Assembly (NCBI RefSeq): GCF_006345805.1
Contig: NC_042997.1
Location: 56,978,001-57,042,000, forward strand
Source: Octopus sinensis
Lineage: Eukaryota
Length of the DNA stretch: 64,000 bases
Direction: 5' to 3'
In this document: positions 1 to 64,000 of the stretch, piece by piece
Layout of the letters: every line of letters begins with the position of its first letter
Numbering within the stretch: position 1 is the first letter of the stretch
Translations under genes and position numbers: made by a program
Notes under the pieces: generated by a model
What the model was told of the DNA's origin: nothing
The model's input: the letters and a program-made list of their open reading frames with translations, nothing else
The model's database searches: none

Positions 1-324
1 CAAAATACACATACAGTTTGGTTCTCACTTGTGTGTTATGATAAACTGATAATTGCAATTAACTATGGGTTTTCATACATCCTTCAAGGGTTTTTTAAAA
101 ACATATAATAAAAAGAAAATACAAGGGAGTTGACTTCAATAATATTAGACCTATCAAGAATTTTGGAAAAGTAAGATAATGCAATTTAAGAGCAGGCCTG
201 TCTTTAAAGCCAACTGATAAAAACAAGATATTCAGACCTTATTAGATTTGGACAAAATATATATAGCTCAGCTAACAACACTTAAGTATCTATAGAAATT
301 GAATGAAAGTAATGATGTTAAAAT

Positions 325-730
325 AATAATGAATTTATTATATACAGTGCTCAGGTGCACTACAACTCATCAGAAAAAGTAACCAAAGCTACATGAACAG
401 TACGTAAAATATGCACAGGAAGTGAATAGTGAAAAAGTCTTGGAAAAATAAGGAAGAAAGGGGGTGGGTGGTAGTATCAGGTTTACTGTTGGTGAATTTC
501 AGAAAGCATGGAAACTTTGAAGGATGTAGTGTTTCAACAGCTAACAACTGATGGAGGTAATTTATTCCATGCTCCAGCTATTCTGAGTGAAAAAAATGTT
601 TCTGAAAGTCATAGGTACTGTATTATTTTTTTGATTTTGTAAGCATGTCCATGAGTGTTATAGGCATATGGAATTCATAAAGGTGCCCAAAGTTGTTGTT
701 GGAAAGAAGGTGAATAATCTTGTGTGTTTA
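325..730 (-). mobile_element. Degraded CR1-clade LINE 3' end
   Basis: tatacagtgctcaggtgcac terminus and downstream sequence homologous to the 3' end of the CR1 at 27.4-28.8 kb. Confidence 0.75.
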
Positions 731-1399
731 CCAACATTAGACCAGAAGGGAGCATTCTGTATACTAAATACACATACAAGAGGGTCTCACGAAGGTAATA
801 TAGGGATTTGAAAAACTTCAGTTCAGATTTTCCATACAATTGGACAAAGAATATTTAAAATATACAATAAGAAAAAGAAAAAACCAAGAGACAACTCCCA
901 GTTGATTTTAAAGACCCGTTCCTACCTGCTTTATCTTTATTACTCCCAAAATTCTATTGGCTGATATTATTGATATTACTTTCTTTTTGTTTAGATTTTA
1001 AAGACCTCTAGATGGATTTTTTGTTTCTTAATTGCATGGATAATTCAGTTGACCAGAGATTTTCATTTCTATCACATACACCATATTTCCTTATACATAA
1101 GACATTTTTTTTCCAGTAGAATATCTCTCTAGAAATCCCTTGTATCTTATTAAAATGTTAGGTTTGAGAACTGGACTCAGTTTTCACTAGAATCCTAGTT
1201 TTGTAGATGTAAGTTTTCAATTACCATTCACATGTAATAAATATATCCCAATATCAATGTTGTAATATATTAATTATAACCTGTAAGAAGTTTACAAGAA
1301 TTTACTAGCAACAGTAATTGAATGCCATTTGTTTTGTTGGGCTTATGGTGAATTTACAATAATGATGATCCTTGTGCCATTTGTTAACAGGCAGAAATA

Positions 1400-3050
1400 C
1401 CCTCGAAATAGATGTCATCTGTTGCCAGTCAGTTTAATTCATCAGCTGATAGTACTGATCTATGACATTACATGATAGCAAGCAGAGAACACTAACATGT
1501 ATAATTGATTACAAGCTATGATTTGTTGAATATATAAAAAACATAGCAATTGGATAGTTGGGTGACGGTATCGACTCCCACCAGATGAAAAGAAAAAAAC
1601 AATTTGTGAAAAGAGAAAACAGGAAACATTAAAAAAAAACACAGGAACAGAAAAATGTGAACTTCATCATAAACAAAATTCCAGCAACTAGAGGAAGACA
1701 TAAAATTATGGAGTATACAGTCTCAACAAAGATGATAATGTGTGAGACAAGATTGGCCAAAGAGGGACAGATGAGTTTGCTGGATGTTCATTTTGGTGCT
1801 ACCTTTTTATGAAGAGGTTTGTTGTATGCATGAGAATGAGGACCTGAATTACAGAGAAGCTACTTGAAGAGTATGAACAAATAATCCTCAAGTTTTATAA
1901 GTAATGTAAACAGGATGTAAACAAAATTCCAAATAGACCAAATTGGCAATATGGATCATCATCGTTTAACGTCCATTTTCCATGCTAGCATGGGTTGGAC
2001 GGTTCAACCGGGGTTTGGGAAGCCAGGAGGCTGTACCAGGCACCAGTCTGATCTGGCAGTGTTTCTACAGCTGGATGCCCTTCCTAATGCCAACCACTCC
2101 GTGAGTGTAGTGGGTGCTTTTTACGTGCCACCTGCACAGGTGCCAGACGAGGCTGGCAAACGGCCACGATCGGATGGTGCTTTTTACGTGCCACCGGCAT
2201 GGGGGCCAGACGAGGCTGGCAATGGCCACAATCAATGGGTGCTTTTTACGTGCCACCGGCACGGAGGCCAGTCGGGGCGGTGCTGGCAATGGCCACATTC
2301 GGATGGTTCTCTTATGTGCCACCGGCACTGGTATCACAGCTACAATTTCCATTGATGTTGAACAATGAAGTGGCATTAACATTTGATGTGCTGTCAAATA
2401 AAACTGTTGAAAATGAAAGTGCAAAAACAGTGACTATAAAAAACATGCATTTGAAAGACCTACACTGTTGGAAAGACCCTGTATAGTAGGCTTGTTAGAA
2501 AAACAACACAAAGCTCCTACCTTTTCTATCTTTAAATAAAAACAGTGTCCAAAGAAATAATTTTTCTATTGCTTCTGTTCATTACACAGGATGCATTGAT
2601 GAAGTCAGAGTGAAGCTGTAGTTGTATTCAGAGTATCCAAGTGGTTTGTTGAAGAAACCAGCATTACTGGTGTGGAATCAATTTCAAGCTCACAAAACTG
2701 CAGGAACAAGGACAAAAGAAGTTGAGCAACTAAACAAGTAGTTACCCCTCGCAGTTTAATGTTGCAGTTATGGCCACTAGAGGCTTCAGTCAATAAGTCA
2801 GGCAAATATTTTAGCAAACCTTTCAAATGAAAGGAAATTAGAACAAATGGATAATTGCTGGGAATTTAGTAACCTCAACAGAACTTTTAAAGTAACCTAC
2901 TGTTCCATGTATATGTCAGTGGGTGAAACCATCTTGGATAATTGTGAGAGTAGAATTAATGACCAAAATATTTTTTGAAATGTGGAATTCATACTGCAAT
3001 GGATTGCAGCACAGATAAACTTCTCTATGAAAGTAACAATGACCAAGAAA
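1400..3050 (+). mobile_element. Degraded pogo/Tigger-like DDE transposase remnant, split by an RTE tail
   Basis: QIGNMD (ending 1956) continues as EVALTFDVLSNKTVENESAKTVTIK (from about 2367), resembling the pogo GNMDETPLTFD motif. The later LQLWPLEASVNK resembles QPLDVSINK. Confidence 0.65.
1957..2345 (-). mobile_element. 5'-truncated RTE LINE 3' UTR copy with (GAT)n tail
   Basis: Same catcatcgtttaacgtcc...gctagcatgggttgga sequence that is contiguous with the RTE ORF end at 24.7-25.0 kb. Confidence 0.85.
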
Positions 3051-4430
3051 CAGTTAGCAGTTGTGATATTAGTCTAAATAACAGCAATGTTGTTGGAATG
3101 TTATTTTTTGGCTATTTGTTTTGAGCAATCCTAAGGCACATGCATAAGTAGTCAGCTAAACAACTAGCATTGATTCACAGATCCCTACTGCTGTCTAGTT
3201 GAGAACCATATGGCATATTCTGGAAAGCAGAATGTGCCATAACCTATCACCAATCTAGGCTCCCACTCTTTTTTTTTACAAACAATTGTTTGTAATAAAG
3301 AGTGGGAATCAGGATAGGTTATACTCTTTACTTCAAGTCAACCCTGATCCAGACCTATAAAAGATCTCAGCATTTCAGCTGAGAATTTCCATTGTTTAAG
3401 ATGGCAGGCTGGGATTTGTGGGGGAATTGACTGCTATGTAAATGATAGTGGTACAGCAGTGATGTAAATACCTTTACTGCTCTACTGAGTTCCTTTGACT
3501 TATCCTTTGTGTTCCATAGCCCACTCTATTAAAAACATTCAGAATATCAACATTTTGAATTTTATTAGAAGTTGACAAAATTCAAAGTAGAAAGTGACTA
3601 ATTTATAGAATTCATTCAAAAATGTGTATGATTAAGAAGTTTGATTTACAACTGTGAAATTCTGGGTTCAATCTTCAACCCTACTGTGTGACTATGGTGT
3701 CTTCTATCATAACTTCAGTCAACAAAAGCTTTGTGAGTGAAATTTAGTTGACAAAAACTGAAAGCCAGTTGATATACTAATAGTTCACAAGTCTGGTAAC
3801 CTATTTAATAAATAGGTTATCAGGTGTCTTATTTCATGTTTTTGCTTCAAGTTATATTCATGGAACTGCAAGATGTCAATGACTGTGACACTTAACTTTT
3901 TTAAAATTATTCATTTCACCTTGTTGTAAATAGGTTCTGAGTCCCCCATAATGTGCGGGGGGGGGGGACCACATGGACATATCAAGAGGTAAAGTATGGA
4001 AGATTTTAATCGTTATGCATAATAATTTACTGAACTGTGAAGTAATTTCCAAAATGTGGTACCAGTGTGTGGTAGTGAATACAGAAACATTAAAGTATTG
4101 AAGGAAATACTTCATGGGACTTGTCCTACTTTTGTGTCCTGAGTTCAAATCCTACCCCAACCAGCTAGGGTTGTTGACTTAATTTTTTGCTTGACTTATA
4201 CACTACCACCTAGTCTTTGAGTATCTTTTGCAGAGTCTACTCTGTTTCAAGCATTCAAGCCATGTCTCCAGTCTAATAATACCTTTCTCCCTCCCAAGGG
4301 GGAAGCTTGACCATACCTTCTTGAATTGAAATATTTTTTTTTTTTAAATCATTGAAATTTTTCTTAAATTGATATTGGAATTGTTTGCATTGTTATAGGT
4401 TGTACTTTGCTTTTTTATCTTCATTTATAG

Positions 4431-4584
4431 TTCCTGGAGATGGAGGTAGCCAGATTACAGCAAGATTGAATAAAAGTGCATCTCCTATTGTCTACTGTGA
4501 GAAGAAAACTAATTATTATTATACATTATGGCTGGATCTTACTCAAATAACTGTTGCTCAGGATTGTTTTGTTGACAACATGAG
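4431..4584 (+). CDS. PLA2G15: Lysosomal phospholipase A2 (group XV)/LCAT-family, first coding exon visible (exon 2 equivalent)
   Basis: tttatag acceptor, ag|gtagtt donor. Encodes (V)PGDGGSQITARLNK...YCEKKTNYYYTLWLDL...DCFVDNMR, matching the LPLA2/LCAT VPGxxGxQ motif and the lid cysteines. Confidence 0.93.
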
Positions 4585-4916
4585 GTAGTTCATCAGATTT
4601 TAACCTACTTTATTTCATAGATGGTGATGTATTAGTATTTCAGATGCATGCTTTAAAGTATTAATAGTGCACATGCATGCACACACACACACTTTATTTA
4701 AAAGTTCATTTTTGAATCATATGATTACAGGTTCAGTCCCATTGTGTGGCACTTTGGGCAAGTGTCTTCCAATTTAGCCTCAAGCTGATCAAAGTCTTTT
4801 GAGTAGATTTGAGAGACAAAACCTGAAGGAAGTGTTATGTATACTACATTTATGTTACACGATAATAGTAAACAAGCATCACAGTTATACAAGTGGTGTC
4901 TTAAAATGTGTGATTA

Positions 4917-5075
4917 TATAGGCTCAGGAATGGCTGTGTGGTTAAAAGTTTGCTTCTCAACAGTGTGGCTTTGGGTTCAGTCCTATTGTGCAACAACTTG
5001 GGAAATTACAGCCCTGGGCTGGCCAATGCCTTATAAGAGAATTTGGTTGATGGTAACTGAAAGAAACCCATTGTA
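4917..5075 (+). mobile_element. tRNA-derived SINE (family also at about 3620-3775, 4728-4835, 16485-16590, 46052-46110)
   Basis: A-box-like tggctgtgtgg, B-box-like ggttcagtcc, shared body ending ...gaaactgaaagaagccc. Confidence 0.7.
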
Positions 5076-5580
5076 TATATGCATGTGTGTGTGTGTGAAT
5101 TTTACAATCGGTACTGAGCTACAGCTACAAACTGCAAACTATGACACAACTGTTTGTAGCTGAGCCACAAGGGTGATGTTTGTTGATATTTCCTCTTAAC
5201 AAATTATACACTAGTCCTGTACTTTTGAAATTCTTTGGAATAAAAAGACCCTTATTTGAAAAACAGGTATGGTTTGGTAACAGGAAGAGCATCCAGCTGT
5301 AAAAATCTTCCCTCAAATACCTCTTTATGTAACCCATGCTAGTATGGAAAAGCAAGTTAAAGTGCATGAATGGACAATATATCTATTAGGCTAACAGATG
5401 TAAGTAGGTTAGCTACTAAGATACAATTTATTTAGTCATCTCAAAAGAAGGTATGAAGCTTATTGATTGGTTTGAGACTAACTTTCAGTATTCATTTTGT
5501 TCTTTTATGCTTGTAATAGTAGACTGTGAAATTAGATTTGCTTTAAATTAATTATTAGCTAATGGAAATAGTAGTTAAGA

Positions 5581-5905
5581 CACCCGTGCCGGTGACACAT
5601 TAAAAGAAAAGTACCGTCCAAACGTGGCAGATGCCAGCGCCGCCTGACTGACGTCCATGTTGGTGACACGTAAAAGCACCAACTAATCGTGGCTGTTTGC
5701 CAGTCTTCTCTGGCCCCTGTGCCGGTGGCATGTAAAAAGCACCCACTACGCTCACGGAGTGGTTGGCATTAGGAAGGGCATCCAGCTGTAGAAACACTGC
5801 CAGATCAGACTGGTGCCTGGTACAGCCTCCAGGCTTCCCAGACCCCAGTCGAACCGTCCAACCTATGCTAGCATGGAAAATGAATGATAAACGATGATGA
5901 TGATG
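5581..5905 (+). mobile_element. RTE LINE 3' UTR copy
   Basis: Reverse-complement match to 1957-2345, ending aacgatgatgatgatg. Confidence 0.85.
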
Positions 5906-6453
5906 AATTTGGAAATGAAAGTGTTATCTTTTGTGTAATCTTGTTCTAATTTAGTTATGGATTTTATTTTCCATGATTTCAGATGCTATAAAGAATAGCA
6001 CACAAACCCTGTTGGCATGAAACATCTATATCTAGATAGATAGAAAGACTTAGTATATGTCTTTCTACCTACATATATCTTGAAGTGCACAATCTATTAC
6101 ATCATTGTGATAGGCAAAGCACTCTTTAAGCACAAAGAGTGCTTAACTGTAAAATACTAACTCCAACAATTCCTATAAAAATATGAGTCTATAGAATCCT
6201 TCAGTGTGCTAGCATGATAAAAGCATAAACATAATTTAATATATTTAATTTCATACTCAGTATTTGAAGTTAAATGTGAGTGTGGAATAAATATTAGGGA
6301 GATTTATAATTGAGTTTAGTTATATGCACTGTTAAATTGTTAATTGATCTAGAAATCATCATAGCTAGTACTGAAATTTCTTTTACAATGCGCTAGCTGT
6401 GCTGTCAAAATACAGTTTTCTTAATGTTTTTTTTTTTTGTTCTTTCTTTGCAG

Positions 6454-6572
6454 ATTAGTGTATGATAATGTTACTCGAAAAACATTAGATTCCCCAGGTG
6501 TTTCCATTGATATTCCTGGTTTTGGCAGTACTCCAACAGTAGAATATTTGGACCCTGCGAGAGAAAGATTCA
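6454..6572 (+). CDS. PLA2G15: PLA2G15 coding exon (119 bp)
   Basis: Polypyrimidine tract plus cag acceptor, a|gtgagt donor. Encodes LVYDNVTRKTLDSPGVSIDIPGFGSTPTVEYLDP; phase fits both neighbours. Confidence 0.93.
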
Positions 6573-6749
6573 GTGAGTTAATTCATTCCTTTTAATTATT
6601 TAAAAGATTTTTTTCTTAGATTTGATGTTACACATTTGTATTTATTAGTTTCTTTTCATAAATTATTTTCTGATTTTGTATTTTTCAAGTCAACCCTATT
6701 TTTGGTTTATGCTAATTGAATTCTTATAAAGGCTTTTAGAGAAAAGAAA

Positions 6750-7860
6750 CAGGCTTGGAAGGACGGTCGTAGCAGGGAACTGCCAGAAGGGAAGCTAGGA
6801 GATAGGTTTATTTAGCCAGAGGGGAAGCAGATAAGAAAAAAATTGCCAATGTTCTGTGCCGTGAGGACCAAAGACTTGAGGTATTTCGTGTTGCAAGACA
6901 GTGTGTGAGAGAGAATAGTGATGTTGTAGGAGAGAAATGTGTCCGCATGGATGATGGTTCACTTGCACTAAATGAGGCTGCAAAGAGAGAGGTTTGGAGA
7001 CGCCACTATGAAAGGTTGCTCAATAAAGAAAATGAATGGGAGAAAGAGAGTCTGCCGAATGTCGACCCAACAGAGGGACTAGCTATCCGAGTTGACAGTA
7101 CCTTGGTAGATAAAGCAATTAAGAGTATGAAGACAGGGAAAGCCCCTGGCCCATCAGGAATCACTGCAGAGATGCTCAAAATATCTGGCAGTGTTGGCTA
7201 TAGCCTAGTCACCCGTATAATTAACCAGGTGATACACAAAGGAGTCATACCCAATGACTGGTGTAGCAGCACCATAGGCAACTGCTACAAAGATAAAGGT
7301 AACGCTTTACATACAAATAATTACTGAGGTATCAAGTTGTTGGATCAGGTAATGAAGGTCACGGAGAGGGTCATTACCCAACTAATTAGGGAGAGAGTCA
7401 GTTTAGATGAGATGCAGTTTGGGATCATGCCAGGGAAAAGCACCACTGTTGCTATATTTCTGGTAAGACTGCTGCAGGAGAAATACCTAGCCAAAGATAA
7501 ACCTCTGTACCTGGCTTTCGTTGACATGGAGAAAGCCTTTGACAGGGTCCCCCGATACCTTATATGGTGGTCAATGAGGGAACTAGGGATAGATGAATGG
7601 TTAGTGAGAGCTGTGCAAGCCATGTACAGGGACGCTGTCAGTAAGGTGAGGGTTGGCAACGAGTACAGTGAAGAATTCCGAGTAGAGGAAGGGGCCCACC
7701 AAGGTTCAGTCCTCGGCCCCTTACTATGATAAATATATCATAGTCCTCCAGGCAATAACAGGAATTCGAGACAGGATGCCCCTGGGAGCTCCTCTATGTT
7801 GACGACCTTGCTCTAATTGCTGAGTCACTATCAGAACTAGAGAAGTTTCAGGTGTGGAAA
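6750..7860 (+). mobile_element. RTE-clade LINE reverse transcriptase fragment (PLA2G15 intron)
   Basis: ORFs 6905-7327 and 7337-7729 contain KAPGPSGITAEMLK, QFGIMPGKST, AFVDMEKAFDRVP and HQGSVLGPLL; stops and frameshifts are present. Confidence 0.92.
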
Positions 7861-7865
7861 CACCT

Positions 7866-8452
7866 GAAATTATTGTATACAGTGCTCAGGTGCACCACAA
7901 CTTGTCAGAGTATATGCAGTAATGTACAAATGTCTGGAAAGTGAACAATGCATGAGTCAGATACATGCTTGTGTGTGTATGGAGGGGAGAAAATCAGGTG
8001 TAGTGTTGGCAAATCTCAGAAAGCATGAAAGTTTTGAAGGATGCAGTGCTCCGACAACTAACAACTGATGCCGGCAGTTTGTTCCATGCTTCAGCATGAA
8101 AAAATGTTTCCTGAAGTCATGGGAGCTGTGCTGTTTTCTTACTTTGTAAATATGTCCACGGGTGTTAGATGGGTGGAGTTTGAAAAGGTGCTCAGAGTTA
8201 TTGTTTGTACGATGGTTGATAATTTTATGGGTGTCTGCCAAGTCAGCTGCCAGACGTTGGAGTTTCAATGTGTCCATGCCCAGGGAAGTAAGGCGTTCGG
8301 GATATGGCAAATGCCTGATGGAGGGTATTCTTTTGGTTGCACATCGCTGAACAGCTTCCAGACGATTGATATCCTGGGCAAGATAGGGGTTCCAGACCGG
8401 TGATGCAAATTCCAGGTGAGGTCTTACCATAGCTATATCAGAGCAAGTAGAG
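7866..8452 (-). mobile_element. CR1 LINE 3' fragment abutting the RTE fragment
   Basis: ORF 7957-8466 is nearly identical to the C-terminus of ORF 27546-28793. Confidence 0.92.
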
Positions 8453-8791
8453 AATATAATGTACAAGGTTTATGTTTACACCATTGAATTATATGAACAC
8501 CTTTAAATCAATATTAAAAGTTATCGTTTACATACAATATAATTCATTTTCTACTTCAAGGTTCCTAGTAAAGCATAAAATCACACTTGTAAAGAAGTTA
8601 CAAATAGAGTGTATGCCTATAGTAGATAGCAATTGTTAAACTAATTCAGCATTAACTGAACATTTCATCTCTTTCTGGTAAAAAGTTCTATTTCAAACAT
8701 ACAGCAAAATTTTCTAAATTTGCAAAGATTTATTTCAATATAATTAAAACATTTCATTGAAATTTAAGCCAATTTTTATTGTTTCTTTTAG

Positions 8792-8890
8792 CTACCTACT
8801 ACTATTATGTTGTTAAAGAACTTGTCAAACTGGGATTAACACGAAATGTATCTATTAGAGGAGCACCATATGATTTTAGACGTTCTCCAA
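8792..8890 (+). CDS. PLA2G15: PLA2G15 coding exon (99 bp)
   Basis: ttttag acceptor, gtaagt donor. Encodes TYYYYVVKELVKLGLTRNVSIRGAPYDFRRSP (family motif RGAPYDxR). Confidence 0.94.
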
Positions 8891-9364
8891 GTAAGTGTCA
8901 TTCTTTCATTTGTTTTAAGTATCTCTGTTAGAAATACTGGTGCATGATTAGCTTGTAAAATGTATACTAAGATACCTGTTACTTTAAGTGATGTGTGACC
9001 TTAGCTTATGCTACATTAAAAAGAAAGGAATTATCTACAAACTTACAGAAGTAAATATCGCATAACTTTTTTGTCAACTCCCACTTTCAAAATCCAAAGA
9101 AGGCTTGTGTCTGTATGTGTGGAGGTTTATAAGGTTCATAATATTGCTTTGGGTGTTTTAATTAAACCTGTGATAGGCACATCTCCTGCTTAAATAAGTC
9201 CTGATGAATCGGTTTTTAATTAAACCTATTCAATGGGACTCATTTAACTGGGAAATGAAGCTGAGATAAGCTTCAATTTAATAAGTCTGGTTCAAAAGGG
9301 TAAGTTATGAATAACTTACTAATGACTTCTGTTTCTAATTCTAATTTTGTTTTTTAACTTTCAG

Positions 9365-9592
9365 ATGAATTTCAAGACTATTTTAAGAACTTTAAATCAA
9401 TGGTTGAAGAAACTTACAAGATGAACAATGGATCTAGAGTTACAATCATTGCACACAGCATGGGTTGTCCAACTATGCTATATTTTCTCAATTCTCAGAC
9501 ACAGGCTTGGAAAGATAAATATATTAAATCTTTTATCACAATTTCTGGAGTTTGGGGTGGTGCTGCAAAAACCCTTCGAGTCATGGCGTCAG
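9365..9592 (+). CDS. PLA2G15: PLA2G15 coding exon with catalytic serine
   Basis: ttcag acceptor, g|gtaag donor. Encodes the IIAHSMG nucleophile elbow and QAWKDKYI...WGGAAKTLRVMASG. Confidence 0.95.
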
Positions 9593-10089
9593 GTAAGAAA
9601 TAGTGGTTGTCAACATCCCTGAATTTTTTTATAGTATGTTTTAAGAAATAATTATTTAGTAATTATATTGTTTAAGAACAGAAGAAATTTTGATGAAATT
9701 ATTTTTGTTATTATCACATTTTCTCTTATAGAAGATTATCGAAGCAAATATATCTTTCATTTCACTGGGTGACTTATGATAATTGCTGCCTAACATTTCT
9801 TGAATGTTTGCTTGAAATGATCAAAACATTGCAAGGTTTGCCTATTAGCAACATTCAGCGTAGCTTAGATCTACATACAACTCTTTGGCCATGGTTGAAT
9901 AGATAACATATTTACTAATCATCATTGTCATCTCTATTGACATGGATTGAATGATACAGAACTATATTTCTCAGTGTCACTAGTAAAAGCAATGCAAAAG
10001 TTTGTACTATTATCTAAATGATGAATGTTCTTTTCTACTTTTATTAAAAAAATTTTTATTAAAATATTTTTCTTTTTATTCATATTCAG

Positions 10090-10634
10090 GAGATAATCTT
10101 GGTATTTTTATATTGAAAGATAATATTGTTCGGAAATACCAACGTACTGCAACTTCAACAGCTTGGCTTATGCCATACGATACTTTCTGGAAATCTGATG
10201 AAATTCTTGTTTCCCGTCCAGGTCGCAATTATACTGTTAAAGATTACAAACAGTTTTTTGCAGATTTGAATTTTACAATTGGCTATGAAATGCGTAAAGA
10301 CACAGAGAATCTTGTGAAAGACCTCCGTCCACCTGGAGTGGAAGTTCATTGTATACATGGAATCAATGTATCTACACCAGCTAGCTTTGTTTATGGTAAA
10401 GGATTTCCTAATGTTCAACCAACGACAATAAATGGAGATGGAGATGGGACAGTAAATTTACAAAGTTTACATGGTTGTCTTCGATGGTCAAAACAACAAA
10501 AACAGCCTGTTTACCATCATACTTTATCAGGAGCAGACCATTTGAAAATATTGAAAAATCAGACATTAATTGATCTAATTTCCCAAATAGTAACCAAAAA
10601 ATCTAAATTCTCTAAAAACAAATTGAAAAACTAA
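10090..10634 (+). CDS. PLA2G15: PLA2G15 terminal coding exon
   Basis: ttcag acceptor. Contains GDGDGTVN (catalytic Asp) and GADHL (catalytic His), stop taa at 10632-10634. The five exons total 1145 nt; with 1 nt from the missing exon this is 382 codons, so the frame is consistent. Confidence 0.95.
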
Positions 10635-13600
10635 AAAATGAAAGCCTAAACAGACCTTATTAAAGCATCCCTCTCAAAAGCACATTTTTTTCTTATTGTG
10701 GCTGTCGAAGATGCTTGCAATTTATTTTTGTTTGTATTTTTATGCTGTTTTTTTTTTATGGTACATTTATCTGACTTGTATAATTGTTGAAAATTAATGA
10801 ATTTGTATATTGGCATGTAGTGAACTGTTTCTACTATTCCATTTTAAAGAGAAATTCAGTTTTTAGTGAGCTCCTTGTCACTTTGTTTTTCAAGCCAATA
10901 TTCTCTTCTGTTACTTTTTTCTAAGTCAAATTTTTGTTTTCATGTTCTGAGCTGAAAAGTTTTCTAAATTTAGATATTGAATTTAAGTTTCATTTCTTTT
11001 AGGTATATATCTTGACTATTTGCAGTTCTGTTGAATCCTAATGACTTGCTACTTTATAAGCAATTTTTATGAACTTTTTCATAATACCAAAACATATTGG
11101 TGAACTACTCTTTCAGTCAAGATTATATTGCTATATTTCTGTTAAAATATAAGAAAATAATTAATTTTGCTTCTATGCTTCAGGAGATTAAAAATTATAA
11201 ACTGGGTAAGTTATTCTGGTAATTTAATTTTTTTTATGGACAGTTGAACATGAAAATAAGACTTGATTATTGACTTTTTGCAGTTTTATGTGCATTTAAA
11301 TAACATTGGTTTATAATCATTTTGTAAATGTGGTACTTATCCAAACAATCATATCATTTATTAAGTGTAAAATGACCATATTTCATTAAAATGGAAGCCA
11401 TAGAGACTCTTAACTTTAACTTGAAGCTCCAGCTTGGATGGTTTCACAAAGAAATTATGCTGAGCTGTTTGATGAAATACAATGTATTTCCTGTAATTTT
11501 ATTAAAAGATTTTTGGTTTGACTTGCCAAGTTTGCTCCCTACCGTCACAAAAATAGTCTGGACTTTATTCATCAAGCTTTACTTCATACCTGTGGACCTT
11601 ATTGGCTTTAAGATGATGTATAAGTTTGTTATAAAGGAACATTTCTAATGCAATAGATGTTTGCTTCATTATTTTCAAATACAAAAATTCTTGATGTTAT
11701 GACATAAATTGTTAGCAAATTCATTTTACTTGATGTAATATTTTTCTTTGATTTTATTGCATTAAAGTAATAGTTACTATGTGAGAAAATCAGTTATGGT
11801 TGATCTTTAGGTATTTCAAATAACTGAAGCTACCATGATTTACTGTTTTGCCTGAATTATTGACTGTAATAAAATCATGTGTATACAATATTCCAATCTT
11901 AATCTTAGTTCTTTTCAAAACCAGAACTAACATAATATTCAGACTAACACTAAGACAGCGAGCTGGCAGAAATGTTAGCACACCAAGCGAAATGCATAGT
12001 GGTGTTTTGCTCATTGCTACGTTCTGAATTCAAATTCTGCCGAGGTTGACTTTGCCTTTCATCCTTTCGGGGTCAGTAAATTAAGCATCAGTTGCATACT
12101 GGGGTCAATCTAATTAACTGGCACCCTCCACCAAAATTTTGGATCCTGTGCCTAGAATAGAAAAGAATATTCAGACTAATACCAAATGGTATCATACTTG
12201 AATTCAGCTTTTCCATTCTGACTTTATCAAGTTTGACACATTAGGCTTTCTTGATTACAGTTTGTAGATACTATAAAGAAAGTGTTTACTATATGAAATT
12301 AATGTTTCATCTTACTGTTCCATCCTGCTACATATGGCCCAAGTGGTTTCTCTTTAGAATGAATTATTGAAAAGACAAAGCCTCCTTCATATAAAATGCT
12401 GTCAATTCTATGACATATAAGTTCTTAGCACACTGAGGGCTTCATCAGGGTTTTGATTTCTATTTGGTGTTACTTCACCTACATGAAATTATTTAATGAA
12501 AAATTTGAAGTCATGATTTATCACTTCCCTTCCTACATAAACCAGAATTTTCACATGCATAGAAAGTAGTCATTTCATGAACATATCAATGTATATTTTC
12601 TATTAATGTTATAATTATAAATATTGCCCTCATTTGTCTTCTTATTTTTAAAGAACTCTTGACAATTATTAGACTTCTTTGTGTTTGTGTGCATGTAACA
12701 TTCATTCTGCAGTGGGATACTTTCCTTAATGCTAAAGCAAGAAAAACAATATTACTTAATGAACTATATATAACTGACTTTCTTTAAGAAATGTAGTATC
12801 TTGTTGGACCCTTTTAATCTCTACTTTCTGAACTATGGTTATGGCATTTGTACTTGGATTTTTTGTGATTGTATCACTGGATTTTATTTAACCTCTGCAC
12901 CTTCAAATTTGGCTCAGTAATATTTGAGCTGAAAATTAATAGAAATTCTAGTCAAATTTTTTTCTCTAAAAACATTTATTTTTTACTTTGTATTTCTTGA
13001 GGTGGTGGACCACCACAACTACTTTCCATGCTAGCATGGGTTAGGTTTAATATTTTACTGATGTAGTGTTTCATAGTCAAATACCCTTCCTGTTGCTAAA
13101 CCATACCTGCTTTTCAATTGAGGGATATATAATTTCAAATGTCTTTGAATGGCAGTAACATCATTGCCTATATAACCAAGCAATTTTTGGAGAATGTAAA
13201 CACAAATATGTGTACAAACACACACTTATATTTTGTTTCTTCCTTGAATTACTCATAGCTGTAAGATTTTATTCCTAATCACATCAGCTCCTATAACCCT
13301 GGATCAACTGAAGCCTTTTCTGTAGATTTGGCAGATGAAAACTGAAAAAACTTATTGTGCATTTGTTTGTCCTTTCTGGGTGTCCTGTGATAGTTGCAAA
13401 TTAGTGCTATTGTCATACAAACTGTGTCATTTGTTTCCAGTCTTCTGTGCAATCTAAAGGTTGATGACAGGAAAGGCATTTGGCTATAGAAAGTCTACCT
13501 TTATGAATTCCACTTGACCTAATCAAGCATGGTAAAGTGGACATTAAAATGGTGGTAATATTTTCTTGAATTTTGTATCTTGAATCATAAATCATGGAAT

Positions 13601-14100
13601 TATTAACTGGGTAATCCCATTCTGTCAGATAAAGCGCATATTAGATTTGTAGGTTTCTAAACTTTTTGCTAAAGAAAGATCTTCTATAAAGTTGGAAGTA
13701 AGAACCATATTTAAAATTCACAACACATTCATGATACAACTAAGAATCATTTTGTGATATCAGTAATTTTGAAGCAACTGTGTTGTGATTAGGGGAGTGC
13801 AATAATGTAGTAAATTCCTGATATCACTAAACTTCAATTCCACATATATGTATTAGTTTTATTTTAATTTATATTTGATGAAAAAAATTATTACAGTACA
13901 GATAATGTTGGAGTATTTATTTTTAAAATTTCAAAAGAAAAATATAATTTTTACATATTTCCAGAGTCATTTGTATTTTTGAATCAAACTTTTAATTTAA
14001 TGCTTTCTATTGTGTTGTTTATTACTGTACTTAACTGTTGTGAAGTGAATTTTTCTAATTAAAAAATGATTTTCTATAAAAATTATTTTCTTGTTATTAT
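10635..14100 (+). other. Probable long AT-rich 3' UTR/downstream region of PLA2G15 (end not defined)
   Basis: T-rich, TE-poor stretch directly after the stop codon; polyA site not identified. Confidence 0.4.
11954..12166 (+). mobile_element. tRNA-derived SINE (second family) with target-site duplication
   Basis: Head gacagcgagctggcagaa, B-box-like gaattcaaattc. Flanked by atattcagactaacactaa (11935-11953) and atattcagactaataccaa (12167-12185). Confidence 0.85.
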
Positions 14101-14439
14101 AAGGAAGATGTACGAAATGATAGCGCAGCAGATTAACTTGATGTACATAGTTATGTCCCTTTATATTCAACGTTCGTGTTCTGCCAAGGTCAACTTCACT
14201 TTACATATTTCAGATTTGATAAGTACCAGCCAAGTACTGTGTTGATATTCATATACAATGCCTGGTTCTCTGCCTATGTTTGTAATTGTTGTAGGTGGAG
14301 TGGCAGATATTGCAGTGTAAGACAAATTGTATCCTGTTGAAATTAATATTTGTTTTTACCCTTTCCTCTTTTTGGAGGGAAATAAAATAAGTATAGAAGT
14401 ATTAGTGAAGCATTAGTTTCTTTAAAGGGTTCGACTTTA

Positions 14440-15960
14440 AAGAAACCCTAAACCAACCAACACCAACAGTAGAATTGAATTTAGAGGACCAACAAATAGA
14501 ACAGGTGGAAGTGGAAAGGGGACCGATAAGGGAAGATGAAGTGAGAGAAGCATTGAAGAAACTAAAAAATAAGAAAGTGTCAGGACTGGATACGTTTCAG
14601 CAGAATTATTGAAAGCAGGTGGCCAGATCATGATTGACACAGTTATGTAATGCATGCTGGGTGGAAAAAAGGGTACCTGAAGAGTGGACCAAGGGAGTCA
14701 TTAAACTACCAAAGAAAGGAGATTTGAGCAACTACCAAAACTGGAGAGGAATAACACTGTTGTCAACGCTAGGTGAAGTACTGTACTCAGTTTTGCTGTT
14801 CTGGTTGAAGTTTGCACTAGATGTAAAACTGAGAGAACAACAAGCCAGATTTCAACCCAGCAGATCGTGCTGCAAGCAAATATTCACACTGCGTAACAAT
14901 GTCTTGAACATCAAAGACCACTAATAATAAACATTATTGACTTCAAAAAAGTGTTTGACAGTGTGTATAGAGAAACTTCCAGGAAGATTGTGAAAGTGTA
15001 TGAAATACCAGACCAATTACATCAGTCTGCTTAGCAGTTTCTACAACTCAAGTTGCTGCATTAGAAAAGAGTATGGATACACTGGTTTTCTTCAGATCAT
15101 CACTGGGGAAAGACCAGTCTGTCACCAATATTGTTTCTGATAGTCATCGATTTTATGTGAATATCAATGGTGGGACCAGCTATAGGCATACCATGGATGG
15201 TGAAGGACCAGCTAACAGACTGGTGGCTGAGAATTGCCTAACATTACAAGAAATGACAACAAAAATGGAAAGGGAAGCAGCAAAGAATAAGTTGAGAATC
15301 AGCAGTCAAAAATCAAAGGTAATGTAAGTTGGAAAACAAGTAGAAAGTGTATCAGTGAAAGTTAGACAAAAACCACGTATCTGGGAAATATAGTGACAAG
15401 CAATGGCAATGCAGAGACAAATGTAAGTTGAAGAATTGGCAAGTCAGCAGCAGTATTTAGAAGACTGACAACACTTTGGTGTAGCAATAATATAAATGTA
15501 AAGCTGAAGATTCATCTGTACAAAGTAGCAATACGGCCAATAGCAATCTATGCAACTAAGACCTGGAAGATGACAGCAAAAATCGCCTACCAACTCAATG
15601 TATTTCATCAGCAGTATCTCAAAAAGATTGTAAAGATCTCTTATCAAGACAGTGACAAATGAAGCCATTATCCAAGCAGCTAGAGTAAGGCCACTGCATG
15701 CAATTGTAACCAAATACAAATGAAACTGGCTGGACACATACTAAGACTGCCAGACAGAGGCTTTCCAAAACAGCCATAGGCTGGAAGGTAAGAGAAAAAG
15801 AGGTCAGCCAAGGAAGACGTGTCATAATACCTTCAAAGAAGACCTACACAGACTGAACATCTGGGCAGAAGCATACCAGTTGACCAAAGACAGAAATGAT
15901 TGGTGATCACTGACTGCCCAATGTACTGCTCAAATGTACCAATGGCCCTAGAGAAGAAGA
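14440..15960 (+). mobile_element. Old degraded RTE-clade LINE (RT to 3' end)
   Basis: SAELLKAGG, VPEEWTKGVIKLPKKGDLSNYQNWRGITLLS, a C-terminal RGQPRKT-like motif and a gaagaaga tail. Confidence 0.85.
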
Positions 15961-16603
15961 CAAGCATTAGTAATAATTCAGTAAATTATACTGCTTCCCT
16001 TAAAAATCCAGAGCCTTGTTCTAAAGTTTAGAAGTCATTATTTAGGATTGTGAGCAGATGCAAAAAAAAGTAATGATAATTTCTTGGTGTGTCAATTTAG
16101 ATAGTTTTGATTGCTGTCTGAAATACTTCACTTCTTTATGTTGTTCATAACCTTGAGGGTGAAGTAAGTGAAAGAATGTGTCAAAACTACCCATTTTTCC
16201 TGTTTAGATGCTTTTGGAATTCTCAGTGGTCCCTTAACCTACCACAAATCTTGAAAAAGTACACATTGGACAATGTAGTTTTAGATACAGTATGTCTAAA
16301 TAAAAGACTGGATGGTTATGACTGAAATGCTTTTCCCTATATGTCTCTTCAACTAGGAGCTGATCCAAGACCAATCAACCAAAATTTTAGGTTTGTTGCT
16401 CCTTCAAATATATTTGACAAAGATATATATATATATATATATATATCCTCAGACATGATTGCAAAAGTTTGCTTTCCAACCACAATGATTTTGGGTAGTC
16501 CCACTGTATGGTACCTTGGGCAAGTGTCTTCTATTATAACCCTGAGCTTTGTGACTGGATTTGATAGGTAGAAACTAAAAGAAGCCTGTTATATGTATAT
16601 ATG

Positions 16604-16649
<46 letters not shown>

Positions 16650-16651
<2 letters not shown>

Positions 16652-17490
16652 ATTGAAGTGAGAGTATCTGCTCCGAACCGTTGCCCCTGAGAGTTCAACT
16701 TCAGCCGAGAGTTCTTCACAGCAAAGCCAACACCATACTCTCTGACTTCATCTATGCCTTTCACTTGCCAGAAAAAGGTAGACTTTCTCTCATGAAGAGT
16801 CCCTGAATTTGGGGGCCTCATTTCCTGGAGTGCTACAATGTCCACTCAGAGTCATAACAGTTCATTGTTGATCACTGCTGTCTTGCATGTGTCACTGATC
16901 TTTTGAAGGTCCTCTAACAGACCAGTTGTCATGGTTCTTATGTTCCAACATCTGAGTCTGAATGCTGGTGTTTTGTGTTGTTTGTGTTGCTCATTCGTTT
17001 TTCTTGGTGCAGTGTTCACAGCCCATGATTCAGGATATTAGTTATTGCTTCACTTGGTTGTGATGAGACAGCACCTAATTGGCTGGGGCTGCCCAGCTTG
17101 AGGCGAGTGGTAGCTGTCCAGTGAGGCATAATGGCCTCTCTCCCCGTCGAAAGCAGCCCCTGGTGCCTTGCTCTTACACCATTTATGTGCAGGCTTAAAA
17201 CCAGTAGACTGCTGCTTTTCATGTTTTACTTCTGCAGTTAGATGGTACTGGAGTGTCCTCTCCAGGGTGCAGACTGGGCAGTTTTTTTCATGGGAGATCA
17301 GCAGTTGCCACCAGTGTTATCCAAAGGAAGAGCGGCAGTCAGTACAACTTGGCACCAGTGGGGCCGCAAGAGTTGCCGGAATGAGGTCTACAGCATTGAA
17401 CTACCTTAGGAACTCTGACTTCTGATTTATCCTTAGGGTTTACTCCTGAAGCCTTAAGTGGGTATTGCCACAAGGCAGTGGAGTTGTTAT
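16650..17490 (-). mobile_element. RTE LINE 5' region with AP-endonuclease N-terminus
   Basis: DIVALQEMR...EYGVGFAVKN in ORF 16534-16845. Confidence 0.8.
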
Positions 17491-17971
17491 TATCGCTGTT
17501 GCCTTAATAAGCAGTACAGCTAATAACAAGAGTTGCTTATTTGGATGGTTGTTGACTCTTCAGAATTCATTTGCCTTTGACAGGTCTTGTATTTAAACCT
17601 TCGGGGTGACTAAATAGCAAGAAAAGCACCCTCCTCACAAAGCAAGTTCTGTGGAGTTGCTGGTTTAGATGCTGACAGCCCAACACCTGGCACCTATGAT
17701 TCAGTGATTGGCAACAAGAGAGAGAGAGAGAGAGAAAAGGTGGGAAGGGGCATGAGACAGGTACAAAGAGGGAACACAAAAGACTTTAACAGTAGTTTTA
17801 GTCGTAGAAGCAGAGAGGCTTAAATACACCGAAGGGCAATGTGGGAGTTGATGCCGCTTATTACTAGGGTTATAATTTTATTTTTATTTTGGCCTGTTGC
17901 CCAAGGAGAAATCCTTGTGGTAAACAAGCTGTTTGGTCGATCAGGTGGTTGTTAGGGGTCGAGTGGAAAGG

Positions 17972-19720
17972 TGTTATGAGGATAACAATGGAACACCCCT
18001 CTCACATGACAAGTAGTATGACTAGACGTTACAAATACTGTGACATAGGAAGTTGAGAAGTTGGTGAAGTCGGTTATAAATAGTTGTGTCTTTACTTGTC
18101 TAACTATACTGCTATATGAAAGTGGACGTTATAACAGTCCAACGTTTGATTACAACAGTGGCGTTGAGGAATTAACAAATTCACATGGAATTAACATACT
18201 CACTAGGAGTTACAAAACTCACAAAAGATTTTTGTGCGAATTTTATGGTATACAAAATCGTAAAATTATGGAAGAATTGTTGGCCAGTTTGCTTGAGTTG
18301 GAAAAATAGCAACAACAACTGCACGAAGAACAACAATTACTATTACAGCAACAAATGCTGCAATTAATGAATAGTAAGTCATCCAAAAATGCTGAAAAGA
18401 TGTTCCCGCCAGATTATGTTGCAAACTCAATAATGGAATTTAGGTATGAATCAGACAAAGGAGTTACCTTCGAGGAATACTATAGAAAATAGAACAGATC
18501 TTCAATAAAGAGTGCAAAGATTGGGATGGCAATATGAAAATGTTTCTAATCCTAAGAAAACTGGCAGCCGGAGAACATGAGCATTACACCAATTACGTAC
18601 TTCCGAAAAAAATTTTGACATAAACTTTAGAAATACAATAGATATATTGTGTAAAATTTTCAGCGAGAAAAGCTCATTGTTCAATACACGGTGGAAATGT
18701 TTGAACCTAGCAAAAAACCAGGAGGACTATATAATCTATGATGGTAGAGTTAAAAGAGAATGTAAAAAGTTCAAACTGGATGAGTTAATGCCAGAAATGT
18801 TCAAGTACCTGATATTTACTCAGTGACTAACTGTAGAAAAAGATGCCAAAGTAAGAACAAGAATTCTCGCTAAGCTGGAATAAAACCAAGCTGTAACTTC
18901 ACAAGTGTCAAAAGAGTGTGAAAGAATTGGAAATCTAAGACATGGCACAGAGAAAATTGAACATAAAGATTGCTCCCAAGTGAAACAAGGAGAATAGAAA
19001 TCAAGTGTGTACTAAAATACAGTACAAACAGGACAAAAGTCAGGAAACAAACTTGTGTTTTACATGTGGAGGTGGAGGTCTACACCTGAGAAAAAAAACT
19101 GCTCCTTTATGAAAGTGGAATGTTTCATGGAAAGATTGGACATGTAAAAGCGCATTGTAAAACCAAGATGATAAGACATTGGAACAAAGAAAATAGAGTA
19201 AACAAGATGTTGTTGAAAGAAAATGGTAATGTAACAAAGAGGAAATCTGTAAATGTGAAAATTGAAAATATAAGAGTAAAAATGCAGTTAAACATTGGAA
19301 ATGATATTACCATTGTGAATGAAGAAACTTGGAAGTATATCAGAAAGCCAAAATTAAGTCAGTCTACAAAAGTAGTACACAGTGTTACGGGTAAAAGATT
19401 GTATTTTGTAGGTGAATTTGTGTGTAATGTGATATTTCATGACCAAATGAAAACAGCAAAAGTATGTGTTAAAAAATTCAGTAAATTTGTTCAGCCCAGA
19501 GTGGGTGGAACTGTTGAGTAACTGCAATAAAAAATATACTCACACCAAATAATGTGACTATGCTACCAGCGTTTTGGGGATTAGTAAATTATTACCAAAC
19601 TTATATTCTCAATATACACAATGTAAGGGTCCCGCTAAATGATTTGTTAAAGTAAAATGGTAAAATGGTGCTGGATTGATAAGTGCCAGAAGGCATTTGA
19701 CGGATTCCAACAAAAGGGCT
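17972..19720 (+). mobile_element. Degenerate Ty3/Gypsy LTR retrotransposon (LTR-gag-protease-pol remnant)
   Basis: Putative LTR TG...CA at 17972-18157, PBS-like tggcgttgagg at 18159, gag ATG at 18268. CCHC knuckle remnant (CFHGKIGHVKAHC) and protease-like VKMQLNIGNDITIVNEETW. Confidence 0.8.
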
Positions 19721-20129
19721 ACAGGGAGAACGGAAGCAAGCTGGAAGATATCAGTATCTAGGCAGTGAATTAAACAAAATAAGAAAACAGCATGTTTTCT
19801 TCAAAAGAAGATCATGCTGAGCCAGCAAAAACAAGCTTTAGACATATACGTATGTAATAAAACATTGCTATGTTAGAAACAGAATCATTCTAGTAGAGGA
19901 AACAAGAGCAAGTTTACTGTTGAAGAGTTTGAAAGTCCATCAGAGGCAATGAGAGAAAGAGGGAGAAGGAGAGGGATGGAGGGACATATAGTTATCTAGA
20001 TAGTGAATTAGGAAGCAGCTAGTGAGAAAAAATACATATATAGGCAGTGAATTAAAGAAAATAAAAAGAACAGCATGTTTTTGTCAGAAGAAGACCACAC
20101 TGAGCTAGCAAGAACCAACTTTAGAGATA

Positions 20130-20420
20130 TCTATATATATAAAACTGAGAATGTGTGTATGTGTGTGTGAATCACTAAAACTCAAGAATTACCCAATGGA
20201 TTTTATTCAAATTCTTCACATGCCTTACTTAGAGTCCATGCAGTGTCATGGGCCAAAAAATTTTCAACTTCTTGCCCAATGAGAGTTTGGAGCAATGTCT
20301 TATCTCTTACACTATTTCAGTATTTTGTGTCAAAAGTGAAACAATAACATTTCTATTGTAATGTGAGATAATACTTTCAGTTTTAATAGTGAAACTGTTA
20401 ATATTTTCACTATGTATATA
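20130..20420 (+). mobile_element. Possible non-autonomous Helitron 5' portion
   Basis: Starts a|tctatatatataaaactgagaatgtgtgt, a typical TC-start Helitron head; no 3' end seen. Confidence 0.4.
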
Positions 20421-20479
20421 TATATCAGTTTCATTTCTATTACTTTCACTATGATATATTTATGTATGTATATGTACGT

Positions 20480-20497
20480 ATACATATATATTACACA

Positions 20498-20556
<59 letters not shown>

Positions 20557-21365
20557 AGTATATATATAATATATAAGTATATAATATATATATATAAGTA
20601 ATATATATATATAATATAGTATATATATATATATATATAAGTATATATTATATATATATAAGTAATATATATATATATATATATAAGTATTATATATATA
20701 TATATAAGTATATATATATATAAGTATATATATATAAGTATATATATATATATATAAGTATATATATATATAAGTATATATATTATATAAGTATATATAT
20801 ATATATATATATATATATAAGTATATATATATATATAAGTATATATATAATAAGTATATATATAAGTATATATATAAGTATGTATAATATATATAAGTAT
20901 GTATATATATATATAAGTATGTATATATATATATATAAGTATGTATATATATATAATATAAGTATGTATATATATATATATAAGTATGTATATATATATA
21001 TTAAGTATATATATATATATATATATAGTATATATATATATATTATAAGTATGTATATATATAAGTATGTATATATATATATATATAAGTATGTTATATA
21101 TATATAAGTATGTATATATATATATATAATAAGTATGTATATATATATTATAAGTATGTATATATATATATATATAGTATGTATATATATATATATAAGT
21201 ATAACGATGATGATGATGATGATGATATATATATATAAGTATATATATATATATAAGTATGTATATATATATATTTATGTATGTATATTTATGTGTATAT
21301 ATATATATATGTGTGTGTGTGGATATATATATGTATATATATTTATCTTTATATATATGTATATA
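20480..21365. repeat. Long compound (TA)n microsatellite with periodic AG/GT interruptions
   Basis: Units such as tatatataag(tatg) repeated over about 0.9 kb. Confidence 0.95.
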
Positions 21366-21568
21366 TATCTGTTGCGTTGCATTCTTTCCTTCTGGGGCTG
21401 GCCGATTCAGAGCAGATCTCAGTATTAAACAGCCGAAATTTGCAATGATGAATCGGTTTCTGACTGAAGAATGAAGGCTTTGAATGACCCGTCTGTTTTT
21501 TATGTTCGTCCCTTCGTGTATTTCACGTTATTTATATTTATGTATATAAAGTTTTATTCTATATATAT

Positions 21569-21627
<59 letters not shown>

Positions 21628-23475
21628 AAGTATGTAAGGGAAATTTATTACCATGTGGCATTTTATCCCGAAGGAAAGTATCCTGACAAGGGGGGCATTA
21701 TGTTTCTGAATTTGGAATGCTTAAAACGCCATTTGTACATTCATTGCACCCTTGAAACGGCTGTAGATGATATCCTTTACTTGAATTCACCCGAATCTGT
21801 ATACTTATTCATATTTACTTTATCTACCTATTTACCCCTGAATTTTAAATTTTGAACTCACATCTGACATTTCATATAAACATCAAATTCTTAGTTGATT
21901 CAGGCAGTTCCTTTTGGAAGTCCTTACCTTGAATTTTTATCTCTTTATTTGTCACTCTTCCATTCGGTACCTGAACCCAATGTACATGGCACATAATTTT
22001 CACATATGACTTTTACATGTAATTTTGTTCACTCTTTTATAAATTTATATGTATATTTATTTCGTTATGTGTTTTAAATTATGCTTTGGAATTTGTATTG
22101 ATTGCCCAGATGTCTTCCTTCTATAATTTCCCTTATCCTTCAATTTAGCTTGCAATGACCACTTCTTAATACAGTCCATATTTTGTAAAGTATACTTAAA
22201 ACATACTTCATAAGAAAATTTAACTTTATATATATGTACGCATGTGTGTGTATGTGTATAAATATGTATATATATATATATACATACTTCAAAAAGGACA
22301 CGTGGCGTTCGACCATATAATAAAAGAAATAATATATAAATATATGCATATATACATACATATATGTACATACCTACATATATGTGTATATATACATGCA
22401 TATATGGGTACAGGACATAAAAAAAAAACGTTGAACACAATGAGAAACGAAAACATAGAAATGAACATTTTTTCGAACAACGAAAAAACAAACAGAGAAA
22501 CAAGGCATACAACATTAAAAAATATTCCCCTTCTTCAGTTGTTCCTGTTTCAACTACTCCATGTTTCGAAGGCAAGGACAAGACGCGACTCTGTTGAAAC
22601 AGTCCTTCTCGCAAAGCAAATTAAATAAAATTTGGGATTTTTTGCAGAGGGTGAAAGTGGTAACAAGAACAGGACAGTGAGAACAAAACAGTAAAAACAA
22701 ACGGTGAGGGCTGTTAAGCCAAGATGATAGAAAAATTATTATGAATGCTAGGAAGACGAGCTTATATGAGAAACGAAAATAACCTACAGGAGCTGGGGAT
22801 CATGTACATATTCATTATTAAATTGACTGAATTTGTACTTGTTAAGAAGATGTGATTGGCAAGAAGTTTCATAGGGATTAATCGTCAAAATTAATAGTTG
22901 GGAAGTAAATACTAACACTTAATGTGATGTTCAAGAAAACTTTAATTAAATCAAGCTTCTACATGCATTGAAGACAGATAAACATTGGTTCAATGCTGAA
23001 GTTTATTTGAGACAGGCAAGGGAGAAACTCCATTTACAAATCAAATAATTGACAACATCAAAGTCTCAGACATGCTGTGAGAAGTAAAAAGATCTGCAGA
23101 AACCTGAACTGATAGACTTACTGGACAGTAAAAGAAAGTGTGTACATATGAACTAGAATTTCATGAAGGAAAATTATATCCAAAAGTTAGAGACAATGAA
23201 AAGTAACAGGCAAAAAAGTGACAATAAGTAAAGTAGCATAATGAAAGCCTCCTACGAATCAAACTAGCAATAGTCCCTGCTATGGGGTGGGGATAAGAAA
23301 GGAAATGGAGGTGAGGGTAACTGTATGTCTATCAGGGAAAATAACTGAGATGGAGAAAGAATCTGACAAAGTAGACATTATGATAATTATTCAGTGATAC
23401 TATTGTTTAGCCAATCAAAAGGCATTTAGCCAATGATTTTGTTTATAGGTTTGGACCTGAAAACTGAATATTATT

Positions 23476-23955
23476 TTGGCTGTGTGGGTGAGAAGCATGT
23501 TTCCCAACCTCTTGCACTTGGGTTCAGTCACCTGGGATATATTGAAAATTGAAAATATAAGAGTAAAAATGCAGTTAAACATTGGAAATATTACCATTGT
23601 GAGTGAAGAAACTTGGAAGTATATCAGAAAGCCAAAATTAAGTCAGTCTACAAAAGTAGTACACGGTGTTACGGGTAAAAGATTGTATTTGTAGGTGAAT
23701 TTGTGTGTAATGTGACATTTCGTGACGAAATGAAAACAGCAAAAGTATGTGTTAAAAAATTCAGTAAATTTGTTCAGCCCAGAGTGGGTGGAACTGTTGA
23801 GCAACTGCAATAAAAAATATACTCACACCAAATAATGTGACTATGCTACCAGCGTTTTGGGGATTAGTAAATTATTGTCTTCTACTATAGCCCCAGACCA
23901 ACCAAAGCCTTGGTAGTTGATTTGATAGACTGAAACTGAAAGAAGCCTATCATAT
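23476..23955 (+). mobile_element. tRNA SINE interrupted by a 334-bp copy of a Gypsy protease region
   Basis: SINE head 23476-23536 and SINE body from 23877. Insert 23543-23876 matches 19256-19593. Confidence 0.85.
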
Positions 23956-23964
23956 ATATATATG

Positions 23965-24360
23965 TCATCATCATCATCATCATTTAACATCCGCTTTCCA
24001 TGCTAGCATGGGTTGGACGATTTGACTGAAGACTTGCGAACCAGATGGCTGCACCAGGCTCCAATCTGATCTGGCAGAGTTTCTACAGCTGGATGCCCTT
24101 CCTAATGCCAACCACTCCATGAGTGTAGTGGGTGCTTTTACGTGCCACCGGCACGAGGGCCAATCTGGCGGTGCTGGCAACAGCCATGCTCGAAATGGTG
24201 CTTTTTACATGCCACCTGCACAGGGGTTAGTCCAGCAGCACTGGCAATGACCTCGCTTGAATGTTTTGTTCATGTGCCACCGGCACAAGTGCCAGTAAGG
24301 CGACGCTAGTAACAATCACGCTCAAATTGTGCTTTTTACGTGCCACCGGAATGGAAGCCA
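23965..24360 (-). mobile_element. RTE LINE 3' UTR copy
   Basis: (CAT)n tail followed by the family sequence with four tandem modules. Confidence 0.85.
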
Positions 24361-24675
24361 GACTTGTTTATTTATATATATATATTTGTGTGTGTGTGTG
24401 TGTGAGTGTGAGTGTGTGCGTGTGTTTGTGTGTGTGTTATCCATGTATGTATGATGAAAGATATGAACAAGGGAATCTGGCAAAAGCCCAGATTCTCTAG
24501 CTTAGATCTTCCATCACCTTGTCCTGCAGTTGTTGGATGAACTGCTGCGTGTGGATGCAGTCAGAATGTCCATTTTGTCCCTTCCTGCTGGCTATTGCTT
24601 TGTTGTCTTTTTGCAGCTGTCCATGTCATGTCTTGCAGCCTTTACAGTGTTTACAAACCATTGAGCAGTAGTTAT

Positions 24676-26040
24676 CATCATCATCGTTTAACGTCCGTTC
24701 TCCATGCTAGCATGGGTTGGACGGTTCGACCGGGGATCTGGGAAGCCAGAAGGCTGCACCAGGCTCCAGTCTTATCTGGCAGTGTTTCTACAGCTGGATG
24801 CCCTTCCTAACGCCAACCACTCCGTGAGTGTAGTGGGTGCTTTTTACGTGCCACCCGCACAGGTGCCTCAACAGGTCTTTGTGTCCAAGGGAGGAAAGGC
24901 ATGCATAAGTGGGCTGGGCTCACTTGTCCTGCCTGGTCTTCTCACGTACAGCATATATCCAAAGGTCTCGGTCGCTGGTCATTTCCTCAGTGAGGCCTAA
25001 AGTTCGAAGGTCGTGCTTCACCACCTCGTCCCAGGTTTTCCTGGGTCTACCTCTTCCACGGGTTCCCTCAACTGCTAGGGATTGGCACATTTTCACACAC
25101 CTATCTTCATCCATTCTCGCCACATGACCATACCAGCGCAATCGTCTTTCTTGCACACCACAACTGATGCTTCTTAGGTACAACATTTCTCTCAAGGTAC
25201 TAACGCTCTGTCGAGTATGTACACTGACATTACACATCCATCGGAGCATACAGGCTTCATTCCTCGCGAGCTTACGCATGTCCTCAGCAGTCACGGCCCA
25301 TGTAGCATGGCTGTTCGTACACATGCATCATACAGTCTGCCTTTTACTCTGAGCGAGAGGCCTTTAGTCACCAGCAGAGGTAAGAGCTCCCTAAACTTTG
25401 CCCAGGCTATTCTTATTCTACCAGTTACGCTTTCAACGCACCCACCCCCACTACTGACTTGGTCACCTAGATAACGGAAGCTATCAACTACTTCTAGTTT
25501 TCCCCCTGGAAAGTGACGGAAGTTGTTTTCTGCAGATTTTCGGAGGTTAATGCTCCCGAGCATCTGCCACATACAAAAACTATCTTCCCAGTTAGCCTAC
25601 CTTTGACATTGCTGCACCTCTTATGTGTTCATAGCTTACACTGGGTACATCTTATAGAGTTTCTACCTACACCTTTTCTACAGATCGAGCAGGGCCATCT
25701 TCCTGAAGACATTTGTGGATTGTCTACCTTCCTACTTATTAGTACTTTGGTTTTAGCTAGGTTGACTCTAAGGCCCCTCGATTCTAAACCTTCCTTCCAC
25801 ACCTGGAACTTCTCCAGTTCTGATAGTGACTCAGCAATTAGAGCAAGGTCGTCAGCATAGAGGAGCTCCCAGGGGCAACCTGTCTTGAATTCCTCCATAA
25901 TTGCCTGGAGTTATGATATCAGCATTTTGATACCCAGAACTTCTTTCCAATATTCAGATGGTACCCAGTCCTCCACGTCAACTAATTTCTTCTCAACGAC
26001 AACTTTAATCTTTAAGCTCTCCAATGCCATTGACTGTTCA
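24676..26040 (-). mobile_element. RTE-clade LINE, 5'-truncated (RT C-terminus plus complete 3' UTR)
   Basis: LLYADDLAL, DSFRYLG, RRLRWYGHVARM and RGRGRPRKTW motifs. The 3' UTR runs into the (GAT)n tail, showing that the abundant catcatcgtttaac repeat is the LINE 3' end. Confidence 0.93.
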
Positions 26041-26510
26041 CCAATACATCAAGCTGTTCTTGAAAAAAGGAGAAATTAAAGTAATTAGATTTAGCCATGC
26101 AATGATGTAGCCCTAGGCTCACTAGTTCCTGTTGAACCATCTCACAACATGGAAAATGGACATTAAATGATGGTGATGATGGTCTTGTATTTCTCTTACA
26201 AAATTCTTGTTGTGAAGTGCAAATATTGTACTTTGGGAGTGTTATACTGCCAATTAAAATACAACCGTCATTTTTATTCCATTTAGTTTTATTAGCAATA
26301 AAGTAGATAATTACTTAATTAGTGATATTAATTCAATGTTCTTTCATTACACCCTGTCACTTTATCACTGATAATGTGTTCATCCTACACCTTCTCTATG
26401 TTATCGCACACACTTTGCTTTGTAGTATTTTTTAATAGTCTGTCTACTTTTGCTGTTAATATATACCTTGTGTTTGTATATGTGGGTGTAAATAAACAAA
26501 TACATAGACA

Positions 26511-26546
<36 letters not shown>

Positions 26547-27401
26547 CATACATACACACACACACATATGCGTGTGTGTATATATATAAGGAAAATAAGA
26601 CAAGGTAGAAAATTCTAAAATAATTTTATCATGAAGAACATTTTAGTACCAGTTTCAGTCTTTGCGACTTTTCAACTTAGAGTAAAGCATGAAAAACAAT
26701 TAAATTGTGGAAAAATTAAAGGAAATGTTTTTTAAAATATTTCCATAGTTTTCAAATACAAGAGACATTTTCCTTTTTTCTGTCTGTCTCTCTCTCTCTC
26801 TCTTTTATTCTTGTGAAAGCTTGGTAGTAGGGAGTAGGAAAAGAAGAGAAAGAAGAAGAAAAATATGGGAGTGGTAATGACAGTAGTAGGATGTTGGTGG
26901 AATCCAATTAAAAGGTCAAGTGACCTGTTAGGGTTGTAATAGTAGTGATTGGAATAGTTTTGAATAAATTCATAGGTAGTGACTGTTCTGAATATAATCA
27001 CTTTTTTCTGTATTTAAGGTAGTAAATTATCCAAATTCTACTTAAATAAGTTTAGTGTTATTTGCAAACTATTATAAAATAAGTTTTAATATTCAAATTT
27101 GAATTTTAGCTGCAATATTTTAACTAAAAAGTACTTTACAAGTAATAGCTTGTCCTATACTTTTACAGGTGTAATAACTTGTCCTGTACTTTTCCAGGTT
27201 AATAATCTCAAGAATATTACTTTTCATGCTCACATTTTCCAATGTAATCCATGATTTTTCCAGACATTGCTGTTATAAGATAATTAATAATTTAAGATTT
27301 TACCTTATAAAATACTGAAAGATAATATTTCAATTTTTCCATGTAAGTGATGATAATATTTCAATTTTTTTCATGTTTAATTTAAATTTATGTTATATAA
27401 T

Positions 27402-28800
27402 AATGAAATTATTGTATACAGTGCTCAGGTGTACCACAACTTGTCAGAAAGTGCGTATAGAGTATATGCAGTAATGTACAAATGTCTGGAAAGCGAACAA
27501 TGTATGAGTCAGATACATGTTTGTGTGTGTATGGAGGGGAGAAAATCAGGTGTAGTGTTGGCGAATCTCAGAAAGCATGAAAGTTTTGAAGGATGCAGTG
27601 CTCCGACAACTAACAACTGATGCCAGCAGTTTGTTCCATGCTTCAGCAACTCTCAGTGTGAAAAAATGTTTCCTAAAGTCATGGGAGCTGTGCTGTTTTC
27701 TGACTTTGTAAATATGTCCACGGGTGTTAGACGGGTGGAGTATGAAAAGGTGCTCAGAGTTATTGTTTGTAAGATGGTTGATAATTTTATGTGTGTCTGC
27801 CAAGTCAGCTGCCAGACGTCGGAGTTTCAATGTATCCATGCCCAGGGAAGTAAGGCGTTCAGAATATGGCAAATGCCTGATGGAGGGTATTCTTTTGGTT
27901 GCATGTTGCTGAACGGCTTCCAGACGATTGATATCCTGGGCAAGATAGGGGTTCCAGACCGGTGATGCAAATTCCAGGTGAGGTCTTACCATAGCTATAT
28001 AAAGCCACAGATAGATAGCCGGAGAGCGGCTCACAAAGGATTTGATGAGTGATGTCAAGACACCCTCAGCCTTCTTGACAATTTTAGCGATGTGTTTTGT
28101 CCAACGCAAATCACTGTCGACAATAACACCCAGGTCACGTTTACATGAAGACTTTTTGAGATTAGTGTTGTGGAGGGAGTAGGTGGACGCTGGGGTTCTC
28201 CTCTCAAAATGCATGGTGGTACATTTGTCCACAGCCAGCTTGAGTTGCCAGTCCATGATCCACTGCTGCATTGTGTCCAGGTCTGCTTGCAATAGAGATC
28301 TATAGTGTACAGGATCTGACCTCTTTATTTCGAGGTACAGCTTGATGTCATCTGCATATTTCAGCACTGTGGCATTCTTTAAGTTGGCATCTATGTCATT
28401 AACATATGCAACAAATAAAAGGGGGCCAAGAACAGATCCCTGTGGTACACCAGATGTCATCTCATAGGGTGAAGAGTGCTGTCCTAGAACTGTGACAACC
28501 TCTTTTCGGCCGAAGATAAAAGACTTCAACCAGTTATAGAGTTCGTCTCTTACGCCCAATGCAGAGAGCTTCACCATAAGTCTTTTGTGTGACACAGAGT
28601 TAAAAGCCTTAGCAAAGTCCAGGTAAACAACATCCACCCAGGATCCGCGATCAGTGTTTTGGGTAACGTCCTCAAGAAACTCGATGAGTTGATTAGAGCA
28701 GCTGGAGTTAGGAATAAATCCAAATTGTGACGGCTGGATGAGGCTGTGAGACTTCCAGAAGTTCCAGAGGGTTTCTCTGATACAGGATTCCATCAGTTTG
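27402..28800 (-). mobile_element. CR1-clade LINE, 5'-truncated, 415-aa open RT C-terminal region
   Basis: QFGF, VVYLDFAKAFNSV, GVPQGSVLGPLLF, YADD and VRPHLEFASPVWNPY motifs. Confidence 0.95.
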
Positions 28801-30445
28801 GCGACCCATCCACACCAAATTAATGGCAGGGATTTTTACCAGGCTGGTTGCACCATGGCTCACCAAAAGTTACAAACAACAAGACCCCAAAACCATTAGT
28901 TACCAGGCTTACCTTAAGTAACCTAATTTTGCAATATTAGGAGGTCACAGGTATTCATTCAACAGAAAAAATATTTCCAATGATTCCGGGATTGGAGGGG
29001 AACCCTCCCACCTCATTTTTTCTGAACCAAAACAAGGGATTTGCAGCATATTAGGAGGTCAGGGTACTTGATTTCACACAAAAAATCAAATTTTTTTCTT
29101 TCTTAGTGAAAATCGTGTGGGTGTTAATATAGAAATTGACCATAATGTTGTTGATATTTAGCCTCAAATCAACTCTGCAAACGTATCATCAAAGACATTC
29201 CAGCCTTCAGTAAACCGTCTTTTTAGGGATAATCTAGGACATTATAATGGATGTGTGATTTAGGTAGGGGGATACTTTGGCTGCTATTTTTAGCATGTCA
29301 AGCAACCAGGTAGATGCTCTTTCATTGGTTCAATTGCATGATGAGATGTAATATGTAATATGTGTTTTGGTCCCATGCAACAAAAATTTGTATCAAAAAA
29401 GTTGTGAGGTAAAATATAATGAAAAAATATATAAGTAAGGCAAAAAATTGGGTTTAAGTATAATTAACTTTTTTAAAAACAAACTATATTTTAATTAAGC
29501 TTAAATGACAGCTCAATTTAAGAAATTTCATGGGTGATAATATAGTTCTAAACTTTTTTATGAATATAGTTCTATAAGGGTACTTTTAATATATGTCACT
29601 GGTGTCATTGAGGTAAGGACAAAATTATCAACAACACTGCTAATTGACACATTATTAATTAGCATAAAACTACGGTCTGGAAAAAACATGGATTACATGG
29701 AAAAATGCAAACAAGAGAAATACTATTCTTAAGATTATAAACCTGGAAAAGTACAGGACAAGTTATAACACTTGGAAAAGTTCAGGACAACTTATTAGAT
29801 CTGGTAAAGTACAGAACAAGAACATTTTTACTTACAATATTGCAGCTAAGGTAAAATTTTGTATATTAAAAATTATTTGATTTTAATTTACAAAGTAACA
29901 TATTAATTAAAAAAGGTACCATCAGATTGTTAAAATATTGAGACACTAGAATACTTAAAAAATGAGAGCCAAAAATACCAATATAGTTAAAGTTTTATGC
30001 AAAGTAAAATAGTATATATGGTGGGCAAATTCATTACGTAAAACTATAGGCATTGGGTCAGGACTAAAAATGTGGAAACTTTTTAATAACTTAGGCAATA
30101 ACTCAAGCAAATTTTACTGTAAATTTGTTGTTATAGGTAGATTTTACAGTAAAACATAACTAATTTTTGTATTATTCTATTTATTGTACTAACTAATTAT
30201 GTAATTATGTACTACTATTATTTTTTATAACCTATTTTCAAATTTGAAATTCTTAATTAATTCTTTTAAAGTGCAAAAAATATTTTGAGTTATTTTAAAT
30301 TTTTAATAGAAGTAACAAGTAATAAATAGAAGTAATAACTTGTAATGGAAACTTTTAGTTTTAATAAAAGCTAGTATTTTCTAAATCTAAATATTTTATT
30401 TGATATTTTATCCTTAGCTGCAATATTTTAAGTAAAAATTAGTTA

Positions 30446-31075
30446 CATGCCAGACCCTAGCACCACTGGAAAGTACTGTGGTTTAAACGTTAAGACCAGA
30501 GTAGGTAAGATCTTCCTCAATTTAGTTGAAAGACACTTCCCCTGTACTAATAGATTCAACAAAATATTTAATAGAAATACCCTGAGATTATGCTTTAGCT
30601 GTGCACCTAGCATAAAAAAGATTTTAGTAGGTAGACCCATACCCGAGGTAGAGGCAGGATGCTCATGCAGGGATAACACAACTTGTCCACTGAACAACCA
30701 CTGCAATATGGAGACAGTTGTTTACGAGGTTGAGGTAACAGCAACAGGACCCAATGGACAACCGAGCATGTAGATGTATGGGGGGGGGGGGCAATGGAAG
30801 GCTCCTTCAAAACCTGTTTTAATAACCACAAGTCCTCCTTCAACATCCCAGAGAGATGTAATGCCACAACTCTGGCCAAGTATGCCTGGGTTTTGAAAGA
30901 AAGCACTATGGAATACAATATAAAGTGGAAGATCCTAGGAAGTGCAGTTATGCCTGACTGAGAAGATAGCAATCTTAAAATATACCCAACACCCGGATGT
31001 CTACCTGAGTAGCAGGAGTAAGGTGTTTAATCTTTGCCTGCATGAAAGGAAATACATCCTATCATGCCTGTACGC
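30446..31075 (+). mobile_element. Penelope-like element 3' fragment (RT thumb plus GIY-YIG endonuclease remnant)
   Basis: KTRVGKIFLNLVERHFP...KIFNRNTLRLCFSC, CSC...CPLNNHC, VVYEVEV, FKTCFNNHKSSF and YNIKWKIL; frameshifted. Confidence 0.8.
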
Positions 31076-31974
31076 CTCACCATGACTGAAACCACATATT
31101 TTTCTCTCATTAAACACATTTTATGGAATGATGATGCCAAAGTAACACACGCATGTTCCATTGGTGGAATATATATAAAAAAAAGAATTAAAATTTTTAC
31201 CCCCACCTCAATCAAGCGAAGCTGTGTGTATGTATATGAAAATACATTTTCTAACAGAAAGTATGTGTGTGTGTCAAACTTCTGTCCCCCACCCCACCAT
31301 TTTCTCCCAAATTTATTTATTAAAAAAAATTTTTTTGCCCAAAACCCGTTTTCGGATACAGAGGTTCCGGAAAATTGCCAAAAATAGGAATTGTTAAATT
31401 CCCCACTTTCCCCCAACACTAACCCTAACCATAACTACAGAAAGGTTTAAAAATTTTTGTCAGAATCGTAATGTCCGTATTTTTCCGCATATTTAGAAAA
31501 AAAAAAAAAAAATTTTTTTAATTCTACAAAAATTTTTTCAGACTCATAATCTTATTTTTCTGCATATTTTGAAAAAAAAAACAAAATATCTGAAAAAGTT
31601 AAAAAAATGAAGGAACTGGGGGTGGGGGTAATTTAAAAATGCCGATTTTGCCAATTTTTTTGCAGATTCGTATTCCCCGTAGCTGAAAAGGAGGGGGGGG
31701 TACCGAAAAAAAAAAGTAAAAAAAGGGTGATCTTTTTTTTTGAAGCGGAGGGGACAGGCGGAAGTCTTGCCTGAATTATCGCTTACATAACTCTTTTTTT
31801 TTAAATCACTAGATAAATGCCAGCAATGACCTTCTGAGGCGGCTCTCCAGTATTTTAAATTATAAACAAAAACAATTGAGGGTAGGGAGTGGGGTTGCAA
31901 AAAACCCATATTTTTCAATTTTTTTTATAGCATATAAGTGTATTTATGGAGAATAAAGTATTAATTTCTTTATT

Positions 31975-32178
31975 GCCCACAGGGGGCTAGACATAGAGGG
32001 ACAAAGGGATCAAGCCGATTACATCAACTCTAGTGCATAACTGCTACTTATTTAATCGACCCCGAAACGATGAAAGGCAAAGTCGACCTCGGCAGAATTT
32101 GAACTCAGAACGCAAAGACTGACGAACTACCGTTAAGCATTTTGCCCGGCGTGCTAACCTTTCAGCCAGCTCGCCGCC
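31975..32178 (-). mobile_element. tRNA-derived SINE (same family as 11954; other copies 44445-44635 + and 47770-47925 -)
   Basis: Reverse complement reads ggcggcgagctggctgaa...gttctgagttcaaattctgccgaggtcgactttgcc. Confidence 0.85.
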
Positions 32179-32356
32179 TTAAGTAGTAGGATATTGAGTA
32201 GGATATTGAAAAACATCAATACAGGCGAGAGTGAGAAAGAAACGAAGAGGGTTGTCTTGGATTATGTGTTAGAAACAACAGTCAAATCTCCCTTAAATCA
32301 CTTACTTTTTCCTCTGAAAATATTAACAATTAAAAAAATATTTCTACCGAAAAGGC

Positions 32357-35208
32357 GGTACTTGTCTATTGTCGTGGTCCCGGTTTCGCACACGCGAATT
32401 CGCGCGCGCGCCAGACGTAGGTACTCGATACTCGAGATCCTACGAGGTGACATGCGCAGTGCAGAATTCGCGCATGCGCGTTAACCCCCCCCCCTAAAAA
32501 AAAGGTGTTGGATTTCACTAAAAATATATATGTGTGTGTGTGTGTGTATATATAACATTTTCAATTTTACACAAAAAAATTACATAGTCGCTTTCCTCGC
32601 GGATTTACAGATAAATGAATTAATTACTATTTTACAGAATAAAATTAATGAATTAATTATATAAATTAAATAATTCTTGAAAATTAATTAATATCAATAA
32701 TATTTTTTGAACAAAGTAAATAATTTATAAAACTTGGTTAATAATTTTTTTTACACAAACGCGAACGTATATAATTTGTGAAACTTTTTTTTTTTTTACA
32801 GACGTATATAATTTGGTAAACTTAATGAATTAATTTCTTATCATCATCATCATCACGTTTAACGTCCGTTCTCCATGCCAGCATGGGTTGGACGGTTCGA
32901 CCGGGGATCTGGGAAGCCAGAAGGCTGCACCAGACTCCAGTCTTATCTGGCAATGTTTCTACAGCTGGATGCCCTTCCTAACGCCAACCACTCCGAGAGT
33001 GTAGTGGGTGCTTTTTACATGCCACCCGCACAGGTGCCAGGCGAGGCTGGCAACGGCCACGGTCGGATTGGTGCCAGTCGAGGCGGCTCTGGCATCGGCC
33101 ACGATTCGGATAGTGCTTTTTACGTACCACCAGTCCAGGGGTCCTGGCATTTGCCGGGTGTCACACTTGCCCCAACATGTCTTCGCAAGCAAAGGGGGTT
33201 GGCATGGGTGCCTGTCGTGGGATGAGGTTCGATATCAACTTCGCTTGCCTCAACAGGTCTTTGTGTATAAATGTATAAATTTTTCGCACTAAATTCTTTC
33301 CGTAGAATTTATCAAAAAACGCGCAAAATTATTCCGTAGAATTTATCAAATTAAAAAACGCAAAATTAATATATTTTTTGAAATTGCAAATTATTTAGAA
33401 TATAAAACAAATGAAGTTAAATTTTAAAAATAATGTCATATACTTATACTCTGTAAGGTGCTGTGTTCACACTTCAATTTACTATTTTCTAGAAATGTTG
33501 CTTTTCTAATTGAAACAATTTTTCTCAATCTCCATTTAAAAGTCCATCATGTCTCTTGAGACATATCAAAATGAACAACTTTGAATTACGCGGCGGCGGT
33601 GTGGTGTGAGGTTCTAATTTTTTTTCTGATCTCTCTTTGCCCCCTCTTTATCTCAGTGTTCATTCCGCTAATATTTAGAAAAATTTTCGCGCCCAATTTT
33701 TGTTGTCGCGGGAAAAGATGAACGATTTAAAATAAATATATCTTAATTGTAGTGTGAGAAAGTATATATATTCTGATGACAAAATATATTATCTTTCAAA
33801 AACATCCCAAATTTATAGACTATATCGTGTAGGTTTAAGAAATATATATATATATAGCTATATATATATATATACATATATAGTAGAGAATGAAACATCT
33901 TTCATCTGTCTCCCCACCACACCTCCATCTAGGGGGGCAAAGAGAGATCAGAAAAAAAAATTAGAACCTCACACCACCACCGCCGCCGCGGTGTTCATTT
34001 GATATGTCTCAAGAGACATGATGGACTTTTAAATGGAGATTGAGAAAAATTGTTTCAATTAGAAAAGCAACATTTCTAGAAAATAGTAATTGAAGTGTGA
34101 ACACAGCACCTTACAGAGTATAAGTATATGACATTTATTTTTTAAAATTTAACTTCATTTGTTTTATATTCTAAATAATTTGCAATTTCAAAAAATATAT
34201 TAATTTTGCGTTTTTTAATTTGATAAATTCTACGGAATAATTTTGCGCGTTTTTTGATAAATTCTACGGAAAGAATTTAGTGCGAAAAATTTATACATTT
34301 ATACACAAAGACCTGTTGAGGCAAGCGAAGTTGATATCGAACCTCATCCCACGACAGGCACCCATGCCAACCCCCTTTGCTTGCGAAGACATGTTGGGGC
34401 AAGTGTGACACCCGGCAAATGCCAGGACCCCTGGACTGGTGGTACGTAAAAAGCACTATCCGAATCGTGGCCGATGCCAGAGCCGCCTCGACTGGCACCA
34501 ATCCGACCGTGGCCGTTGCCAGCCTCGCCTGGCACCTGTGCGGGTGGCATGTAAAAAGCACCCACTACACTCTCGGAGTGGTTGGCGTTAGGAAGGGCAT
34601 CCAGCTGTAGAAACATTGCCAGATAAGACTGGAGTCTGGTGCAGCCTTCTGGCTTCCCAGATCCCCGGTCGAACCGTCCAACCCATGCTGGCATGGAGAA
34701 CGGACGTTAAACGATGATGATGATGATAAGAAATTAATTCATTAAGTTTACCAAATATATACGTCTGTAAAAAAAAAAAAGTTTCACAAATTATATACGT
34801 TCGCGTTTGTGTAAAAAAAATATTAACCAAGTTTTATAAATTATTTACTTCGTTCAAAAAATATTATTGATATTAATTAATTTTCAAGAATTATTTAATT
34901 TATATAATTAATTCATTAATTTTATTCTGTAAAATAGTAATTAATTCATTTATCTGTAAATCCGCGAGGAAAGCGACTATGTAATTTTTTTGTGTAAAAT
35001 TGAAAATGTTATATATACACACACACACACACATATATATTTTTAGTGAAATCCAACACCTTTTTTTTAGGGGGGGTTAACGCGCATGCGCGAATTCTGC
35101 ACTGCGCATGTCACCTCGTAGGATCTCGAGTATCGAGTACCTACGTCTGTCGCGCGCGCGCGCGAATTCGCGTGTGCGAAACCGGGACCACGACAATAGA
35201 CAAGTACC
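32357..35208. mobile_element. 2.85-kb fold-back non-autonomous DNA transposon, Merlin-like
   Basis: Arms of about 1.28 kb (32357-33643 and 33933-35208) are near-perfect reverse complements. Ends are GGTACTTGTC...GACAAGTACC with a perfect 8-bp TSD gaaaaggc (32349-32356, 35209-35216). Confidence 0.88.
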
Positions 35209-35529
35209 GAAAAGGCTCCTCTCATGGTTTTGAAGTGTCAAAAATATGGCCAAAATTGATCCGAAGTGGGATTAGTGGGGTTATACAAAAAGATTTCAAA
35301 TCCTTTTTTTTTTTCATACAAAGATGTGTCCACCCCCCACCATCCATCATTTCGAAGGCCGTAGTTTAAAAAAAAAATAGGAAAAACCCGTCAAAACGGA
35401 GTAGTTCCAACTTATTTGGTCTTCCTGATCCGAAACTCTTTTTCCTACGTACTCGGAAAAAATTTCCCCCCACAAATTTCTTTATAACCGTAATCTATGC
35501 CGTTTGAAAGGTATTTGTATAAAATTTCA

Positions 35530-35880
35530 TTAAAAGGTAACCATTTATATGTATACAGTGCTCAGGTGCACCACAACTGGTCAAAAGTGCGTATAAAGCA
35601 TGTGCAGCAATGTACAAATGTCTGGGAAGTGAACAGTGTATGTATATGTGCATTCTTAAATATAATAACGATAATGAAATATTGTATACAGGGCTCAGGT
35701 GCACCACAACTTGTCAAAAGTGCGTATAAAGCATGTGCAGCAATGTACAAATGTCTGGAAAGCGGACAATGCATGAGTCAGATACATGCTTGTATGTGTA
35801 TGGCGAATCTCAGGAAGCATGGAAGTTTTGAAGGATGCATTGCTCCGACAACTAACAACTGATGCCGGCAGTTTGTTCCA
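35530..35880 (-). mobile_element. Two tandem CR1 3'-end fragments
   Basis: tatacag(t/g)gctcaggtgcaccacaac occurs twice about 150 bp apart with shared variants. Confidence 0.8.
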
Positions 35881-36444
35881 TTCAGATAATTTTCTAAGGA
35901 ATTAAAATAATTTCACTTTTTTTCTTTCTTTTTTTTTCTGTAAAAAAGTCTGTTTTGATTTTAACAACTGCAACAAAGGACGAAAGAAAAAAAAAACCTT
36001 ATCCGCTTCAGATTGTTTTTTTTTTTTGTGCTAATAAGAGATTTCGGTCAAACTCTAGTGTTTGACCTAGATTTCTACGTTGTTGGATTAAATAGGGGCC
36101 AAATGTTTCCTCATATTTCAATCCATCCTCTTACACAGCGATATATTAGGTCTTAGATACACGATGTCTGAACTAAAAAGATGGGATTATCACAGCTAGA
36201 ATATCCTTGATCATACGTTTGTCTACTCGATCACAATAAACGACTTCAAAAATTCAGAATAGCTTCTTTGTAACATGAGACCGAGGAAAATAAGAGACAA
36301 ACACAAGCGTTCAAGAGTTAAACGACACTTTTCTGAGACGCTGCTCTTTTTTATGGTTTTTCAGAAGCATTTTTCAAACCAAGACGATTTTATTACTATT
36401 ACAAACGGAATGACTTTTATAGATTTTATAAAAAATTTTAAACG

Positions 36445-36690
36445 ATGGTGCGACATAAAACATTGAAAAGGTTTACCCCTAAAGCCAACAGTTCTAAGGC
36501 AATCCACTCTGAACAATCTAATCGCCGGAAAATCCATATGGATTCATTAGAATGTAAGAGTAAATTCTGCCAGTGTTGGAAAGATGATAAAGATAGCAAA
36601 CTACCAAATGCTGAAACAATCACCGCAAAATTACAAGTTAACAAAATGAAAAAAGAAGTGGTCCCAAAATTCAATAATGCCACACAGAAT
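36445..36690 (+). CDS. Putative first coding exon of ankyrin-repeat gene (82 aa)
   Basis: ATG-initiated open frame MVRHKTLKR...KFNNATQN ending exactly at a phase-0 gtaagt donor, which matches the phase-0 exons downstream. Confidence 0.6.
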
Positions 36691-37481
36691 GTAAGTTTTT
36701 TTAATCTTTAATGTAAAACTAGTTTTAGGATTTGTATTTCATTTGGTGGGCCGATAAAATACTAGTCAAATCTGAGGTGTATTAAATCTACTTCGTCTCT
36801 TCAACAAAATGTATTCTGTTTAAAATCGTTTTTTAAACTTAGACCAATTATTCCAGAAAGAAACGCAACAATTATAACGATGAAGGGAAATTAACTATAT
36901 AAGGAAATACTTAGCCTGTATATATTCAATTAGTTGTTAAATTCATGGATTTTGGAAATATTTATTACCTATTCTAATTAAATTATTTAATTGAATCTAC
37001 ACAATGATTCCTAAACACAGGTATCATGGCCGTGAATTTTTAGGGAAAGGGAACAGATGATTATACAATATAAACTTCACTTCTTTATAAGTGCTCTATT
37101 CAATAACTTACAGGGCATAATTTAAAAAGAAAAATGTTCCAGAATTTTATCTTGCGTCATACTAACGTAATACCAGGACTTGTGTTATTGACAAGCGATA
37201 GCTCAAGAAAGAGCCTGTTATAGCTTTTGTTAAGCTATACAGAAAAAACTCAATGGAGAACCTGACTGTATTGGTGAAAGATTTATTTAGTTACATTTAG
37301 TTAAACACATGAGAACGTGAGCCATCGATCAACTCGTGCTTCGTAGATGTCCCGCCTAATCGGAAGTTCACTTCAGTACAGACCAGCTCCTTAATTAGCC
37401 CACAGCGAAGTTCCTGTCTACATTTCGTCCGTCATAAATCCTTAGACAGTGCCCTACACTGTCGGCAATTGAGCGGTGTTT

Positions 37482-38270
37482 GGATCTTTTCCTTTTGAAC
37501 GGCACTTTGTAACATAATTTCTAGGTAACTAAAAAGTTTTAAACTTCGTATACTGGTAGAACGTGTTTATAAAACATCATTTTCTCTTGGCTTTATTGAA
37601 AAAATTCTATAGGTTGTAAGATATTTCGTCTAAAATTTCTAGCATTTCGGCAATTTTAACCAATCGCTGACGTCCATTTAGGTAAACAACATTCTGTGCA
37701 TAATGAATATGTCCCTCCTTTAAGAAACAGATTGGGTTTATTTACATTTATGAAGAAAAAAGATACCCTTCCCCCACCCCTAACCCTAAATCTAAAATAG
37801 ATTGAAATGCAATAGATCGATACTAGGGTTATAATTATGGGTAACAATTTCATACGACACCGCAACGGAAAATGGGATTTTTTTCTAGCGGTGTCAAAGG
37901 AAAATGTCACCCATAATTATGGCCCTAGTATCGATCTATTGCATTTCAATCTATTTTAGATTTAGGGTTAGGGGTTGGGGAAGGGTATCTTTTTTTCTTC
38001 ACAAATGTAAATAAACCCAATCTGTTTCTTAAAGGAGGGACATATTCATTATGCACAGAATGTTGTTTACCTAAATAGACGTCAGCGATTGGTTAAAATT
38101 GCCGAAATGCTAGAAATTTTAGACAAAATATCTTACAACCTATAGAATTTTCTCAAAAAAGCCAAGAGAAAATGATGTTTTATAAACACGTTCTACCAGT
38201 ATATGAAGTTTAAAACTTTTTAGTTACCTAGAAATTATGTTACAAAGTGCCGTTCAAAAGGAAAAGATCC
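37482..38270. mobile_element. Palindromic MITE, Merlin-like (family 2)
   Basis: Ends GGATCTTTTCCTTTTGAACGGC...GCCGTTCAAAAGGAAAAGATCC, arms about 380 bp, 8-bp TSD cggtgttt/cagtgttt. Confidence 0.9.
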
Positions 38271-38729
38271 CAGTGTTTTTATAAGCTCGTACGCCTAAAT
38301 AAAACATCAAATACAATAACTTGTGATTGATCCCAAAACTCAAGCCAAGATAATTTTAAGTCTGAACTAGCATACAAGTTAAGCAAATTGAAACAATAAA
38401 CACAATCGTTAATAGAACTGCCTAACACCAATTTAGGCTAAATTTTTCAATACTTTTTTTCTTCTCCTGATTTCAAAAAATATACTTAATTTTGCCTGCT
38501 ATGAATACTTTAAGAGATAATCATAGTTTTATATTGGAAGAAAAGATAATTTGTTGCAGTAATGCTTTATTGACCTTATTTACATGTGCGACAATATCAA
38601 TCAAGTAATATTTTTCTAATCATTTTTTTGCATCTCACTTTAAACTAAACAGAAAATGCAAGTAGGTATATGATGAGCTTACCCTAGAAATGCATTAAAG
38701 ATTGTATTTTCCTACTGTGAGCATCTTTA

Positions 38730-39840
38730 TCTTAACGGGCCATATATAGTTTCCCATCATGGCAGTGTCTCATCTTCCTCGGTATCTCTTCTCCATTGCA
38801 ACAATGTCCTAGTGGAATCTCTTACCATGCTCCTCACTGATTTGACTGAGTTTTCAGGAAAGAAGTCCAAATTTGAATGCAAAAAGTATACCTCTAAGGA
38901 CATTCAATAGCCTAAGTTCTTAAAACTCTCATTAAACTTTACCAATAGATGCTTGTTGTTGAGATTTTTGTTGTTACGTGGGAAATCATGAACTGTGCAC
39001 ATCATGCCTCTCTTTCAACATTACTCATTGCCTTTTCAAGCATTGTCCTTCTTTGCGGTCTTGTCCAGTAAAAATGCAATCCTTAACCTTTGCCCCAGGT
39101 AGCTTTGGAAAGAGTAGACGAATTTCTTGAAAGCTTTCTCCACCATGATCTAAGGCCTTCACAAACTGTTTGACAAAAGCCAGTTTTATGTGAAGTGGAG
39201 ATAACAAAACCTTGGCAGGCTCTACAAGATGTCTTATAATATTTTGCTTTCTGGCTGCATGTTATTCCGTGAGAGCCACTCACCATTCCGGTAATGTTCA
39301 CGATCAGCTCTGTTGTGCAATAGGCAAAGAAAGCACGAATATTTTGTGTATCCACTCAGTAGTCCAAGCAAGAAGGCAAGCATCTTAAGTCACCACAAAC
39401 ATCCCACTTATAGCCTGCATATTTTACTTCCTGTAGAAACTTTTTAATATTTCCATATTCTTTCTTCATCTGTACAGAGTATGCTATAGGTAAAGATGAA
39501 TACTGACTTCCATTGTACAGTAAAACTGCTTTGAGGCTTGTTGCTGAGCTGTCTATGAAAAGTTGCCATTCTTTTCAGTCATGATCAATTCTAATAGCTG
39601 AAAACAAGCCACTTATATCTTTGCAGAAACAGAGATCTTCACAAATATCATAGTATACATCCTTTTCTTGCAAGTACAAAACTACATCCTCCTGTGGTGC
39701 ATGATTTAAGGCCTATTTGATTGCTATTTTTAGTACATATGACAACCACCTCAATGACTGAAACATATTAGTCAACATGTGCTTTCTTGCAGACAAGAGC
39801 CCTCATGTTTGGCTTGTTACTATGGAAACAGGTATGAATG
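38730..39840 (-). mobile_element. Degraded DNA transposase, probably CMC/Chapaev3-type
   Basis: WDVCGDL, GYTKYSCFLC, LSPLHIKLAFVKQFVKAL and FPKLPGAKVKDCIFTG motifs; the superfamily label is from memory of this motif set. Confidence 0.6.
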
Positions 39841-40507
39841 TGTCTGTGGCTTATGATTGGCTAAATTTACCTAAAATTTTCAAAATTTTAATAGCTAATA
39901 ACTCTTTATTTATTGATTTATGGTGAAAATGATTTTCATGGTATTGATTAGCATATAAAAGTATATCATTACACTGAATATGAAATCAGTTTGAACAGGA
40001 ATTGAAGATATTAAACATTGGCAACTAAACAGAAAAGATCCGAAAACTGAGTTAAATGTTTTTAACCTTTAAAGTTTGATTATTTTATCTAGAATATGAA
40101 ATTTAAATTTGATTTAAACATTGCAATGGGATTTTTTTACACTTTCTGGTGGTTGTCACACCAGTAACTTGTCATCATGGGGCAAAAGAGGCAGGTATGC
40201 TGGAATACTGAAGTGCTTGTCTTCCTTTAACTTTTTTGTACTTTTTATGTCAATCATGCAAAAATAGTAATCATCGTGATGGCTTTTTGGCTCTTGCCAT
40301 ACACTTGGAATAGCAAAAGGCACGGCTCAAACAGTATAGAATTTTCCAAGCCTTAATATTTTTTTTAACCCACACTGCCCCTAGTTGTTCTTGTGATGCA
40401 TCAGTGTTTTCGGCGTACCTTTTGAAAACTGCTGCTTTAAGCATTAAGTCATTTAACTAGGTGACGTAGTCTCAATTCTCACCTGCTGCTCTCTTCCATC
40501 TATAGCG

Positions 40508-40864
40508 TTATTACCTCCACCTTAGTGAAGGCGGAGATATTGTTTTCAGTTGTGTTTGTTTGTTTGTGGACAAGATATCTCAAGAACTGCTGGATGGATT
40601 CAGATGAAACTTTCTGGGATGTTTGGCCTCATGACTGGCACAAACTGATTAGATTTTGGGAGCAATCCAGTTACGGACAAGGATTCTGGATTATTTTTCG
40701 TATTTTTTAACTTAGAGGAGTCAGGTTCACTTTTAGTATTCTCATTTGTGAGAGCAGTCAAGTTTATTTTAGATATTCTCATTTTAAAAATCATCTTTGG
40801 CTAATTGCTGAGATGATGTTGGTGTAATCTTGGCAGAGGTTTGCGCTATCTGAGTGCTCTTGTT
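40508..40864 (+). mobile_element. HINE/DINE-1-like non-autonomous element (Helentron-associated architecture)
   Basis: ttattacctccacc at the 5' end is inverted to subterminal ggcagaggt; (gttt)n core, short 3' hairpin gcgct..agtgc, ends in tt. Confidence 0.6.
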
Positions 40865-42957
40865 CGTATTTATATTTTGTGTGTGTTACCATCCATACAA
40901 TGTGAACTAGACTTTTAAACTCTTATTTGCATTAGTTTTGTTTCACATCTAAACAGTTTTGTTTGGTCGACTGTAACGAAGACCAGTTAAATGAGACTGA
41001 TTAATAACCATGATTGGTTTTGAAGTCAACATTTCACAATCTCAAATAAAGATTAATTATTCGTTTTCTGAAACATTTATGACATACAAAAATAAATTAC
41101 TTAAATAATGACCTCAAATATCTTTATTTTCATTTACAAAAATACATGACACTAAAATGTAGGAAACAATCAATAATTTTTATAGGTTTTGTTTTAATGA
41201 CAAATGAAAGCAGTCATCCTCAAACTGACAAAGACTAGACCTTCTACCAAATAAATAAATAACAATAATAATGACATTTCCCCTTCCCCTTATTAATGAG
41301 AAGACAATAAAGCTTGCTTCCACATTATTCTTCTTTCTTTTGTCGTAGTATTGGATAGATTTCAGATGTTTAAAATTATTTTAATTCTATAAAATATAGA
41401 AATTTGTCCACTCCATTTTCAGTCCTCATAGCTTTCTCTTCCCTTACTTATAAGAAATACTAGTTTAAATTTATTATGGGATGATGGTTTTCAGGAATTA
41501 TAAAGTAAAAAGAGCAAAAATAAACTTACCAGCAATAAATTTAACTTGATCACTAAATGGAAAATTGCAGCCACAGGCATTTAAAATTTGCTAAACAACT
41601 ATGTAAAGTTTCTGAATTGAAATGGTTTAGTATCCAAGTTATATGTAACGACAAACGTTTTCAACAACAACAGTAACATCTAGAGTTCAATGTCAAGGCT
41701 TTTGGAATTATTTTAAAAAATTGATCAAGAGATACCAATCAGACATAAATGCCAAATTATGTAAACTATGTTGTGTCTTAAATACCACAAGTATTCAACA
41801 AGAGCCTGCCACCTAGTTTGGGAAGATGTGTGCAGTACTTCCCAGACTAAACATGCACATCTTATAATGATTCTGCTTATTTGTACGTTACTTAGCCCAT
41901 CCATAATTCTTTCATGTGATTTGCTGAAGGAAAAGGCAAAGAGCGAGAGAAAAAGTGGGAGAAAGAAAAGAGGTAGAGGGAAAAAGATGGAAAGAGAAGC
42001 TTCCATGAAGTGAGGTAGAGGGAACATAATTGTAATGCTTTAACGTGATTAGTTGAAAGGAAAGAGGAAGTAAGAAAAAGGAGAGAGAAAAAGAGGATAT
42101 ATAATATAATTTTAGCAGAGGAGTGATGTTCTGATGGGAGGTTATAGAAAGGCAGAGAGTGAGGATGTAATATTTATTATGTGGTTAAAAAAGTTAGTTG
42201 AAGGCAGTGATATAGAGGAAGAGAGTTAGGAATATAATTTTAGCAGAGGGGTGATGTTCTGATTGGGAGGTTATAGAAAGGCAGAGAGTGAGAGAGAAAT
42301 GATGATGACAGTGGTAGTGGTGAATGGAAAGGTGTTCACAAATTGAAATGTGTATTGGCTTATATGTTACCAATGATGTGATTTTCAGATCATGCCATGT
42401 TGCATTTTTACCCCCGTGAAATTGTGACTCCTATATTTTACATCTAAAATAATTTTTTTTTTACTATAAAATAGTGGCCATATAAATTTTAGAATGTAAT
42501 TTTTTTTTTTTTTTTTGTTAATGGGGAAAAATGGAAAATAAGAGTGAATATTTATTCATTGAGTGCTGTGTATTAAGTCTATAAAATTGTGTATAAAGTA
42601 TATAAAGTGCATTACGTAATCATCATATTCCAATTTCCTTCACATTTCAATGGGTAGCAGATGAGTGACTATCTTTTGATACAGACACAACACAGGCTAC
42701 ACTTCAGGTTTTTTTGGATAAAGTTTTCAGAAATAATCCAATAAGTTTACCATTAATTCCACGAAATAATCATGGATCCTGCTAGAATTAATAAACCTAA
42801 AAAGTAAATAATTCCTAATTGATTATAATAATTATAAAAATGGTAATTTAATACATTAAATTCACTGTATAATTCAGTAAATGACTAATGTGATATTTTT
42901 GTGTGAGGCAAGCACAATTTCCCCATGCTTTTCAACGAGTACGTAACTATAATTCTC

Positions 42958-43085
42958 AGTATCTATGTTCCCCAGTACCTATGTGTATTGGGCCCAATAT
43001 TCCTGGTACTTATGTTCACCAGTGCCTATGCTCCCTGGTACCTATATTCTCTGGTATCGATGTACCCCAGCATCTATGTTTCCCT
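42958..43085 (+). repeat. Degenerate minisatellite of about 17 bp (gtacctatgttccccag-like)
   Basis: Repeated ccagtacctatg / ctggtacttatg / ctggtacctata units. Confidence 0.7.
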
Positions 43086-43549
43086 GCCCACTTTTATGTT
43101 ATCAAGTACCTATGTTTCCTCATACTTATATTATACTGTCCTTATAGAAACATTTAAATAAAATTAACATTACATAACTATATGTTATTCATCTTTTCTC
43201 CCAGCTGGTGATCATGTGTTTCAAAAGATTAGTTAGTAAACATTACGAAGAGTGCTTACTCTTCTGCATACGATTACATCTAACAAGGGACTGATGAATA
43301 GCTCTTGAAATCCAAATTCTGGACGACCCCCATGCCTAAAGAATGAAGTGACATTGCTGTCTCAATAAGTGTTTGCCTAGCTTTCTGTATACCATTGTCT
43401 AGATTCTTTGTCTAGTTCTTTAAACGCTATTGTCTAGAATTGATTATGTTTGAATTTATTGTTTGAATTGGTTATGTGCAGATGGTTGCATGTTGGCGTC
43501 ACAAATTGTGTAATGGTTGTGGTTTAAAGATGTCCGCAGAATAAATGAT

Positions 43550-44286
43550 GATCATCATCATCGTTTAACGTCCGCTTTCCATGCTAGCATGGGTTGGATG
43601 GTTTGACTGAAGTCTGGCGAACCAGATAGCTACGCCAGGCTCCAATCTGATCTGGCAGAGTTTCTACAGCTGGATGCCCTTCCTAATGCCAACCACTCCG
43701 AGAATGTTGTGGGTGCTTTTACGTGCCAGTCAGGTAGTACTGGCAACAGCCACGCTCAAATGGTGCTTTTTATGTGCCATCTGCACAGGAGCCAGTCCAG
43801 CGGCACTGGCAACGACCCTAATCGAATGTTTTTTCATGTGCCTCCAGTATAAGTGCCAGTAAGGTGATGCACGTAATGATCACGCTCGAATGGTGCTATT
43901 ACATGCCACTGGCAAGGAAGCCAGTTTGTTGCTCTGGCAACAATCACGCTCGGATGGTACTCTTAGCACTCTTCTAGCACGGATGCCAGTCATTGAATTT
44001 GATTTCGATTTCAATTTCCCTTGCCTCAACAGGTCTTTGCAAGCAGAGTTTAGTGTCCAATGAAGGAAAGGTATGCATTATATAAGTGGGCTGGTTACAC
44101 CCCTGGCATTGGCCACGAGGTTATGGTCTCACTTGGCTTGCCGAGTCTTCTCAAGCACAGCATATTTCCAAAGGTCCTGGTCACTAGTCATTGCCTTGGT
44201 GAGGCCCAATGTTCGAAGGTCATGCTTCAGCACCTCATCCCAGGTCTTCCTGGGTCTACCTCTTCCACAGGTTCCCTCAACTGCTA
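43550..44286 (-). mobile_element. RTE LINE 3' end (ORF C-terminus plus 3' UTR)
   Basis: 44160-44286 matches 24950-25076; (CAT)n tail at 43550. Confidence 0.9.
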
Positions 44287-44975
44287 AAAATAGTAGATGG
44301 CCTTTATTTTACCGTTATGATATAAAATACTTCTGCTTCAAGTTACATAAAGATTAGTTGAAGTTTGGTTGTTCATCTGTGTGCTAGATAAACAGAAGGG
44401 AGAAGGAGAGAGAAAGTGTAATAGAATTTACCTCTCCATTTGTTAGCATGCCAGGTAAAATTTTTAGCAGCATTTCGCCCGTTGCTACCGTCTGAGTTCA
44501 AATTCCGCTAAGGTCGATTTGCCTTTCATCCTTTCGGGGTCTATTAACTACGTACCAGGTCGTAGTGGAGTTGATCTAATCGACTGGCCCCCACTCCCCA
44601 AAAGTTTCAGGCCTTGTTCCTAGAGTATAAAAGAATTTACCTTTCTATGTTGACAAGTAGAGAGTGAAAGTTGTATAGGCCCTCTTTTACATGCAAGAGG
44701 TGCTCCCTTTACCATGCGAAAGACCAAGATTAACTTTAGACAAGGCACCGAGCGAAAGAGGAAGAACTGAATTTATATTTTCTTAAATAAATTAGGTTAG
44801 TCCAAACAAAAAATTTTCCGTCAGTCATCTTGTTTGAACTATATTTAACCTCAGGATTTTCAGGAAACAATAGGATTTATCTAAATATTATTGTTGATTT
44901 CGGTAAATTTCTTAGTGCCAATACCGAGAACAATAAGAAGGAACTCATATAAAAATCTAGATTAGGTTTCGAATC

Positions 44976-45495
44976 ATGGCTGAGAATCCAGGAAGTGCTT
45001 CGCTTCAGGATATTTACGATAGCTCCGTAAATGCTATTACCACAGAAGGATGTTTACCAAACTCTTTACACTGTAGGAGATATATAAGAGAGTCGTAACC
45101 AAGAATCGAAACTTCGGTCTTCACATTTGTTTCAATTGTTCTCAGAATTTGTTCACCTGTCAAATAAGCCCATTCGATTCGTACATACTGCAGTACAGTT
45201 CACCGCAAGGCGAATCATTAGTGAGGCAACCTGAACGGCACATATCAGTTCGGAAGGAACTCATTAAAAGCATCTCCATTTCACAGAAGAAATGACTCGA
45301 CCAACTCTTAATAACAGAACTTGGTGATAAACTATAAAAAAAAAGGAAGAAAAAAGGTCGCAGCTCTTGCTAAGGCAAGAACTACATCTGTTTTCTTTTT
45401 CTGTTAAAAACATTTTAGGACGAAGTATTTAAACAATTATTCCTGAAGCAACTGCCTTCCACTATGCCAGACATCCTCGCATCCATCATCTCTGT
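44976..45495 (+). mobile_element. Degenerate Gypsy gag fragment
   Basis: QESKL, VRKELIKSISISQKK*LDQLLITELGDK and VFKQLFLKQLPSTMPDILAS resemble the gag motifs LKxELIKR...ELGDRKP and LFLQRLP. Confidence 0.65.
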
Positions 45496-46699
45496 TCAGT
45501 CTGTATCTTTTCCGAAGTTGGCTCAGTTAACACCAATTATACCTTCTATAAACCCTTTCTCTCTCTACTTTGTATTCCTTCTTTCCATATGCATACGTAT
45601 CTATGCGTGAGCGTATGTATACAATTAAATATCTTTGTTTGTAAAAATATTTTTATATGTGATAAAGCCTGTTGTTGACACTTTATTAATACATTCTACC
45701 CTTCCCTTTAAAGGTGTATCTGATAATTAAATTTGTTGAAGAGAAATGTTCGTTTCATCTTCACATATTTCTCTTGCAGTTTTAACACCACAAAATCATT
45801 CGAAACTATATATATATTTATTCTAACTTGAAATTAATTCATTTGGCTGTAAGGTGAATAATGTAATTATAATTGCATCGATAATTTCAAACCTAAACAA
45901 TCGGTTAATTAATGCTGAATTTAGATTGTATGCAAAATGTCAAGATAATGAGACCCAACTACGTCAAATAGCGTCTATATGTTTGTTCAGCCCACCCATT
46001 CTATTTAGAGTTTTCACTCTAAAAATATTTTACAGCAAGACTATGGCTGTGTGGTTAAGTTCAGTTCGCAGTCAAGTGATTTGGGGTTCAGTCCTAGTGC
46101 GCAGCAGTTTCCATCTCATGCATTCAGTTACAAGCCATTGAAAGACGAAAACTGCACGGAAAATATGTTTAAAAAGCCCCCCAAAAAAACTAGCTTCCAG
46201 GAATGTGTTTAATATGTAAATTGGTATATCCAATGACGTTGCACCGCTGTATGTGGTGACTATTTGGGCAATGATTTCGTGGATGATTGATAGGTAGGAT
46301 GGATGCTGATGAAGGAGCAAAAACTCTCGAAGTGTGGAATATGCGCCCATTACACATTTTTTCATCTTCGATCTCATTGTTTGTTTACATCTTACGTATC
46401 GGATACGAAACGTTATAACAAAGTCAGTACTGGAGTTGATTTCATCGGCCAGAACCTTCAAGGCCGTGCCCCTGGAGAACTGCAGCCCAATAACTGGAAT
46501 AAGTGAAAAAATGTATTCTAATGCATAGAACATGATACACAGGATTTGGGAAAAATTTAAAGATTGACTGAAATCGTTCAGAAAGACGTGTAAAAAAAAA
46601 AAAAATTGAAAGGATTTGTTTATCATTGAATGAAGTGTGTAAAATAAAAGTGATAGCAGGGTGATGGTTGAACTTATTACCTGTAATCCAAGAGTATTT

Positions 46700-47190
46700 G
46701 AGTCTCTAGTGACCTATGACGAAAACCGGATCTTCTGTTATGATCCAGAGACCAAGGGACAGTGTAATGGAAGCATCCCAGATCAAAGAAAGCCGTGAAA
46801 ATCAAATTCACCGGAAAGTTGATAATGACCCTCGCTCTTTCTTTGACAGTAAGGGCATCACCTCCATCCACAGATGGCCAACAAAATTTCTGGAGGATTT
46901 AAACGAGTTCAAGAAGAGATTTCGTCGCAAACAGCCAGAGCTCTTCCACTCGGGTCTGTGACACATGCATTAGGACAATGCACCAGTCCTGGTAACAAAA
47001 TACTTAACAGAGATAGGTATCAAGACTGTCCCTCACATTTCCCACAATATAGACCATTGCTCCCTGTGACCTTTGGCTATTCCCCAAACTGAAGGACAAC
47101 CTCAGAGGCAGTCGTTTTGAAAATATTGAGAAGGGCACCTTCGGGCTTCCATGTGGCTTTCACGAAGTGGCTGGAGCGCTACAAGTACAT
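46700..47190 (+). mobile_element. mariner transposase remnant
   Basis: LVTYDE, CYDPETKGQ, FFDSKG, RRKQPELFHSG, DNAP and APCDLWLFPKLKDNLRGSRF. Confidence 0.85.
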
Positions 47191-47959
47191 ACATAAACAT
47201 ACTTCTGTTATTTAGCATTACACCTTTCGGCAAGAAATCTTTGCAAAAAGTGATTCTTAATAGAAACTAAATATTGACTTGGTTTTATATGGGTGAAATA
47301 ACACGCAGCATGAACAAATATCCATCACCCACCTAATCGAGCTGCAAAATCATCATCATAATCCTCCTCGTTGTTATCAATTCTGAGAAATGTTTGTCAA
47401 GATGTAATTTGAAAATATTTTGAGACTGCTTGAGTTTGTTTGTTTTGTAACTGATTGCTTTTCAACGTCGTTATTGTTTTTTTAAAAAGGTAAAGAGAAC
47501 AAATCTTGAGATAACAAGTAACTGCGTGGGAGGAAAAACCACTACAAAAATCCCAGATACCCGCTGTCTACTCATATTTATCTCAACGGTATTTGTATAT
47601 GGTGTCAATGATTTCATATAGTGCACCTTTCAGGGTACCATAATTTTTGAGTTCTGATCTCCCCAAGATTAACATTTACTTTTCATCTTTTCAACCATTA
47701 GTATACTGGATCACTTTCATTAATTATCCATTCTATTAAAGATACATGCAGTGAAATTTTGGTGGAGGGGTTAGTCGATTACATTGATTCCAGTTGCTGA
47801 ACTGGTCCCTCATTTCATAGATCCCGAAAGGATAAAAGACAAAATTCAACCGCGGTGAAATTTGAACTCCGAACGTAAAGACGAACGAAATGCCGCTAAG
47901 CACCTTGTCTGACGTGCAAGCAGTTCTGTTCGTTACATATCAATTACATTAATTAATTT

Positions 47960-48713
47960 CCTATTCGCAACGTAGCTTGTCTTCTGTGACATTAATACGA
48001 GGCTATTTTCCTTTCGAAGAAACTTTTTCATCGATATTCTGATCAAAAGCATTTTAAAAGTTTCTTTTTTATTTAAAAAATAAATGTATTCACTTCAAGC
48101 ACTAGCGAAGAAATATTTTTAAAACAATGATTTTAGAAGCAGCTCTATTTAATCAGATAGCGACGTTTCATGTACAAAGACAGTTAAAATTCTTTGACAA
48201 TTTTTTCATTGGAAAGTGAAAATGATATTGCTGAAATACAGGATGGAAATTGAACTTCTAAAAAAATCACATTAAAACTAGGGGTCGTCTTATATACCCC
48301 CTTTTAAAATCTGAACATTGTAAACCACTCGCATAGCCTATTCGCAACGTAGTTTGTCTTCTGTGACATTAATACGAGGCTATTTTCCTTTCGAAGAAAC
48401 TTTTTCATCGATATTCTGATTAAAAGCATTTTAAAAGTTTCTTTTTTTATTTAAAAAATAAATGTATTCAGTTCGAGCACTTGTGAAGAAATATTTTTAA
48501 AACAATGATTTTAGAAGCAGCTCTATTTAATCAGATAGCGATGTTTCATGAACAAAGACAGTTAAAATTCTTTGACAATTTTTTCAGTGGAAAGTGAAAA
48601 TGATATTGCTGAAATACAGGATGGAAATTGAACTTCTAAAAAAATCACATTAAAACTAGGGGTCGTCTTATATACCCCTTTTAAAATCTGAACATTGTAA
48701 ACCACTCGTATAG
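47960..48713 (+). repeat. 377-bp tandem duplication
   Basis: Units 47960-48336 and 48337-48713 both begin cctattcgcaacgtag and are nearly identical. Confidence 0.92.
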
Positions 48714-50685
48714 ATCCTATGGTTCCACAGCGCAGTATTTTCAACTGATACTTGCACACATCGGCGGGGAACATCGTAAAACACTCACATAGATCCTATG
48801 ATATTTTCTACTGATACTTACTGGATTAATAGTAAGATTATATTAAAATAACAGCACAGCAAATTTAGCGGACAGACACCAGTGCCATTCGCAACAGCTG
48901 ACGGACAGAAAATGTAAACAATCAGCCCATTGAGCCGGGTCCGTTCTGTTTACACTGCCTCATTAGAGTGCTCTCTCATACAGCGTTCAGCAAGCTTAGG
49001 GCTTTTGGTAACTAACCTACCTGTTACGGCATATTAGTAGCATGTATCGAGGTCAAACTAAAGGGTTTGACCCCAGCAAAAAAAGAAAAAAATTTAGTGT
49101 AATAGGTGTAAAACAACTTGCTGTAAACGAATATGAAAAAAAATGCGCGCTCGCAAACGGGGTGAGGTGGGGGAGAGGACTTGGAAAATTCACATCGTCA
49201 GACCATGACCTTTAAACTCTAGTGTTTGACCCGATCACATTCGTTTACTACATGTTGTTTTACACCTATTAGACTATTTTGATTTTGTTTTTGCTCGGGT
49301 CAAACACTGGAGTTTAAAGGTCAAGGTCTGACGATGTGAATTTTCCGAGTCCTCTCCTCCACCCCCTCGTTCGCCAGCGCACATTTTTTTTTATATTCGT
49401 TTACTACATATTGTTTTACACCTATTAGACTATTTTTTTTGCTTTTACTCTGGTCAAACACTAGAGTTTAAAGGTCAAGGTCTGACGATGTGAATTTTCC
49501 GAGGAACATTCACGATGTGAACTTTCCGAGTCGTCTCCCACCCTGAGCGCGCATTGTTTTCTCCATATTCGTTTAAAGCAAGTTGTTTTACACCTATTAC
49601 ACTACTTTTGTTTTTTTTTTGCTCGGGTCAAACCCTTTAGTTTGATCTGTACCGATACCTTCTGGAACTGGTCAGTTCATGTCAGTCAGACTAATCACAA
49701 TAAACCTTACTTTCAAACATTTACAGACAGGGTTTCTTGGAAAGGATCAAGTTGTCATTCTTTCATAAGCAGTAGTACTCTCACTGGGTGAACATTAATT
49801 TCCAACAACTGTAAAACCCCCTCATGGCTTAAAGAGATAAACGAAGGAAATATAAAGCTGGTTTTAAGCTGAAAGTGGTAGCATACACCAAGTCCCACAG
49901 CAACCGAGCTGCTGCGAGAGAATACAGTGTAACCGGGAAGATGGTAAGAATTTGGAGATTAAATGAAGACTTATGAAGGAGTATACCCAGGACTGAATGT
50001 GCAATGAGAGGAGGCACTGCACACTGGCATGATTCCAGAGAAGCATGTAACAGACCAGGTCTGTGAGCAGCGTCAAAATGGATAGGTTATTTCAAGACCT
50101 ATAGTCTCGTGAAACACAACAAAATTGACAAATTAAAGAAAATACTTGCAGTGTACTTTACAACAATATTTCTAATATATTACAATATCATGTTATACAT
50201 ACCGTAAGTAAATCCATTTCAAGTGAAAGGTGTTACGGTATACTTGACACCGTGTTAGTTCCTGTAAAATAACCGACATCTTAATGACGTCACTGCGGTA
50301 GTGTTTATACCAGTCAGGTACGTTTGATGTGAATTATAGTAGGTAATTTACAATATTTGCCCACTTTTTGAAAAGAACTGAATAAATTATAAACAACCAG
50401 CACTGCAGAATTGTTGCATACAAAGTTTACTGATTGAGACATAGTTAAAATGTTATTGAAACAAGAAAAGCAGAGGCTCTCTATTGTAACACAAGAAAAG
50501 CAGGGGCCGCTAGGGAAACTATAGCTCACCCGACCTCCTTTAGCTATGAACCTCGCGCCTTCGGCACCCGAGCTATTTTCTACGATAACTTGGGTAAGTC
50601 TTATATAGCAGGTATAACTCAAAACCCACTTTTTAAATGGAAATCTTGGCAATCGTCCTGCACACTCAGTCATGTTATAGAGTTC
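48608..50685 (-). mobile_element. Unclassified interspersed repeat, copy A (interrupted by a MITE)
   Basis: Reverse-complement match in blocks to 61875-62990; ORFs 49864-50076(-) and 62071-62262(+) are homologous. Confidence 0.85.
49051..49647. mobile_element. Modular MITE, Merlin-like (family 3)
   Basis: Ends GGTCAAACTAAAGGGTTTGACCC...GGGTCAAACCCTTTAGTTTGATC, 8-bp TSD tgtatcga/tgtaccga. The empty site in copy B has a single tgtactga (minus strand, about 62484-62491). Confidence 0.88.
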
Positions 50686-51491
50686 AATGGAAAACATTTG
50701 CAGATCTAAAATCGAAGGAAAAATGTTTGTTTGGATAATATATATTTTGTAGCATCTGCTTCTTTCTTTTTTGTCATGTTTCTTTCCTTTATTAGAAGAA
50801 AACCTAACACAACTTCCTACACATGGAAGATACTGTCAAAGTCGGCCCAGGAAACATTAGATTTGTTTTCTCCAACAGAAAGTCAGCATGCGAACTTATC
50901 CAAATTATAAATTAATAGAAATAGTAATCGTTATCGTTAACAAGAATTCAACGCTAACAATAAGAATGTGAACTTTGCTGAAAATTTTGAATAATTCTGT
51001 CACCTTGATGAGACTATACCTCACTTTTTGTTTGGCGGGTTATCTCCAGGTTATCTTTGCTCAAACAAACCTAGGTGCTAGTGCGAACTGGACTTGCGCC
51101 CATACCTATTATCAAAAAGCATTCTAACTTTGAAAAATATATTCGTTTAGACTACATTTTCTAATTTTTCTAAGACAACAAGGTGCGAGTAGAGGAAGGT
51201 TTGGTCGTTATTCCCAGCTGTCGAGCGCGTGCAAGGAATCCCTAATTTGCTTAACCTTTCATTGGGATGATAAATATTGTCGATGTTTCACTATCTCGTC
51301 ATTTTCTAATTAGCAATTTTTTTACTTTTTAACGATGGTTTTTTTCTTTGGTGCTTGTTAAATTTAGACTGCCTTTTCAACTGAACATCATAAATATAAT
51401 CATCTCCACAGACGCAAATAAGCGTACAGTTATATAAAGATGCATATAGACACAAACTAACTTCTTGTCATTTTTCTGTAACACTTTCTAG

Positions 51492-51581
51492 GTGGTAGCC
51501 TTACTTTCAAGTAATAACCCCAGTGAGGTATTAAGAGAATTGTTAACTTCCGGCTGGGACATAAATGAGAAGAGTGTAATT
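51492..51581 (+). CDS. Ankyrin-repeat gene exon (90 bp, phase 0-0)
   Basis: tttctag acceptor, gtaagt donor. Encodes VVALLSSNNPSEVLRELLTSGWDINEKSVI, whose LLxxGxDIN end joins DGATAL of the next exon to form an ankyrin repeat. Confidence 0.8.
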
Positions 51582-51989
51582 GTAAGTAACTCAATTTTAT
51601 GAATTAATTTGTGCACTAGAAAGTATGTTAAAATCATTTCGGAATCTTTTACTCAAGCTTTGTCGCCCAAATGATTTGGTGTGGTTTGAGTTACGTAAAT
51701 GCTCCTCTGTGTCTGTCCCGCTTTCTTTTGTTTATACTAGTTCTTCTCTGAGAGCAATATTCTCCCCATTTCAACGTGGAGTACTTCCAACAGAGAGGTG
51801 GATGAAGTTCTACAATTACTGAGGGGCTTGGATTGTTAGTCTTAGAGCAAGATGGATCAATACAGAAAGTTCGGGACAATTTCCAGTCAAAACACCTTTT
51901 TTTTTTACTGTTATTTTTTTCAAACCAATTTGATCAATTTTGAAAGTGTACCTTACTTTCTGTGAATGCTAAATTTTTGGAGATTGAAT

Positions 51990-53015
51990 AGATGCATTGC
52001 CTGTTACGAACATCGGCTTACTTAGCTCGGATGAGCTCCACATCTCCAGCACTGATAGAGTCGGAGCTGATGTATGTGGGGGGAATGAGGTGTTGTTCTG
52101 CTAATATACTCGATTCCGGACATTTTTATGGATTAACAATTTCACTGAGCGTGGGTTACTTAGCTCAACGCAACGAGTTAAATTTGTCAAACGAACCCTA
52201 GTCAGAATATATGATCCTTAGGTCCTGGAGCTAAGTTTGTCCCGGTGGAGAAACGAAAAGAGATCCATTGAGATTACTTTTAGAAGCAGGTGCCTCATAT
52301 AGGACGCCGGTATAAGCGACTCTTTCGCTCGATCACACATCCTTAATGTTACAGCGGATGTGGCGGTTACTGCACCCTTAGCTAAATCAAATGAGATACT
52401 GAAGTATTTTAATTTGACTTCAGTTCCAGTCTTGCTGAATCGGTCGCAAACCCGGAGAGAAAAATTATTGGATCTTTTCCTTTTGAACGGCACATGTCAA
52501 CACATCTTTTTTCTTCGCCAATGTAAATAAACCCAATCTGTTTCTTAAACGAGGGACATATTCATACAGCACGGAATGTTGTTTACCTAAATGGAGGTCA
52601 GCGATTGGTTAAAATTGCCGAAATGCTTGAAATTAAAGTGGAAATATGTTACAACATATAGAATTTTCTCAATAAAGCCAAAAAAAAAAAATGATGTTTT
52701 TTAAATACATTCTACCAGTATACGAAGTTTAAAAGTGTTTACTTAACTAGAAATTGTGTTGACATGTGCCATTCAAAAGGAAAAGATCTAAATAATTAAA
52801 TATTATCCGCCGCTATCAATTTTATGCCGGTCGCCGTTGAGACCTCAGGTATTCTTGGACACCGCGCTGGCGATTTCATCTGCAAAATCGGGATAACTGC
52901 AGCCAGTCTTAGAGATGGGCCCAACAAGTTTGGGTGGCTGCTGCAGCGTCTGTCACTGACCATCTCTGTTGTAACACCATCACTGTCATGCTCGCTGGGC
53001 ACAGCTGAATACGCT
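51990..53015 (+). mobile_element. RLE-type (CRE/R2/R4-like) non-LTR retrotransposon C-terminal remnant
   Basis: Degenerate Zn-knuckle region (RCCSANILDSGHFYGL), DVAVTAPLA, REKLL and MPVAVETSGILGHRAGDF...LLQRLSLTIS...LGT match the restriction-like endonuclease tail. Confidence 0.7.
52470..52789. mobile_element. Internally deleted copy of Merlin-like family 2
   Basis: Same GGATCTTTTCCTTTTGAAC ends with most of the left arm missing; 8-bp TSD aaattatt/aaataatt. Confidence 0.88.
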
Positions 53016-54034
53016 GTTCTGGGGTGCACAACCCGTTACCCTCCACTTATTTTTTGCTGCTTAATACTCTGGAAAGACGCGATGCCAATGATGGTAAAAC
53101 TTTGTTGGCTGCAATCCAGCTCCTTGAACACTTCAAATGTCACAAGCTGAAAAATGTAATTCACTTACAAATGAATTTTTATTTACATAAAGGTTGGATT
53201 CACAATTTAATTACAAGGAAAAAAGGAAAAATTTCCAGCGCGCTCTAGTCTTACAATCATCTTCACAATGCCTTGAGTTTAGGATTCCCTCAAAATTTGT
53301 TATAAGTGCAGTATGTAATTGAGAGTGTGCATGCCTTATTTTTTAATTTAGTTATTTCTTTTTTTTTTTTCGCTAATTTTTATTGTCTGATTTTGTAACC
53401 TGTTCTTTAGTAGTTTTACAATTAATTAATGTTAAAAATGAATTTATATTACTTTTGTAAATTGTGCTTTTTAGCAGTTTTGTAATTAATTACAGCTACA
53501 GAAATTATTTGAAAATTCTGTTTCGTTGATAATTATATAATTGAAGAAATTGTTGTCTCACTGCCAACCTGTTACAGTGTTCATTTGCTTCGGATGGCAA
53601 ATCTTTCAATACTTATCCTCGACAGTAATGTAGAATTTAAGATTAGGCCTATAATATAGAGATAGCCATAATTTACGCTCGCACGAGATGCATAACAAAG
53701 TCCCAAAATGAGTTAATATAATTTAATTGGTATCATCAACATTTCCATGCCTGTGTGGGTCAGACAGACTTTATTGGGGAAGATTTTCTATGGTCGGATG
53801 CCCTTCCTGTTACCAACCCTCACCTGTTAGCTAACAAGGCAATATTTTTCCATGGTCAGACATGTTCTTGCAGAATATTGGAAATTAATGACACTCCTTG
53901 TATAACAGTGACACTCTTTTACATACAGAAATTTCTTTACCGCATCGTAACAACCCCGACAAACAAGCAACACCCTGAGCCAAACTAGAGCTACATCTAT
54001 GCCTGACAATGATCTGCGTTTGATGGGATTAGGA

Positions 54035-54250
54035 AGGGTAAATCCACTGTGAAATGCTTGAAAAAGACCACATATTCAATGCAGAACTTTACGTGGTGTG
54101 CTTTTTCAACAAGACAACGCTCGCTCCTGTGTCGCTAATTTGACCAAAAATACTATTCAAGAGCTCGATTGGAAAGTCTTGCCGCATCCATCATATTCTC
54201 TTGATATAGCTCCTTCAGATTATATTCACCTCTTTCGGTTGCTCTGGTAG
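54035..54250 (+). mobile_element. mariner transposase C-terminal remnant
   Basis: FQQDNAR...IQELDWKVLPHPSYSLDIAPSDY. Confidence 0.85.
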
Positions 54251-55537
54251 GAGCTCTATTTCCCTTTGGCGGAACACTTATCCATCTAAATGTGATTTGG
54301 TTGGTGGAGCCAACCACTATGCCTTGTGCATAGATACACATTACCGCCTATCACAAAGTAGCAGGAAAATTCTAGTAAGTTCTAACCAGGCCTCCAAGAG
54401 AAGTAGGTGTACTGTTATATCGCTGTCTGAGCATAACTCTATCATGTAGACAACATCTAATGGAGAAACACTCTAGAACTAAATAACTATTTATGGACTG
54501 TTCGAAAATTTATCATGTTCATATTTTACAATATGCAGTAACAGTAAGTGTTACATAAATAATATGCTGCATACACCTTTTTCTGGATTTGTGACCCTAT
54601 AACGAACTTCTCTTCTGTTCACTTAGGACACTGTTAAACCATATCTTTGAATGCTATACCCCGTATGCTTGCAAGCAAACCTTGACTGAATGCTATCATC
54701 ACCTCCTCTTATAATAAATCATTATTGTTCTGTTAAACCTTCTGAATGTTGTCTATTATTTCATTACAAGGTATTATACTACCGTTGTTAAAAAAAATAT
54801 GATTTTATTTTAGTGCCTCTTCACTAAACTCGGGTCAAGTTGTAAACATTAACCAAAAATTGTACGGTTTCTGTCTAACCTTTCTTTCTCTCTCTGTTGA
54901 TTGTTTTCAACCATCACCAAGTACCACCACCATCGCCACCACAGGTGTCGTACACACGCCATTCAGACTTCTATCGCCACCACCATCAATACCTTTGTCT
55001 TCACCGCCTTCCCCTCTACCATCACCACTGTCTTTCACATCGCTTACTCCACCACTCCACCTTTATCACAATTACAGCTCATACTATTACTATCACCCCA
55101 TTGGCGGAAAGCGGGGTGCGATCCACATTCTTTACGTCTGCCCACCCCATTACCATCACAACCATCAATCTACTACCGACTTTATGCCTACTATTACTTT
55201 CACCCCATCACAAAGAATTGTGGAAGAGTAAATTTCTTTATTTTGGGAAACCGGATTCCCCCTCCCCCACATATTCTGGAAATCCTTTTTTTCCCCCGTT
55301 GAATGAATTCTGGTGACCTGCTAATATGCTACAAAACCCTTTTGGGATCTAGGAAACCGTCTGGGGTGAAGTGGAATGGAACCCTTGGAAATTTTACCCA
55401 TTCCCAACATTTTAGAGAAATACATTTTCCAGAGTGTGAATTACATGGTACGTTATTAAATTTATAAAGAATGTGACATTTATATTGTGTATATTTTACA
55501 CTGTATGTATTTTTTCCTGAAGTAGTGTGTGTGTATG

Positions 55538-55584
<47 letters not shown>

Positions 55585-56525
55585 GCGTGTATGTATATGT
55601 AGACAGGTAAAAATTTACCAACAAAGTACTACTTACCTCTTTGCTGTCAAATAAATGGATTCTCAACAAAATACACTTTTTGGTTAATGTTCACATTATT
55701 ACCCAGAAACGAAATCAGAAAAAAAAAAATAGTGCAACGGGTGTAAAACAAAAAAAGGTGTCGGAAACGAATATGAAAACAAAAATGCGCGGAAAGCAAC
55801 AGGGTGGGGAACTTTGAAAAATTCACAAGTACCGAGTTTTTCCCTCAAAACTTTTAGGAAAATGGGGTTTTTTTTATATGAAATTTTATATAAATACTTT
55901 TCAAATGGCATACATTACTATTATAATGAAATTTGTGGATAAAATCTTTTCGGAAGGGGTGGGGAGAGGACTAGGGAAAATTCACAAGATTTTGATTTTT
56001 TCCCTCGTAACTTTAAGGAAAATGAATATCTTTTAATGAAATTGTATATAAATACCTTTCAAACGACATGCATTATGGATGCCTAATCTCATGATTCCTC
56101 CCACTCCCCGGAATCAATGGAAATTTTTTTTTTTTTTTGTTGAATGAATTCCAGTGACCTTAATATGCTACAAAACCCATTTTGGGGTCCAGAAACTCAG
56201 AAACTTCACCCCAGCCCCATTTTCATATTTTTTTTTTGTTATTTCTTTCTTTTCCCATAATTTTAGATAATATCTTGCAGAAATACGTTTTCAAGAGAGT
56301 GTGGATTACATTAGATTGATAATTCAAAGAAGTTTGAAATGAATAAGTGAAAATGCAGAGGTTATAGAAGTTAGTGGTAACAAAGTGTTGAGAAATAATG
56401 AACGATAAATTCATCTAAAAAAACACATTAGAGTTTTCGTATGTATGTGTGAAACGGAGTAAAAGTATAATATTAAAACAAAATATCTTTTTCCTACCTC
56501 TTAAAATCACTGGATATAATATATT

Positions 56526-57274
56526 TAATAATCCCAGATTGCAGAATAGATTTGAAAAACTAAAGTATTTTCCCTTTGCAATTTTTGGTGCCAAAATGAG
56601 TTTCATTTTTGGGGGGAGAGAGAGAGAGAGAGATACTGGCATGGTTGGACTGTTTGACTGAGAACTGGCAAGCCAGGAGGCTGCAATCAGGCTCCAGCCT
56701 GTTCTGGCAAGGTTTCTACAGCTGGATGCTCTTCCTAATACCAACCACTCCAAGAGTGTAGTGGGTGCTTTTCAAGTTCCACTGGTACAGGGGCCAATCA
56801 GATGGCACTAGCATCAATCACGCTCAAATGGTACTTTTTACGTGCCACCAGCACTGGCACAGCTGATGCCAATACCAGCAGCACATAAAAAGTACCATTC
56901 GAACATGATTGATGCCAGTGTCATGTGACTGGCCCCTGTACCAGTGGAACTTGAAAAGCACCCACTACACTCTTGGAGTGGTTGGTATTAGGAAGGGCTG
57001 TAGAAACCTTGCCAGAACAGACTGGAGCCTGATTTCAGCCTCCTAGCTTGCTAGTCCTCAGTCAAACAGTCCAACCCATGCCAGCATGGAAAGCAGACGT
57101 TAAACGATGATTGTTACACCATTCAAAGTTTAGGTAAACTTTGTCACTCACTCACATTCTCTTTCTCTCACTCTCTCCCACCCTGTCACAAAAATGAAAC
57201 TCATTTCAGCACCAAAAATTGCAAAGGGAAAATGCTTTAATTTTTCAAATCTATTCTGCAATCTGGGATTATTA
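56526..57274. repeat. 750-bp imperfect palindrome folded through an RTE 3' UTR copy
   Basis: Outer arms 56526-56615 and 57185-57274. Inner LINE halves are mirrored about cagctg at 56860-56865. Confidence 0.9.
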
Positions 57275-57280
57275 TATATA

Positions 57281-57802
57281 CTAGCAAACCTACCCATCTA
57301 TGATGGGAAATGAAAGGAGGGTGGAAAATAACAACTTTAAGTATGAATGTATTTATACTGAAATATGGCATGGGAAATGTTGCAAAATATAAATAATGGT
57401 TGGTTTTTATTATATTTATGTGCAGCTCTACACAGTACATATTCATGATATTATTACATTTACAAAACTTCTTTGTAAATGATATTTTGTGTTTGATCCG
57501 CACTAATTTTCAAATGCTCAGCTCATAATGACATGTGTAAACATTGGAGTGGGCAGAAACACACAAACACAATCTAAAGTCTGGTCCTGAGACTTGTTGG
57601 CTGTGAATGAGAAGGCTAGTTTGATGGGAAACTGCCTGCATTATAATTGGAAGGGAAACTGGTTGTCGCAAGATACCAGTGGTATCTGAGGTGTGAATAA
57701 GCGTTTACCACTGTGAGAGCCAATCGCTATCACTGCCTCGATGACGTGAGAATTGAGTTGCGTGATAATGTATCTTGTTCCATTGCAATGTCCTTTGGCA
57801 GG
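57281..57802 (-). mobile_element. Helitron 3' fragment (PIF1-like helicase C-terminus plus 3' terminus)
   Basis: GHCNGTRYII, IPLV, FPFQL*CRQFPIKLAFSFTANKSQDQTL and NIIYKEVL*. Then hairpin cccatc-ata-gatggg (57293-57307) and terminal CTAG followed by T. Confidence 0.88.
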
Positions 57803-60089
57803 GTCAAAATTTTACCCATTCCCAACATTTTACAGAAATACATTTTCCAGAGTGTGAATTACATGGTTCGTTATTAAATATATAGAGAATGTGACATTTA
57901 TATTGTGTATATTTTACACTGAACATATCTTCTGAAGTCATAGTGTATATAAATGTGCGTGTGTATATATATATACAACATGTGAGGTATTGGTATCTAT
58001 AAAACCCAAAGAGTGACAGGTAAGTAGTAAGCGCTATGGACAGACCGGAGTTAAACTCTTGGTTTGATAGTGATATGTGTGAGGTGTCTAATGTGGGTAG
58101 CATGTATATATATATATTAGACAAAATGAGATAAAAAAAAGCCAAGGCTTTGTTATCTCATTTTGTCTAATATATATAATAGCATGTATGTGTATGTAGA
58201 CAGGTAAAAATTCACCGACAAAGTACTACTTACCTCTTTGCTGTCAAATAAACGGATTAATTCTCAACAAAATACACTTTTTTTCTCAACAAAATTTTAC
58301 AACTTTATACCAGCATTTTAGGAAGAAAAAAACAAAAATATTTCGCACCCAAACTAATTTTTGTGTGTTGGGGAAGAGCAAAAATAAAAGTTGTCTCTCT
58401 ACAAAGAAGCAGTTTAAAATAAATATATCTTAATTGTTTTGTGAGAAAGTATATATATTCTGATGATAAAATATAGTATCTTTTAAAACATCCTAAATTT
58501 TCGACTATATCTTGTGTGTTTAAGAAAAAAAAAACGTTTTTTCTCTTATACTACTGTGTGTGTGTGTGAGAGAGAGAGTGAGAAAGCGGCATTTGCTGAG
58601 CTGTCTCTAAGTATAACGATGTCCTGTTCCACCTGAACTTGTGCAATGTTACACCTCTGAATTTCTTTTTGATTGTGATAATTAATCAAGGGGTTTAGTC
58701 GTTACTGCCAAAATTAATTTCTCTTACATTTTCTCTTTCAATATCTAATTAAAAGAGAGAATATATTGTTACCAACAATGTTGAAACTTTAGTAACTTGA
58801 TTGCTCTGTTATTGAACCAGGATTTTAATTTCATTTGGTACACACCTTGCTATCATTTATATGGAGAATTGCAATCGTGGCATATAAATAAAACTTATTT
58901 TAATAGAAATTTTATGAGTACATCCGTAAGTGGTTTTCTTGCACACCAACACCTCCCCACCCACATATATGCACACAGATACACATGGATGAAGTCCCAT
59001 TTTGGAAGTATGTTAAAGTTTTTATTATTTTGGAATGAAGAACACAAACATAGGTGCTGAGCCAGTGACTAAACTTGTAGTATTTTGTTGAGATTAATCC
59101 AATGAATTGACAACAAGATAATTGCTTCTATCAGAATCATTTACCTTTAAAGTGAAAAAGCAAAACAACAGGTATGTAAAATATATTTTGTGTACTTCTT
59201 TCTCTGTTTATATGGATAAGCTGTAGAAGTTGTGCATGTGCGCACACACAAGCACAAAAATTCTCCAGACATTTAGCTGTTATTTTTAGCATATCAAGTT
59301 TTGTGGTGAGGGCTTTACCATGCCATGGTCCTTTTACTTTTAGACAGCAGGATGGGGTGTGGATCAGTTTTGGAATTTTTCATTAAAAATTTGAAATTAA
59401 ATTTTTTTTCACATATTTTTAATCTCTATTTTCCCACATAGATTGGAAAAAAACCCTCAAAAAATTAAAAATTGGTGGGTGGGGGTGGCGAGTAGAATTA
59501 AAAATTTGTAAAACATGGTTTTTTGCATATTCGGAATCTCCGTCATTGAAGACATAGGAATCCGGTGAAAAAAAAAATTCTGAAAGGTCAGTTTAGAAGG
59601 GGTGGGGGGACTGTGCTCCAGGTCAGCCAAAAGGTATGACCATTTTTCTGAATAATAAATAAATTTCAACATAATTATCCTTGGCATTTTCAAGAATGTA
59701 TCAACAAAATTTCATTTAAAAATATACATTAAGAAAATATTTATGAGGAAACAGTCAGTGGGACATCCAACTATAGTTTAACTCCCATTTGTCATCTCAC
59801 GTCAAGTTTATATTTAATTAATACCAGCTTACAATGCCCAGCGAATATGGTGGGTGAGGCATCATTTCCCATTCAAACTGCTCCAACCTTTCAAATGTCA
59901 TCCTAGCTGTATGTGGCTGAACTTTATCCTGATAGAATACCTTTTGTCTTGAAACCAAAGATGGTCATTTTTCTTCTAGCACTGACTGAAGCTGCTTGAA
60001 CTGCTCACAGTAGGCCTCCTTTGTTATCGTTTGGCTTGGGTTTAAAAGTTCAAAGTGGACTAAACCTTTCATATCCTACAAAACAAATA

Positions 60090-60720
60090 ATAACACCATA
60101 TAGGTGAAGACCTTCTTAAGCCTGGGGTACTGGTGTTTCCCCTTTCCCTACCCACTGTCTTCGGTGCTTGACTTTTTTATACCGAACCCATTTCTCGTCA
60201 CCAGTCACTATTCGATCCCAAAAAAGGTTCATTTGTGAGATGTGACAGCAAAGAAGATCACACATTCACTCTCTGCATGCAACTTGACTCGGAAAATTTG
60301 TAAGGAACCCATGGACCCAATTTACTGACTTTTCCGATTGCACACAGGCATCGCTGAATAGTTGACTGACCAAATCCAAGCTTCTCTGCTAGCTCCTCAA
60401 CAATTATTATGGAATTTTGTTCCACCAGGCTTTGCAGGACGTCCTCATCGAGACCTACAGATCTTCCAGGAGAAGGCTCATCTTCTAGGCTGTAGTTTCT
60501 GGCTCAGAATTTCTGGAACCGCCGTTGACACTAGCTTACGCTTATTGTCCAATCCCCATATACTGCATTAATAGTCCTCGCACTTTCTGTTACGTTGTTC
60601 CCTTTATTGAACTCGTGAAGCAAAATATGCTGAATATGCTCCTTTGTCACTTCCACTATAGCTTTGAAAAAAATAACTTAAAATTGAACTGCACTCTTCA
60701 AAACTTGCACTAAGAATAAG
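60090..60720 (-). mobile_element. mariner transposase N-terminal/central remnant
   Basis: VEELAEKLG..STIQRCL..IGKVSKLGPWVPYK and RIVTGDEKWV. Confidence 0.85.
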
Positions 60721-60992
60721 GACAAGGTAAAATTACTACCTGCTTTTATAGAAAGTTAATGCAGGTAGTTTATCCCACCTCTTGCCTTTTAGTTCATGCA
60801 ATTGAAAAAGCCGTATTATTTATGGGATGACCCAATATTTATACTATTTATACATATAGAATTTTTTCAGCCATTTACATCTGCTATACTTTAATAACTA
60901 TGGTGAAATTGTTTTGACTTAATGTCTATATAAATAAAATAAATCAATAAACATTATATTAATTATACGTTATGATTTATTTTTTTAAACAG

Positions 60993-61091
60993 GATGGTGC
61001 AACAGCTCTGGCGGAAGCCATTGCACACAAACGTTTTGATGTGGTCAAATGTTTGATCACTAATGGGGCCGATATTTCTATCAGAGATGAT
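60993..61091 (+). CDS. Ankyrin-repeat exon (99 bp, phase 0-0)
   Basis: aaacag acceptor, gtaag donor. Encodes DGATALAEAIAHKRFDVVKCLITNGADISIRDD (33-aa ankyrin consensus). Confidence 0.92.
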
Positions 61092-61299
61092 GTAAGAATG
61101 ACATTTTGTTAAATAATTATTCAGGATTTTCTAAGCACAAAGACTTCTTTATTTACAAACACATGCACACACATAATAACGTTTTTTATATAAATCACAT
61201 TAAGGCTATATTTTTGTTAGAATGTTGAATAATCAGACAATTGATCTCCTTTATAATAAATACACAGTTGTTGCTTAGATTTCGACAGTCAAGTGATGA

Positions 61300-61720
61300 T
61301 TTTCATGGATATCAGCATGCACTATCATATTGTCATATATTGATGTGAAACTTTGTTCAGATTTGGCATCAGCCTTGGCGGATGTTCTTCCCAATTTGTT
61401 AGCACAAGACATTGCACATGGCTGAAACTATTCCTACCATATTCCTGAAGCAGCACTAAAGTTTCCATAAAGGTTTTTCCCAATTTGTGACAAAATTTCA
61501 CACAGTCACACTGCTCTTCCATATCCTTTGCTCAATTTGCAGCAAATCGCCAAATGCACTTGATATGTTCACTGTAGTACCTATTAATTGATGACTAATT
61601 TGGCATGATATGGTAATTATTTGACTGAAAGTCAAGGTTACTCATACACAAAACTGAGATTAAGAGCTTTTATTGACTGCTACACTATTTCAGTTCGGCC
61701 AGTTTCTTGTTAGACACAAT
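61300..61720 (-). mobile_element. mariner 5' end remnant
   Basis: MEEQCDCVKFCHKLGKTFMETL resembles the mariner N-terminus (EQRxxIKFCxKLGK). Confidence 0.7.
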
Positions 61721-61874
61721 ATATTTATATTCATTGAAAGTAAAAACATGACATCTGTGTAATTTTATGAATAGTCTTGAGTTTGTAAATCAAATTCAAG
61801 TAATACCTTAATTCTATAGTCACCATAGGTACTTTTTTGGTTTGTGTGATGTAAAAATACCGTATATGCTGGCG

Positions 61875-62990
61875 TTGTAATACAACTTGGTGTACAAGGC
61901 AAATGCCAGGATTTCCATTTAGAAAGTAGGAATTGAGCTATACCTGCTATATAAGATTGACCCAAGTTATCGTGGAAAATAGCTTGGGTGCCAAAGGCAT
62001 GAGGTTCATAGCTAAAGGGGTTTGTTTTTTTGTTTCACAAGACTATTGGTCTTGAAACAACATATCCATTTTGACGCTGCTCACAGACCTGGTCTGTTAC
62101 ATGCTTCTCTGGAATCATGCCAGTGTGCAGTGCCTCTCAGTCCTGGTTATACTCCTTCATAAGTCTTCTTCCAAATTCTTACCATCTTCCCGGTTACACT
62201 GTATTCTCTCGCAGCAGCTCGGTTGCTGTGGGACTTGGTGTATGCTACCACTTTCAGCTTAAAACAGGTTCATATTGCCTTCGTTTATCACTTTGAGCCA
62301 TGAGGGGGTTTTACAGTTGTTGGAAATTAATGTTCACTCAGTGAGAGTACTATGCTTATGAAAGAATGACAACTTGATCCTTTCCAAGAAACCCTGTCTG
62401 TAAATGTTTGAAAGTAACCAGTAACTGTAAGGTTTATTGTGATTGGTCTGACTGACATGAACCAGCCAGTTACAGAAGGTATCAGTACATGCTGCTAATA
62501 TAACAAGCAGGTTAGTTACTGTAAACTACACTTGTACTGAAAGCCCTAATCTGGCTGAATGCTGTATAAGAGAGCGCTCAAATGAGGCAGTGTAAACAGA
62601 ACAGACCAAGGGACCAGGCTGAATAGGCTGATTGTTTACATTTTCTATTCGTCAGCTGTTGCAAGTGGCAACTGGTGTCTGTCTGCTAAGTTTGCTGTGC
62701 TGTTATTTTGATATAATTAACCTAATTTCTCAAACATACATGTAAGTATTAGTAGAACCACATGATCTATGCAAGTGGTTTACGGAGTTCTCCATCAATA
62801 CATGCAAGTATTTGTTGAAAATACTGCGCTGTAGAACCATAGGATCTATGCGAGTGGTTTACACTGTTCTCCATTGATATTGGTGTTACTCTAAGCCACA
62901 GGAAGTTAAGGTTTAGAATTTATACGGGGTATATAAGACAACCCTTAGTTTTGGGGTGATTGTTTTTTTGAAGATCAAATTCCATCCTGT
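61875..62990 (+). mobile_element. Unclassified interspersed repeat, copy B
   Basis: Inverted homologue of 48608-50685 that lacks the MITE and about 400 bp of copy A (50130-50530). Confidence 0.85.
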
Positions 62991-63827
62991 ACCCCGGTAT
63001 ATAGTAATTTAATTCAAGGATCAAAAAAGATCTGGATCACATTTTTCAATTCTTTTAATTTTGTTCCAAGTGCTTTCAGATTTGGTGAATTGAAAGCCAT
63101 AGACATATTGGTGCTTGTTTCCATAGTAACAAGCCAAAGTATAGTCTACTTGTCACTGCACAACTGTTGATTAAAACACTGATATGTCAAATTTGAAAAT
63201 TTTCACTTAATTTTGAAATTTCAATAAGTGTGAGCAAAACAGAAAAAAACCTAATTGTTATTAATTGAAAAGCAGAGTTAAATTTTAAGACTTTTACAAA
63301 TTTTGAATTTGAATACTACTATTTTTCCCTTCGCAGTATGGAAAAACAGCCCTTATGAAAGCTATCATGGTTAAAGACTCGAATATTTTTCATATCATCT
63401 GGCAACATAGAAATGACAGCATAAGTTTACTTGAAACAGACCTTGTGAGATGAACACTTTTATTCTGCTATTTTAGCTATATTTTTCATTGAGATTGTCC
63501 TTAACATTAACTTTGTTGCTAGGATTCTGTACTTGCTCTCCCCTCTGTTCCTTCACGAACAACAATAATCATCTCATACTATCTTCATTGTCATTGTTGT
63601 TGTAGGTGTTGTTATCACCATTATAATCCTCATTTGTTTAATAACAATTTCTTCTAACTTAGCATGTGTTTGATGTATTTGTGTAACCATGTACCTCTGT
63701 TATAAGTGTTTCTTTCCTGCAATCTTTAATTGTTGACCTGCTGCTTATTGTGTCAATATCTATGATTTTTTTAATAAAGCTGTTTCACTTTCCTTTGATT
63801 CTTTTGTGTCTGAATATGATCTTTCAG

Positions 63828-63926
63828 CAAGGCAAAACACTTCTTCATTTAGCAGTTGAAGTACAGTGGGAGAAATGTGTCTTGTTATTGATCAATAATG
63901 GTGCTTCAGTGAACTCATGTGACAAT
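63828..63926 (+). CDS. Ankyrin-repeat exon (99 bp, phase 0-0); gene continues past the window
   Basis: ctttcag acceptor, gtaagt donor. Encodes QGKTLLHLAVEVQWEKCVLLLINNGASVNSCDN. Confidence 0.93.
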
Positions 63927-64000
63927 GTAAGTTATTACTAATGGTTCTGGAATAACAGACTCGAGAAATTTAAATGAAAATATTAACAGTGTGCAAAGTA

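What the first reader, a model, noticed from the sequence alone, without database searches (positions are those of the whole stretch)
32357..35208. 2.85-kb Merlin-like fold-back transposon with the same LINE insertion mirrored in both arms
Seen: arms of about 1.28 kb are near-perfect reverse complements around a 290-bp spacer, with GG termini and a perfect 8-bp TSD (gaaaaggc). An RTE 3'-UTR insertion (about 32836-33270 and 34300-34728) sits at the identical position in both arms, and the ORF track gives identical peptides in three frames. Known: independent LINE insertions do not hit mirror-image sites with the same truncation. Inference: one arm was copied from the other after the insertion (hairpin-templated repair or conversion). 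TIRs would then be actively homogenised, letting passenger DNA propagate into both ends and build giant dsRNA/cruciform elements.
Basis: partly seen in the sequence, partly recalled or inferred. Interest (0 to 1): 0.8.

Follow-up and report, generated by a model that had tools for sequence, protein, structure and literature searches.

The report
Young fold-back transposon carrying mirrored LINE tail
This is a real, very recently formed 2.85-kb non-coding "fold-back" DNA transposon in an octopus-like genome: one end, which already carried a fragment of an RTE retrotransposon, was copied in mirror image onto the other end, a known way for such elements to grow rather than a new mechanism.

Summary
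Window 32357-35208 is a 2,852-bp element with GG...CC termini and a perfect 8-bp target-site duplication (GAAAAGGC). Its arms are 1,288 and 1,276 nt, differ by 1 substitution and 14 small indels, and flank a 288-bp asymmetric spacer. Each arm holds the same 5'-truncated RTE 3'UTR (32840-33266 antisense, 34303-34727 sense). A paralogous LINE at 24.7 kb shows this sequence directly downstream of an RT-bearing ORF.

One arm must have been copied from the other after the LINE inserted. The extra claim of active TIR homogenisation is not supported. Two older palindromes in the same window have arms that diverged 4.6% and 7.7%. One of them (37482-38270, GG termini, 8-bp TSD) belongs to a family with short-TIR copies in this window (52470-52789) and in Octopus vulgaris. 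Fold-back forms are therefore derived, recurrent, one-off products that then decay.

The Merlin assignment fits (GG ends, 8-bp TSD, Merlin abundant in octopus) but is unproven: no transposase and no other copy could be reached.

This matches the TIR extension described for Galileo. Verdict: a new member of a known kind, of modest interest.

The parts
32349..32356 (.). Left copy of the 8-bp target-site duplication GAAAAGGC
32357..33644 (+). Left arm (1,288 nt), starting GGTACTTGTCTATTGTCGTGGTCCCGG
   Evidence: reverse complement of the right arm, with 1 substitution and 14 indel events
32357..32497 (+). GC/CpG-rich terminal and subterminal region with short palindromic motifs (CGCGAATTCGCG, GCGCATGCGC). 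Inferred transposase-recognition end. Mirrored at about 35065-35208.
   Evidence: family D2; function inferred
32840..33266 (-). 5'-truncated RTE-type LINE 3'UTR, from UTR nt 36 to the (GAT)n tail, including a ~105-bp VNTR region. Left-arm copy.
32856..33424 (.). 569-nt block that is 100% identical between the arms (pairs with 34139-34713). It covers the LINE piece plus 158 bp of inner flank. All 15 inter-arm differences lie outside it.
   Evidence: (I1)
33645..33932 (.). Asymmetric 288-bp spacer (loop). About 33676-33912, including a microsatellite, is homologous to window 58336-58607.
33933..35208 (-). Right arm (1,276 nt), ending ...GACAAGTACC
34303..34727 (+). The same RTE 3'UTR fragment, right-arm copy (sense)
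35209..35216 (.). Right copy of the 8-bp target-site duplication GAAAAGGC
24674..25324 (-). Context: paralogous RTE-type LINE. C-terminal ORF 24920-25324, then 3'UTR 24919-24674 ending in (GAT)n. It is 97% identical to the insert over 194 nt. The frameshifted RT part continues upstream to about 26 kb.
37482..38270 (.). Context: second fold-back element (789 bp). GG...CC termini, TSD CGGTGTTT/CAGTGTTT (7/8), arms 391/392 nt with 4.6% substitution divergence, 6-nt loop.
52470..52789 (.). Context: short-TIR (34 nt) 320-bp copy of the same family as 37482-38270. TSD AAATTATT/AAATAATT (7/8).
56517..57283 (.). Context: third palindrome. Two RTE tails lie head-to-head at the centre (7-nt spacer), and the arms extend into non-LINE flank. 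7.7% substitution divergence, no clear TSD.

Best explanation
The feature is a genuine, very young, non-autonomous fold-back (long-TIR) cut-and-paste DNA transposon in an octopod-like genome. Its ends (5'-GG, 8-bp TSD) fit the Merlin superfamily.

Most likely order of events:
1. A conventional non-coding element received a 5'-truncated RTE LINE 3'UTR by ordinary target-primed reverse transcription.
2. In a single intramolecular repair or template-switch event, primed from the short homology between the two inverted termini, about 1.29 kb of one end was copied in inverted orientation onto the other end. The copied stretch was terminus, internal DNA, LINE piece and more internal DNA. It replaced what had been at the other end and left 288 bp of asymmetric centre.
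3. The element sits in (or moved into) this site flanked by the 8-bp duplication made by a transposase supplied in trans.

The mirrored LINE is a passive passenger of step 2. The element encodes nothing. If transcribed, it could form a ~1.28-kb hairpin or cruciform.

Shown: the anatomy, the TSD, the LINE identity, the copying after insertion, and the recurrence of such fold-back derivatives here. Inferred: the repair mechanism, the order of step 3 relative to step 2, and the superfamily.
For: - Anatomy and TSD. The arms differ by 1 substitution in 1,268 aligned bases (0.08%).
- Not an artefact pattern: the flanks are unrelated to each other, and the inverted repeat stops exactly at the TSD.
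- LINE identity: the insert equals the UTR that follows the ORF of the LINE at 24.7 kb. Seven other copies in the window end at the same 3' terminus (GGACGTTAAACGATGAT...) with variable 5' ends, as expected for retrotransposed copies. The ORF has 80% identity to an Octopus vulgaris protein. An RVT_1 fragment lies upstream.
- Recurrent, derived fold-backs: the family at 37482-38270 (GG ends, 8-bp TSD) has a fold-back form here. It also has short-TIR forms at 52470-52789 and in O. vulgaris L001:469-887 (TSD 7/8), collinear with one arm.
- Arms decay after formation: 4.6% and 7.7% substitution divergence in the two older palindromes.
- Published precedent: TIR1 plus internal sequence copied into the place of TIR2 in Galileo (PMC3573991).
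- Merlin definition: GG termini, 8-9 bp TSD (PMC8101967).
- Merlin in octopus: abundant or recently active.
Against: - No second copy of this family was found in the window, in metagenome contigs or at protein level. The ancestral short-TIR form and the LINE-free state are therefore not observed for this family.
- No transposase was found, so the superfamily is unproven. The arms (1.29 kb) far exceed the 24-462 bp reported for Merlin TIRs.
- All 15 inter-arm differences lie outside a 569-nt perfectly identical block that contains the LINE piece, although that block has as many homopolymer runs of 5 or more as the outer region. My estimates are P about 0.003 when weighted by run content, and about 0.04 for the AT-rich 158 bp alone. 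This could mark a separate, later conversion tract rather than one event.
- The 14:1 indel-to-substitution ratio is unlike the older palindrome (1:18). It may be assembly or polishing noise, so the true arm divergence is uncertain.
Confidence: 0.62

Rival explanations
1. Two-step origin with inter-arm gene conversion. A fold-back element with arms of about 860 bp already existed. The RTE fragment inserted into one arm. A double-strand break in the other arm was then repaired from the first, copying the 427-bp insert across. Arms would be kept alike by repeated conversion.
For: - The 569-nt block 32856-33424, containing the LINE piece, is perfectly identical, while all 15 differences lie in the 719 nt outside it.
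- Long inverted repeats are known substrates for intramolecular conversion (discussion in PMC3573991).
Against: - Outside the block there is still only 1 substitution in 719 nt, so the arms as a whole are equally young. One event is more economical.
- The differences are almost all slippage-type indels, which may be technical.
- The older palindromes in the same window have diverged by 4.6% and 7.7%, so sustained homogenisation is not a general property here.
- In the 37.5-kb family, the fold-back differs from short-TIR relatives by a whole-arm duplication, not by conversion of pre-existing arms.
Confidence: 0.22
2. The structure is the same, but the element belongs to another superfamily with TSDs of about 8 bp (a Mutator-like element, hAT or P) rather than Merlin.
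For: - TSD length alone is shared by several superfamilies (general knowledge).
- Long-TIR or fold-back forms are documented for P (Galileo) and Mutator (Tm1).
- O. vulgaris has 21 recently active Mutator families and 49 unclassified TIR families.
- The arms exceed the reported Merlin TIR range.
Against: - 5'-GG termini with an 8-bp TSD are the published Merlin signature.
- The termini do not fit the usual hAT (YARNG) or P (CATG...) starts (my knowledge).
- Merlin transposase-like sequences are unusually numerous in Octopus bimaculoides.
Confidence: 0.3
3. Fold-back assembly artefact: a chimeric palindromic long read, or mis-joined haplotypes.
For: The differences between the arms are dominated by homopolymer-type indels typical of long-read consensus errors. 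No independent reads were available.
Against: - The palindrome stops exactly at GG...CC termini inside a perfect 8-bp direct repeat, and the two flanks are unrelated. A chimeric read would mirror the flank too.
- A unique 288-bp centre with its own paralog elsewhere separates the arms.
- Older, diverged palindromes of the same build exist in the window and in O. vulgaris.
Confidence: 0.03
4. An inverted segmental duplication unrelated to transposition, like the palindrome at 56.5 kb, that happens to include an RTE tail.
For: - Palindromes are frequent here: three in 64 kb.
- RTE tails are dense, with 8 further pieces in the window.
- The 56.5-kb palindrome has no TSD.
Against: A perfect 8-bp TSD lies exactly at the ends of the inverted repeat, with GG...CC termini. 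Inverted duplication does not create flanking direct repeats.
Confidence: 0.04

Closest known systems
Galileo (P superfamily, Drosophila), '2-TIR' non-autonomous copies with extended TIRs
   Same: - Non-coding elements made almost entirely of two long inverted arms (up to about 1.25 kb).
- TIR length varies among copies.
- Extension by copying one end plus adjacent internal sequence into the place of the other end (TIR1-F1-F1-TIR2).
- The longest-TIR copies are always non-autonomous (PMC3573991).
   Different: - Different superfamily signature: 7-bp TSD and a P/THAP transposase.
- Galileo arms contain internal tandem repeats, not a LINE passenger.
- Here only one copy of the family is available.
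Merlin superfamily (IS1016/IS1595-related) non-autonomous elements
   Same: 5'-GG termini and an 8-bp TSD. Merlin is abundant or recently active in octopus genomes.
   Different: Reported Merlin TIRs are 24-462 bp, whereas these arms are 1,288 nt. No DDE_Tnp_IS1595 ORF or autonomous partner was found, so membership is unproven.
Classical Foldback (FB) elements of Drosophila and other fold-back transposons (Tetris, Tm1)
   Same: Long inverted arms make up most of the element. They have little or no coding capacity and can fold into a hairpin.
   Different: FB arms are built of degenerate tandem repeats. Here the arms are unique sequence plus a retrotransposon fragment.
Mu killer (maize), an inverted duplication of a transposon that yields a hairpin RNA
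   Same: An inverted duplication of transposon sequence that would give a long hairpin RNA if read through (PMC3440606). Here the hairpin would include 427 nt of an RTE 3'UTR in both orientations.
   Different: Mu killer's silencing activity is demonstrated. Here there is no expression or small-RNA evidence, so the resemblance is purely structural.

Membership tests
Merlin superfamily DNA transposon | Terminal 5'-GG-3' at both ends | tested here: met
   GGTAC...GTACC. Definition from PMC8101967.
Merlin superfamily DNA transposon | 8- or 9-bp target-site duplication | tested here: met
   GAAAAGGC on both sides, 8/8.
Merlin superfamily DNA transposon | TIR length within the reported range (24-462 bp) | tested here: not met
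   The arms are 1,288 and 1,276 nt. TIR length is not considered a reliable classifier (PMC3573991), so this weakens the assignment but does not exclude it.
Merlin superfamily DNA transposon | DDE_Tnp_IS1595 transposase in the element, or in an autonomous relative with the same termini | not testable with these tools
   - The four ORFs overlapping the element that were scanned (116, 96, 82 aa) have no Pfam hit.
- None of the ORFs of 110 aa or more in the window resembled a transposase on inspection, and only 11 ORFs/segments were scanned.
- The host genome cannot be searched by DNA here.
Fold-back / long-TIR non-autonomous transposon | Two long inverted arms forming most of the element, bounded by a TSD | tested here: met
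   Arms make up 90% of the 2,852 bp, with a perfect TSD.
Fold-back / long-TIR non-autonomous transposon | Multiple dispersed copies, each with its own TSD (evidence of mobility as a family) | tested here: inconclusive
   No other copy was found in the 64-kb window, in metagenome contigs or in protein collections. The genome itself is not searchable. A different GG/8-bp family in the window does meet this feature.
RTE-clade LINE (identity of the mirrored insert) | The sequence is contiguous with the 3' end of an RT-encoding LINE ORF | tested here: met
   The paralog at 24674-25324(-) has the stop codon, 35 nt, then the sequence shared with the insert through to the tail. Upstream lie a YADD motif and an RVT_1 fragment at E=2e-4, below the Pfam cutoff.
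RTE-clade LINE (identity of the mirrored insert) | 3' end made of a short tandem repeat instead of poly(A), shared by 5'-truncated copies | tested here: met
   A (GAT)4-5 tail in all copies, with a common 3' terminus and variable 5' ends. Microsatellite tails are typical of RTE (PMC9115989).
RTE-clade LINE (identity of the mirrored insert) | Phylogenetic placement of the RT within the RTE clade | not tested
   Support is indirect only: the C-terminal ORF has 80% identity to an O. vulgaris protein, and it carries the RLRWYGHV...GRPRKTW motif that I recognise from RTE elements (my knowledge). No reference set was available for a tree.

The most novel reading that the evidence does not exclude
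Octopus GG/8-bp-TSD (Merlin-type) elements may habitually turn into fold-backs by end-copying, mirroring whatever has landed in them. This copy would then place 427 nt of the 3'UTR of an RTE lineage (RTE LINEs are reported as expressed in octopus brain) into a perfect ~1.28-kb hairpin. If transcribed, it could act as a natural hairpin-RNA locus, giving Mu killer-like siRNA/piRNA production against RTE or serving as a strong ADAR substrate. A parasite-versus-parasite accident would then have become host defence or an RNA-editing sink.
Probability: 0.06. Interest if true: 0.65.

Novelty: new member of a known kind. Interest (0 to 1): 0.3.

Why it matters
This is a clean, datable example of how long-TIR or fold-back transposons arise, and of how unrelated passenger DNA (here a retrotransposon tail) ends up mirrored in both ends. 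The window itself supplies the comparison: a family with both short-TIR and fold-back forms shared with O. vulgaris, and older palindromes whose arms have decayed.

Practical consequences:
- Such elements can be mistaken for assembly artefacts.
- They can confuse repeat annotation. The LINE piece gets counted twice, and spurious 116-aa ORFs appear in mirror image.
- They are potential hotspots for hairpin or cruciform instability and for dsRNA formation.

No new mechanism is required.

Tried and rejected
- Other copies of the family. BLAST of the non-LINE arm segments and the spacer against the rest of the window found only microsatellite noise and one paralog of the spacer. Exact scans of JGI metagenome contigs with 21- and 22-nt terminal and subterminal words gave 0 hits. 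A word-indexed protein search with a 50-aa ORF internal to the TIR found nothing. The exhaustive HMMER search with the right-arm ORF gave one hit, which pairwise BLAST showed to be summed weak matches (22% identity) to a repetitive 2,105-aa protein. Four exact-ORF look-ups gave nothing on record.
- Empty site. The joined flanks (1.5 kb each side) have no paralog crossing the junction in the window.
- SINE or structured RNA in the insert. There are no tRNA genes and no Rfam family at gathering threshold in the whole window.
- Composite of two complete elements. Rejected. The inner ends of the arms are not inverted copies of the outer termini, and the arms have no TSDs of their own.
- Residual palindromy in the spacer, or microhomology at the arm/spacer junction. 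None above shuffled controls.
- Relationship between this element's termini and those of the 37.5-kb family. Only the GG and scattered matches are shared, P=0.07.
- TSD of the LINE insertion inside the arm. I saw only a weak AT-rich resemblance by eye (about 12 of 15 positions), which is not convincing.
- A literature search for a 15-nt stretch of the LINE tail gave no paper.
Full report
**Observation.**
- The left arm (32357-33644, 1,288 nt) aligned globally with the reverse complement of the right arm (33933-35208, 1,276 nt) gives 1,267 matches, one substitution (32713) and 14 indel events in 28 gap columns. Most indels are in homopolymer or short-repeat context; one is a 9-bp indel at 33580-33588.
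- The arms enclose a 288-bp spacer (33645-33932) that has no palindromic remnant apart from a (TA)n tract.
- The element begins GGTAC and ends GTACC. The eight bases on each side are both GAAAAGGC. For this base composition, an 8/8 match at fixed positions has a probability of about 3e-5.
- Beyond the duplication, the two flanks show no inverted similarity.
- Identical ORFs (116, 94, 77 aa and shorter) appear in both arms, as reported. None has a Pfam match.

**Identity of the mirrored insert.**
- The GC-rich block in each arm (32840-33266 antisense, 34303-34727 sense) has seven further relatives in the window. All share the same 3' terminus (...GGACGTTAAACGATGATGAT) and differ at the 5' end, which is the signature of 3'-anchored, 5'-truncated retrotransposed copies.
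- The relative at 24674-24884 lies directly downstream of an ORF on the minus strand (24920-25324). After the stop codon come 35 nt, then ACACAAAGACCTGTTGAGGCA, which is exactly where the insert in the arms begins, and then the shared sequence down to the (GAT)n tail. Identity is 97% over 194 nt. The arm copy carries about 207 nt more of a ~105-bp repeated region, which also varies in other copies.
- Upstream of that ORF, frameshifted reading frames contain a YADD reverse-transcriptase motif, an RVT_1 fragment (E=2e-4) and a PHD-like finger.
- The ORF has 80% identity to an Octopus vulgaris protein. An O. vulgaris locus carries the same tail at up to 93.8% identity.
- A microsatellite 3' end is typical of RTE elements, which are known in octopus (PMC9115989; PMC13282606).
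- I accept 'RTE-type LINE 3'UTR'. I did not place the RT in the RTE clade by phylogeny.
- The host is an octopod or close relative. This is inferred from these matches and from a PLA2G15/LCAT-like exon at 10002-10634.

**What must have happened.** The two inserts sit at mirror positions with the same truncation and no differences apart from a 2-bp indel in the microsatellite tail. Independent insertion is excluded for practical purposes, so one arm was copied from the other after the LINE fragment had inserted. The open question is whether this reflects one event or ongoing homogenisation.

**Evidence from the rest of the window.** A scan of the whole window for inverted repeats found two more palindromes.
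- *The element at 37482-38270.* It is 789 bp long, with GG...CC termini, a 7/8 8-bp TSD (CGGTGTTT/CAGTGTTT), arms of 391 and 392 nt and a 6-nt loop. Its arms differ by 18 substitutions and one indel, or 4.6%.
- *Short-TIR relatives of that element.* The same family has a conventional copy at 52470-52789 (320 bp, 34-nt TIRs, TSD AAATTATT/AAATAATT). Another lies in O. vulgaris (L001:469-887, 419 bp, ~29-nt TIRs, TSD AAAAATTG/AAAAATAG). The O. vulgaris copy is collinear with one arm of the fold-back from its centre outward. In that family the short-TIR form is therefore ancestral. The fold-back is a derivative in which almost the whole element was duplicated in inverted orientation in place of one TIR.
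- *The palindrome at 56517-57283.* It has two RTE tails head-to-head at its centre, arms reaching into non-LINE flank, 7.7% substitution divergence and no clear TSD.

Three conclusions follow:
- Fold-back derivatives of GG/8-bp-TSD elements recur in this genome.
- They arise by whole-end copying.
- Their arms then diverge with time, which argues against sustained homogenisation.

By the same measure the element under study, at 0.08% substitution divergence, is simply very young.

**Mechanism.** The best-supported account is a single intramolecular copying event. A break near one end is repaired using the other, inverted end as template. Synthesis starts in the short terminal homology and runs inward for about 1.29 kb before rejoining, which leaves the asymmetric 288-bp centre. 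[quoted passage not shown] The repair pathway itself is inferred, not shown.

**An observation that keeps the two-step model alive.** All 15 inter-arm differences lie outside a 569-nt perfectly identical block (32856-33424) that holds the LINE piece plus 158 bp of AT-rich inner flank. That block has as many homopolymer runs of five or more as the outer arm region.
- Weighted by run content, I estimate the chance of no events in the block at about 0.003. For the AT-rich 158 bp alone it is about 0.04.
- Against that reading, outside the block there is still only one substitution in 719 nt.
- The 14:1 indel-to-substitution ratio is the reverse of the older palindrome (1:18). This suggests that many of these indels are consensus errors or palindrome-specific slippage.
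- I rate the two-step conversion model at about 0.2.

**Superfamily.**
- GG termini with an 8-bp TSD match the published definition of Merlin (PMC8101967).
- Merlin transposase-like sequences are unusually numerous in Octopus bimaculoides. Two Merlin families are recently active in O. vulgaris.
- Against membership, the arms are far longer than the 24-462 bp reported for Merlin TIRs, the element encodes nothing, and no autonomous partner could be sought.
- The termini of this element and of the 37.5-kb family share little beyond GG (P=0.07).
- 'Merlin-compatible' is the right wording. A Mutator-like or other 8-bp-TSD superfamily remains possible.

**Artefact and other rivals.**
- *Chimeric fold-back read.* This would mirror the flank and would not stop at GG...CC termini inside a perfect direct repeat. 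It would not contain a unique 288-bp centre whose core (33676-33912) has its own paralog at 58336-58607.
- *Precedent for real palindromes.* Older, diverged palindromes exist in the same assembly and in O. vulgaris. I put the artefact at about 0.03, while noting that polishing may have distorted the arm differences.
- *Composite of two complete elements.* Rejected, because the arms lack inner termini and TSDs of their own.

**What could not be done.**
- No other copy of this family was found in the window, in metagenome contigs, or through protein-level searches and exact-ORF look-ups.
- The source genome cannot be searched by DNA with these tools.

**Verdict.** This is a real, young, non-autonomous fold-back DNA transposon with a passenger RTE 3'UTR mirrored by end-copying. 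It is a new member of a known kind. Its value is as a clean illustration, with in-window and cross-species comparators, of how long-TIR elements form and then decay. The most novel reading not excluded is that the hairpin acts as a dsRNA source against an RTE lineage, or as an ADAR substrate. There is no evidence for this here.

Noticed in passing
window 37482-38270, 52470-52789; L001 469-887: A second GG...CC / 8-bp-TSD non-autonomous family. It is present as a 789-bp fold-back (arms 4.6% diverged, 6-nt loop) and as short-TIR copies of 320 bp (this window) and 419 bp (Octopus vulgaris OX597824.1). The centre of the fold-back keeps 'TGGGAT' where the short-TIR copies have the left terminus GGATC..., possibly a remnant of the replaced TIR.
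   Followed up: yes
window 56517-57283: Palindrome whose centre (7-nt spacer) is the junction of two RTE 3' tails truncated at the same point and facing head-to-head. The arms continue about 120-170 bp into non-LINE DNA, are 7.7% diverged and have no clear TSD. It could be a snap-back or hairpin product of LINE integration, or a plain inverted duplication. Unexplained.
   Followed up: partly
window 33676-33912 and 58336-58607: The core of the spacer is 85-90% similar to a second locus in the window, and both have a microsatellite at the same internal position. It is either an unrecognised small repeat family or the original internal region of the transposon family.
   Followed up: partly
window 32856-33424: A perfectly identical 569-nt block between the arms, while all 15 differences lie in the other 719 nt. 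The indel-to-substitution ratio is 14:1, against 1:18 in the older palindrome. This may be a conversion tract or assembly/polishing noise.
   Followed up: partly
window 10002-10634 (+): ORF matching the C-terminal part of the LCAT / phospholipase A2 group XV family (Pfam PF02450, E=8e-23). Probably the last exon of a host gene. The best public relative is 90% identical (Logan assembly), and the next are about 55-58% (annelid and others).
   Followed up: partly
window 27546-28793 (-), 6905-7729 (+), 7957-8466 (-): Other non-LTR retrotransposon fragments with RVT_1 domains (E=6e-31 and 3e-12). The 27.5-kb and 8-kb copies share a C-terminal region (...MVRPHLEFASPVWNPY...), so they belong to one LINE family distinct from the RTE.
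   Followed up: no
window 1951-2355: An RTE tail copy with extra units of the ~53/105-bp internal repeat (ORF shows repeated ...GAFYVPPA...). The LINE 3'UTR therefore carries a variable-number tandem repeat.
   Followed up: partly
window about 20400-21650: About 1.2 kb of degenerate (TA)n-rich low-complexity sequence (GC 0.22) that produces many spurious inverted-repeat hits.
   Followed up: no
window 31964-32180; L001 16585-17869: The sequence just upstream of the element matches, at 76-86% identity, a ~184-bp tandem repeat array in the O. vulgaris locus. It appears to be a satellite-like repeat shared between the genomes.
   Followed up: no
window 35550-35775: Two 93-nt direct repeats (92% identical, 133 nt apart) just downstream of the element, lying inside a 121-aa cysteine-rich ORF (35497-35862). 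Not examined further.
   Followed up: no
L001 14009-14338: Another small palindrome (~330 bp, arm segments 87-94% complementary) in the 20-kb O. vulgaris sample. This suggests that fold-back structures are common in octopus genomes.
   Followed up: no

What the first reader, a model, noticed from the sequence alone, without database searches (positions are those of the whole stretch)
48608..62990. Inverted repeats symmetrically bracket ankyrin exons 2-3: candidate 189-nt stop-free circular RNA
Seen: copy A (inner end about 50685) and inverted copy B (inner end about 61875) share about 1.1 kb of complementarity. They lie about 810 nt upstream of the exon-2 acceptor (51492) and about 780 nt downstream of the exon-3 donor (61091). 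Both exons are phase 0-0, total 189 nt and have no in-frame stop, though also no in-frame ATG. Known: flanking reverse-complementary intronic matches promote back-splicing and exon skipping, and are ADAR substrates. Inference: this locus could yield an exon 2-3 circle with an endless ankyrin frame, or an in-frame skipped isoform that changes repeat number.
Basis: partly seen in the sequence, partly recalled or inferred. Interest (0 to 1): 0.75.

Follow-up and report, generated by a model that had tools for sequence, protein, structure and literature searches.

The report
Transposon relics flanking two ankyrin exons
Two decayed, oppositely oriented copies of a transposon relic sit in the introns on either side of two ankyrin-repeat exons and could pair in the pre-mRNA to favour a circular RNA or exon skipping, but this arrangement is common and well understood, and nothing here shows that it is used.

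Summary
About 1.07 kb of copy A (48617-50660/50685, +) is reverse-complementary to copy B (61870/61895-62989, -). Identity at aligned bases is 84% in the outer part, 95% in the core and about 85% in the inner part, with perfect runs of 96 and 65 nt.

The arms lie 807 nt upstream of exon 2 (51492-51581) and 784 nt downstream of exon 3 (60993-61091). With exon 4 (63828-63926), these exons translate into a clear ankyrin domain (Pfam Ank E = 3.5e-16). Exons 2 and 3 total 189 nt. Frame 0 has no stop and no ATG.

The arms are transposon relics. Both carry a broken ORF for a Brinker-type DNA-binding domain (PF09607, E = 2.9e-9). Copy A also holds a nested 597-nt MITE and a second 409-nt extra segment.

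The predicted RNA duplex is very stable, and no other inverted pair links intron 1 to intron 3. So the structural prerequisites for back-splicing or skipping are met.

However, about 65% of this repeat-rich window is bracketed by some inverted pair. The "endless frame" follows automatically from phase-0 exons whose lengths are multiples of 3. Exon 1 is only a candidate, and no expression data could be reached.

Verdict: a real but ordinary feature. It is an untested candidate member of a well-known class, and of low interest.

The parts
48617..50685 (+). Copy A of the repeat (upstream arm, in candidate intron 1). Homology to copy B starts at TA|CAGGATGG (TA = 48615-48616). It fades between 50660 and 50685. 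It contains two A-only segments.
61870..62989 (-). Copy B of the repeat (downstream arm, in intron 3), reverse-complementary to copy A. In B the outer, core and inner blocks are nearly contiguous.
49833..49973 (+). Decayed ORF in copy A encoding a Brinker-type helix-turn-helix (RDKRRKYKAGFKLKVVAYTKSHSNRAAAREYSVTGKMVRIW...), preceded and followed by stop codons.
   Evidence: (PF09607, E = 2.9e-9, 37.2 bits, cut-off 23.4)
62150..62266 (-). The same decayed BrkDBD ORF in copy B. The 93 nt encoding FKLKVV...VRIW (62171-62263) are identical to 49863-49955 in A.
   Evidence: (E = 1.2e-5)
49051..49647 (.). MITE nested in copy A. It has 22-nt terminal inverted repeats GGTCAAACTAAAGGGTTTGACC (21/22) and an 8-bp target-site duplication, TGTATCGA (49043-49050) and TGTACCGA (49648-49655). 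Copy B shows the empty site. As RNA it folds on itself from first to last base.
   Evidence: MFE -322 kcal/mol, z = -28
50125..50532 (.). Second segment present only in copy A (about 409 nt). No target-site duplication was recognised, so it is either an insertion in A or a deletion in B.
47960..48713 (.). Tandem duplication of 378 bp (2.0 copies, 96%) that spans the outer end of copy A. It gives a third partial copy of the arm's first ~100 nt at 48237-48319.
51492..51581 (+). Ankyrin exon 2 (90 nt, phase 0-0), a degenerate first repeat: VVALLSSNNPSEVLRELLTSGWDINEKSVI.
60993..61091 (+). Ankyrin exon 3 (99 nt, one 33-aa repeat, phase 0-0): DGATALAEAIAHKRFDVVKCLITNGADISIRDD.
63828..63926 (+). Ankyrin exon 4 (99 nt, one 33-aa repeat, phase 0-0): QGKTLLHLAVEVQWEKCVLLLINNGASVNSCDN. 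The gene continues beyond the window.
36445..36690 (+). Candidate exon 1 (ATG at 36445 or 36538, donor CAGAAT|gtaagt in phase 0). Outside copy A it is the only ATG-started open frame between 30000 and 51491 that ends at an in-phase GTRAGW donor. It is unverified.

Best explanation
Shown: two old, diverged copies of a non-autonomous DNA-transposon relic lie in opposite orientation in the introns flanking exons 2 and 3. All that remains recognisable of the relic is a broken N-terminal Brinker-type DNA-binding ORF. The host gene is an ankyrin-repeat gene with one repeat per exon. After the two copies arose, copy A acquired a nested MITE and a 378-bp tandem duplication at its outer end. It also differs from copy B by a 409-nt segment. 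The central ~415 nt of the arms stayed or became nearly identical (about 95%). Inferred: the arrangement is a neutral by-product of transposon accumulation in a repeat-rich genome, not a selected device. If the gene is transcribed through copy A, the arms can form a roughly 1-kb imperfect RNA duplex that loops out exons 2-3. The nested MITE would be extruded as its own hairpin. By the established mechanism of intronic reverse-complementary matches, this would raise the chance of low-level back-splicing (E3 donor to E2 acceptor, giving a 189-nt circle once the 9.4-kb internal intron is removed). It would also raise the chance of E1-E4 skipping, which removes 63 aa (about two repeats) in frame. 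The duplex itself would be a substrate for dsRNA-editing or dsRNA-cleaving enzymes. Translation of the circle is unlikely because it has no in-frame AUG.
For: Complementarity and its extent. Duplex stability: ddG of -329, -553 and -136 kcal/mol against about -14 for shuffled partners. Transposon origin of the arms: BrkDBD PF09607, E = 2.9e-9 in A and 1.2e-5 in B, with stops and frameshifts in both. Later events in copy A: MITE with TIRs, 8-bp TSD and an empty site in B; tandem duplication. MITE self-folding with its first base paired to its last. Exons: canonical AG/GT sites and a joint ankyrin domain, Ank E = 3.5e-16 and Ank_2 spanning residues 7-93 across both junctions. A/B is the only intron 1 to intron 3 inverted match, with no partner within its own intron. 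No other ankyrin-like ORF lies between E2 and E3. Repeat-rich background: 65% of positions are bracketed by some inverted pair, and there are many other repeat families. Mechanism: in C. elegans, deleting either reverse-complementary match abolishes the circle and reduces the skipped isoform (PMC8330042). ADARs act on such matches and modulate circRNA levels (PMC8938519).
Against: No RNA data were available, so transcription, back-splicing, skipping and editing are all unobserved. Exon 1 is only a candidate. If the true upstream exon lay between 50686 and 51491, copy A would not be intronic. The 11.2 kb between the arms includes a 9.4-kb internal intron. Intron 1, which carries copy A, could therefore be spliced out co-transcriptionally before copy B is made. 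The uneven identity of the arms (95% core against about 84% flanks) is not explained by simple neutral decay of one duplicated unit. It could hint at gene conversion or at constraint. Only two copies of the element are seen and none was found elsewhere. 'Two independent insertions' therefore cannot be separated from 'one local inverted duplication'.
Confidence: 0.7

Rival explanations
1. The inverted arms have no effect on RNA processing. Possible reasons: the gene is silent or a pseudogene; copy A is not part of the transcript; or intron 1 is removed before copy B is transcribed, so the duplex never forms. In that case the arrangement is purely genomic debris.
For: No homologue of the spliced E2-E3 peptide is present in the protein database, which includes transcriptome-derived proteins. 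Exon 1 is unverified. The arms are 11.2 kb apart with a 9.4-kb internal intron. Bracketing by inverted pairs is the norm in this window.
Against: Three collinear exons with canonical splice sites and an intact ankyrin frame argue for a live gene. The E2 acceptor implies an upstream exon. The database contains no proteins of this species at all: the best match to its LCAT-like exon is 90%. The missing hit therefore says little. Long multi-exon circles with long internal introns are common in animals (established knowledge).
Confidence: 0.25
2. The arms matter at the DNA level rather than the RNA level. In this reading they arose by one local inverted duplication and are kept similar in their core by gene conversion. 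They could also mediate inversion of the 11-kb segment carrying exons 2-3 by non-allelic homologous recombination.
For: Only two copies are seen, both at this locus, and none elsewhere. The core is 95% identical and includes 96- and 65-nt perfect runs, while the flanks are about 84%. Such unevenness is what patchy gene conversion produces.
Against: Homology stops sharply at both ends, at a TA|CAGG... boundary in both copies. The arms also carry a transposase-type ORF relic. Both points fit discrete mobile-element copies better than an arbitrary duplicated segment. Neither inversion nor conversion can be tested on one haplotype.
Confidence: 0.1
3. This is a selected, functional circular RNA. 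In this reading the 189-nt stop-free circle is made efficiently and translated round and round from a non-AUG start into an ankyrin-repeat polymer, or it acts as a regulatory RNA. The arms would be maintained to drive it.
For: Frame 0 of the circle is open with no stop. A/B is the dominant cross-intron match. The core of the arms is unusually well conserved. Rolling-circle translation of circles with an infinite ORF has been demonstrated with designed constructs in human cells (PMC4639774).
Against: There is no in-frame AUG. The open frame is an automatic consequence of phase-0 exons whose lengths are multiples of 3, and would hold for any run of exons in this gene. The arms are decaying transposon relics that have accumulated a MITE, indels and 16% divergence in their flanks. 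No conservation or expression evidence exists.
Confidence: 0.03

Closest known systems
Back-splicing and exon skipping driven by intronic reverse-complementary matches (human Alu pairs, mouse Sry inverted repeats, C. elegans RCMs; PMC8330042, PMC8938519)
   Same: Inverted repeat copies lie in the two introns flanking the exons that would circularise. The exons have canonical splice sites. The cross-intron pair is stronger than any within-intron pair. The arms are transposon-derived, as Alus are. The arm length (about 1 kb) exceeds the roughly 400 nt reported as sufficient for circSry and the 13-nt match that works in zip-2 (both as described in PMC8330042).
   Different: No back-splice junction, skipped isoform or editing has been observed for this locus. 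The arms are DNA-transposon relics rather than SINEs. The circle would have to lose a 9.4-kb internal intron. The organism is unidentified.
pogo/Tigger-type (Tc1/mariner superfamily) transposases with an N-terminal Brinker-type DNA-binding domain, such as the domesticated POGK (recalled from memory, not tested here)
   Same: The BrkDBD motif FKLKVV..N.RAAAREY.V....VRIW is present. Both copies begin TA|CAGG, and copy B may end CCTTG|TA, which resembles TA target-site duplications.
   Different: No DDE catalytic domain or second helix-turn-helix was detected in six-frame translations of copy B. The terminal inverted repeat is convincing for only 6 of 7 nt. The element is about 1.1 kb, so at best it is an internally deleted, non-autonomous relic.
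MITEs with 8-bp target-site duplications (hAT-like)
   Same: The nested element 49051-49647 has 22-nt TIRs (21/22), an 8-bp TSD (7/8) and a matching empty site in copy B. It also has strong self-complementarity.
   Different: The superfamily was assigned from TSD length alone. The only other TIR-like match in the window is at 36046-36067, with 3 mismatches.
Circular RNAs with an 'infinite' open reading frame translated by a rolling-circle mechanism (PMC4639774; review PMC11724312)
   Same: The circle length is a multiple of three and it has no stop in one frame.
   Different: There is no in-frame AUG, no known internal ribosome entry element, and no evidence that the circle exists.

Membership tests
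circRNA locus driven by reverse-complementary matches | Reverse-complementary sequences in the intron upstream of the first circularised exon and the intron downstream of the last | tested here: met
   About 1.07 kb of complementarity in three blocks, 807 nt and 784 nt from the splice sites. One caveat: the upstream intron is defined by an unverified exon 1.
circRNA locus driven by reverse-complementary matches | A thermodynamically stable inter-intronic duplex that outcompetes pairing within each intron | tested here: met
   ddG is -329, -553 and -136 kcal/mol against about -14 for shuffled partners. Neither arm has a partner in its own intron. The only other cross-intron matches are intron 1 to intron 2 pairs of 290 nt and 165 nt. 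The nested MITE folds on itself.
circRNA locus driven by reverse-complementary matches | Canonical acceptor on the first and donor on the last circularised exon | tested here: met
   E2 acceptor ...tttctgtaacactttctag|G; E3 donor GAT|gtaaga.
circRNA locus driven by reverse-complementary matches | Observed back-splice junction (RNase R-resistant, divergent-primer product) | not testable with these tools
   No RNA-seq resource is available. The organism is unidentified: the best relative is Logan run SRR11869394, 82% nt identity over 2.4 kb.
Ankyrin-repeat protein gene | Tandem 33-residue ankyrin repeats recognised by profile models | tested here: met
   The E2+E3+E4 translation scores Ank E = 3.5e-16, Ank_2 E = 7.9e-15 (residues 7-93) and Ank_3 E = 2.6e-13. 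It has 209,355 library relatives, none close; identities in the listed hits are 28-41%.
DNA transposon of the pogo/Tc1-mariner kind | Transposase-derived coding sequence | tested here: inconclusive
   Only the N-terminal BrkDBD relic is present. No DDE domain was found in any frame of copy B.
DNA transposon of the pogo/Tc1-mariner kind | Terminal inverted repeats flanked by a TA target-site duplication | tested here: inconclusive
   TA|CAGGATGG is present at the outer end of both copies. At the inner end, B reads ...CCTTG|TA and A reads ...TCCTG|CA, but the TIR match is only 6/7 nt and homology seems to run about 20 nt further.
DNA transposon of the pogo/Tc1-mariner kind | Multiple dispersed copies in the genome | not testable with these tools
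   Only two copies occur in the window. Nothing was found in the protein database or in JGI metagenome contigs. The rest of the genome is not available.
MITE (nested element 49051-49647) | Short non-coding element with TIRs, a target-site duplication and an identifiable empty site | tested here: met
   TIRs 21/22; TSD TGTATCGA/TGTACCGA; empty site TGTACTGA in copy B.

The most novel reading that the evidence does not exclude
The arms are maintained, through constraint or gene conversion on their 95%-identical core, because they drive an abundant exon 2-3 circle or a regulated two-repeat-shorter ankyrin isoform. The circle might even be read round and round from a near-cognate start into an ankyrin polymer.
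Probability: 0.03. Interest if true: 0.55.

Novelty: new member of a known kind. Interest (0 to 1): 0.13.

Why it matters
If the circle or the skipped isoform were found, this would be one more example of transposon-derived intronic complementarity shaping splicing, in a so far unidentified invertebrate-like genome. It would offer a tidy system, because each exon encodes one ankyrin repeat and so repeat number would be tuned by RNA structure. That mechanism is already established in human, mouse, fly and worm, so the gain would be incremental. As it stands, the locus illustrates how easily such configurations arise by chance in repeat-rich introns.

Tried and rejected
1. Finding the annotated gene or an orthologue. 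The word-indexed protein search with the E2+E3 peptide found nothing. The exhaustive HMMER search with E2-E4 returned 209,355 generic ankyrin proteins, none close (identities in the listed hits 28-41%). It gave no orthologue and no help in locating exon 1.

2. Identifying the organism.
- An exact-protein look-up of the 415-aa RT ORF found nothing.
- The LCAT-like exon matches best (90% aa) a contig from Logan run SRR11869394, which is 82% identical to window 8745-11069.
- The run accession appears in no paper. A prefix search hit only an unrelated plant study.
- Cluster members carried no organism names.
- The organism remains unidentified.

3. Showing that the arm is a dispersed family. There was no hit for the stitched transposase peptide in the protein database. 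There was none in JGI metagenome contigs by peptide patterns (one search was a format error). A 24-nt exact pattern from the perfectly conserved stretch also found nothing.

4. RNA genes. There are no Rfam families at gathering score and no tRNAs in the window, so the arms are not tRNA-derived SINEs by these tests.

5. Idea rejected: that the high-identity core is delimited on both sides by the two A-only inserts, as a conversion tract stopped by heterology would be. The right edge coincides with the 409-nt segment. The left edge (about 49707) lies about 60 nt inside the MITE site.

6. Idea rejected: that the symmetry of 807 and 784 nt is meaningful. Intron 3 is 2.7 kb and copy B fills 41% of it.

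7. The 127-aa ORF at 50314-50697 (-) inside copy A has no Pfam match.

Full report
**1. The observation**

The repeat finder lists a collinear chain of inverted pairs between 48638-50677 and 61878-62966. blastn condenses them into three blocks:
- A 48615-49005 with B 62991-62540 (81-82%);
- A 49648-50124 with B 62489-62025 (88.8% counting gaps);
- A 50533-50677 with B 62021-61878 (84-88%).

Block-wise global alignments give identities at aligned bases of 84% for the outer block, 95.2% for the core and about 85% for the inner block up to 50682. Perfect runs of 96 and 65 nt lie in the core. The homologous length is about 1.07 kb.

The exons are as described:
- E2 is 51492-51581 (90 nt).
- E3 is 60993-61091 (99 nt).
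- Both have polypyrimidine-AG acceptors and GTAAG donors.
- The 189-nt sum has no stop and no ATG in frame 0. The other two frames have 6 and 8 stops.

**2. The gene**

A third exon of the same kind lies at 63828-63926 (99 nt, cag|...|gtaagt). The joined translation of E2-E4 is an unambiguous ankyrin domain: Pfam Ank E = 3.5e-16, and Ank_2 E = 7.9e-15 covering residues 7-93. That match runs across both exon junctions. This argues that E2, E3 and E4 are spliced directly to one another.

A profile-style scan of all stop-to-stop frames found no other ankyrin-like segment between E2 and E3. The gene therefore has one ankyrin repeat per phase-0 exon and runs off the 3' end of the window.

The E2 acceptor requires an upstream exon. 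E2 has no in-frame ATG, so the start codon must lie upstream too. Outside copy A, only one ATG-initiated open frame between 30000 and 51491 ends at an in-phase GTRAGW donor. It is 36445 (or 36538)-36690. I treat it as candidate exon 1. It is not verified. With it, intron 1 is 14.8 kb and contains copy A.

No orthologue was found. The word-indexed search returned nothing. The exhaustive search returned only generic ankyrin proteins, with 28-41% identity in the listed hits.

**3. What the arms are**

Both arms carry the same broken reading frame in their best-conserved core:
- In A it is RDKRRKYKAGFKLKVVAYTKSHSNRAAAREYSVTGKMVRIW... (49833-49973, +).
- In B it is the equivalent sequence at 62150-62266 (-).

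It matches the Brinker DNA-binding domain PF09607, with E = 2.9e-9 and 37.2 bits against a cut-off of 23.4. Stops and frameshifts surround it in both copies.

No other domain appears in any frame of copy B, and in particular no DDE catalytic core. From memory, this kind of helix-turn-helix heads pogo/Tigger-like transposases.

Both copies begin TA|CAGGATGG. Copy B may end CCTTG|TA. That would fit a TA target-site duplication, but the terminal inverted repeat is convincing for only 6 of 7 nt. I therefore call the arms relics of a non-autonomous DNA transposon, with the superfamily tentative.

No further copy is present in the window. None could be found in the resources at hand.

**4. Later history of copy A**

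Copy A is 2.07 kb because it holds two extra segments.
- The first, 49051-49647, is a textbook MITE. It has 22-nt TIRs (21/22). Its 8-bp target-site duplication is TGTATCGA/TGTACCGA. Copy B shows the intact empty site.
- The second, 50125-50532, has no recognisable duplication.

In addition, a 378-bp tandem duplication (47960-48713) spans the outer end of copy A.

Folded as RNA, the MITE pairs its first base with its last (MFE -322 kcal/mol, z = -28). It would therefore be extruded as a side hairpin, leaving the A-B duplex continuous across the insertion site.

**5. Would the arms pair?**

In silico, overwhelmingly yes. The cofold energy gain over the separately folded arms is -329 (outer), -553 (core) and -136 kcal/mol (inner). 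Shuffled partners give -12 to -16.

A census of inverted matches by intron gives this picture:
- A/B is the only intron 1 to intron 3 pair, with 1113 nt aligned in total.
- Neither arm has a partner in its own intron.
- There are no intron 2 to intron 3 pairs.
- Two weaker intron 1 to intron 2 pairs exist: 37479-37764 with 52504-52792 (88%), and 43557-43720 with 56954-57111 (81%). The first of these has a nearer partner within intron 1, in the palindrome at 37482-38270.

By the competition logic established for Alu-driven circles, A/B would be the dominant looping interaction.

**6. How it most likely works**

Reverse-complementary matches in flanking introns bring the back-splice sites together. 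In C. elegans, deleting either match abolishes the circle and lowers the skipped isoform (PMC8330042). ADARs act on these matches and modulate circRNA output (PMC8938519).

This locus satisfies every sequence prerequisite. My best reading is that, if transcribed, it yields some exon 2-3 circle and some E1-E4 skipping as by-products. The skip removes 63 residues, about two repeats, in frame.

Three steps are inferred rather than shown:
- that copy A is intronic;
- that the two arms coexist in one pre-mRNA despite 11.2 kb between them and a 9.4-kb internal intron;
- that the gene is expressed at all.

**7. Why I score it low**

- The mechanism is textbook knowledge.
- Being bracketed by inverted repeats is the norm in this window. 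65% of positions lie between the arms of some inverted pair of at least 150 nt and at least 80% identity within 15 kb. Larger and fresher inverted repeats exist nearby, for example 1.3 kb at 97.8% at 32356-35209.
- The near-symmetry of 807 and 784 nt is not informative. Intron 3 is only 2.7 kb and copy B fills 41% of it.
- The 'endless frame' is automatic for phase-0 exons whose lengths are multiples of 3. It would hold for any run of exons in this gene. The circle also lacks an in-frame AUG. The rolling-circle translation documented for designed circles (PMC4639774) is therefore not a natural expectation here.

**8. What remains odd**

The arms are unevenly diverged. The core shows 4.8% substitutions, including 93 identical nucleotides over the BrkDBD peptide. 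The flanks show about 16%.

Under 12% divergence, a 96-nt perfect run has a probability of about 5e-6 (my own arithmetic). Gene conversion between the arms is the simplest explanation. A composite origin, or constraint on pairing, cannot be excluded.

This is the only feature that leaves room for the more interesting reading, to which I give 3%.

**9. Verdict**

The feature is real and was accurately described. The arms are transposon relics.

Noticed in passing
window 49645-50124 versus 62025-62492 (core), compared with 48607-49009 and 50533-50685: The arms are unevenly diverged. The core is 95.2% identical, with 96- and 65-nt perfect runs and 93 identical nt over the BrkDBD peptide. The flanking parts are about 84-85% identical. 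Gene conversion between the inverted copies is the simplest explanation, but this is unproven.
   Followed up: partly
window 49051-49647: A MITE is nested in copy A. It has 22-nt TIRs, an 8-bp target-site duplication and an empty site in copy B. Internally it is built of ~150-nt units in both orientations. As RNA it folds into a near-perfect long hairpin (z = -28). A TIR-like match with 3 mismatches lies at 36046-36067.
   Followed up: yes
window 32356-33644 and 33933-35209: A 1.3-kb inverted repeat at 97.8% identity with a 288-nt spacer. It is the largest and youngest inverted pair in the window and lies about 1.2 kb upstream of candidate exon 1. Each arm contains a copy of the ~230-bp interspersed repeat. 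It may be a foldback element or a hairpin-RNA locus.
   Followed up: no
window 37482-38270, with a third copy at 52504-52792: A palindromic element at 94.6% self-complementarity in candidate intron 1. A related ~290-nt copy lies in intron 2. This gives a weaker inverted pair that brackets exon 2 alone.
   Followed up: partly
window 1955-2200, 5655-5901, 23973-24220, 24677-24867, 32849-33074, 34495-34721, 43554-43810, 56633-56857, 56929-57111: An interspersed repeat family of ~230 bp (SINE- or MITE-like) with at least 9 copies in both orientations at 78-97% identity. It has no tRNA or Rfam match.
   Followed up: no
window 8745-11069, ORF 10002-10634 (+): The last exon of an LCAT / lysophospholipase-3-like gene (PF02450, E = 8e-23) lies on the same strand, upstream of the ankyrin gene. 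A contig from Logan run SRR11869394 is 82% identical over 2.4 kb, introns included. A closely related species has therefore been sequenced, but the organism could not be named.
   Followed up: partly
window 7337-7729 (+), 27546-28793 (-), 24920-25324 (-): Retrotransposon fragments. Two are reverse-transcriptase ORFs (RVT_1, E = 2.6e-12 and 6.3e-31). The third is a GC-rich (48%) segment whose ORF resembles the C-terminal tail of LINE ORF2 proteins (resemblance from memory; no Pfam match above threshold). 7865-8438 and 27404-28000 are 93% identical.
   Followed up: partly
window 20411-21368: An AT-rich stretch (GC about 22%) that is highly self-similar and self-complementary, resembling a satellite.
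   Followed up: no
window 46072-46626 (-): A 184-aa ORF in candidate intron 1 has a weak, sub-threshold helicase match (PF02689, E = 0.0018). It may be a Helitron or PIF1-like fragment.
   Followed up: no
window 47960-48713: A 378-bp tandem duplication (2.0 copies, 96%) straddles the outer boundary of copy A. It therefore arose after copy A was in place.
   Followed up: yes
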